Source: Leucoraja erinacea (Eukaryota). From it: DNA of 64,000 nt. This document shows, piece after piece, positions 1 to 64,000 of the stretch. A program made the translations under genes and the position numbers. The stretch covers positions 24,180,001-24,244,000 of the forward strand of contig NC_073377.1 of assembly GCF_028641065.1 (NCBI RefSeq), read 5' to 3'. The notes under the pieces were generated by a model. The model worked only from the letters and a program-made list of their open reading frames with translations, had not been told where the DNA came from and did no database searches. The stretch's first letter is position 1; each line of letters opens with the position of its first letter.

Positions 1-76
1 TACTCCTGCACCTAATTTCCATGTATCTATGTATCTCTGGATAAAAGATATAGGTGATGTTTTGGGACAAGACCAG

Positions 77-647
77 CAGGTTTGCAGATGACACAACCCT
101 GATTGGACTGATCCAGGATGGGGAGGAATCTGCCTAGACAGGAAGTGACACAGCTGGTGTCCTGGTGTCTTCGTAAGAAACTGGAGCTCAATGCTCTTAA
201 GACAGTGGAATTGATAGTAGACTTTACGAGAGCTCCCTCTCCCCTACCCCCACTCACCATCAACAACACCAGTCACATCTGTGGACTCTTTTAGGTTCCT
301 TGGAACCATCATCTCCAAGGACCTGAAATTGGAGGTCATTATTGACTCCATAGTCAAAAAGGCTCAGCTGGGGATTGTACTTCCTGCGGCAGCTGAGGAA
401 GCATAATCTGCCACAGGCAATGATGGTCCAATTCTATACTGGCATCGTAGAGTCTGTCCTCACCTTCTCCATCATGGTCTGGTTTGGCTCAGCCATCAAG
501 CACGACATCCGGAGTCTGCAGCGAATCGTCTGATCATCTGAGGTTGATGGCTGCAACCTTCCCCCCATTGACGAACTGTACACTGCAAGGACCAGGAAGC
601 GAGCGGGTAAGATCATCTCTGACCCCTCTCACCACGTCCACAAACTC
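77..647 (+). mobile_element. Rex1/Babar LINE RT C-terminal fragment
   Basis: FADDTTLIGLIQDGEESA..QEVTQLVSWC..LELNALKTVELIVDF; YTGIVESVLTFSI. Confidence 0.8.
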
Positions 648-1207
648 AATTTATCTGTAGTTGTGGTATTCACTGGAGTCCAGAAAATAGCAATATACCC
701 AGGTGGGAAATTAGGTGCTGTCATTTCGGTTGTGATGTTTTAATTAGAGTTTTAAAAATAATGCAGATATTTTCACTTTGTGTGCTATCTAGGACTTCAG
801 TGCCCTGTAAATATTAGATCCAGGTCTTTCACGTATGAATTTGTTCACAAAGAATGCTATTCCTGTGCACTTTATACTACGATAAACATAAGATGTGCTG
901 TGATAAGTTTGCATACCATACCAAACCCAGAAACAATTAGAAATAATAGAGCAAATGTTAGTCAGGACACTGAAGGGCGTCCCAAATCTTAATTAAATGT
1001 GGTTGTTTGCTCTAGATCTGCTTCTTATGAATTTTAGATATATTTTTTGTGTAGATCAGCAATTCCTCTACAAATTATGTCAAGTTTATTTCACAAAATG
1101 ATTTAAATATTTTGATTAAAAACTGTGGTACATTATAAAAGATATAGACACAAAAAGCTGGAGTAACTCAGTGGGACAGGCAGCATCTCTGGAAAGAAGG
1201 GATGAGT

Positions 1208-1235
1208 GACGTTTCGGGTCGAGACCCTTCTTCAG
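1208..1235 (-). ncRNA. Minimal hammerhead ribozyme motif (PLE-associated)
   Basis: CUGAAGA-A-GGGU-CUCG-ACCC-GAAACGUC; 5' helix I strand truncated. Confidence 0.55.
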
Positions 1236-1248
1236 AAAATATATAATT

Positions 1249-1711
1249 AGGTGACTAGTGGGATACCGCAAGGCTCGGTGCTGGGACTGCAGCTATTTAC
1301 AATCTACATCAATGATTTGGATGAAGGGAATCAAAGTAACATTAGCAAATTTGCAGATGACACAAAGCTGGGTGGCAGTGTGAACTGTGATGAGGAGCCT
1401 ATGAGAATGCAGGCTGACTTGGACAGGTTGGGGGAGTGGGCAGATGCATAGCAGATGAGGTTTAATGTGGATAAATGTGAGGTTATCCACTTTGGTATAA
1501 AAAACAGGAAGACAGATTACTATCTAAATGGCGTCAAGTTGGGAAAGGGGGAAGTACAATGGGATCTGGGGGTCCTTGGTCATCAGTCTATGAAAGTAAG
1601 CATGCAGGTACAGCAGGCAGTGAAGAAAGCGAATGGCATGTTGGCCTTTATAACAAGAGAAGTCGAGTATAGGAGCAAAGAGGTCGTTCTGTAGTTGTAC
1701 AGGGCCTTAGT
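1249..1711 (+). mobile_element. CR1 LINE RT fragment
   Basis: [27 protein letters not shown]. Confidence 0.88.
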
Positions 1712-2442
1712 AACATGTTGAAGTGCGTTTTTTAAAATTTTTTATAATGTCTTTGTGGGAGAAGAGGATACGGTAAGGGGGATACCGTCCTTCAGTCGCT
1801 TCCTGGGGAGGATGCGACTATTATACGAGTCGCATCCTCGCCCCCCCCGGCGGCCTACCTACTGGATATGCGTGGCCTTTCCTGCCGGGACCGACCAGAG
1901 CTGCAGCAGTGGCGCAGCGTTGGAAACATCGTTTGGAGCCCCGGAGTGCTGGGCCTGCTGCACTGACATCGCGGAGCTCCCAACGCGGGCGGCGCTGATC
2001 AACATCGCGGAGTCCTGCGACTCCGCCCGGCTCGGCCTGCGGACTCGGGAGCTGCGGACTCTGGTGGGAGGTAGCTGATCTGGAGGTCCGGGCCGCTGAG
2101 GATGTTCTCTGTCGAGGTTCGGCGTTCCATCATCCCAGCATGAGGGCCTGAGCATCGGGCCGCCCATGGCGGCGACTGCGGGTGCTCGGGAGGCCCTGAC
2201 CACAGGTGAACATCTGGGAAGATCGGAGGGGTGGCTGGCTGGACTATGGTACCTTCCTCAACTTTGGTGCCACTGTGTTGTGTCATGGTTATGTTGTGTC
2301 GTGGACTTCTGTGTTTGTGCTTTTTTTAAAATTTTAATATATTTTATTTATTATTATTTTTTTTTATGATACTTGACTGTAAGGAAAATTCATTACGTTG
2401 TCTCTAATATGAGATAATGACAATAAATTGAATACAATACAA
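1712..2442 (+). mobile_element. CpG-rich non-coding retroposon with LINE-type GACAATAAA + (AATAC)n tail, inserted in a CR1
   Basis: TAGT duplicated at both ends; host CR1 rejoins. Similar elements at 12774-13322 and 32300-33167. Confidence 0.6.
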
Positions 2443-2479
2443 TAGTGAGACTGTCTGGGTGCAATTTTTTCCGTCACCT

Positions 2480-3885
2480 CAGCCCTAAATGGCCTACCCC
2501 GTATTCTTAAACTGTGACCCTGGTTCTGCAGACCCCCAACATCGGGAACATTTTTCCTGCAACTAGCCTGTCCAATCCTTTAAGAATTTTATATGTTTCT
2601 ATAAGATCCACTCTTATCCTTCTAAATTCCAGTGAATACAAGCCCAGTCGACCCATTCTTTCATCAAATGTCAGTCCCGCTATCCCGGGAATGTCCTTCC
2701 TCAAATTATGACCAAAACAGCACCCAATACTCCAGGTGTGGTCTCACCAGGTACCTGTTCAACTGCAGTAGGACCCACCCAGATCTCATTGCACCTCCCC
2801 TTTTCCTATTCTGACACAATTCAGACAATAATATGCCTAGAAGGTGGAACACAAAATGCTGGAGTAACTTAGCGGGACAGGCAGCATCTTTGGAGAGAAT
2901 GGGTGATGTTTCGGGTCGAGACCCTTCTTCAGACTGATAATCTGCCTTCCTGTTCCTGTCACCAAAGTGGATAACCTCACATTTATCCACATTATACTGC
3001 ATCTGCTTACTCACTCAACCTATCCAAGTCACCCTGCAGCCTCATAGCATCCTCCTCGTAGCTCACACTGCCACCCAGCGTTGTGTCATCCGCAAACTTG
3101 GAGATGTCACATTTAATTCCCTCGTCTAAATCTGAATTAACCCCTTTGTCCTCCTCTGTTGAGCTAAATTTCTCCCAGTCTTCCAGTTTGCTGCTTTCTC
3201 TGGCCAATTTATATGCCTTTTCCTTGGATTTAACACAATCCCTGATTTCCCTTAGCCATGGTTGAGCCGCATTCCCCGGTTTATTTTTTCGCCAGACAGG
3301 GGTGAACACTTTTTGGAGTTCATCCACGCGGTCTATAAATCTTTGCCATTGCATCTCTACCGTTATCCCGTTAAGTATAATTTGCCAGTCTATCCTAGCC
3401 AATTCCCATCTCATACCTTCATAGTCTCTTTTCTTTACGTTCAGGACCCTAGTCTCTGAATTAACCGTGTCACTCTCCCTCCTAATGCAGAATTCTACCA
3501 TATAATGGTTACTCATGCCCAAGTGTCTTTGCACAAGATTGCTAACTAATCCTTCCTCATTACACAATACCCAGTCTAGAATGGCCTGCCCTCTCCATAT
3601 TGGTTTGAAAAACCATCCCGTTTCTATTGCAGGAAATCCTCCTCCTCAGCGCTGCTACCAATTTGGTTGGCCCAATCTAGAAGTAGATTAAAGTCACCTT
3701 TGCTACACACATCCCTAATTTCCTGCTTAATGCTATCTCCAACCTCCCTACTGCTGTTTGGTCTGGATACAACTCCAACAAGCTTTTTCTGCCCTTGGCT
3801 ATTTCGCAGTTCTACCCATACCGATTCTTCAGCATCCAAGTTAATGTCTCTCCTTGCTATTGCATTAATTTCCTTTTTAACCAAC
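2480..3885 (-). mobile_element. Fragmented CR1 LINE (endonuclease to 3' region) with a PLE pLTR inside
   Basis: [33 protein letters not shown] motifs. Confidence 0.85.
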
Positions 3886-4627
3886 AGCTGTTTAATCTTC
3901 CTACCGCAACCAGAGAGCAGTGCTGAATTACTATCTACCTCTTTGATCTTAGTTCAGCACTGCTCTCTGGTAGTGATGGGACCCACTGAGTTACTCTCGC
4001 ATTTGTGTCTTTTCTTCAGGGATGTTGCCTGACCCGTTGATTTGCTCCAGCACTTTGTGTCTTTTTTTCTGTAAACCAGCATCTGCAGTTCTTTGTTTCA
4101 ACAAGTCCTTTTATTTACTAGTTGATATATTGGGGTAGATGCAGTAAGATCTCTTAATGCATCTGGGCATCTAAAATATATTTGATGTGCTTACTGGAGC
4201 AAGGGAAGATATCAGTTTTAGACAAATTCCTGTAATGGTTCTATACGTACAGAACACCAATTTTCAGTAGTTAACAGTACAAACATTGCAGAGACCGGAG
4301 TGCAACAGGTTAATTCATAAATATAAAATCTACAGTAGAATATCCTTCAGACTAATTTATTGTTGAGGTCAAATGCGACACCAAAGCTATTCCGAAAATT
4401 ACAATCACCTGTACATATCAAGACAAGGAGGCCCGATGATGACAAGTTACTTTCCAGTAGCTTAAAGAATTCTTGAAGTATACACAAGCAGAAGCAGAGA
4501 TATAGCTGATAAAAATCATCACTGAAATTGTGTGGTCATATGATCTCTTGAGAATTTCCAAATGCTTAATTTTATGCAAGTGATAGAGAACATGACATTT
4601 ATTTTGCTGTGCTCAAGCAAGCAGACA

Positions 4628-4759
4628 TTATGGTTTGCAACGTTGAACAAAACGTGGGTACAAACATACATCCCGAATATGGTGTCTGTTCAGAAGCCAT
4701 GTTAAGAAACGTTCCAGTCCCAAGCCATATCCGCCATGTGGACAACTGCCATATTTACA
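4628..4759 (-). CDS. NARS1: NARS1 last coding exon ([43 protein letters not shown])
   Basis: ttccttccag acceptor; motif 3; TAA stop at 4630-4628. Candidate AATAAA signals on the minus strand at about 4598, 4356 and 4110. Confidence 0.96.
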
Positions 4760-7700
4760 CTGGAAGGAAAAAATGGCAATAAGTATCAGTTTAAAAAAAA
4801 AAAAATCATAGCCTGCCTAATTCAAGAAATGCTGTGTCGGTTGCAAATACATTTCAAGAAAATTAATTTGCCAAATTAATTTTAGGACATTGTAAAGACA
4901 TAATGAATGATAACATTACAATTATAAGCTCTTTATTTGAGAAACAGAATTGTAAAGATTTAAAGTGAGGAGGTTTAATATTCAACTGCTCCTCTTATGG
5001 AGCTCAACACTGAATGCTCAAAATACTAGAGTTAGAAAAGGGCAAAAATAACTTTTTTGGCTTGTAATTGTTGCTTTGTGAACAGTTCTGGTTGCACACA
5101 GGAGTCTGGCCTTCAACTGACACAAAATTCTCTCAACCATCAACAAATAGTGTCCAGAAAAATATTTTGCATTGGCATGGCATCTTAATGCAACACTTTC
5201 ATATGTTTCATATCAATGATTTTCTTTATTTTGAGTGATCGTTCAATTACACGTACGCAGTTAACTGCCAATTGTTATTGTGCAACAACAATGAGCAATG
5301 AGTAAAAATTAATTTTTGTGTTGGAATATGATCCAGGACATTGCCTTACTTTATGAATAAGCTCCACTGATTCTGAATCTTTAGTTTTGTTTAGAGATAC
5401 AGTGTAGAAACATGTCCTTTCGGCCCACCGAGTCCGTACCAACCAGCGATCCCCGCACATTAATACTACCCTGCACACACTAGGGACAATTTACATTTAT
5501 ACCAAGTATACAAACCAAAGTCAATTAACCTACAAACCTGTACGTCTTTGGAGTGTTGGAGGAAACCGAAGATCTCGGAGTAAACCCACGCGGTCACGGG
5601 TAGAACGTTCAAACTCTATACAGACAGCACCCATAGTCGGGAGCAAACCTGTGTCTCTGGCGCTGCAAGGCAGCAACTCTACAGCTGTGCCACCGTGTCG
5701 CCCCGTACTTAGAGGATGACTTAGGTACTCCCTTAAAATTGTAGCCTTCCCGCAGCAGCAAGTTTTGAGATGAATTACATGCTTCTAAAGCAGTACTCGA
5801 CTCCCTTAAACTTCCAATGTTAAACATAAGAATGAAATAAAGGCATTAAGGCCAAATGGAACATAATGAATGATCACTTTTGTAAAACATAAAATAACCA
5901 TTCAACTATTTTTCTTTCTTCATTAAAATGGGATATGGGTGATGCTGGAAAAGTCAACATTTATTATCCATATTGCTCGAGAAGGCAGCTCATCACCTTA
6001 TTAAAATGAGGGACGAGGTACCGAATAGCCTTCTCCGGCACCTATTTTCTATGTTTTGTTTCTATGAAATGAAGTAGACAGTGACGACACGTTTCAAAAT
6101 GTTGATATAGTGAAGGTGTAAGTGTGGCCATTATCCTGGTAGAGAATCCACACCATGTGAAATTTGGAACATTGGCAGGAAAATTGTGTTTCCAGAAAAT
6201 TCAGGAAAAATGTTAATACATTTTAACGGTGATGTTACAAGAATTTCAGAGAGATCTGAAAACTGAGAATCTAAATAATCCAAATAAATAAACTTTGTTC
6301 AAGAACATTACCAAAATAAATCTAAATTAGAGGCCTACAATTATAGATTTGCTTATTTCAATCTCAGATTGACGGGGGAAAGAAAAATAAATTTGTTATT
6401 GTGGTATGCAACTGCTTTTTCTATGCTAGTTCAGGTTGATAAATTCACTTGAGGGGACAATACTAATCCAGGTTTCCAGGTTTGTTTGCTGGCTCTGTCA
6501 AGCAACATAAGGTACTTGGGAGGAATTGCAGATGCTGGTTTATACTGAAGTTAGACACAAAAAGCTGTAATAACTCACGGGTCAGGCAGCATCTCTGGCG
6601 AAAAGAAATAGGTGACGATTTGGGTCGAGACCCTTCAGTCCGAAGTAGCGCCTCGACCCGAAATGTCACCTATTCCTTTTCTCCAGAGAGGCTGCCTGAC
6701 CCGCTGAGTTACTCCAGCATTTTGTGTCTATAAGGTACTGGGAGGTCATACGAGGACCAGCTGCAGGCACTCATAAAAAACATTATAATACATAACAAAA
6801 ATTTAAAAAAACCTAAAATGCCTACCTCCTAAATCTCCCTCTGAAAGACAAGATCATATTCGATAACTAGTCAAAGGAATCTTTTATTGGTATTGGTATT
6901 AGTCTATTATTCCAACTTACTTGGTCAGTGTACCAGTAGTATGGAGTAGGATCAATGCCTTCACGGTCAAAGCCAGCCAAGAGCTCCTTGATGTCCCAGA
7001 TACGCATTGATCCTCCCACAATCTCACCAACATTGGGCATCAGCACGTCCACCTCACAAATTCAAAGCAACAATACTTGATATTAATTTTTTTTCATGTA
7101 AGGAAAACTCCAGCATTTGTAGTTCATAAGGTCATAAAGGATAGTAGTTTATATTGAGAAGAATTTACTGCAATGACAGGCATCTTTTTTAATTACAATA
7201 ATTACAATGTATTTTTAATTATTATAATAATAATAATAATTAATTACACAGAAACACAAGAGACTGCAGATGCTGAAACCTGGAGCAATAAACAACAAAC
7301 TGCCAGAAGAACTCCACAGTCAAGTGAATGGTCAACATTTTTTGAGATCAAGTCCATGCATCAGGACTCCTTAGATGCTACTTGAATATTAAACAATAAT
7401 GTATTTTTTGGGGTCATAGAAACCACATCGTAGAAACCAATTCCAATCTATCTGCATCACCAATACGATACTGGGTATTCATCCCTGGGGTACCAAGTTA
7501 AATGGTAACACCATTATATGGGACTAAATAGCATCGCAGATAGAGAACCATTCCTCTGGTATTTTGTGGTCTGCATGTTTCACGATCACATTTTATATAT
7601 ACTTACCCTTTAAGTATTACCAATCATTATGAGAATCAGTATACTGACATTGACTGTGCTATCAAAGGCAATATGCACTGAATTCCTGAGGTGACATCAG

Positions 7701-10700
7701 GGGACATTTGACGATGTGTGGCTTGTGGAAGATTGATAAAACCCAGTTGTGGGTGGATATTAAACACTCCAATCATTGGGAAATACCTTGCAAATACAGT
7801 TCTGCTTTGGCTACAGTGTACACCCATCTACAAAGCGCTTGCAATTACTTGCCCATGCCATTGCAGATCACCTCCCTAACCCACGATCTTTACTTTGAAG
7901 CACGACATGACAGCAGGAGTATGGGAACATGACCGCCTACAGGTCCTTCCCCAAGATGTATGTCACCTGGACTTGGAAATATATCGTTATACATCTAATT
8001 TAATCATTTTGGAACTTCCTATTCAACGGCACCATTGGAACACATTTACAGTGAGGAATGGCAAGGACTCAATGCTCACCACCATCTTCTCAAACACAAT
8101 TAGGGATGAACAATTTATGTTTGCCAGCATTGCACACTTCTTGAAAAAGGAATAATTAATTTTAAAATGCCCCTCCCCCCCCCCCCCCCCCCCCCGAAAC
8201 GCATAATTTGCAGTTAAACCAAAGAGCTAATGATTACAATGTATAGAACAAAAACTTTCATTGGCAAAAATAATGGGTTGGTAAACATACAGAGGTTTCC
8301 CCCTGCAGTCCAGGGGGAATTGTGCAGCATTATTGAGCCAAGAAAATCGGATTTGAACTTAGATCCGGCAAACTCAATTAATGGGAGGCAGGTAGAAAGA
8401 ACTGGATTAAGCAAAGCAGAGCTGGAAGCACTGAGAAGGCTCCCTCACTCACTGAGTCAGTGAGGTCAGCTGATGACCGCTCTACCGGCATCTGCTTGCT
8501 CTCCATGCTTCTGCTTGCTCTCCCATCACAACTGTTTCTGGAGGAGCAGCACCCCATATTTCGCCTGGGCAGTTTGCACCCCAGCGGTATGAATATTGAC
8601 TTCTCTAATTTCAGGTAGTCCTTACTTTCTCCTCCTCTTCTCAGCTCTCCCTCAGCCTACTTGCTCCACCTCTTCCTTTCTTCTTCCCGCCCCCCCACCA
8701 CCACATCAGTCTGAAGAAGGGTTTTGGCCCAAAACCTTGCCTATTTCCTTCGCTCCGTAGATGCTGCCTCACCCGCTGAGTTTCTCCAGCATTTTAATCT
8801 ACAACGGTTTCTTTGATTCTATCCCATGTCCATTTCTGACTTACAAAAAATTCAAGTTACGCAGTTTTCTGGAAAGAGCCCTTTCAGAATGCCTATATCT
8901 ATTTGATATACTACACATGACCATATTAATTGTTGGATTGACTCCATGGTCACTTTATAATCTTGCAAAAGTTGTAACTGGTTTTACCGATTCAGTAAGC
9001 CGGCGATCCTCCGTGCAGCGATGCATGTAGAAGGATTTGATCTCTGCAGGAAAACGACATAGGAGTATTGGCTCATTGATTGCATCAGTCATCAATCTCT
9101 CTGGAGCCTCTGGGATATCCTGTGCCAAAAAAAAAAAACTGTTCAATTCGTCCAAAGCATTAAACTGGTGCGAGTAAAGCAACAGATGGCTGTCAGAACA
9201 CTTTTGTATTAGCTCAGATACACAAGTTAGGGTACAGTCTGATTCTCTTCTACCTCTTTGTGGACATTGGACTTTGTCTCTGGAACTACTGCGCTACACT
9301 GCTGAGAACAATATTCTGCACTCTGTATCTTTCCCTTCACTCTACCTATTTTACTTGAGTTTGGCTTGATTGCAATTATGTATGGTATTATCTGATTTGA
9401 TTGGATAGCATGCAAAACAAAGGTTTTAACTGTATCTTGATATTTATGACAATAATAAACATAAACCTAAACCCACGTACTTGTTTCATCTAAACATTAA
9501 ATGGGAAAGTTTATGCAAAATCCAATAACAAGATGAATACTAAATTAGCAAATGTATTTTTTACTTATTGCAAGAGTGTAACGCAAACAATTGAATTTAC
9601 CATCTAAAATGTCTTGTACCTATGCTGAATGACACACAAAGTTATCACACAAATCTAGTGGATTCGTTCGAGAGAAAAATGTTTAAGGAAATTGTCATTT
9701 CAAGCAGAATCTCTGTAGTTTCAAGAGCAAATTCAGAAATGACTTGAATAAGAACCCTTCATGTACAGTGGTGCTTCCTGCAGTTAGTGTTTAACCAACT
9801 CACCATGGCAGTATTTACCCATTGTTCACATTCACTTGGTTACAATAGATTGAAATAAATACCTCTCCAAATTCATAGAAAGTTCCATCATCTTTCTTAA
9901 TATCATGTTCTTTCAGCCATGCGATGGCCTCAACGTAGTTCATTCTTTTGAAAGGACGCCGAGGAGGCTTGAATTCCTGATTTAAACAAAAAAAAAGCAA
10001 GAATAATTACGAAAATGCAAAATTAAGAAGGAAATCAGAAAGGCAAAAAGGAGCAGCAGATAGCTCTGGTAGATATTAAGGGAAATCAAGAGATATTACA
10101 ATGGAAAAGGGGGAGATTAGAGAGAGAAGAGGGCCTCATAAAAATCAAACGTCAAATATGTGTGGAGCCAAAGATCTTACTGTGGAGAAAGATGCGAAGT
10201 CTGGGGACCATGGGACAATCAATATTACAGTTGAAGAGGTATATGCAGGTAGATATATCTCCTGGGCCTGACCAGATATATCCGAGAACATTGTGGGAAG
10301 CTAGAGAAGAAATTGCAGGCACCCTGGCTGAGATATACAAATCATAAGATTTGAGTGAGGTGCCAGAAGACTTGAGGGTGTCTAATGTTGTGCCTCTATT
10401 TAAGAAGGGTACAATGAAAAGTTTTGGAACTATAGACTAGTGAGCATACAGTGCTTTCAGAAAGTATTCAGACCCCTTCAGTTTTTCCACGTTTTGTTAC
10501 GTTACAACCTTACTCTAAAATGGATTAAGTTCTTTTTTTTTTTTTAAATCATCAATCTACATACAATACCCCATAATAAAAAAGCGAAAACGGGTGTTTA
10601 GAAATTTTTGCAAAGTAATTAAAAAGAAATAACTGAAATATCACATTTACATAAGTATTCAGACCCTTTACTCAGTACTTTGTTGAGGCACCTTTGGCAA

Positions 10701-13700
10701 CGATTACAGCCTCACGTCTTCTTGGATATGACGCTACAAGCTTGGCACACCTGTATTTGGGTAATTTCTCCCATTCTTCTCTGCAGATCCTCTCAAGCTC
10801 TGTCAGGTTGGATGGGGAGCCTTGATGCACAGCTATTTCCAGAGATGTTCAATCGGGTTCAAGTCTGGTCTCTGGCTGGGCCACTCAAGGACATTCACAG
10901 ATTTGTCATGAAGCCACTTCTGAGTTGTCTTGGCTGTGCTTAGTGTCATTGTCCTGTTGGAAGGTGAACCTCTGCCCCAGTCTGAGGTCCAGAATGCTCT
11001 GGAGCAGGTTTTCAACAAGGATCTCTCTGTACTTTGCTCCGTTCATCTTTCCCTCGATCCCGACTAGTCTCCCAGTTCCTGTCGCTGAAAAACATCCCCA
11101 CAGCATGCTTCACCTTGGTATTGGCCTGGTTTCCTCCAGACGTGACGCTTGCCATTCAGGCCAAAGTGTTCAATCTTGGTTTCATCAGACCAGAGAATCT
11201 TGTTTCTCATGCCTTTTGGCAAACTCCAAGCGGGCTGTCATGTGCTTTTTACTGAGGGGTGGCTTCCGTCTGGCCACTTTACCATAAAGGCCTCATTGGT
11301 GGAGTGCTGCAGCTATTGTTGTCCTTCTGAAAGGTTCTCCCATCTCCACAGAGGAACTCTGGAGCTCGGTCAGTGACGATCGGGTTTTTGGTCACCTCCC
11401 TGACCATAGCCCTTCTCCCGATTGCTCAGTTTGGCCGGGTGGCCAGGTCTATGATAAGTCCTGGTGGATTCAAAGTTCTTCCATTTAAGAATAACGGAGG
11501 TCATTGTGCTCTTCGGGATCTGCAATGCTGCAGAAATTGTTTTATACCCTTCCACAGATCTGCACAATCCTGTCTCGGAGGTCTACGGACAATTCCTTCG
11601 TCTTCATGGCTTGATTTTTGCCGACATTCACTGTCAACTGTGGGACATAGAAACATCGAATATAGGTGCAGTAGTAGGCCATTCGGCCCTTCGAGCCTGC
11701 ACCGCCATTCAATATGATCGTGGCTGCTCATCCAACTCAGTATCCTGTACCTGCCTTCTCTCCATACCTCCCCGATCCCTTTAGCCACAAGGGCCACATC
11801 TAACTTCCTCTTAAATATAGCCAATGAACTGGCCTCAACTACTTTCTGTGGCAGAGAATTCCACAGATTCATCACTCTGTGTGAAAAATGTTTTTCTCGG
11901 TCCTAAAAGACTTCCCCCTTATCCTTAAACTCCTTGTTCTGGACCTTATATAGACAGGTGTGTGCCTTTTTAAATCATGTCCAATCAATTTAATTTACCA
12001 CTGGTGGACTCCAAGCAAGTTGTAGAAACATCTCAAGGATAATCAATGGAGACAGGATGAACCTCAGTTCAATTTTGAGTGTCATAGCAAACCTATGTAA
12101 ATGTGATATTTCAGTTATTTATTTTCAATTACATTGCAAACATTTCTAAACACCTGTTTTCGCTTCTTCATTCTGGAGTATTGTGTGTAGATTGATGATA
12201 TATAAAAAAAGAATTTAATCCATTTTAAAATAAAGCTGTAACGTAATAAAAAGGTGGAAAAAGTGAAGGGGTCTGAATACTTTCTGAATGCACTGTATTG
12301 TCTGTGTTAGGCAGGTTACTGGAGAGTATTCTAAGGGATAAGATATATATGCATTTGGATAGAGAGGGGCTGATTAGGTATATTCAGCAGAATTTTATAT
12401 GTGGGTGATCTTGTCTCACTAATCAGATTGAGTTTTTTGAAGAAGTAACTAAAAAGGTTGATGAGGGCAAAGCCATAGATGTTGTCAATATGGACTTCAG
12501 CAAGTCATTTGATAAGGCTCCACATGGTTGCTCTCAAAGGTTGGATCATATGGAATCTTGGGAGAGCTACCCGACTGAATAGGGAATAGGCTTCAAGAAA
12601 GAAAGCAGAGGATGATGGTGGAAGGTTGTTTATCGGATTGGAAACCACTGACTTGTGGTGTGCCTCAGGGCTGGGACCTGCTGTTTGTGGTTTATACCAA
12701 CGATTTGGATGAGAATGTACAAGGCATGATTAGTAAGATTGCTGATGACACTAAAGTAGTTGGCATCATAGATGCCAAGATGGCGACGCTGCCTTAGCAG
12801 CTGCTGCTTGCCTGCAGTCTGTCTGTTTTTTCTCTTATTTGTTGTTGTTCTTTTGTCCTGTTTTAGTTAATCTTTGGTTTATTAGGTTGTGTATGTGTGT
12901 GGGTGGGGGGGGGGGGGGGGGGGGGGAGGGGAGAAACATGTTTTTGGTCTCTTCCTTCGGGCGGATGCGACTTTTCTTGTCGTATCCCCCGTCTCCGTCT
13001 CCGTCGAGGTCTAATGGCGGAGCTGGCGGCCTTGGGGCTGTGGCAGCGGGGACTCGATTTCGGAGCTATGGCGGCGTTCCGACGACTCGACCAGAGCTGT
13101 GGCAGCTTTCCGCCGTTTCCACTTCGGAGCTGGGGCGGCGTTCCGGCGTTGGCGACCAGACTTCGGAGACTCGGCCGCGGGCCCAGTGGACGACATAGTC
13201 GGGAGCTCGCAGGTCACAGGTTGGTGACCTGTTTTTCCGGAGCTCCCGCAACAACAGCTTCGTCCGCTGGACTGAAGGGCAGCAGCTTCGACCACCCCGG
13301 GCCGCTGAGTTTAATTCAATTCAGATAATAATGAAAAATTGCAGCAGGATCGTGATCAGTTGGGCTGTGGAATGGTTCATGGGAGTTTAATAAAGAAAAG
13401 TGCAAGATGTTGCATTTTGCAAAGTCAAACCAGGGCAGGACCTTCACAGTGAATGGCAGGGCTCCGGGGAATGCCGTAAAGCAGAGGGATTTAGAAGTGC
13501 AGGGAGTTCCTTGAAAGTCGCATTGCAAGAAAGCTTTCGTCAGTCAGAATCTTTAACAGAAGTTGGTATGTTACATTAAGACATTGGTGATGTTACATTT
13601 AGAGTATTGTGTTTAGTTTTGGTCATCTTGTTATAGGAAAGATGTTGCTAAGTTGGAAAGGGTGCAGAGAGGAATTTACGAGGATGTTGCCAGGATTCAG

Positions 13701-16700
13701 GGGCCTTAGCAATAGGGAGAGGTTGAGCAGGCTAAGACTTTTTTTCCTTGGAGCGCAGGAGAATGAGAGGTAATCTTAACGAGGTGTATAAAATCATGAG
13801 AGGGATAGGGTAAAAGCCTTTTACCCAGAGTAAGTAAATCAAGACCTGGAGGACATAGGTTTTCAGGTGAGAGGTGAAAGATTTAATAGCAACTGGAAGG
13901 GCACCATTTTCATGCAATGGGTGGTGGGTACATGGAATGAGCTGCCAGAGGAGGTAGTTGAGGCAGGTATCACAAAATTTCAAAAACATTTGGACAGGTG
14001 CATGGATAGGAAAAGTGAGGGAGATATAGGCTAACTGCAGGCAGGTGGGACTAGTGTAGATGGGCATCTTAATCGGCGTGGGCAAGTTGGGTAGAAGGAA
14101 CTGTTTCCATGCTATATGACTATGAATAGATGGATGAATGTACAAGATGAAGTTACCTTTATGTAAACAAACACAAATAGGATTCAGTAGAAACAAGGAA
14201 TTGCAGATTCCTCACAGGCTTACAGAAGACACAAAGTACTAGTAATGCAGTGGGTCAGGCAGCATCTCTGGAGAACATGGATATGTGACGTTTCGGGTCG
14301 GGACTATTCATCAGACTGATTGTAGGGTTTGGAGGGATGTGGAAGAAAGATGGGGGGGAGAGAGAGACGCAAGACAAAGTGTGGCAGGTAATAGATGAAC
14401 ACAAGCAAGGACGATTTTTGATAAGCAGACAGTTGGAACAAAGGCCATAAATTAAAACAGAAGGTGTGAAACAAAAGGATTGAGGAGTTGCGAATTGTGA
14501 AGCCAGAGGAAGGAATGTGGGTGGAGGGGCTTATGAGATAATGAAAAGAGGTAGTATACATTAATTTTGGAGAAGTAACTTCATGTAGCTGTTAATATAA
14601 AACTCCCGTTGAAGTGCTCAGGGTACATGTTACACAAAATACCACACACAGTCACTTACCGGGTGCAGGTCACGCACAAGCTCACCATAAGGTGACTTGA
14701 GGATGCGGTCAACCACATCACAAACAAGGTATTCCAAACGGTCGAGAAGCTCGTCAAAAGTAATGAATGGACATTCTGCCTCAACATGAGTGTATCTGAA
14801 ATATTTAACAGAAAATTAAGACCACTAAAGTTTTCCTGACAGCATAAAGTGTTTTTAATCAGAGAGAATACTGCAAGTACTCAGCAGGGAAGACGGTATC
14901 TATGCAGACAGAAACAATTAATACTTTGACTTCATATCCACAAAGGTTCCTTGGTGCAACACTAAACCATAAAAGTTATGGCATGAGTTCAAGGGGTCTT
15001 TGTGGCATCATCTCACATTTAACAGAGTATCACAAAAGAATAAACATTTAGTCGCATCTCCAATGTTATTGCTATACCTTCAAAGCGTTAGGTAATTGTG
15101 CTTAATTGTAATTCTTTTCATGTTGCTCTGCACTGCTGGATACTATGTATATTATATAACATTGTTGTATACGAACTGGTGGGAACTATACTAACCAAAT
15201 AGGAGTTGGGACAGACAAATGGAGATTAATTCAGACAAGTGTGAGGTATTTCTGGCAGGTCAAATTTAAAGGGAGAGTATATTGTTAATAGTAATACGGT
15301 TAGGAACATTAATGTATTGGGGATCTTGGGGTACAAGTCCATAGCTCCCAGAAAGTGGCAACAATAGTGCATAGGATGGTAAAGAAGGCACACGGCTTGC
15401 TTATCTTCATCGATCCAGGGTGTTGAGTATACAATTTGGGAAGTCATGTTGCAACTGTATAAAACTATGGCGAGGCAACATTTGGAGTATTGTATGCTGT
15501 TTTGGTCACTACTTTACAGGAAAGGTGGAGATTTTGGAGTGTAGAAGAGTTTTGTAAGAATGTTTCCTGGATTAGAGAATATATTAATTATAAGGAGAGA
15601 TTGGACAAACTTTGATTGTATTCTATCAGAGGCTGAGATCTGATACAACCACATTCGGAGGCAGTTTTCCAAATTCAAGGACAGTTTCTTCCCAGCTGTA
15701 AACATGCAACTAGTGAGCGGTCCTGAACTATCGGACCATCTTTGATCGGACTTCACTGGCTTTACCTTGCACTAAACGTTATTCCCTTATCATGTATTTG
15801 TACATTGCAAATGGCTCGATTGTCATCATGTATTGTCTTTCCGCTGGCTGGTTAGCATGGAACAAAAGTGTTTCACTGTACCTCGGTACACGTGACAATA
15901 AATGAAACTGAACTGAACATAACATACAATTCTGAGAGAGATCGATGGAAATGATAAGTCAGTCTTTTTCCTTGGGTGAAAATTTCAAACACTAGGGGGC
16001 ATAGTTTTAGCATGAGAAGGGATCGTTTAATGGAAATTAGAGGCAACTTTAAAAGAAAACTCAAGAGTGATTGGTACCTGAAATGAACTACCAGGGGAAG
16101 TGGTGGAAGTATTTACAATAGCAACATTTAAGAGACATTTACACAGGCAGGGAATGGAGGAATACAAATGACTGCCAGTATATGTTCAATTTAATTTGGC
16201 ATAATGGTTGGCACAAATGGTTGGTTCAATGGCCTGTTCCAGTGCTGACCGTTGTATGTTCTTAATATTTTATAGTCTAATCACAAATTCAGTATCAAAG
16301 GTTACACAGAAAAGCTGGAGAAATCAGCGGGTGCAGCAGAGCTATGGAGCGAAGGAAATAGGCAACGTTTCGGGCCGAAAAATTCTTCAGACGAAGGGTC
16401 TGAAGAAGGGTTTCGGCCCGAAACGTTGCCTATTTCCTTCGCTCCATAGATGCTGCTGCACCCGCTGAGTTTCTCCAGCTTTTCTGTGTAACCTTCGATT
16501 CTCCAGCATCTGCAGTTCCCTCTTTAACACAAATTCAGTATCAGTTTCTTAAAGAGCTGTTACATAAAAATGTTAAGTGGCAAAGTAATTTTCATCTTGA
16601 GTTAAAGCATTTCGGACTAATATGGACACCGCTGGTCTAAAAATTACCGTAATTATTTTTCATTTATAGATGCAGCAACAAGCAGAAATACTTAAAGTAT

Positions 16701-19700
16701 CAGTTTCCAATTCCAAACCAAAATGTGTTCACATAAGTCTCAATTAGGTTTTATATCCCAATCTTAGTTTGTCCCCGATAATATTAGAGCACAAAGAAAT
16801 AAAACACCAACTCTGCCAGGTGTCTGCGAGTCCGGGACTGCTCCGCACGATAGGACTGTGCCACGCAGAAAACATCCCCAAGGCAAGGGACACAGGTCTC
16901 CAGGTATAACTGAGAAGACTGGGTCAAGAAGGCCTCTTCACCAAAATAGTTCAGCTTGAATAGCGTTGATCCTCCCTCAACCTGTGTCTGAACCAATGTG
17001 GGCGGAGTGATCTGAAAAATAAATATAATTAGTATACAAGGGTGGGGGAAAACAGTTACTCCCCCCCCCCCCATACAAAAAAAAACTGCTCACTGTAACT
17101 AATCACATCAGTTTCAAGTTATAAAATGTGATCACAAATTCAGCAAATGTAAATGGGTCTGATAGCACGAAGTTTCATTGGAGCTCTGTAATAATGCTAG
17201 ATGAAAAGAGCACTATTTGTGCAGGCAATGAGATGCAAATTTTTGACCCACACTTTGTTAACAGAGAGAACCATTAACGTGTATTTTGTACATTAGGTGA
17301 ACAGATGCATGGCATTTCTAACATACGGGTTGCACTTTCCCCCTTGTGGCCCATGGAAGAATAGCCCGTATCTCCTTCACATGGTGAAAAGAGGAAAAAA
17401 TACACAATATTTAACAGTTAAAGAAAATAACCATAAAAATACACAAAAAACATTCAAAAATCAAATTAGCATTAAAATACACAAAGAAAACTCTCAAAAA
17501 TTGTTCAAATTTGAAAAAACGTTCTCAAAATAACCCAAGATTCTTACTGTTCTATGCATTATAAGCTTTGAATAATTTTCGATTGTATTTAAATTTGGCA
17601 TTTTCTGGTAGTTTTGCCACAATGAACAAAATACAAACTATTCTAACATTTTCTGAACAAACCCCACACAATGATATGTTCTGCTTTCAATAGTTACTTC
17701 ATATTGAACTCTTCATGATCAAAGAGCATGGGGAGGGGGGGGGGGTCAGTTCCATAAAGCAGTAACACAAGTGGTACCCACATATTTTGGGTTCTCAATG
17801 AATGACTACGTTCAGTATTACACACTTATTTATAGCCACTTCAAATACAGCACTGAAGAAATAAGAAACATACTTCATAGTAGCAATTGTCAAAGAAGTG
17901 GTCCCTAAAGCACTGCACCAGAGCGGAGCGCACTTTGAAGATCTTGGTCATGTTTTCGCCACGTAGCATCATGTGACGGTTGTTGAGCTGGACATCAACG
18001 TCAGATTCTTCATTAAGCAGGTTATCTGCACCTCCAGCTGGAGCCAAACCAATCAGTTCCCAGTAATCACAAATCAATTCATGCCCTCCGGGAGCCTGGA
18101 ACATAAGCAAAGCAGCACACTTCAAGCTGGACTAGGAGTGCCATTCTGTACATTTCCCCCCCCCAACAAAGCTATCGGTTTCAATTCACACTGGGGCAAT
18201 GGTGAGGCGAGGGGGGAGAGGAAGAACAAGAGAGAGGAACAAAGAGAGAAAATGCGGGACAAAGTAAAAAAGAGAGTAAAAGATAGAGAAAAGGAGGGAG
18301 GCTAATTAGAGAGGTGAGGGAGAGAGGGGAAAGAGCAAAGGGAAAAAAAAAGAGGAAAAAGGGAGGAGGAAAAGCCAGAGGTGCTATTCTTGATTTTTTT
18401 TGTCTTTAAACTCTTTCACCCTTTTAAAATTCCCAGCTTCTCTACTTCTTTTAAAATTTGATAGCACTCCTTAAAAAAAAACATCTACCAAACCTTTGCC
18501 AAACATCACTAATATCTCCAAATATGGTGTGCTTTTCAAATTTTGTTCAACTACTAATCAATGAACTGTTTCAATTGCTTTTATTGTGATGCATTGTTAC
18601 TATTTCTGCAAACATTTTCACTAATTATGTCCACTGTGAATGCTGACCAAAAAAAATCAACAATTTGCCTTATTTTTATGTTCACCTTCAATTGGACCTC
18701 TATCTGCTTATAAAGGGTCATTAAATTAAAAGGTGCCAAAGGTCACTTTAAACAATCTGATCATTTAAGACTCTTGTGTTAATTTTCCCGTAGCCTTTCT
18801 GCAAATTTTACCCGTTGTTATTTTGCATCTTTTATTTTTGTTGTTCTTCTTGATATATGGATTTATCATGTACACTTTTGTGTGGTCTGTTGTACAGCTT
18901 TATATGATCTTTAAGAGTCTGAAGCAAAAATATTACAAATATGTTTATATATTTATAAAAACATGTACAATTTATTAATAAGATAAATATAATATAATTA
19001 ATAAATATTTATAAAAATGTCTACCATTTTGCCCTCCGGCACAACTTGCAGTTTTCCATAAACTGCAATGGAGCTCTCTGTTGATAGGAGTAATCCATTG
19101 TAGCATTGACACTGAAGAAGAAAACATGTTAGAGCACATACATTACGTTTACAGAGAAATTATAATTTCTTCACATTGAAGTTTTTGAAATTGGAAATTA
19201 TTCAACATTCATTGTCAACTTAAAAATGATTTTGACTGGAACAGAGCAAAAGGCAGCAACATTAAGAATCAGAATTAATAATGGCATCTTCACATTTTAA
19301 CGATGAAATGAAGAACATTTAACAAATGTATTTGATTGTTTCGGAAAAAATGATTACCAGGTCATCACTGAGGATACATTGCAGAAATCCCGTTCCATCA
19401 CGTAAAACAACGAACATTAAGTTCTTTCCTGTTAAGATAAATATTTTAATTTTAAATGAATTGATATTAGCGAATGCTGTCCCGCTCACTTCCTTCTTAC
19501 TTTATAAAGAAAATTAAATAACTGAACTGACTCGCAGCATTTGATAAGGTCCCACATAGGAGATTAGTGGGCAATATTATGGCACATGATATTGGGGGTA
19601 GAATGCTGACATGGATAGAAAATTGGTTGGCAGACAGGAAACAAAGAGTAGGGATTAACGGGTCCCTGGCAGGCAGTAACTAGTGGGGTACCGCAAGGCT

Positions 19701-22700
19701 CGGTGCTGGATTTACAATATACATCAATGATTTGGATGAAGGGATTGAAAGTAACATTAGCAAATTTGCAGAAGACACAAAGCTGGATGGCAGTGTGAAC
19801 TGTGAGGAGGATGCTATGAGAATGCAGGGTGACTTGGGCCAGGTTGGGGGAGTGGGCAGATGCATGGCAGATGAAGTTTAATGTGGATAAATGTGAGGTT
19901 ATCCACTTTAGTATCAAAAACAGGAAGGCAGATTACTATCTAAATGGCGTCAAGTTGGGAAAAGGGGAAGTACAACGGGATCTAGGTGTCCTTGAAAGTC
20001 TATGAAAGTAAGCATGCATGTACAGCAGGCAGTGAAGATAGCGAATGGCATGTTGGCCTTTATAACACGAGGAGTCGAGTATAGGAGCAAAGAGGTCCTT
20101 CTGCAGTTGTACAGAGCCCTAGTGAGACCAACCTGGAGTATTGTGTGCAGCTTTGGTCCCCTAATTTGAGGAAGGACATTCTTGCTATTGAGGGAGTGCA
20201 GCGTAGGTTTACAAGGTTAGTTCCCAGGATGGCAGGACTGTCATATGCTGAGAGAATGGATCAGCTGGGCTTGTACACTCTGGTGTTTAGAAGGATGAGG
20301 GGATCTTCTTGAAACATACAAGATTGTTAAGGGTTTGGACACGCTAAAGGCAGGAAACATATTCCCGATGTTGGGGGTGTCCAGAACCAGGGGCCACAGT
20401 TTAAGAATAAGGGGTAAGCCATTTAGAACAGAGACGAGGAAACACTTTTTCCTCACAGAGAGTTGTGAGTCTGAGGAATTCTCTGCCTCAGAGGGCGGCG
20501 GAGGCCGGTTCTCTGGATACTTTCAAGAGAGCTAGACAGGGCTCTTAAAGATAGTGGAGTAAGGGTTGGTTCGCATGCTTGATCAATGGTGTTTTATTAT
20601 TATTATTATTAATGTTTAGTGTTTTCCGAGTCATTGTTAACTGCCACTGTATGTCATGTTGTTATTTGTGGGCGGAGCACCAAGGCAAATTCCTTCTTTG
20701 TGAATACTTGGCCAATAAACGTATTTACTAACTTACTTATCTATTGTCTATTGACTCAGATATTGCAAAAGGAAAACAGACAGCAGAAGATATGTGGGGG
20801 GGGGGGAAGATGTCATTGAAACTTATCGACTAATGAAAGGCCTGCATAGTGATTGTGGAGAGGATGTTTCCACTAGTGGAAGAGTCTAGGACCAGAGGTC
20901 ATAGCCTCCAAATAAAGGGAGGTACTTTTAGAAAGATCAGGAGGAATTTAGTCAGAGGGTGGTGAATCTGTAGAAATCATTGCCACAGATGGCAATAGAC
21001 AGACAGCAAAGAATGCAAACTCAATCCCAGCATTTATTTCAAGGAGGCTTGTATAAAAAAACAGGGATGTAACGTTGAGGTTCTAAAAGACGCAAGTAAG
21101 GCCGCCTTTGGAATATTGTGAGCAATTTTGGGCACCATATCTGAGGAAGGATGTGCTAGCTCTGGAGATGAGCGTCTGTCAGCACTGGGCCTGTACCTCT
21201 TAGCCACAGATGGCTGCAGAGGCCAAGTATGTGGATAATTTTACAGCAGAGATGGATAGATTCTTGATTGGTTCAGAGGTTATGAGAAGCAGACAGGAGA
21301 ATGGTGTTCGGAGAGATAGATCAGCCGTGATTGAATGGTGGAGTAGACTTGATGAGCCGAATGGCATAATTCTACTCCTATTCCTTATGACTGTAGAAGT
21401 CAAGTCAACGGATATTTTTAAGGCGGAGATTGACAGATTCTTGATTAGTTAGGGTGTCAGAGGTTATGGGGCAATGGGGTTGAGAGGGAGAGACAGATCA
21501 GCTATGACTGAAAGATAGAGTCGACTTGATGGGCTGAATGGCCTAATTCTGCTCCTAGAACTTATGAAGTGCTAACATTATTAATGACAATTGATCCCAG
21601 ACTAGACTAAAACACTATAGTCTAAAATGGCCAAGAATAAAGACTAAAATAAAAATCAACATATAAAATTCTAAGAAAGCAGCATATAATATCCAAGTTT
21701 CATGATAATGTTACAATAATAGTCACACAACATAAAACTAGCCCATGCCAACCAAGCCGCCCCATCTAAGCTGGTCCTATTTGCTCATGTTTGGCCCACA
21801 TCCCTCTAGACCATTGTTATCAATGTTGATTTAACTTTTATAATATGCAACTTTATGCTCTTTCATTGATTCCTACTAACTGCAGAATTCAAATGAATTA
21901 TTGAAAAGGAATCCCAATGTATATGGATATTTAGATCATCACGATAGTAAAAAATGATCTTGGCTCAGAGTTCTGCAGGGATCGGTTTCGGAGTTTCGCT
22001 GGGATCGGTGCTGGGACCTCTACTCTTCACGTTGTACATCAATGATTTGGATGAGGGAATTGAAGGTTTGAATGATACGAAAATAGGTGGAGGGGCAAGA
22101 AGTGTAGAGAAAGCAGGGACTCTGCAGAAGTATTTGGATAGGTTGGGAGAGTGGGCAGAGAAGTGACAGATGAAATATTGTGTAGCAAAGTGTAGAATCA
22201 TGCATTTTGGTAGTAGGAATAAAGGTTTAGACTATTTTCTAAATGGGGAGAGAATCCAGAAGGATAGGCGCAAAAGGATATGGGAGTGCTGGTGCAGGAT
22301 TCCCCAAAAAGTTAATTTGCCAGTCAAATCGGGAGTAAAGGCGGCAAATGCAATGCTAGCATTTATTTCAAGGCTAGAATACAAAAACAGGGATGTAATT
22401 GAGGCTTTAAAAGGCACTGGTCAGGCCGCATTTGGAGTATTGTGAGCAATTTTGGGGGCCATATCTGAAGAATGATGCGCTGGCTGTGGAGAGGGTTCAG
22501 GGGAGGTTTACAAGAATGATCCAAGGAATGAGTGTAACATATGAGCATTTGACAGCACTGGGCCTGTACTCGCTGGAGTTTAAAAGGATGAGGGGGATGG
22601 ACCACATTGAAACCTATGGTATAGTGAAAGGCTTGGATAACCTTTCCAATGTGGAGAGGATGTTTCCACTGGTGGGAGAGTCTAGGACCAGAGGTCATAG

Positions 22701-25700
22701 CCTCAGATTTAAAGGACGTTTGTACAGGAAGGAGATGAGGAATTTATTTAGTCAGGGTGGCAAATCTGTGGAATTCTTTGCCACAGAAGGCTGAGGAGGC
22801 CATCAATGGATATTTTTTAAGGCAGAGATAGATAGATTCTTGATTAGTATGGGTGTCAAGGGCTATGGGAATAAGGCAGGAGAATAGGTTTAGGAGGGAG
22901 AGATATCAGCCATGATTGAATGTTGTAGACTTGATGGGACTAGTGGCCTGATTTTGCTCCTATCACTTATAAGCTTATAAGATCGAGATGTAGAATCGAG
23001 CTAATTAAACCCAATGTCTCTTGAACCGAGACTCCGATAGCTGCCAGGGAGGTACCGGTTTTATTTGTCGCTCAATATCACTTCCCTGTGATTCATTTAT
23101 AAATTATTTAAAAGACAGAAAACTCACCTTGTTTACGTAACCTGTGCACCCAGCCATAGACTTTCACTCGCTTTCCTCGATTTGCTTTTGTGTCTCTGAT
23201 TTTTATCTATGAAGAAAAGAAACCCAATATTGACCCTAATATGTAAACTTAACAAAAACTGCAAATATAGGGAGCTTACTTACACACTGTTTTGAGAAAA
23301 TCAAATCAAGAAATCGGATGTGGAACAAAAATCATTTTTTGACAAAAAATTACCAATGAATTTACTGTATAATGGGCCAGAATTTTTTTAAATTAATGCT
23401 GACCAGGGAATCACAGAATTGAATTGTTACAATTTCCTTTTATTCATAAGTACTTTTGTTTCCTTTTATTTTTGATGTCTTCAACAATTGCAATAGAAAT
23501 TTCTGTTTTCTGTATATCCATTGCTGCTTATTAACACAAATCTACAGCAGAAAATAAAACTGATCACGTCCTATCTTGGTGCCAAACTAGCCTTTTATCT
23601 GCCTGCAAACCCCACATTACCACCAACTGAATAGAAATAGGTTTTGGGGTAGTTAAATACTTTCCTATCTCTTTCAGGGAATAACTATTTTGTGAAGAGG
23701 ACCTGTAGGAGCTACCAAGTGGTATAAACTGTGGACCATATCTGGAAAATTGAGTAGATTGTGGGAAAATGTGAAATTCTCCATTTTGGTAGGAAAATTA
23801 AAGAAAACACATCTTATCATCCAAAGGGTGACAGACTGCACAGCAATTAGAACAGCAGACAGCATGTTATTGATTATTAACATTTATTAATTTATCATTA
23901 TTAGTTCTATATGGCAATGGTGAGACATATTTGGCGGAGGATGTTAATGCTTTGGAAGTAGTTAAGAAAAACTTGATTGATGTTTGGAATGGCCAGTTTG
24001 CCACGATCAAAGGTTGCATAGGCGACGATAGCATTGCGATGGATGAAACGTAGAGACGACATGATTGAAATATTAGATTAACGCTCCACATTTCCAGATG
24101 CTGCTTCATCCACCGGGTTCCTTTTGGCCCCAACATTAATGTCCTGGGGCCAAAATGATTACCGTTTAATAACCACAACCATCTTTCTGTGTGCAAGTTG
24201 TGACTCCACTTTTACTGGGATTAGTGCTTTTTTGACGAGACAGCATTCTGGCACCACTTAAAAAGTTCACTAGATTGATGTATAGTGGCCAATAGAGTCA
24301 CATGAATGGTTATATGCAACCTGCAACTTTTTATTAAATACAAATCATTGATGACAATACCAAAATGCCACACTTGGTCAAATATTGTCATGTTTGAACC
24401 AAAGCTATGACAAGGTCTGAAGTTAAAAACTCAAACTGGCCATGGACAAGTAGGTTATTGTAAGTACAACTTGAAAGTGCTGTGAACACTATCAGCATTG
24501 GCTTCCAACAATTTGTTGACGAGTGAGATTGGATTAACTGGGTAGAAATTATCTGATTTGGATAAACCCAGTGAAAATTCAGTGGTCATAGCCATCTCCT
24601 GGTATTATATGGAGAAAATAAAATTGGCTGAAAATGGGCTTCTATGTGATTGGATGTGAAGGAAAAATTCAGTCAGAAGCTGAGAAAGATAGTCTATTTA
24701 TCACATTTGGAGTGAAGCTTTTTCTTTAGAAAGCCCATGCTATGTTGAACCTCATTGATGACAGGCATGTTCTTGTTGCTATCTTGCCAGATTAGCTGTT
24801 TAAATGGCCATCATCATTCATAACTGGATATGGAGGGATGCAGAATTGCAATAAAATATAAATACATCATGTAGCAATGTTACAAAATTTTGAGATTTTA
24901 AAAATCAAGTCTGCAATTTATCCCATCAGATAAAGCATAACAATAAGTTTAATTTGACACCAAATCCACTTTCATATCTCAAGTATTAAAAAAGTTATGG
25001 CCATTTTCATACTCGGAAATTAGCATCTTGTTCCCTATTGATTTTCAATGGACATTACAAAAAAGCTGTGATCTTGGATAGTCAAAAGCCCATTTCTTAA
25101 GGAAAGATTAACATTTTTAAATAGCCTAAGTGTCCAAAGATTATTCACAAATAATTCACAATATAACATGATTTTTATATCTAATTTACATTAATTTATA
25201 GGCCAAATGGAAGGAATTTAGTGTTCAATTGCTGTAAATAAATGCCCATTTAAATCGGCTTTCTAGTGGGTTTATGTGAACGCGCTGGTTTAGAACGTTG
25301 ACATCGCGCTGGATTAGTGCCCTCAAATGCCGAGAAAAATACTGCGGGATATAAAAAGCCCAAAATGAACTACTCGCTATAGATAACTTGATATACAGGG
25401 TTATATATATATGCCCCATTTAATGTAAAAATAAGGTACATACCTTTAATTGTTTGCTTTATAAAACCCTGGGGCTGCGAGAGGTTGCGGAATGAGACAG
25501 TAATTTAAAAACTATTATAACTATATTATCGAGGCCTATAAAACTAATAATACCTTTTGCGACCGGGTCTTGCAGCGATTTTTCGTTAATGATTTACTAG
25601 GCTGAACATCTGCGATTAGTACAGCCTAGTAAAAATCGCGTTTTAAACCTGCCCCCTCCAAACAGCGCCAAAATCGCGGACATGGCTGTGGGCAGATTCC

Positions 25701-28700
25701 CAATGACGATTCAGGTAGGTTTTGTAACATACCTACATCATGCAATTACTGAACATCAATATATTACCAATTACCTGACATGGCTCTGCAAGACTAGGGT
25801 CCAATGTAATAACTATCTTTTTGGCCTCTTGCAGATTCATCTCCCGACGCAATGCATCTTCTTGCTGTTAGAAAGGAAGTTTTCAAGTGTTTGTATCACA
25901 ATACTGTAAAAATGCACAGTTCTTCCTCTTTCCACCATAAATAATCTACAGTTCCAAATGGCACCATCTAAGCCTTTGCATATTACATGGCACATGCAGC
26001 ACAGAAAAGGGCTACATGACTAATTATGTAGATACTTTGGCACAAATTTCACTCAATGCCATCAGACCCAAATTCTTAACACAATTAATTGCATATGCTG
26101 AAAATCTGAAAAGAAAATCCTTGAACTACTCGGAAGCATGATTGGGTGGGGCAGTGAGCCACAGGAGCATGAAAGCACATACAATTTCAGGCAAAGAATG
26201 CTTCATCAGAACCAATGAAAAGGTCAACTACCTTTAAATTTAACTCCATTTCTCTTTCCACTGATGGTGAGCGACCCGGTGAGTGTTTCCAGCATTGTCA
26301 GTTCTTCTTTTCTCCCCCACCCCAAACCCACACACACCATTCTAACTGTTCATTAATTATTTGATAATTCTCAGAGTACTTAAGGAAGTAGCCCCAGAAA
26401 TAGTGGATGTATTAGTGATAATCTTTCAAAACTCTTTAGATTCTGGAGTAGTTCCTGAGGATTGGAGGGTAGCTAATGTAACCCCACTTTTTAAAAAGGG
26501 AGGGAAAGAGAAAACGGGGAATTACAGACCAGTTAGTCTAACGTCGGTAGTGGGGAAACTGCTAGTCAGTTATTAAAGATGGGATAGCAGCACATTTGGA
26601 AAGTGGCAAAATCATTGGACAAAGTCAGCACGGATTTATGAAAGGTAAATCATGTTGGACGAATCTTATAGAATTTTTCGAGGATGTAACTAGTAGAGTG
26701 GATAAGGGAGAACCAGTGGATGTGTTATATCTGTGCTTTCAGAAGGCTTTCGACAAGGTCCCACATAAGAGATTAGTATACAAACTTAAAGCACACGGTA
26801 TTGGGGGTTCAGTATTGATGTGGCTAGAGAACTGGCTGGCAGACAGGAAGCAAAGAGTAGGAGTAAACAGGTCCTTTTCAGAATGGCAGGCAGTGACTAG
26901 TGGGGTACTGCAAGGCTCAGTGCTGGGACCCCAGCTATTTACAATATATATTAATCATTTGGACGAGGGAATTGAATGCAACATCTCCAAGTTTGCGGAT
27001 GACTCGAAGCTGGGGGGCAGTGTTAGCTGTGAGGGGGATGCTAGGAGGCTGCAAGGTCACTTGGATAGGCTGGGTGAGTGGGCAAATGCATGGCAGATGC
27101 AGTATAATGTGGATAAATGTGAGGTTATCCACGTTGGTGGCAAAAAAACAGGAAAGTAGACTATTATCTGAATGGTGGCCGATTAGGAAAGGGGGAGATG
27201 CAACGAGACCTGGGTGTCATGGTACACCAGTCATTGAAAGTAGGCATGCAGGTGCAGCAGGCAGTGAAGAAAGCGAATGGTATGTTAGCATTCATAGCAA
27301 AAGGATTTGAGTATAGGAGCAGGGAGGTTCTACTGCAGTTGTACTGGGTCTTGGTGAGACCACACCTGGAGTATTGCGTACAATTTTGGTCTCCTAATCT
27401 GAGGAAAGACATTCTTGCCATAGAGGGAGTACAGAGAAGGTTCACCAGACTGATTCCTGGGATGGCAGGACTTTCATATGAAGAAAGACAGGATAGACTC
27501 GGCTTGTACTCGCTAGAATTTTGAAGATTGAGGGGGATCTTATAGAAACTTACAAAATTCTTAAGGGGGTGGACAGGCTAGATGCAGGAAGATTGTTCCC
27601 AATGTTGGGGAGTCCAGAACAAGGGGTCAAAGTATTAAGGATAAGGGGGAAATCCTTTAAAACCGAGATGAGAAGAACTTTTTTCACACAGAGAGTGGTG
27701 AATCTCTGGAACTCTCTGCCACAGAGGGTAGTTGAGGCCAGTTCATTGGCTATATTTAAGAGGGAGTTAGATGTGGCCCTTGTGGCTAAAGGTATCAGGG
27801 GGTATGGAGAGAAGGCAGGTACAGGATACTGAGTTGGATGATCAGCCATGATCAGGCTCGAAGGGCTGAATGGCCTACTCCTGCACCTATTTTCTATGTT
27901 TCTCCTTTTGGATCTCTTATTTCTGGCTCTTAGCGTTTGGATACTCCTGGAAGTGGAAACGTCTTCCCAACCTCAAGCCCATTGCATTTGTTCCTTTCTT
28001 TTTCTCAAAATGGTATGGCAGCAATCTATCACAATAATTTAGTGCCTCAGTTCCGATACCCTACTCGCTCCTCACCGATGCTATGAAACCTAACATTGTG
28101 TTTTGTATTCTTAAAGTCTGATTAGACTCCTTTCAAGTTAAATTACATGGCAAGTTGTAATTGAAAATTAAGACTTGTGTTTTATATTGTACCACTCACT
28201 GTTATTCATTCAAAATCTGCTGCACAACAAAGCAAAAATCATAAATTAAAAAATCTACATCAAACACAGCTGCTATTCATTGCACATGTAAAAGGAAATC
28301 CTAGACAAAAGCTTTGTAGTTCATCTTCACATGGTATAAAATTGCAAAACCAGGAAGTTATTAATTCTAAATTACTAAGTGCAATATAAAATTGAAATCC
28401 AAATCAACAGATTTATGTAGGTTTTGTTATGCGAAACAATTCAGCTTAAATTTCCCAAGAGTTTGTTAAATTCCAATTGTGCAGACCAGCCTCAAAAGCA
28501 CCAGACATTCAATTTCCCCATACGACTCATGCAATGTACCTATTTGGATATCAAATTATTCCAAATTGTTCCATTTAAACTCAGAGACAGCCAGTAATTA
28601 AGGAAGCAATAGTTTTTTTTTTCCCCAATAGAATGCATTTGATTAAACCTATCCTAATAATAAGAAATATTTATTCTAAATTAAAACCATTGAACCTCAG

Positions 28701-31700
28701 ATTTGTGGTGGCATTCACACCTTGTCTGAAAGAGCACCCGAGCAACTTAAGGGCCTGTCCCGCTTAGGCGATTTCTCAGCGTACTGCCAGCGACTGTCAA
28801 GCTCGCGGCACTCGCCTGAAAAACCGGGAACTGGAACGCTGAGTGTCAAGAGTGGAACACACACACACACAAACACATCGCAAAGGAGGGGGCCAGGGAA
28901 AGCGGGGGAGCGCTGTCTGAAATTCACACCGCGATGAACAGGAAGGTTAAGACTGTTAGCTCAGTGTACGGTAAGTCCTTTAAAAGATTGGGGGGTGGGG
29001 AGAAGTGCGGAGGAAGGAGGAGTGGAGACACTTTTAAGAAGCCAGCCTACTTTTAATAAGCCAGAGATACACAGCTGTGAAGTTTGACGGGCATTTAACA
29101 TTATCGGTTGGTTTTCCTTGGTTCTGACGTTTTTACGTGCTTACGTTTTCTTTCTCCAATGAGCCAATGAAAATGCCCGGTCAGCAAAGGAGACTACCTC
29201 GACTACCTACAACTACATGGCGACCCCACTACCACTGCACCTACGACTACAGGATTATCGATTTTCTCCATGGCGACAAACTTTTGTAGAAAAAATGTTG
29301 GTGACCATACCGAGGCCGCGACTAGTTCCCAGAATGCAGGAACTCCTTGCAACCATGAAGGAGACTCACCAGCGAACATGTGGCGAGCGCAGTCTCCTAC
29401 ACTCCCCTAAAAAGTCGCCTAAGTGGGACAGGCCCTTTAAGCTCACAACTAGCCAGAAAAATAATTTAAATAATGGATGCAAACTAGATTGTTGAGTTGT
29501 TGCCTGTTGGGCATTAAATCAGAATTGCACCTCTAGTCAGATATAAAAGAGCAGGTGGCACAAATTCAAGACCAAAAGAGCTCTCTTAGTCATGGCTCTT
29601 ACCATTATACATTAATTGTCATGACATTTATTTAATTTGCATGGATAATATGATGTGCAAATTGGTGCTGTTTTTCTGAGATTAGGAGGGGGGGGGGGGG
29701 GGGGGGGGGGGGAGAAAGAAAAGGTGTTTTTTGCACTGATGCCTGCCGAAATATTGCAAATTTTCACATTGAGTCGGTACAAAATGCAGTTAACATTGCT
29801 TTACCTTAATCACCATATTATAAAAATTATCTGGAAATAGCCTAATAGGCTAGATACAAAAGCAAGCACTAAAACCAATTCAAATCATCCAATGCAGGAA
29901 AGGTCAAAGAAAGTGCACATAACAGTTACATTTTGTTTACCTCTTTTTTACATTTTTCTGCAGTCTTTATTTGATCTCGGTGCCAAAGCTTTTTAATACT
30001 TTTCATTTGTGATTTTGATATAATTTCCCAGCGCTGAAAGACAAAATTGTTAAATGGAGTCATCATAGCTACACCATTGCATCACCATTAACAAAATCTC
30101 AGAACTCACTTCTATCACTTTATTTTCCCCTTCTCTCACCTTGCACTCTCACGGTTTTTAGTGACCCAAAATAAATAGAATATCTTCCTGTGGAAATCAC
30201 TGAGCAGTGACTGTGTAGCTAAGTACTATTTCAATTCAATTTACAAGGTTGCGGATAACACCACCGTAGTAGGCGGATATCAAATAATGATGAGATGGAC
30301 TACAGGAAGGAGACCTGGTATCAAGCAACAACCTTGCTCTCAAATGTGAGCAAGGCCAAAGAGATGGTGATCAACTTCAGGAAGCAAAGCTGTACACATA
30401 TCCCAGTATACATTGACGGCACCAAAGTAGAGATGGTTGAAATGACCGAAGTAGAGATGACCGAAGACTCTGTGTGTGTGTGTGTGTGTGCGCGTGTGTG
30501 GAGATGGTTAGTGTGTGTGTGTGAGACGCAGCAGGCCGCCCCGCAGCCGCACGTTGAGGGGACGGGACCCAACGGGTCCTACTTGGTCTAGTAATATGAT
30601 AAAATTCAACCTGCAGTTTGAGGGGAAAGATGAAATCAGATGTGTCGCTATTATTGGATGCTGCTGAGTTACTCCAGCATCTGTCTATCTTTGGTTTAAA
30701 CCAGCATCTGCAGTTCCTTCATACATGTGTCAGAATTATTGTTGAGTGAAGGTAACTACAGAGGCATGAGGGAGGAGGTGGCTAAAGTTGATTGGAAAGG
30801 GGCCCTAGCAGGAATGATGGTGGAGCAGCAATGACAGGAGTTAGCGGGAATAATTTGGATGACGCATGAACTTTGCGTGGACGTTGTTTACCTGGATTTT
30901 CATAAAGCCTTTGAAATTGTGCCACAAGTAAGGTTGCTAAAAAAAGATGAGCCCATGACATCAGAGGGAAGATACAAACGTGGATAGAGGTTAGCGGGAT
31001 TGCAGAAGGCAAAGAATGGGAATAAAGCGGGCTTTTCTGATTGTCAGTGACTTGTGGTGTTCCGCAGGGATTGGTGCTGGAGCTGCAACTCTTCACAACA
31101 TACATCAATGATTTTGATGAGGGAATTGAAGGTTTTGTGGCCAGGTTTGCTGATGACACGAAGATAGTTGGAGGGGTACGTAGTGTAAAGAAAGTATGGA
31201 CACAGCAGAAAGACTTGGACAGGTTGGAATAATAGGCAAGGAAGTGGCAGATGGAATACAGCATAGCAAAGTGTGCACTCATGCATTATGGTAGTAGGAA
31301 TAAAGGCACAGACTTTTGGGGAGATGATTCAGAAATCGGAGGTGCAAAGGGACAGTGTTTTTGCCTTGGTGTTATACTATTTTTGTCTTGGTTGCCTTCA
31401 AAACCTTTCTGGCTTGATTATGAATACATTATATTCTAATTTACACTAACAACTATCCAAATGAGTTTACATTTCCTATTGATCAAACCTCCATTCCCAT
31501 CTCCAAACAAGACCACAAACCAGAAGTCAAGCATATTGCTCAGTTTCAGAATAAGATACCACCATTTTATGCAGCCATATTACCCATTCAAACAAATCAT
31601 GTTGCTTTATAACAAGGAGATGCTAGTGTATATTTTGCACAACTTTGTTACAAAAAAAACTTGCATTTACCTCATTTTCTTTTGGGGAATCAACATAAAT

Positions 31701-34700
31701 AGTTGGAAATGGTTCCTTCTCTACTGTTTGTAAAGCCTATAAAAAATGTGCAGAAACAATAAATTATTGAGATGCATTTTCATGGAAACAGTAATTATTT
31801 TCAGCACATCACCGATTGAAATCTTACCCTGAGGGCTGTTTTAAATGGTTTTTCTTTTGTTCCTGTTCCAATTTCATCATCTCCTTCACGATCAGAGGAA
31901 TACAATTCACCTGTGAAATGTCAAAATCAAAGTTATTTTTAAAAGTTTTTTTCAGTGTACATAGAACCAAAATGTACAGCACACAAATAGGCTGGAGAAA
32001 ACAAACTAAGAGTCTCCATAATCTCCTTCTAGCTAATGTTTTCTCATCCAGGGTAAATAGTAGTGAACGTTATCTGTATCCTCTCAGAAGTTGCCTCATC
32101 CATCCTGAAATGGGGCGAACAGAACTGCACACAATACTCGTGACCAAAGTTTTATACAGCTACAGCACGACTTTCTGCCTTTTATATTCAACACCCCAAC
32201 TAATCAAGACAAGCATGTTGTTGATCTGCTTTTAACACCCCACTCACCCGTGTTGCCACTTTCAGGGAGCTGTAAACTTGTACCCCAAACGTTCTATATA
32301 ACGGTAGGCGGCGCGACTCTGGTCAGCAGCGGCCTCTGCAGCCCGTCCGCGTTATTATTATTTTTTGTCTATGTTTATATGTAGTTTTTGTTATTTTTTG
32401 TTGGGGTGTGTGTGTGTGTGTGTGTGTGGTGCGGGGGGTGGGGGTGGGGTGGGAGGGATGGGGCAACTTTTTAAATCTCCCCTGCACGGGAGACCCGACC
32501 TTTTCTTGTCGGGTCTTCGTTGTCGTTGGGGCTGCAAATGAGGAGCGGCCTCCAACAGAAAAAGCCGGGGACTCTGGTGCCGACTCACCTCACCGTCGCG
32601 GAGCTGGCCGAGTCCGGAGCGGGTGGAGCGGTGGTGGAGCGCTGCTGCTGCTGCCGATTCGGAGGCTGCAACTGCGGGTCTGCGGACGGCGGCACCGGGA
32701 GCCCGCGGGTCCCTGGAGGGAGACCGCTTTTCAGGGCTCCTGCAACGGCGACTTCTCCCGCCCGAGTTGCGGGGTCGAAGAGCTCCTGGAGCGGGACCTA
32801 ACATCACCGACCCCGCGCGGCTTGGAATGGCCGCGGGACTCTGCGAGCGCACGCCGGGGGCTCTAACACCAAGACCCGGTGTGCGACCTCGCACCACCCG
32901 GCGTGGCTTTAATGGCCGCGGGACAATCGCCATCGCCAGCCGGGGGCTTTGACTTTGACATCGGGGGGGGGGGGGGGGGGGGGGAAGAGTGCAGTGGAGA
33001 GATAAGTTTTTTTTTGGCCTTCCATCACAGCAATGTGATGGATGTTTATGTAAAATGTAAATTGTGTTGTGTCTGGGGTCTATTTGTTTGTAATGTATGG
33101 CTGCAGAAACGGCATTTCGTTTGCACCTCAAAGGGTCCAAATGACAATTAAATTGTATTGTATTGTACTATACAAAGCTTCTAAACACTCTCCCGTTTAC
33201 AGTATAATCCTCTTTTACATATCATCTCACAATGGTCCAGAGAGAACACCGTCAGCAGGTTCCTGCCCACATTTCCATTATCTACATTATGGATTCTTGA
33301 ACAAACCTGTAGATGGTTTATGCATGCAACCTATAATGTAGCTACCTCAATACCACTAACCACGCCTTAGTTATCTCAGTATAATTGTGATATCTTCCCC
33401 CTTGCTCCTCCCCTGGTTCCAGTACGCCTGAAGACTAGATGCAGTCAGTACTGGGACGTGCCTTACATGTGCCTTTATTAAATACTCAGTAAAGTTACAG
33501 GTGTGCCAGACTTGACTTCTTTACACAACCCTACAAAATCATTCCTACCTCAACATTACAATGGACTTGCTTATATGTTTAATGTGGTGGCTGAGTCAAT
33601 GTGGCTGTGATGCAAGCCAAGATTTTCTATTCCTGTACTTCACCATAATTTAATGACAAACTTGACAATATCCCGCTGAAGTATTTGACAACTTTCCTCA
33701 CCAACCACAACTCTACCAATTTTTGCATTGTCTATACATTTACTCATCAAACCAACTACATTTCATCTTGAACATTAATGAATATTACAGAGGTCCCAGC
33801 CATGTGTCTTAATCTTCTGGATGAGTTTAACATCAAAAAATAATTCAATTGATATTGAGAGGGTTGCTCTCAAAAGCCTTATGGAAATAAACGTCGTCAA
33901 TGTCTGCTGCATGACCCTTATGCCCCTGTCCCATTTAGGAAAGCTGAAGGGGAAGCACTCGTGACCTTGCCTGTGAGCCAAGGTCTCCATGTAGTGTGCG
34001 ACACACACACACAAAAACACACACACACAGCGAAGGTGGGGGCCATGGAGAGCGGAGGAGCGATGTCTGCGTGATGAAGAGGAAGGAGAAGGGGTGGAGA
34101 CAGTTATAAGAAGTTTAATAAATTTAACAGGCATTTTACCTACTGGCGGGTCTTCTAAGTCCTGAAAACTCCAATGAGCCAATCAAAATGGTCGGCCAGC
34201 TAAGGAGATTGCCTTCGACTGCCTGAAAGTAATTAGCGACCCCACTCCACTGGTTTCGACCAAGCGGCAACCTATTTTTAGTCAAGTCCGGTTTTGATTT
34301 TGTTGAAACAATCGAAGCAACCTAAATGAAGCCTCGATCACACGGAAACCACTTTCGACCATTATGGAGAGTGACCAAAACCCCCGGCGACCTCATGGAA
34401 ACCTTGGGTCATGGGCAAAGTAACCAGAGGTTTCCTAAGTGGGACAGGGGCGTTAATCATCTTAGTTACCTCCTTAAAAATCCTAATCCAGCAATCTTAA
34501 AACATGACCTCTCCCACCACCACAAATAAGTCTCTGCTTTTCCATCCTAAAATCACATACAAAAAGTAATCCTCCGTCAGTTTCGCCACCTCCAACGTGA
34601 CCTCACCACTCGCCACATCTTCCCATCTCCCCCCATATCTGCCTTCCGCAAAGACCGCTCCCTCCATAACTCCCTTGTCAATTCTTCCCTTCCCTCTCGT

Positions 34701-36759
34701 ACCACCCCCTCCCCGGGCACTTTCCCTTGCAACCGCAAGAGATGCAACACTTGTCCCTTTACCTCCCCCTTCGACTCCGTTCAAGGACCCAAGCAATCGT
34801 TCCAGGTGCGACAGAGGTTTACCTGCATCTCCTCCAACCTCATCTATTGCATCCGCTGCTCTAGATGTCAGCAGATCTATATTGGTGAGACCAAGCGGAG
34901 GTTGGGCGATCGTTTCGCCGAACACCTCCGCTCGGTCCGCAATAACCAAGCTGACCTCCCGGTGGCTCAGCACTTCCTGCATTTTTCCTGCATTTAGCCT
35001 GTCCAATCCTTTAAGAATTGTATATGTTTCTGTAAGATTCCCTCTCATCCTTCTAAATTCCAGTGAATACAAGCCCAGTCAAGCAATCCCAGGAATTAAC
35101 CTGGTGAACCTATGCTGCACTCCCTCAATAGCAATAATGCTGAACTCCCTCAATAGGGTGATTTCACCAAAGGTCAAATGAGCGTAGATCCCCCCTCACG
35201 TGACCGAAAATTTTAACTGGAGGACATCTCTCAGTTTGGTACATGTAAGTGAATGGGGAAACACGCACTTTCCCACCCGTTAAAAACATGGAAAACGGCC
35301 GATTTTTGAGCTGAAATTTTCTGTGGTAGTTGGGGCGACCGTGAAGCACAGCGACCTAAATTTTCAGGCAAAAAAAAAGATAGAAAGTGAGGTAATTACA
35401 AGAGGGAACTGAAGGTAGAAAGCGGCAGAAGTGAACAGCTGACAATTGCCGTGGTGATTTTAAGATCCAAAATATCGGGAATTATCACGTTTGCTCGCTG
35501 AATTTCATCAAAAGTAAGGCATTATTAACTTACTTTTGATGAAATTCAGCGAGCAAACGCGATAATTCCCGATATTTTGGATCTTAAAATCACCACGGCA
35601 ATTGTCAGCTGCTCACTTCCGCCGCTTTCTACCTTCAGTTCCCTCTTGTAATTACCTTACTTTCTATCTTTTTTTTTGCCTGAAAATTTAGGTCGCTGTG
35701 CTTCACGGTCACCCCGACTAGCACAGAAAATTTCAGCTCAAAAATCGGCCGTTTTCCATGTTTTTAACGGGTGGGAAAGTGCGTGTTTCCCCATTCACTT
35801 ACATGTACCAAACTGAGAGATGTCCAGTTAAAATTTTCGGTCACGTGAGTGGGGATCTACGCTCATTTGACCTTTGGTGAAATCACCCTATAGCAGTAAC
35901 GCCCTTCCTCAAATTAGGAGACCAAAATTGCACACAATACTCCCGGTGCGGTCTCACCAAGGACCTGTAAACTGCAGTAGGAGCTCCTTGCTCCTAAATT
36001 CAAATCCTCTGGCAATTAAGGCCAATATGCCATTGGCTTTCTTCACTGCCTGCTGTACATGCATGTTTAAAGCCCTGTCCCAGAATGAACCCGTACCGTG
36101 GGACAGGGCTATTACTTTCAGTGATTGATGTACAAGCATGCACAGGTCAGTTGCATCTCCCCTTTTCCTAATCTGACACAATTCAGATAATAATCTGCTT
36201 TCCCGTTCTTGCCACCAAAGTGGGTAAACTCACATTCATCCACATTATACTGCATCTGCCCACTCCCCCAAAAAGGTCTGAAGGGTCTTGACACGAAATT
36301 CCTGCCTGTCCCGCTGAATTGCTCCAGCATTTTGTGTCTAAATGCAATGGGAGTTAGCCGGTGGCCGGTGCCCAACACGAACTAGATCAACCCGCTTGGG
36401 CGCGCCGTCTTTTTACCACCCCGGGGGGCAAGAGGAAGGGAAACCAGCGCGGAAGGTGACCGGCAGCGGGTCGCCCACCCAGGCGGGGCCGGGGCCGGGG
36501 TAGGAGCCGGGGCCGCCTGTGAAAGGCGACAGTCCAGTCCCGTCCCCCCCCCCCGTCATCACCAGAGAGGGGTAGACGAGCCAAACTCGCAGGCCGGCGA
36601 TCCAGCTGCTCCCCGCTGATCGCAGAGCCGCATCGCATCGCATCGCCGGCCCGGCCCCGCCCCGCCCGGTGTCCCGGCGCCACCGGTGCCTGGCGCAGGG
36701 TAACCGGCCTCACCTAACGACAGCTTCGCCGTCTCCTCACACACGTCTCCGGCAGACAT
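4628..36759 (-). CDS. NARS1: Cytoplasmic asparaginyl-tRNA synthetase, complete 15-exon CDS (1683 nt, 560 aa + stop)
   Basis: Exons join in frame through GT..AG introns: 36759-36714, 31910-31828, 31736-31671, 30033-29941, 25864-25775, 23206-23128, 19428-19358, 19111-19025, 18095-17874, 17011-16812, 14795-14660, 9976-9863, 9119-8988, 7052-6921, 4759-4628. Class IIb motifs present: OB-fold [23 protein letters not shown], motif 2 [24 protein letters not shown], motif 3 [12 protein letters not shown]. Confidence 0.97.
5380..5704 (-). mobile_element. tRNA-derived V-domain SINE (HE1-like) with CR1-type tail
   Basis: GGGGCGACACGGTGGCACAG A-box head, GGTTTCCTCC..ACTCCAAAGACGT V-domain, (CTAAA)n-like tail. 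Related fragments at 57351-57780 and 60945-61061. Confidence 0.8.
6921..7052 (-). CDS. NARS1: NARS1 exon 14 ([17 protein letters not shown]...YYWYTDQ)
   Basis: ORF 6867..7052; rare GAG acceptor (tttgtgag), gtaagt donor, 132 nt. Confidence 0.94.
8538..8800 (+). mobile_element. Penelope-like element 3' end with pLTR
   Basis: [26 protein letters not shown] followed by a pLTR with degenerate hammerhead motif. Confidence 0.8.
8988..9119 (-). CDS. NARS1: NARS1 exon 13 ([12 protein letters not shown]...[15 protein letters not shown])
   Basis: ORF 8955..9182; gcacag acceptor, gtaaaa donor. Confidence 0.96.
9863..9976 (-). CDS. NARS1: NARS1 exon 12 ([18 protein letters not shown]...FYEFGE)
   Basis: ORF 9815..10000; atcag acceptor, gtattt donor. 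Confidence 0.96.
10449..12295 (-). mobile_element. Tc1-family IR/DR DNA transposon with decayed DD34E transposase
   Basis: TA|CAGTG...CACTG|TA ends; long inverted ends with internal DR AAGTATTCAGACCC; fragments [44 protein letters not shown]. Confidence 0.93.
11647..11944 (-). mobile_element. CR1 LINE 3' fragment nested in the Tc1
   Basis: Minus-strand CR1 tail ([25 protein letters not shown] + TTTCTATG-type end); Tc1 sequence rejoins as GGAC|CTTATATAGACAGG. Confidence 0.85.
12774..13322 (+). mobile_element. CpG-rich non-coding retroposon inside a CR1
   Basis: Starts GCCAAGATGGCG (YY1-like), poly-G, CpG-rich body, ATTCA-repeat tail. Confidence 0.55.
14660..14795 (-). CDS. NARS1: NARS1 exon 11 ([45 protein letters not shown])
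   Basis: tttcag acceptor, gtaagt donor, 136 nt. Confidence 0.96.
16298..16527. mobile_element. Inverted pair of Penelope pLTRs with 16-bp TSD
   Basis: About 95-bp inverted arms 16298-16495; TSD CACAAATTCAGTATCA at 16282-16297 and 16528-16543. Confidence 0.85.
16400..16427 (+). ncRNA. Minimal type I hammerhead ribozyme motif (PLE-associated)
   Basis: CUGAAGA-A-GGGU-UUCG-GCCC-GAAACGUU; short helix I GGU/GCC. Confidence 0.65.
16812..17011 (-). CDS. NARS1: NARS1 exon 10 ([14 protein letters not shown]...[14 protein letters not shown])
   Basis: ORF 16784..17074; tttcag acceptor, gttggt donor (phase 2). Confidence 0.96.
17874..18095 (-). CDS. NARS1: NARS1 exon 9 ([16 protein letters not shown]...[12 protein letters not shown])
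   Basis: ORF 17841..18125; ttccag acceptor, gtatgt donor, 222 nt. Confidence 0.97.
19025..19111 (-). CDS. NARS1: NARS1 exon 8 ([29 protein letters not shown])
   Basis: cttcag acceptor, gtagac donor, 87 nt. Confidence 0.95.
19358..19428 (-). CDS. NARS1: NARS1 exon 7 ([23 protein letters not shown])
   Basis: ttaacag acceptor, gtaatc donor. Confidence 0.96.
19538..22980 (+). mobile_element. Cluster of CR1 LINE fragments in NARS1 intron 6
   Basis: Copies at about 19538-20566, 20800-21570 and 21990-22980 with RT and 3' motifs. Confidence 0.85.
23128..23206 (-). CDS. NARS1: NARS1 exon 6 ([27 protein letters not shown])
   Basis: ttcatag acceptor, gtgagt donor, start of anticodon-binding OB fold. 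Confidence 0.96.
24872..25735. mobile_element. Non-autonomous TIR DNA transposon with 7-bp TSD
   Basis: TAGCAATGTTACAAAA...TTTTGTAACATACCTA flanked by CATCATG on both sides. Confidence 0.8.
25775..25864 (-). CDS. NARS1: NARS1 exon 5 ([30 protein letters not shown])
   Basis: aacag acceptor, gtaatt donor, 90 nt. Confidence 0.95.
26364..27903 (+). mobile_element. Young 5'-truncated CR1 LINE (RT plus 3' tail)
   Basis: [47 protein letters not shown]; few frameshifts. Confidence 0.93.
28750..29436. mobile_element. PIF/Harbinger MITE
   Basis: TTA|AGGGCCTGTCCCGCTTAGGCGA...TCGCCTAAGTGGGACAGGCCCT|TTA. Confidence 0.85.
29941..30033 (-). CDS. NARS1: NARS1 exon 4 ([31 protein letters not shown])
   Basis: tttcag acceptor, gtaaac donor, 93 nt. 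Confidence 0.95.
30470..30591 (+). mobile_element. Helitron 3' end fragment with (GT)n
   Basis: GGACCCAACGGGTCC hairpin then CTTGGTCTAG|T; same end as 48886. Confidence 0.65.
31671..31736 (-). CDS. NARS1: NARS1 exon 3 ([22 protein letters not shown])
   Basis: atag acceptor, gtaaat donor, 66 nt in frame. Confidence 0.95.
31828..31910 (-). CDS. NARS1: NARS1 exon 2 ([27 protein letters not shown])
   Basis: ttcacag acceptor, gtaaga donor, matches vertebrate NARS1 N-terminal domain. Confidence 0.95.
32300..33167 (+). mobile_element. CpG-rich non-coding retroposon in NARS1 intron 1
   Basis: (GT)n and poly-G blocks, CpG-rich body, ATGACAATTAAA + (TTGTA)n tail. Confidence 0.55.
33921..34452. mobile_element. 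PIF/Harbinger MITE
   Basis: TTA|TGCCCCTGTCCCATTTAGGAAA...TTTCCTAAGTGGGACAGGGGCG|TTA; interior related to 28750-29436. Confidence 0.85.
34500..34975 (+). mobile_element. Penelope-like element GIY-YIG endonuclease fragment
   Basis: [37 protein letters not shown]. Confidence 0.9.
35155..35889. mobile_element. Near-perfect palindromic MITE (about 365-bp arms), AT target duplication (ISL2EU/Harbinger-like)
   Basis: AGGGTGATTTCACC...GGTGAAATCACCCT; arms pair to a roughly 10-nt loop near 35520; inserted in a CR1 as ccctcaAT|..|ATagcag. Confidence 0.85.
36070..36111. mobile_element. 42-bp minimal Harbinger-type element inside a CR1
   Basis: TTA|AAGCCCTGTCCCA..TGGGACAGGGCTA|TTA; the CR1 rejoins across it. 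Confidence 0.75.
36714..36759 (-). CDS. NARS1: NARS1 coding exon 1 ([16 protein letters not shown])
   Basis: ACAATGT Kozak context inside the CpG island; G|GTGAG donor; phase 1 matches exon 2. Confidence 0.88.
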
Positions 36760-36804
36760 TGTCCGTGCCCGAGGCTCAGCGGCGGCTGCAGTTGATGTGA
36801 CGGT

Positions 36805-36821
36805 CAAAGATCCTATAGCAG
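36805..36821. mobile_element. 17-bp transposon-end remnant with 8-bp TSD in the NARS1 5' UTR/promoter
   Basis: GTGACGGT|CAAAGATCCTATAGCAG|GTGACGGT. Confidence 0.7.
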
Positions 36822-37098
36822 GTGACGGTGACGGCGGCGGCGGCCGTTTATCAATGAGGAGGCGCGAGGAGGAGGAGACCGTTGGGGGGGGGGCGGGGCT
36901 TGTGGGCCGGAACGTCATTGACCACCACCCAGAGCCGCTCTCTGATTGGACGAGCGGCAGCGTGGCGGACAAGAGCAGCTCGCGCCTGCGCACAAGGGAG
37001 CTAGTTGCTGCCGGTTGCATCAGTCGGAGGCGGAGAGGGGGAGGGGGAGGGCGTACCCCCTTGCTCCCAGCCAACATCACAAAATGCACCATTTGGTG

Positions 37099-37122
37099 CA
37101 AAGATCCTATAGCAGATCTTTG
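37099..37122. mobile_element. 24-bp fused transposon-end remnant with 8-bp TSD
   Basis: ATTTGGTG|CAAAGATCCTATAGCAGATCTTTG|ATTTGATG. Confidence 0.7.
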
Positions 37123-37204
37123 ATTTGATGTTTGTTGAAACTGAAAGAAACCACTGCCGGGAAACAGCAATGTGAAAGAGAAATGAAACTGAAATAGAGT
37201 TCAG

Positions 37205-37815
37205 AGATAGTGTCAAGAGTGTTTTATTATTATATTAATTTTCACTTGCACTAGGAAGCTTTTAGTTGCTGTAGTTCATGGGCTCATTAAATGCATCAAC
37301 ACAACGAATAAATACGCCATTTATTAGTCATGATTGTAAACCAACCCTGATTGTACAAATCGAAATACACAGTGTAACCGTAGAAGTGCAAAGTTCATCA
37401 TAGTTTGGTGCCAAGGTAGGGTTATGGTTGATGGTGCAGAGAGATGCAAGAGCCTGATGGTTGCTGCAGAGAAGCTGTTCCTGAACCTGATGCTCATGGT
37501 TCTCAAGCTCTGTCTGATACCTTCCTGGTGGGGGCAATGAGATGAGAGCATGGCCAGGATAGTGTGGCCTATGATTGAGATTAGCTGCCCTCTTGAGGGT
37601 GTGCTTCTGTACCCTTGATGGACACGACAACATCCACCACCATCTGCATGCTCTTCTCCAGTCTTGAGCATTCACAGTACTAAACCAGGCTGTGATGCAA
37701 TCAGTCAGTATCTTTGGTCATTATGCTCTCCATCATACACCTACGGAAGTTCAACAGAGTAGCGACACGTGACATCTCCTCAAACTTCAGAGAAAGTAGA
37801 GTAGGATTTCTGAGC
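37205..37815 (-). mobile_element. Decayed Rex1/Babar LINE 3' fragment upstream of the NARS1 promoter
   Basis: RRCMMESIMT, RQSLRTMSIRFRNSF motifs. Confidence 0.65.
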
Positions 37816-38454
37816 CCAAGACAGATCATGGCTCGAGGGGCCGAATAGCCTACTCCTGCACCTATTGTGTATTGCTTATCATCAGAGATATGCAATTCAT
37901 AAATTCTTCAAATCTACGTAGCCTGGGAGAATGTGCAACCCCACACAGACAGAATTAATATGTCAGGACTGAAACCGGGTCTCTGGAGCCATGAAGCAAA
38001 CTTCACCACTGTGCCAACCGAATTGCACTAATTATTGCACTAATGGAGTGTGACCTGATAACTCAGAAACACTGTCTCAGGAGATGAAGGGAAGCACACC
38101 TTTTACCACCTTAACCGCATGTATTGCAGCTTTGTATTTCCAATCCCAGATTCCTCTGTACTTTATGCTCCAATAAGCGAGTTCGGTATTCCGACTGCGC
38201 ATGCCCGGGTCATAGGTCACTGGCTATAAAACAGTCTTGGCAATGGTGATGCTGCACTGTGTGCCGGCTTGCATTCCGTCCATGGTCAAGTTCAGCTCTC
38301 CGTCACTGCGGGTGCTGTTGGTCTGTCCCCTCCCCGATGTCCTGTCCCTGTCTGGAGGTGTCCGGGGTGGCTCAGGGCTGGCGGGGTGGCCCTGGACTTG
38401 CAGCCGCTGGACTCTGCCTGTGGTCGGCAGCCCACCACCTCCACCCCCCTCCCC

Positions 38455-39130
38455 TCAGCCTGACACTGAGATCCTGCTGAAGATGGGCAGCCACTGGGTT
38501 GCGGGTACTGTTGGTGATGGTGGTGCTGGCGGCAGCAGCAACCTCCTCCCCACTCCCTTGCCCAGCCCCAAGCCCAGAGTCTGGGCCACCTCCAACTCCA
38601 GGATGCGGCTGAAGGTCGCCTGCAGAGTGGCACAGTCTAGCGCCGGGCCGGAGGAGGCTGAGGCCAGGCTGACGCTCTGGTGAGGCCGGGGCCCTCGCTC
38701 CTCCTTGGGGTTGTGTATGAAGTGGCAGCGGGTACCGTAGGGGCAGAAGCCAGTGGTGTGCAAGGTACGGCTTGTACTTTGCACACCACCGGCTTCTGCC
38801 CCAACGGTACCCGCTGCCACTTCATCCACAACCCCGAGGAGGAACCGCTATCCCAGGTACGACTTGTACTTGAGGCCGTGGGCGAATTGGCACTTGTAGT
38901 TGGAGCGGGATTGGGCTGAAGTTGGGCTGGCTGTGGGTTCTGTGGGTCTGTAGCCGCTGGTGCTGTTGGTTGGTCCGGTGGGAGAGGCGGAGATGAGGCG
39001 GAGGTGAGCTGGGGTTTGCGCTTCTCCGCTGTGGGCCTCAGGACCGGTGTCCCGTCCGGATGGGGATGGGACACTCGAATGGGGGGGGGGACGACCGGGG
39101 ACGCTCCAGTGGTGGTTCGGCAGCACTTGC
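38455..39130 (-). pseudogene. ZFP36/tristetraprolin-family (tandem CCCH) pseudogene fragment, rearranged
   Basis: KCQFAHG (end of finger 1), [21 protein letters not shown] (finger 2), and C-terminal [10 protein letters not shown] resembling the TTP-family NOT1-binding motif. Linker deleted, frame broken, internal inverted duplication. Confidence 0.8.
38701..38841. repeat. 68-bp inverted repeat (5-nt loop) formed by a duplicated CCCH finger
   Basis: 38701-38768 versus the reverse complement of 38774-38841: 5 mismatches counted by eye. Confidence 0.9.
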
Positions 39131-40129
39131 GGTCTACCCCCCCGCCCCCCCCCCGCAACTTTGGAGTAGTGTATTCCAAGAATTGAGTATCCAGATCTGC
39201 CCTATTTTGGTCCATCTTTTTCTTCATAACTGAAATAATCCCAATGACTTATTTTGCAGCCCACTAAACTGACACGTAATGGAATGCCTCATATGTTGAA
39301 TCACTCTTTTTGGGTAGAAGCATTCCATTAGATTTCAGTATTTAAGTAATCCAGTCCAATTGGAAAGTATCAAAGGTGACTGATGGGTGAAAACTACATA
39401 GGGGTTTACCATAATCTCTCCCTTTTTGCCTCTTTTCTCATGTGGGATTGTAGCTGGAACATACTCGCCGATAATCACCCATTGCTCCGTTGCAGTTTAA
39501 TATTTGGTTGTACTTTATCCTGACACACATTCCATCACATACCACTAATCGGAAACTTTCTCCATTTTAGAAAATCTAATCCAGTAATGGAAACAGTAAA
39601 GGGAAAAAGAAAAAAAGAAAAATCTAACCCAAACCTGAAGATCCCTATCACTCAAATCTTCTCCCACTGTTGATCGATTTGATTCACCCTCGTTCCCCAA
39701 ACCGCCGTGGCAATTGGCTCCTTAATTTTTCCAAAAACATACAGGTCCAGAAATTCATGTCCCTTGTCCTTCAATATTACCCTCATCAATATTGGCCAAT
39801 TAAAAGCACCCTAAAAAACAATGTACAGTTTTTGCACATTTACATAATTTCTTAAGTCTTTATGTCTCGCACACACATCAGGTTTTTTTGGAATACTCAG
39901 TCTCCAAACTGCGTCTGACGCCCAAGGCCCATTCTATCAACAACCTAACACCCACTTTTTTGTTTAAACTTTGTAGTCTTCTATTCAAGAATGAGGATTC
40001 CAGAACTGCTCTCTTTTGGTCCATATTTTTCCCCATAACTGTGAAATGATCCCTTATGACACATTTTGCAACACACAAAACCTACATACCACACTTCCTC
40101 AAACTGATATCATCTTTTCATATTTACAA

Positions 40130-41615
40130 AGGGGAAATCATGCTTGACTAATCTTCTGGAATTTTTTGAGAATGTAACTAGGAAAATGGACAATGGAGAG
40201 CCAGTGGATGTAGTGTGCCTGGACTTTCAGAAAGCCTTTGATAAGGTCCCAGATAATTCAATTCAATTCAATTCAACTTTAATGTCATCGCACAAATACA
40301 AGTATGAGTACAACGAAATGCAGTTTTGCATCAGTCCGTAGTAGTTGTGCATAAAGAAATAATTTAAAAAAAATAGAAAGAGAAAAGATACAGAATAATA
40401 AAAAAAACAGAATAATTAAACAATGGGGATGGAGGGACTGGAGAAATCTATCCGCGGGACTCCGAGTTCAGCAATGTGATGGTATTATTGTAGAAGCTGT
40501 TCCTCATCCTACTAGTACGTGACCTGAGGCTCCTGTACCGCCTCCCTGATGGGAGGAGGGCAAACAGTCCATGGTTGGGGTTAGTGGGCAAAATTAGAGC
40601 ACATGGTATTGGGGGTAGGGTACTGACATGGATAGAAAATTGGTTGGCAGACGGGAAACAAAGAATAGGATCCCTTTCAGAATGGCAGGCAGTGACTAGT
40701 GGGGTACCGCAAGGCTTGGTGCTGGGACCGCAGCTATTTACAATATACATTGATGATTTAGAGGAGGGGATTAGGGGTAATTAGCAAATTTGCAGATGAC
40801 ACAAAGCTGGGTCAGTGTGAACTGTGAGGAGGATGCTATGGGGATGCAGAGTGACTTGGACAAGGTGAGTGGGCAGATGCATGGCAGATGCAGTTTAATG
40901 TGGACACATGTGAGGTTATCCACCTTGGTGGCAAAAAAAGGAAGGCAGATTACTATCTGAATGGTGTCATGTCAGGAAAAGGGGAAGTACAACGAGATGT
41001 GGGTATCCTAGTTCATCAGTCACAGAAGGTAAGCATGCAGGTACAGCAGGCAGTGAAGAAAGCTAATGGCTCTTCGCTCCACAGATGCTGTGGCACCCAC
41101 TGAGTTTCTCCAGCATTTTTGTGTACCTAAAGCTAATGGCATGTTGGCCTTCATAACAAGAAGAGTTGAGTATAGGAGCAAAGAGATCCTTGTGCAGTTG
41201 TACAAGGCTCTAGTGAGACCACACCTGGAGTATTTGTGTGCAGTTTTGGTCACCAAATCTGAAGAAGGACATTCTTGCTATTGAGGGAGTGGCGGGACAG
41301 TCATATGTTGAAAGAATGAAGCAACTGGGCTTGTATACACTGGAATTTAGAAGGATGAGGGGATTTTATTGAAACATAAGATTATTAAGGGATTGGACAC
41401 TAGAGGCAGGAAACATGTTCCCAATGTTGGGGGATCCCAGAACCAGGGGCCAGTTTAGGAATAAAGACTAGGAGATGAGGAAAAACGTTTTCACCCAGAG
41501 AGTTGTGAATCTGTGAAATTCTCTGCCTCAGAAGGCAGTGGAGGCCAATTCTCTGGATGCTTTCAAGAGAGAGTTAGATAGAGCTCTTAAAGATAGCAGA
41601 ATCAAGGGATATGGG
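40130..41615 (+). mobile_element. CR1 LINE interrupted by a minus-strand Rex 3' end (about 40253-40580) and a pLTR fragment
   Basis: [10 protein letters not shown] | [12 protein letters not shown]; [19 protein letters not shown] on the opposite strand. Confidence 0.85.
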
Positions 41616-42199
41616 TTCATTAAGTCTGCTTCTACACAATACTTGCTTCTATCCAATCACCGTTTTCTTTTTTTATTTACTGCTGTATTCCAATACTTCT
41701 CTCTATTAATTTAGTTTAAAGTTGTCCATGAATCACAGCTGAGATGTAACTCACCCATCAACAAGGATAGTTTCTTCCCAGGTGATATCAGGCAACAGAA
41801 CTGTCCTTTCACCAACTGGTGTACGATTCCAACCTCATTGGATACTCTTAAAGGAATTTATCTTGCAATAAATGTTATACCCTCTATCCGATATCTGTGT
41901 ACTGTGGACGGCTTGTTTGTAATCTTGTACAGTCTTATCATTAACTGGATAGCACACAGCAAAAAGCTTTTCACTGTACCTCAGTACATGTGACAATAAT
42001 AAACTAAACTCACTGTTCAAGGTAAAAGGTGCGTGGGTGTTAAGGTTTCAAGGTTAGTTTATTGTCACATATACCAGTTAAGGTACAGTGAAATTTGAGT
42101 TACCGTACAGCCATACTAAGTGAAAAACTCCAAGACACACACCCACATAGAAGTTAACATAAATGTCCATCACAGTTGATTCCACATTCCAATTGTTCA

Positions 42200-43300
42200 A
42201 TTGCAGGAGGAGGCTACTAAAAGGGACAAAGAACGAAGGAGACAACTTGGATGTGTACTGGATTGTATGACTGGACTCTGGACCACTCCAGCAGGGCAAA
42301 CATGCATTACAGATTCTTTGGCAGTATGGGTTACAGAATGTATGCACAATGCAACCCATTGTGGTGCGAGGGCAGTAGGAGACTCTTTTGGCTAATTGGT
42401 AGCATCCAAGATTACAAACTTTAGCTCAGAAGGTAAGCAATAGTCGCCTGGTCTGCCAGAAATACAATCCAGGGAAAGGAATAGGATGCGAAGAGGGAAA
42501 AACACCATTGCCTATGGGCCCGTTCGAGACACTGACACTTCTATATTGAATTAGAAAGGTGAGAGGGTTATAAGTATGTACTTGTCATAGTCGATGTATT
42601 CAGCCGGTGGATCGAAGCTTATTCAACCCTTGATAATAAAGCGGCTACTGTTGTCAAGGTGTTAATGAGAGAAATTATCCCTAGATTTGGCATCCCTATT
42701 CAACTTAGTTCAGATAACAGTCCACACTTTATTGGACAAATCAATAAATAATTTTATGAACAGCTGGGGATCCGGCAGCAATTGCACTGTGCTTATCGAC
42801 CACAGGCTGCTGGACTTGTAGAATCAGACCCTTAAAACTAAATTAGCTAAATTAAACGCAGAGACTGGACTTGGTTGGATTAAATTACTCCCCATAGCTT
42901 TATCTCAGATGAGAGTCACGCCTGTAGGGAAATCTAGACAGCCCAACTGAAATTGTTTATGATAAACCCTGAAGAACACATTGGAATCAGAATGCAATGA
43001 AAATAATTAACTTCTATCATAGGACTGCGGAGATGACCAACTACATTCTAGCTTTGACCAGAGCATAGAGGGACTCACACTGTAGAGTAAAAGCAGTCTC
43101 TAGTTGGATGCCTTTGTTAGCAGCTTCAACTAAAGTTAAACCTGGAGACCATGTCCTTATAAAGAACTGGGTAAGGAAAGGATTAGAGGTTCACTGGGAA
43201 GGACCTTACCGGTTCTCCTAACGACCACAACAGCATTGAAAGTTAACAGGAGGAATGCGAGGGTACATCTTCATCACTGTAAGAGTATCATTGGAAATAG
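42200..43300 (+). mobile_element. Endogenous retrovirus pol integrase relic (class I/epsilon-like)
   Basis: HNATHCG zinc-binding start, YKYVLVIVDVFSRWIEAY, IIPRFGIPIQLSSDN, HCAYRPQAAGLVE, WEGPY.VLLTTTTALKV (GPY/F); stops and frameshifts. Confidence 0.85.
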
Positions 43301-45931
43301 GGACTAGCTTACTTCATTCCAGGTTCTCTGAGAAACTTCATATTCTAAGATTGTTAAGGGCTTGGACACACTCGAGGCAGGAAACACGTTCCCGATTTGG
43401 GGGGAATCCAGAACCAGGGGCCACAGTTTAAGAGTAAGGAGTAAGCCATTTAGAACGGAAACGAGGAAACACTTTTTCTCAGAGAGTGGTGAGTTTGTGG
43501 AATTCTCTGCCTCAGAGGGCGGTGGAAGCAGGTTCTCTGGGTGCTTTCAAGAGAGAGCTAGAAAGGGCTCTTAAAAACAGCAGAGTCAGGAGATATGGGG
43601 AGAAGGCAGGAATGGGGTACTGATTGGGGATGATCAGCCATGATCATTAGAGTGAGTTGTTGGAGGTTAAATATTAATCATCCATTTTTAAATGAAGTTG
43701 ATTAGAATGTGTGAGAGTACAAAGTTGTACAGTTGGAAAGCAAAGGAGAGGGGAAGGGAATGAATGAAATCGTAGAAGCATATTGCTGTAAGCTACAAAC
43801 CAAAGTTTATGTAAAGTTTTCCTCCTATTTATTCCTCCAGTAATTACCTCCAATTGTAGACATTACTAGAAACATAGAAAAATAGGTGCAGGAGTTGGCC
43901 ATTCGGTCCTTTGAGCCAGCACCGCCATTCAATATGATTATGGCTGATCATCTAAAATTATTACCCTGTTCCTGCTTTCCCCCCCATATCCCTTGATTCC
44001 TTTAGCCCAAAGAGCTAAATCTAACTCTCTCTTGAAAACCCCTACCTTGCCAGCTTGTGTAGCTATTTTCACCTTTTTTTCCCTTTTCATATTATTCTTA
44101 GATTACTTTGGTCCTCAGCCCTTTTTAGGAAAGCGATTAAACAGAAACTAAATTTAAACTGATATGTGCACTCACTTCAGCCTCAATTTGACATGCAATG
44201 CCGAGGGTTCCCTAACCTACATCCTTTCCACTACAGGAATTTAATGTTGAAAGAGTGCATCGTTTTTCAGATGAATTCGTATCCCCCCCTTCCAAAACGA
44301 CAAGAGTTTTATTTAAACCCGCTCCTGCTCCATTGCCGTAGGTGAAGAGCACTGAAATCTAAAGTTGTGTGAACCGAGTGTCACGCACAAGAGAAGCAGC
44401 TGCTAGGAAACTCTAAGGATAAGAAATACGCTAATTTGTGTTGATTGATAGTTTTCCTTATTAGCTTTGAAAATGGAGACAGTAAATTTGAACCCAAGAA
44501 TTTCCATCATATGTAACAGAATTAAACATTGAATTGTCTGACTAGAGTCATAAAGTCACACCGCATGGAAACAGGCCCTTCGACCTAACTTGCCCATGCA
44601 GGTCAAGATGCACCAGTCCAGAACCAGGGTCCACAGCTTAAGAATAAGGGGCAAGCCATTTAGAACGGAGACAAGGAAACACTTTTTCACACAGAGAGTT
44701 GTGAGTCTGTGGAATTCCCTGCCAGGGCATATGGGGAGAAGGCAGGAATGGGGTACTGATTGGGGATGATCAGCCATGATCACATTGAATGGCAGTGCTG
44801 GCTCGAATGGCACCTATTCTGCACCTATTGTCTTGTCTACACTAGCCCCACCTGACCACATTTGCCCATATGCCTCCAACCCTTTCCTATCCACGTGCCT
44901 ATCCAGATGCCTTTTGACTAACCAAAACATTTTCACACAGAGGAACCAAAGTTCCTATAATCTTTTTGGCTCTGCCTTTAAAAAATAAAAAAAATGAACA
45001 AAAAAACAACCAATTCTTAAATTCTATTGTTGCCAATGCCAAGCCAGTTTCCAAATGATTTGGTAATCTTGCGGTTTTCCTTGGGAGTGAAGACCAGTGA
45101 TAACAACAGGTGTTAAAGGCTAATGGTATGAATTTGAGATTTTTAGAATCCCGTCATGAATTTGTGGTTCAACAAAATATGTTGAAATAATTAAACAAAA
45201 ATAACTGAATCTTACATGTTTAATTATCCTTATTTAGTACAGAAAATAATCCTGAAAATATACAAGCATATTATCTAACGCTTCAAGGCAAATAATAGTT
45301 TAAAAATGAAGAACATTTATGCTAAATATTTAATTATCTTTGAAAAAAAGTTAAGCTCAGAAAATAAAAATGGCAGTGCAGATTTTAAATGTTACTTCAC
45401 ATCTGGATTTCAGAGTTTGAATAATGGAAATATAGAATTCCATTTTTAATAAAATTCTATCATATTTGGTAAGGCATTAAAGGTGAAACATTTGGTAATT
45501 CACAAATGCTAATAAAATTGAGCAAAGAACATAAATCTACATAAATGTTAACATGAAAAACACCAGTTGCTCAGGTAGTTTCTGCAAATCAATAAAACAA
45601 AATTCTGCTCTTTTTTGTATTATTCACAACAGTCTCATAAATGAAAATTCATAAAATGTTGCCACGTAGCAACAGGAGATTAATGCTTGGAAAACAGATA
45701 ATCTCTTCTTTACATTTTAAATATATTAGTTGGCCCCTGCAGAATAGATTTCCTTGTCTTTCTTTTGTGCAAATTGGAAGGATTGCAGATCTCACAACAT
45801 GGAAAGTCATACAGTATATTGAACGTGTTGGAAACTTCCTCCACTTGATCCTGAGATTTAAAAAAAAGTTTTCCTCTCTGTAATTTTTTTTTTCAATAAA
45901 AAATGTCAAGAAGTCAAATGGAGTGATGTCT

Positions 45932-61791
<15,860 letters not shown>

Positions 61792-62086
61792 CTGAAAAGA
61801 TATTTAATAACATTAATATAATATAAATTTATGGCAACAGTACTGCAGATACGATGCCGATTATACTCAGCACCACTCTTGCTGCACAAGATCACAGTTC
61901 TTTAGTGCATTCAGATATCTTTTTGAACAAATATTGCTTACAAAATATGATTTTGTATTGCTTACATTATAAGATTTGTAATGTTCCGTGGAAGGGATCC
62001 CTTCTGGAACAGTTGGATGTTAAAAAAAATAAAATAGTCCATCCTAAAGCTACAAAGCTATTAATCAGATATGCATTAATCAAGAG

Positions 62087-64000
62087 GTATTCAGTGTTCA
62101 GTATTTATTTAATATAATTTTAACTGAGTACTTGCATACACAGATGAAACGAAAAAACTGTTTCTCGATCAGTTTCTATTCATTGTAGTTAATAAAAACA
62201 GGATGAATACATAGAGCTTTAAAAAAATTTAAATGACCATATCTAAAAACAAAAAGTAGGCGTAAAAATTACAACCATATTAAAACAGACATTCCGGTCG
62301 ACTGTGGTTTTGCTTCGACAGATGCCCAGCTGTCAAAGTTTGGGTGAGGTTGAACGTGTTGGTGAACGTTATATGGGGAGGGGACACCGTTTTTTTTTTA
62401 ATTTTTTTATTTTATTTTTATTAGAAGTACGGTAAATTACACTACTACACACAACACATATATCTTAATACATTTTTTGTACCGCTTCATTTTTTTTGAG
62501 CTTTAAGAAAAAGGTAGAAGTAAGGAAAGTAAAGAAAGTGCGTGAGAGTCGTGAAGTGCAAGAGTGTTGGGAAAAGAAAGCCCCTTAGAAAAGAAGTTAG
62601 AGAAGGAAGTAAAGTGAGAAAATAGATCCTAGAAAAGAAAGAAAAAGAAAATAGGAACAATCGCTCTATTATAACATTAAACTCCGCAGAAAGGGGGCTA
62701 CCAACCAAGTCTGTTTTTGTTGTTTTACCTCCCGTTACCAGGTCCTGATACCACTTATTTATTTGTTTATTTAAATTACTATTGCACCTCATATCCAGAT
62801 AGGTCCAGAAACATAGACCACGTCTTTTGAAATTGGTCTGCTTTACCTGCTAAGAGGAATCTCATCTCTTCCAGATGTAATGTTTCAAACATGGGAGGGG
62901 ACACCGTTAATCAGTCTTATTGCCTGTGGGAAGAAGCTGTGTAGCATCCTGCTGGTTTTGCAGCTGATGCTCCTGTACCTCTTCCCAGATGGCAGAATGG
63001 AGAAGATGTGGTGTGATGGATGATGGGGGTCCTTGATGAAGGAGATGGCTCTGCTGATGCTCCGCTTCTTATAGATCTCCACCAGGAAAGGGAGTGGGGC
63101 ACCAATGATCCTGCTGGCTGTCTTCACTATCCTTTGGAGTTGATTTTGCTCATAAGCCTTGCAGCTCCCAAACCAGGAAGCGATGCCGTAGGTCAATATA
63201 CTCTCGATGGTGCCCCTGTACAAGGTCCTTAGATGAACAGTAGGGAGATCTGCTTTTCTTAGTCTCCAGAGAGGGTGGAGCCGCTGCTGAGCTCTTTTGA
63301 TGACTGGTGTGGTGTTGGTCATAGAGGTCAGGTCATCCGCCAGGTGAAGTCCCAAGAACTTCACACTGCTGACCCTCTCCACAGCAACACCATCAATATG
63401 CAGCGGTGTGTGATGGTGTTTTCCAGCCCTGCTGAAATCGATCACCATTTCCTTAGTCTTTTCCACGTTGAGGGTGAGATTGTGAGATCTGCACCACTCT
63501 GTAAGCAGCTCCACCTCCAACCTGTACGCCGACTCATTGTTGTCGCTGATGAGACCCACCACTGTTGTGTCATCAGAGAACCTGTTGATATAATTATTGT
63601 TGAGTCTGGCAGTACAGTCATGAGTAAGCAGACTAAACAGCAGGGGGCTTGGGACACAGCCTTGGGGTGGGCCAGTGCTCACAGCGATGGTTCTTGATGT
63701 CTGACTACCCACCCTGACTCTCTGCTGCCGTTGTGTCAGAAAGTTAAGGACCCAGTTGCAAGTGCCAGTATCCACCTTCAATAGCTTCAGCTTCTCCACC
63801 AGCTGCTGTGGGATGATTGTGTTAAAAGCAGAGCTGAAGTCTATAAAGAGGATCCTGGCGTAGGTGTTCTTCCGGTCGAGATGTGCGAGGTTGTGTTGTA
63901 GAGACTGCATCCTCTGTGGACCGGTTGGCTCCATAAGCGAACTGCAGTGGGTCTAGGTCGGCTGGGAGACAATTTTATGGGAGTCATGGGAGCATTACAT
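62087..64000 (-). mobile_element. Rex1/Babar-type LINE with long open RT frame (349-aa ORF 62885-63934)
   Basis: [50 protein letters not shown]; 3' part separated by an L1 insertion. Confidence 0.9.
62392..62892 (-). mobile_element. 5'-truncated L1-type element with poly(A) tail and 16-bp TSD
   Basis: TSD GGGAGGGGACACCGTT at 62376-62391 and 62893-62908; ORF2-like tail LEEMRFLL..FQKTWSMFL; AATAAA plus poly(A). Confidence 0.8.

What the first reader, a model, noticed from the sequence alone, without database searches (positions are those of the whole stretch)
36797..37130. Two P-element-like excision footprints 300 bp apart in the NARS1 promoter/5' UTR
Seen: the same 17-mer CAAAGATCCTATAGCAG occurs twice, each time between a different 8-bp direct repeat. 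The first is GTGACGGT|17 bp|GTGACGGT (36797-36829). The second is ATTTGGTG|17 bp + ATCTTTG|ATTTGATG (37091-37130), where the added bases complete an inverted CAAAGATC..GATCTTTG end. Known: Drosophila P transposase makes 8-bp TSDs, P termini are CA...TG, excision leaves 17-nt staggered ends so footprints keep about 16-17 nt of the TIR, and P elements favour promoters. Inference: a vertebrate P-superfamily (THAP9-like) element inserted twice into this housekeeping promoter and was excised, leaving scars. One lies 46 nt upstream of the NARS1 ATG.
Basis: partly seen in the sequence, partly recalled or inferred. Interest (0 to 1): 0.82.

Follow-up and report, generated by a model that had tools for sequence, protein, structure and literature searches.

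The report
Transposon excision scars in NARS1 promoter
Two tiny scars beside the start of a housekeeping gene in a cartilaginous fish look like the remains of fruit-fly-type (P-element-like) jumping genes that landed there and later cut themselves out; one scar is recent enough to be missing from two related species.

Summary
CAAAGATCCTATAGCAG occurs exactly twice (36805, 37099). Site 1 sits between perfect 8-bp repeats. Site 2 has seven more bases that mirror its start, between 7/8-matching repeats. Of 163 short exact repeat pairs in the window, only this one is bracketed this way.

Contigs of three related species show site 1 present in the closest (B), absent in C, and about 25 nt short in D. 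Site 1 is therefore an insertion of 17 + 8 nt. Site 2 is complete in B and cannot be wholly absent in C or D, so it is probably older. Extra depth at both sites shows the motif is dispersed in all three genomes.

RNA reads place site 1 in the 5' UTR of NARS1, whose exons were confirmed one by one. Site 2 lies about 230-290 nt upstream of the transcript start.

TSD + up to 17 nt + up to 17 nt + TSD is the layout of sequenced Drosophila P-element repair junctions. P-type excision scars are the best reading (0.72). The transposase type could not be tested: the window holds no full element or P transposase.

This scan has already flagged the same motif family on other DNA of this genome.

The parts
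36797..36804 (.). Site 1, left copy of the 8-bp target-site duplication (GTGACGGT)
   Evidence: The repeat is exactly 8 bp because the neighbouring bases differ.
36805..36821 (+). Site 1, 17-nt terminal stub CAAAGATCCTATAGCAG, with nothing kept from the other end
   Evidence: present in species B (contig 16 runs to 36821). Absent in C, where 45 window bases (36777-36821) are replaced by 12 letters and the alignment resumes at 36822. About 25 nt are missing in D, where the bin depth is 16.1 = 33.7 x 21/44.
36822..36829 (.). Site 1, right copy of the 8-bp target-site duplication (GTGACGGT)
37091..37098 (.). Site 2, left copy of the target-site duplication (ATTTGGTG)
37099..37115 (+). Site 2, the same 17-nt terminal stub
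37116..37122 (+). Site 2, 7 nt (ATCTTTG) of the opposite, inverted terminus. With the shared G this gives 8 nt, so the join has 1 nt of microhomology.
   Evidence: CAAAGATC on the minus strand at 37115-37122
37123..37130 (.). Site 2, right copy of the target-site duplication (ATTTGATG, 1 mismatch)
   Evidence: site 2 is complete in B (at most 2 deleted letters in contig 17). It cannot be wholly absent in D (21 deleted letters in contig 9, fewer than 32) or in C (28, fewer than 32).
36714..36871 (-). NARS1 exon 1. The ATG is at 36759-36757 and the splice donor GT at 36713-36712. The 5' UTR contains site 1.
   Evidence: RNA raw reads X24 cover 36696-36871. Depth falls from 31/15 (36784-36827) to 6.7/2.9 (36828-36871) and to 0.6/0.4 beyond. 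The downstream exons were confirmed one by one.

Best explanation
Both sites are scars left by a cut-and-paste DNA transposon whose ends read CAAAGATCCTATAGCAG... inward. Proposed sequence of events: an element inserted and duplicated 8 bp of target. It was later cut out by a transposase that nicks the two strands 17 nt apart, so each flank kept a 17-nt single-stranded tail of transposon end. End joining then sealed the break. At site 1 one tail was kept whole and the other removed back to the duplex, giving TSD+17+TSD. At site 2 one tail was kept whole and 7 nt of the other survived, joined at a 1-nt microhomology, giving TSD+17+7+TSD. An 8-bp duplication, a 17-nt limit and landing at a promoter are the hallmarks of the P-element superfamily (P transposase / THAP9 type). 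Shown here: the sequences, the exact 8-bp repeats, the absence of site 1 in two related species, the dispersal of the motif in the related genomes, and the position of both sites relative to the transcript. Inferred: that a full element was once present, the 17-nt stagger, and the P-type transposase.
For: (1) Geometry. Searches give an identical 17-nt stub at both sites, with exactly 8-bp flanking repeats (8/8 and 7/8). The extra 7 nt at site 2 are the inverted terminus. (2) Not chance; 1 of 163 short exact repeat pairs is bracketed by 8-bp repeats, and it is this one, at both copies; bracketing occurs at 279 of 9503 (2.9%) control word occurrences. (3) Site 1 is an insertion. In species C, contig 1 (1476 nt) is collinear on both sides, but 45 window bases (36777-36821) are replaced by 12 letters. 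That is too few to hold the 17-mer, and the alignment resumes exactly at 36822. In species D, contig 8 spans the site, but the depth in bin 36784-36827 is 16.1 against 33.7 beside it. That equals 33.7 x 21/44, so 23 positions are missing in that bin, plus about 3 in the next bin. A 25-nt gap at 36805-36829 would account for 23 + 2 of these. Species B has the stub. B differs from the window by about 1-2.5% (11 of 437 and 7 of 740 letters). C and D differ by about 5-7.5% (20/265, 41/776, 34/717, 28/540). (4) Multi-copy family. The depth at 37092-37135 is 170, 414 and 131, against about 25-90 beside it. In C, bin 36784-36827 has depth 165.6 although C's own contig lacks that stretch. (5) Match to the known mechanism. 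Passages of PMC7776569 state 8-bp TSDs, cleavage 17 bp inside the inverted repeat giving 17-nt 3' extensions, a preference for promoters, and local hopping. Table 1 of PMC2895639 lists Drosophila junctions of the form TSD + up to 17 nt + up to 17 nt + TSD. (6) Promoter context. Site 1 is in the RNA-covered 5' UTR and site 2 lies about 230-290 nt upstream of the transcript start. CpG observed/expected is 0.94 and 0.70 around the sites. (7) Leads only, not support: earlier notes of this scan report the same CAAAGAT...ATCTTTG family with 8-bp TSDs on other pieces of this genome.
Against: No full-length element with these ends is in the window. No P, hAT or MULE transposase was found: 31 of 81 ORFs of at least 90 aa were scanned, and the THAP-like pattern search gave 0 credible hits. 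The superfamily is therefore not tested. There are only two sites here, so the 17-nt limit rests on n = 2. The empty-site calls for C and D come from the aligner's coordinates and from depth arithmetic, because I could not see the contig letters. For D the inference assumes that only contig 8 contributes to that bin. C lacks 33 letters rather than 25, so its site is not a clean empty site. The terminus resembles the Pdre2 TIR quoted and the Drosophila P tail printed only in starting with CA. Site 2's stub plus its left flank matches 20 of 24 bases at the outer end of a 739-bp palindrome 1.2 kb away. I cannot explain this, and it is not expected if the flank is arbitrary target DNA.
Confidence: 0.72

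Rival explanations
1. The scars come from another superfamily with target duplications of about 8 bp (hAT, Mutator-like or Merlin), not from a P-type element.
For: hAT also makes 8-bp TSDs (recalled). The mosquito MULE Muta1 makes 8- or 9-bp TSDs and occasionally leaves up to 13 bp of its TIR after excision (PMC5225508, passages read). No transposase was seen here, so none is excluded directly.
Against: hAT transposases form hairpins on the flanking DNA, and their footprints do not keep long pieces of the TIR (recalled, not tested). With donor TSDs, Muta1 excision was about 90% precise, and TIR retention was occasional and at most 13 bp. Here 2 of 2 sites keep exactly 17 nt, which is the length documented for P.
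Confidence: 0.12
2. The inserts never were full elements. Tiny TIR-only pieces (a micro-transposon), or a fragment of a transposon end, were integrated as such by the transposase.
For: Site 2 is a 24-nt unit with 8-nt inverted ends and a TSD, which is formally a minimal element. Earlier notes of this scan raise a 'micro-transposon family' as an alternative (note s1-910284). Contigs of related species carry two such units 8 or 16 letters apart (table 5c).
Against: Site 1 carries only one end, so a paired-end transposase could neither have mobilised it nor inserted it with a TSD on both sides. P elements also need internal transposase-binding sites beyond the TIR (figure 4 legend). The shared break at base 17 is explained by a staggered cut and is not explained by this rival.
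Confidence: 0.08
3. The 17-mer is a conserved promoter or RNA motif, or a chance repeat, and the flanking 8-mers are coincidence.
For: Both copies lie in one CpG-rich promoter region. At up to 3 mismatches, 2 of 100 shuffles also gave two matches.
Against: Site 1 is absent from the orthologous contigs of two related species. Only 1 of 163 control pairs is bracketed. No Rfam family covers either site: 1 weak hit in 36000-38000, at 36522-36598, far below its threshold. The motif is dispersed in three other genomes.
Confidence: 0.03

Closest known systems
Drosophila P-element excision junctions (P{w^a} repair products; PMC2895639, Table 1, passages read; mechanism in PMC7776569, passages read)
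   Same: The layout is the same: 8-bp TSD, up to 17 nt of one end, up to 17 nt of the other, 8-bp TSD. Joins are blunt or use short microhomology. Insertion near promoters is shared.
   Different: The terminal sequence is unrelated apart from the initial CA. These are old germline events fixed in a cartilaginous fish, not induced events in flies. The transposase has not been seen.
Zebrafish Pdre2 / zfTHAP9 (PMC10983969, abstract and passages read)
   Same: It is a vertebrate P-like element with 8-bp TSDs and signs of past mobility.
   Different: The Pdre2 TIR is 13 bp (CATACCTGTCAAC, as quoted in the paper) and is unlike this terminus. The passages I read give no footprint sequences and no cut positions for the fish enzyme.
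hAT elements (Ac/Ds, hobo, Tol2)
   Same: 8-bp TSD, and termini that start with CA (recalled).
   Different: The excision chemistry (flank hairpins) is not expected to leave 17-nt stubs of the TIR (recalled, not tested here).
Mutator-like element Muta1 (PMC5225508, passages read)
   Same: TSDs of 8-9 bp, and occasional retention of part of the TIR.
   Different: Excision is mostly precise when TSDs are present. Retention is at most 13 bp and irregular. The TIRs are long.

Membership tests
P superfamily of DNA transposons (P element / THAP9 type) | 8-bp target-site duplication | tested here: met
   8/8 at site 1 and 7/8 at site 2. Only 1 of 163 control repeat pairs is bracketed like this.
P superfamily of DNA transposons (P element / THAP9 type) | Donor cleavage staggered by 17 nt, so that scars keep at most 17 nt of each end | tested here: met
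   This is indirect evidence, from scar geometry only. 2 of 2 sites keep exactly 17 nt of one end, and 0 and 7 nt of the other. The pattern matches the junction table read. With n = 2, no upper bound can be proven.
P superfamily of DNA transposons (P element / THAP9 type) | Transposase with an N-terminal THAP domain and an RNase-H-like catalytic domain with a GTP-binding insertion | not testable with these tools
   There is no element in the window. 31 of 81 ORFs of at least 90 aa gave only RVT_1, ALKBH8_N and zf-CCCH-type families. A further reading frame (10836-11042, not one of the 81) gave a weak, sub-threshold DDE_3 hit. The THAP pattern search found nothing credible. No tool searches this animal's genome.
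P superfamily of DNA transposons (P element / THAP9 type) | Full-length or internally deleted copies with terminal inverted repeats of this sequence | not testable with these tools
   The window has only 4 CAAAGATC words, against 3.6 expected. Three of them belong to the two sites.
P superfamily of DNA transposons (P element / THAP9 type) | Insertion preference for promoters and 5' ends (characteristic, not defining) | tested here: met
   2 of 2 sites lie within about 300 nt of the RNA-defined start of NARS1 exon 1. CpG observed/expected is 0.94 and 0.70.
Any cut-and-paste transposon insertion | An empty site (lacking the insert and one TSD copy) in a relative | tested here: met
   Site 1 is absent in C (12 letters in place of 45), and about 25 nt are missing in D. 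The contig letters were not seen. For site 2 the result is inconclusive.
hAT superfamily | Footprints without long TIR remnants (flank-hairpin chemistry) | tested here: not met
   17-nt stubs are kept at both sites. The defining feature itself is recalled, not taken from a call.
Mutator-like elements | TSD of 8-10 bp, usually 9, with mostly precise excision | tested here: inconclusive
   An 8-bp TSD is compatible. Retention of 17 nt twice is unlike the occasional retention of up to 13 bp reported.

The most novel reading that the evidence does not exclude
The skate lineage carried a promoter-seeking P-superfamily transposon. It was active both before the four sampled species diverged by about 5% (site 2) and afterwards (site 1). 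Its many TSD-flanked stubs would form a natural, genome-wide record showing that the unusual 17-nt staggered cut of Drosophila P transposase is ancestral to the whole P/THAP9 superfamily, vertebrates included. That would let the cleavage chemistry of vertebrate THAP9-type enzymes be read from genomes, and it would mark promoters and 5' UTRs of housekeeping genes as recurrent landing and scarring sites.
Probability: 0.55. Interest if true: 0.75.

Novelty: new member of a known kind. Interest (0 to 1): 0.6.

Why it matters
P-element chemistry, with its 17-nt stagger, GTP dependence and promoter targeting, has been worked out almost entirely in Drosophila. For vertebrate relatives (THAP9, zebrafish Pdre), the passages I read report excision activity but no cut positions.

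Fixed germline scars with a sharp 17-nt limit in a cartilaginous fish would be natural evidence that the stagger is conserved across the superfamily. Where relatives lack a scar, they would also give datable insertion-and-excision events.

Locally, the scars show that a housekeeping gene tolerated 25 extra bases in its 5' UTR. The insert adds no upstream ATG on the mRNA strand (read).

My literature searches found no paper on such scars in skates or other cartilaginous fish. Subscription journals and Repbase are outside that library.

Tried and rejected
**Further copies in the window.** The 14-mer at up to 3 mismatches gave 5 matches against 7.6 expected, so there are no extra diverged copies.
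- A scan for 8-bp repeats (up to 1 mismatch) around short palindromic inserts gave 5 hits, against a mean of 0.63 in 30 block shuffles. One hit is site 2.
- By my recollection of a common cartilaginous-fish repeat, which no call tested, the hit at 20428 lies inside that repeat. The hits at 19109, 45416 and 52236 lie in AT-rich DNA and have unrelated ends. I rejected these as members.
- The 8-nt terminus at up to 1 mismatch occurs 63 times. Six occurrences are bracketed, against about 1.9 expected from the 2.9% control rate. Without the two known sites this is 3 of 60, which is not significant.
- The candidate at 10161-10188 is kept only as a passing note.

**Full elements.** A scan for 8-bp TSDs with 12-nt TIRs up to 6 kb apart gave 5 hits. 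Three are artefacts of the 739-bp palindrome. Two (4915-8240 and 41835-43295) are at chance level: 5 of 20 shuffles gave one hit. None has the CAAAGAT ends.

**Third partial copy at 35873-35896.** I first suspected a related scar. It is the outer end of a palindrome that has a twin arm at 35153 onward, and it has no TSD. I rejected it as a scar, but the 20/24 similarity remains unexplained.

**Known RNA motif.** Rfam gave nothing at the sites.

**Papers.** The only full-text hit to the 14-mer is a GABAB2R qPCR primer in an unrelated paper.

**Earlier findings by sequence.** The search returned nothing.

**Meaningless ORFs.** Four ORFs around 48876-49664 run through the N stretch at 49144-49286 and carry no information.

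**Not done.**
- I did not scan the metagenome, viral or prokaryote collections, because a 17-mer would mostly give chance hits there and fish DNA is not expected.
- I opened no supplementary files. Those of PMC10983969 and PMC5225508 may hold footprint sequences that bear on the comparison.

Full report
**What is there.** One search shows two small inserts 294 bp apart.
- Site 1 is GTGACGGT | CAAAGATCCTATAGCAG | GTGACGGT at 36797-36829.
- Site 2 is ATTTGGTG | CAAAGATCCTATAGCAG ATCTTTG | ATTTGATG at 37091-37130.

The 17-mer is identical at both sites and occurs nowhere else in the 64-kb window, even at up to 3 mismatches. The 7 extra bases at site 2, together with the preceding G, are the reverse complement of the first 8 bases. 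At site 1 the flanking repeat is exactly 8 bp, because the bases outside each copy differ.

**Chance.** I listed all maximal exact direct-repeat pairs of 15-25 nt in the window, 163 in all. I then asked how many have an 8-bp repeat (up to 1 mismatch) bracketing a copy. The answer is 1 of 163: this pair, at both copies. For arbitrary 8-mers the bracketing rate is 279 of 9503 occurrences, or 2.9%. Chance is excluded.

**Gene context.** Eight minus-strand reading frames downstream were searched one by one.
- Five matched Pfam families of a class II aminoacyl-tRNA synthetase. tRNA-synt_2 was hit three times (two above the curated cut-off, one marginally below it). tRNA_anti-codon and AsnRS_N were hit once each, both weakly and below the cut-off. 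The other three frames gave no family.
- One frame hit human cytoplasmic asparagine-tRNA ligase structures at 6.8e-38.
- Exon 1 starts translation at 36759 on the minus strand.
- RNA raw reads of the same species (run X24) cover 36696-36871. Depth fades out between 36828 and 36915.

Site 1 is therefore inside the transcribed 5' UTR, 46-62 nt before the ATG. Site 2 lies roughly 230-290 nt upstream of the transcript start. The region is a CpG island, with CpG observed/expected of 0.94 and 0.70 around the two sites. Read on the mRNA strand, the site 1 insert adds no upstream ATG.

**Related species (contigs of runs X3, X15 and X18, coded organisms B, C and D).**
- B differs from the window by about 1-2.5%. 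C and D differ by about 5-7.5%.
- Site 1 in B: contig 16 runs through the left flank and the 17-mer and ends at 36821.
- Site 1 in C: the 1476-nt contig 1 aligns on both sides, at 36512-36776 and 36822-37597. Only 12 of its letters stand where the window has 45, and the alignment resumes at the first base after the 17-mer. The 17-mer cannot be there. C is 33 letters short rather than 25, so its site is not a clean empty site.
- Site 1 in D: contig 8 spans 36314-37030. Its depth of 33.7 drops to 16.1 in bin 36784-36827, which equals 33.7 x 21/44, so 23 positions are missing. About 3 more are missing in the next bin. A 25-nt gap at 36805-36829 would account for 23 + 2 of these.
- Site 2 in B: contig 17 has at most 2 deleted letters over 740 bases, so the site is complete.
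- Site 2 in D and C: the collinear contigs have 21 and 28 deleted letters in total. That is fewer than the 32 that an empty site would need, so the site is at least partly present.
- I could not see the contig letters. These are inferences from coordinates, gap counts and depth, and I say so.

The simplest history has two parts. Site 2 predates the split of all four species, which fits its one TSD mismatch. Site 1 arose in the common ancestor of A and B.

**Dispersed family.** In the same call, depth at 37092-37135 rises to 170, 414 and 131 in B, C and D, against about 25-90 beside it. In C, bin 36784-36827 has depth 165.6 although C's own contig lacks that stretch. Other loci in these genomes therefore carry the motif. 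Table 5c lists contigs in which two such units are separated by exactly 8 letters (C) or 16 letters (D).

**Mechanism.** Passages of PMC7776569 state four things about P elements:
- they make 8-bp TSDs;
- the 5' cut falls 17 bp inside the inverted repeat, giving 17-nt 3' extensions;
- insertions favour promoters;
- elements hop locally.

Table 1 of PMC2895639 prints Drosophila junctions as TSD + up to 17 nt + up to 17 nt + TSD, joined blunt, by short microhomology or with filler. Site 1 has 17 + 0 nt and site 2 has 17 + 7 nt with a 1-nt overlap, so both fall in that scheme. A shared break exactly at base 17 is what a fixed staggered cut predicts. Random internal deletion does not predict it.

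**What is not shown.**
- The window holds no full element with these ends.
- No P, hAT or MULE transposase was found. 31 of 81 ORFs of at least 90 aa were scanned and gave only reverse-transcriptase (with ALKBH8_N) and CCCH zinc-finger hits. A further frame outside that set gave a weak, sub-threshold DDE_3 hit. The THAP pattern search found nothing credible.
- No tool here searches this animal's genome, so the superfamily assignment rests on the scar geometry.
- hAT is disfavoured on recalled chemistry.
- MULE is disfavoured because Muta1 excises mostly precisely and leaves at most 13 bp, and only occasionally.

**Unexplained.** Site 2's stub plus its left flank matches 20 of 24 bases (23 of 28 with one gap) at 35870-35896. 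That stretch is the outer end of a 739-bp near-perfect palindrome at 35153-35891 in intron 1.

**Earlier notes of this scan.** The same CAAAGAT...ATCTTTG family with 8-bp TSDs has been noted on other pieces of this genome. Four notes carry that word, and 41 carry 'element footprint'. Two follow-ups read such inserts on other pieces of this genome as P-type excision scars. I treat these as leads only. This report adds a between-species empty-site test, RNA placement in a 5' UTR, and window-level controls.

**Literature.** Searches found no paper on such scars in cartilaginous fish. For PMC10983969 I read the abstract and passages, which report excision by zebrafish THAP9 but no cut positions. 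Supplements were closed.

**Verdict.** It is most likely two P-type excision scars (0.72). It is a new member of a known kind, of moderate to high interest as part of a genome-wide pattern, and is not unique to this locus.

Noticed in passing
window 35153-35891: A 739-bp near-perfect palindrome lies in NARS1 intron 1. Its arms are 98-99% complementary and the loop is 10 nt. It sits between pieces of an abundant repeat and has no TSD. Its outer end resembles site 2 plus its flank at 20 of 24 bases. It could be a real foldback or an assembly artefact. It was not covered by the read check.
   Followed up: partly
window 10161-10188: TGTGGAGC | CAAAGATCTTAC | TGTGGAGA: the exact 8-nt terminus plus 4 nt, between 7/8-matching 8-mers. 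The insert matches 10 of 12 bases of the product expected if the two tails had annealed at their palindromic GATC. It may be a third, older scar in a NARS1 intron, but the excess of such bracketed hits is not significant (3 of 60 against a 2.9% background).
   Followed up: partly
Read-laying table 5c, contigs of species C and D: One contig of C carries ...ATCTTTG, then exactly 8 letters, then CAAAGATCC.... One contig of D carries the same arrangement with 16 letters between. This is what repeated insertion into the same or an adjoining 8-bp target would leave. The flanks were not visible.
   Followed up: no
window 36300-36343: This is the end of an extremely abundant dispersed repeat. Summed contig depth is about 7-12 million in three related genomes, and thousands of RNA reads lie on it.
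   Followed up: no
window 10675-11900 (minus strand): A decayed Tc1/mariner-like transposase lies in a NARS1 intron. It gives a weak, sub-threshold DDE_3 hit (E 0.00012, 22.4 bits against a cut-off of 28.6) and has broken frames.
   Followed up: partly
window 62888-63934 (-) and 26596-27156 (+): Reverse-transcriptase ORFs (RVT_1, E 1.5e-23 and 4.1e-22). These are LINE fragments.
   Followed up: no
window 38458-38829 (-): An ORF with a CCCH zinc finger (zf-CCCH, E 3.7e-06).
   Followed up: partly
window 37004-37061 in species C and D: C's contig has 13 extra letters between 37009 and 37051. In D, contig 8 stops aligning at 37030 and runs on for 39 unlike letters, while contig 9 starts at 37061. 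The stretch just upstream of site 2 therefore differs among the species.
   Followed up: no

Follow-up and report, generated by a model that had tools for sequence, protein, structure and literature searches.

A probably neutral fold-back hairpin in a decayed copy of a dispersed ZFP36-carrying repeat from the little skate

The ZFP36-like locus described here, located in a window of 64 kb (the whole stretch of Leucoraja erinacea DNA that was analysed), is one copy of a multi-copy repeat and not a lone pseudogene. Its hairpin probably represents a neutral, one-off fold-back in a dead copy of a many-copy, likely Helitron-like repeat carrying the 3' half of a skate ZFP36 gene. By itself the hairpin is of little importance, resembling a common kind of rearrangement in dead repeat DNA; of greater interest is the repeat family that carries the gene fragment. 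The element is organised as follows (window coordinates).

38172..39135, minus strand: one decayed copy of the dispersed repeat with its ZFP36 fragment; the 3' boundary is sharp and the 5' one approximate (poly-C tract)
38172..38207, minus strand: family terminus, composed of a 12-nt near-palindrome, a 17-nt stem-loop and a 7-8-nt tail ending in CTTAT, then T
38227..38454, minus strand: post-stop sequence, also present in gene model P0018; element body or diverged 3' UTR
38455..38900, minus strand: captured 3' half of a skate ZFP36/TTP-type gene, which begins at the end of finger 1 and continues to its stop (homology search, tree)
38900..39135, minus strand: non-ZFP36 part of the element, with weak likeness to the N-terminal part of gene model P0023

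Four of 24 listed sequencing runs were aligned to positions 38030-39330 at 85% likeness: DNA contigs from three organisms (X1, X2 and X9) and oligo-dT RNA (X24). The repeat gathered 2,696 (X1), 2,758 (X2) and 1,807 (X9) contigs. The right flank was covered by one contig per run, with depths of 17 (X1), 10 (X2) and 8 (X9), single-copy level being found beyond ~39170. At 38171-38173, 236 (X1), 282 (X2) and 188 (X9) contigs left the repeat to enter unrelated AT-rich flanks, where agreement amounted to 0.33-0.40. Summed depth varied ~1,000-fold along the element. Divided by flank depth, it reached ~6,400-7,300 at 38207 (terminus), ~380-540 at 38459 (ZFP36 C-terminus), 90-240 at 38716, 5,800-17,400 at 38752 and 5-29 at 38952, ratios that are not copy numbers, since overlapping contigs inflate them and the 85% cut-off deflates them. 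These ratios would correspond to a minimum of hundreds of termini, with tens to hundreds of copies, or possibly more, that carry ZFP36. A depth spike was also recorded at 38734-38777 (71,000-101,000 vs 1,300-4,800 in neighbouring bins), with a threefold spread among the organisms after scaling; it may correspond to a very high-copy or tandem subfamily containing ~35 nt of finger 2.

Relatives devoid of the ZFP36 part were revealed by joints from 38223 to 39096 and from 38386 to 38994 (a single contig for each, in X1 as in X2), which tie the 38900-39135 segment to the terminus in other copies. Non-ZFP36 sequence flanks the captured fragment on both sides. No homology was detected between the left and right flanks of the repeat copy. 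On either side of the ZFP36 fragment, a 30-nt direct similarity (38299-38328 vs 38947-38976, 77%, E 0.028) was observed, which may be an internal element repeat or the capture site. In X1 as well as in X2, single contigs carried opposite-strand joints (38740 to 38809 and 38404 to 38839); inversions may also exist in further copies of the family.

The ZFP36 frame was translated through its stop as X before the homologue search, which returned 39 homologues among 6,269 candidates, the best being a Rhinoraja ZFP36-family protein (P0002) and its near-twin (P0003). A tree of 17 rows built from the fingers onward placed the window copy with these two (support 98/97), within the chondrichthyan TTP-type group, the L1/L2-type proteins lying outside it; owing to the long branch of the window copy and to one frameshifted row, its deeper nodes are unsure. 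The parent paralogue is of ZFP36/TTP type. Like the chondrichthyan ZFP36/TTP-type gene (P0002 from Rhinoraja, P0003), the window copy displays finger 2, a downstream Gly/His-rich tract and the C-terminal motif, but it lacks the N-terminal half and most of finger 1. It is further distinguished from that gene by the deleted first Cys of finger 2, a stop and a frameshift; in total, the 38455-38900 fragment carries several deletions, one frameshift and one stop. Two intact C-x8-C-x5-C-x3-H fingers are absent from it. The earlier note had described the locus as a ZFP36/TTP pseudogene: its TTP-type origin (from the homologues and the tree) and the broken state of the gene are upheld, its solitary nature is not, given the multi-copy repeat.

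Two other broken ZFP36 copies were encountered among Leucoraja gene models (P0018 and P0023), located on different large contigs. P0018 aligned with the window sequence past the stop (45% identity over 64 aa, E 4e-10), and the N-terminal part of P0023 displayed weak likeness to 38900-39135 (11/14 aa, E 7e-4; also E 1.6e-6). All three copies read KYKS where intact chondrichthyan proteins read KYKT, which points to a single capture followed by copying, and their ZFP36 homology starts near the same point of finger 1. The captured fragment presumably falls inside one exon of ZFP36-family genes. The pair P0018 (ZFP36-like) and P0023 (ZFP36L3-like) are likely repeat copies rather than genes. Used as a query, the P0018 tail matched P0018 itself solely, among 184 candidates; P0023 retrieved 69 proteins, namely P0023, P0018 and ZFP36-family or unnamed CCCH proteins, without any further named skate copy. 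An upstream frame of 71 aa gave three matches among 1.84 billion representatives, all of them long repeat proteins, and was rejected as spurious.

As for the class of the repeat, the near-palindrome of the terminus at 38196-38207 is self-complementary at 10 of 12 positions given the family majority letter at 38207, the 17-nt stem-loop occupies 38180-38196, and T comes next after CTTAT in 188/236 (X1), 225/282 (X2) and 163/188 (X9) contigs. From its sequence, the repeat may tentatively be regarded as a non-autonomous rolling-circle (Helitron-like) transposon, a class that is unproven because no CTRR was found and no 5' end located. The terminus resembles the 3' hairpin of canonical Helitrons (HLE1), as described in the available parts of PMC4067079 and PMC11417382: a hairpin of 16-20 nt is expected ~11 nt from the 3' end, and the 17-nt stem-loop lies 7-8 nt from it. 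The 3' CTRR is absent, the end reading CTTA followed by T, or CTTAT followed by T. With respect to HINE/Helentron elements (HLE2), the distance of the 3' stem-loop from the end sits at the lower limit of the 8-35 nt published, and no subTIR partner of 38195-38206 was found at up to 2 mismatches within 35001-48000, in a copy that is possibly truncated. Since one defining feature was missing for each, the element was filed in neither HLE1 nor HLE2. A 5' TC end was not found for the window copy, and no autonomous partner of the repeat was seen. The terminus pattern had no match in metagenome contigs or in viral contigs and a single one in the window, which is the terminus itself; Rfam likewise gave no match in the window.

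Among known systems, those available parts of PMC4067079 and PMC11417382 describe the non-autonomous Helentrons HINE and DINE-1 (HLE2), which have, like the skate repeat, a 3' stem-loop close to the end. Both also display a near-palindromic 12-mer behind the stem-loop, a T after the end, gene-fragment cargo and no poly(A). Yet the near-palindrome lies 24-35 nt from the end in the skate repeat vs 38-60 in HINE and DINE-1, and the partner 5' subTIR is lacking in the former. In addition, HELIANO has just HLE1 in chondrichthyans: as far as its table S10 is available, four chondrichthyan rows contain HLE1 only and no HLE2, and 11,154 HLE1 are recorded for Leucoraja erinacea. No published name of a skate Helitron family was found in the literature search. 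In Xenopus laevis, 19 captured coding fragments were reported in 64 Helitron insertions (PMC12001565, available part). There, Heli1Xen1 carries a host coding fragment that is copied along inside a dispersed non-coding element, as is the case in the skate repeat. The Heli1Xen1 cargo consists mostly of 5' fragments bounded by TC and CTAG ends, and no gene exceeds 17 copies (same source), whereas the skate repeat carries a 3' fragment in apparently tens to hundreds of copies or more, without CTRR and with an unlocated 5' end.

Two other classes have to be weighed against a Helitron-like transposon. The family could be a LINE-mobilised retro-element, i.e. an amplified retrocopy or a SINE-like chimera of ZFP36 mRNA, of which the terminal stem-loop would be the reverse-transcriptase recognition signal and the copies would be 5'-truncated. 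Such an origin would suit a sharp 3' end without a sharp 5' end (among the ends listed) and a cargo made of the 3' half of ZFP36, and LINEs dominate skate repeats according to the available part of PMC10115646. It is nonetheless improbable: poly(A) and tandem tails are absent from the flank consensus at the 38171-38173 terminus (with its low agreement, as given above), the sense strand of 38100-38455 contains no AATAAA and no ATTTA past the stop, non-ZFP36 sequence borders the fragment on both sides, and the window copy, P0018 and P0023 all gain ZFP36 homology near one point of finger 1. A poly(A) tail or signal, as in processed pseudogenes, was not found at the 3' end either. Alternatively, the family could belong to a different kind of DNA transposon or to the tyrosine-recombinase elements, or be a satellite in part, with an end that resembles Helitrons by coincidence. 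This is unlikely but deserves consideration in view of the CTRR and partner subTIR that were not found, of a W-S-W preference in the flanks beside the repeat end, and of the 38734-38777 depth spike with its threefold difference between organisms, which tandem amplification could produce. Against it, three features of the terminus fit the HINE ends published in PMC4067079 (available part): a stem-loop placed 7-8 nt before the end, the near-palindrome behind it and the T that follows the end.

The window copy lies between two genes, of which the nearer is represented by the following feature.

36714..36759, minus strand: likely first coding exon of NARS1 (presumed exon 1), in a CpG island with a CpG o/e of 0.89; outside the element

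An exon of NARS1 was recognised at 16790-17089 (E 7e-38 to human AsnRS) and its likely ATG is at 36759, 1.9 kb from the hairpin, in agreement with the earlier placement of the hairpin about 2 kb upstream of NARS1. On the other side, exons of a phospholipid-translocating P-type ATPase were noticed at ~45935-46170, 51320-51664 and 59798-60187 (minus strand); this gene ends ~7 kb from the element, has the orientation of NARS1 and is, judging by sequence and synteny, probably ATP8B1. A stretch that resembles, by eye, a broken retroviral integrase remnant lies between the ATPase gene and the ZFP36 repeat (~42300-43300). The right flank contains a 79% direct duplication (39157-39269 / 39967-40081) that resembles, by eye, L1-type ORF2 remnants; two right-flank frames had no Pfam match. 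An assembly gap of 143 nt (49144-49286) lies within a G-rich tract.

Long hairpins are common in this region, four others with arms of 39-297 nt being found within the 64-kb window. The largest is a fold-back element of ~730 nt in intron 1 of NARS1 (35149-35881), with 297-nt arms (98%), a 10-nt loop and outer repeats that extend further. It is apparently TA-flanked and MITE-like, has a shorter relative at 50391-50511, and could give a double-stranded RNA far longer than the ZFP36 hairpin, inside the NARS1 transcription unit. Additional hairpin-forming short repeats, belonging to one family, were observed at 6578-6703, 16342-16449 and 57383-57713.

The ZFP36 hairpin itself is composed of the following parts.

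38699..38768, minus strand: hairpin arm 1, the finger 2 copy at its original place, without the first Cys; its private substitutions number three (two CpG-type)
38774..38843, plus strand: hairpin arm 2, the duplicated finger 2 in inverted orientation; its single private substitution is at 38803
38763..38779, unstranded: direct-repeat copy 2 (D2), containing a 6-nt quasi-palindrome with a 5-nt spacer at the hairpin tip; likely fold-back primer
38844..38854, unstranded: filler of 11 nt marking the return junction; X2 contig 16 reads across it
38855..38871, unstranded: direct-repeat copy 1 (D1), from repeat comparison

In a self-comparison of the sequence, the arms formed an inverted repeat of 70 nt, 93% complementary, around a 5-nt loop, with five mismatched pairs (38706/38836, 38716/38826, 38739/38803, 38752/38790 and 38764/38778). 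The hairpin, its loop and its five mismatches are thus as described in the earlier note, which had given a stem of 68 bp where 70 nt are now measured. The direct repeat said to bracket the inverted copy was recovered as well, as a 17-mer of which 16 positions are identical in D1 and D2. A Pfam search of the hairpin region matched zf-CCCH (PF00642) on both strands (E 4e-6 and 2.7e-5), so that finger 2 is indeed present on both; it is not complete, each arm encoding just the last three zinc ligands, and the deletion that removed the first Cys is common to both direct-repeat copies. Folding was proposed as a check and set the region far apart from shuffled sequence: 38681-38890 reached -164.1 kcal/mol (z -16.3), equalled by none of 200 shuffles. 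The fold was very stable on either strand (-140.5 and -136.9 kcal/mol), and a perfect run of 22 bp persists within the stem. Read on the minus strand, the order is upstream sequence, D1, inverted X with the 11-nt filler, D2, X and the remaining gene.

The inversion truly exists and is confined to this locus, since other copies run un-inverted past 38779 (21 contigs in X1 and 10 in X9) and the outer junction is carried by a single-copy contig. The latter, X2 contig 16, covers 38816-39330 at depth 10 and crosses the outer junction, reading 39 letters into the inverted part. Among the sequencing records listed, none spans the loop or the whole stretch, the outer junction is seen in neither X1 nor X9, and X2 might be the same sample as the assembly source, points on which an assembly artefact could be argued. 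The concern was already raised in the earlier note and has now been confronted with reads: a short-read contig of single-copy depth across the outer junction, together with arms whose 5 differences show CpG-type decay, in contrast to the palindrome of a chimeric read, makes an artefact extremely improbable.

The hairpin is probably a neutral fold-back duplication in one repeat copy. The template-switch origin suggested previously gains support, in the form of a local template switch or fold-back, from a seed palindrome situated exactly at the hairpin tip. This 6-nt quasi-palindrome (5-nt spacer; 5/6 pairs, one of them G-T) arose when two GTAC motifs were moved close to each other by the deletion in D. 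Most simply, fold-back priming at the tip would have been followed by 64-nt self-copying, an 11-nt filler and a second copying of D. In this scenario, the ZFP36 fragment would have been captured and spread before the three organisms (X1, X2 and X9) split, after which the window copy would have inserted between ATP8B1 and NARS1 and decayed. A deletion of ~11 nt would then have taken the first Cys of finger 2 and set the two GTAC motifs 5 nt apart. A nascent or broken strand ending at 38779 would have folded back onto 38763-38768, copied itself over 64 nt, gained 11 nt and rejoined before the 17-mer, giving D-inv(X)-D-X. Neutral decay would have followed, with 5 differences over 81 duplicated positions. 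A convincing local template for the filler was not found, the one match, with 2 mismatches, being at 39043. Twin-priming inversion of a retrocopy was ruled out, both sides of the inverted piece keeping sense orientation.

Short template-switch mutations, as treated by the four-point model in the available part of PMC5453318, have in common with the window hairpin an adjacent reverse-complement copy and a short inverted-repeat seed. They differ from it in that the window direct repeat needs point 4 before point 1, which is nearer to fold-back break repair. In the human-chimp data of Loytynoja and Goldman (PMC5453318, same part), a return point upstream of the exit point, the order that yields a direct repeat, was not observed, and neither were intra-strand switches. 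Break repair or a single-stranded intermediate is therefore more likely than a plain fork switch. Compared with the family majority, arm 1 carries three private changes and arm 2 one, two of the four being CpG-type; D1 and D2 differ at one site. No compensatory change between the arms was found among these 4 substitutions polarised against the family, a small number. Along the element, 11 of 30 private changes are CpG-type, these 30 being taken from 40 listed rows with most X1 depth on another letter, non-CpG 38276 left out.

The earlier note had proposed that the locus provides a hairpin RNA able to target the whole ARE-decay family. In such a reading, the locus would be transcribed, for instance in divergent orientation from the CpG-island promoter of NARS1 or through read-through of ATP8B1, and its hairpin diced into endo-siRNAs regulating ZFP36-family mRNAs. 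The RNA results, which cover ~5% of run X24 (one oligo-dT library, unstranded-looking, tissue of origin unspecified), did not bear this out. All 296 aligned reads matched in part only, none fitting the stretch end to end, and none fell on the unique right flank (39174-39330). The left flank (38030-38161) also had zero depth, which is not counted against transcription since the DNA runs displayed the same. The locus letter was carried by 0/15 reads at 38716, 0/18 at 38589, 0/25 at 38543 and 0/5 at 38803, and finger reads bore the letters of other copies or of the parent. Rare locus reads are possible, since 2/16 and 2/26 reads were without the other letter at CpG sites 38706 and 38752, respectively, and 8 of the 296 were at least 99% alike over their aligned part. 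The ZFP36-region reads likely derive from the parent gene, as the non-locus letter at 38543 occurred in 25/25 RNA reads vs 169/6,653 of X1 DNA depth and RNA reads had extra letters at 38549-38552. Separately, poly(A) RNA contained the family terminus (38172-38220) at a depth of ~136-fold, and 120 reads continued into unrelated flanks: many copies lie within other transcripts.

This RNA result lowers the siRNA reading without closing it, and we consider it very improbable. The stability of the fold with its 22-bp perfect run, the CpG-island promoter 1.9 kb away and the fact that arm 2 differs from the RNA reads at one site among the rows listed would all suit it, and there is precedent in pseudogene hairpin siRNAs (PMC3616710, available part). 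Indeed, psiPPM1K is likewise an inverted duplication in a gene copy, with a Dicer-sized stem possible; yet psiPPM1K and the mouse oocyte loci are transcribed and their small RNAs were sequenced (same source), whereas no transcript of the window hairpin was seen in the X24 sample. Besides the read evidence, the arms without any compensatory change and the four other fold-back hairpins inside the same 64 kb speak against the siRNA reading. Targeting of the whole family by putative siRNAs is unlikely, as finger 2 of the L1/L2-type proteins retrieved differs from that of the skate TTP type at 3 of ~22 residues, before synonymous changes.

Helitron capture of coding fragments is already known in vertebrates, from Xenopus laevis (PMC12001565, available part). 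What appears undescribed is a regulatory-gene fragment amplified by a vertebrate transposon at a scale above the Xenopus reports. No report of a ZFP36-carrying skate repeat was found in the literature, including the available part of the little skate genome paper (PMC10115646); repeat databases and supplements may name it otherwise. The family is the likely source of spurious 'ZFP36-like' models in the annotation of skates, such as P0018 and P0023, and ZFP36 read counts and copy calls in skates are open to contamination by it. It also allows a direct test, in a vertebrate germline, of whether transposon-directed small RNAs spill onto a captured donor gene, as reported for transposon siRNAs in maize (bioRxiv 10.1101/777037, available part). 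In a quite improbable version, a transposon would have spread hundreds to thousands of copies of the ZFP36/TTP finger and C-terminal tail, germline piRNAs or siRNAs would also hit the real ZFP36 mRNA, and self-folding copies such as the window hairpin would be ready double-stranded triggers. If true, spill-over on ZFP36 would constitute a vertebrate case of the captured-gene silencing conflict of the maize type.
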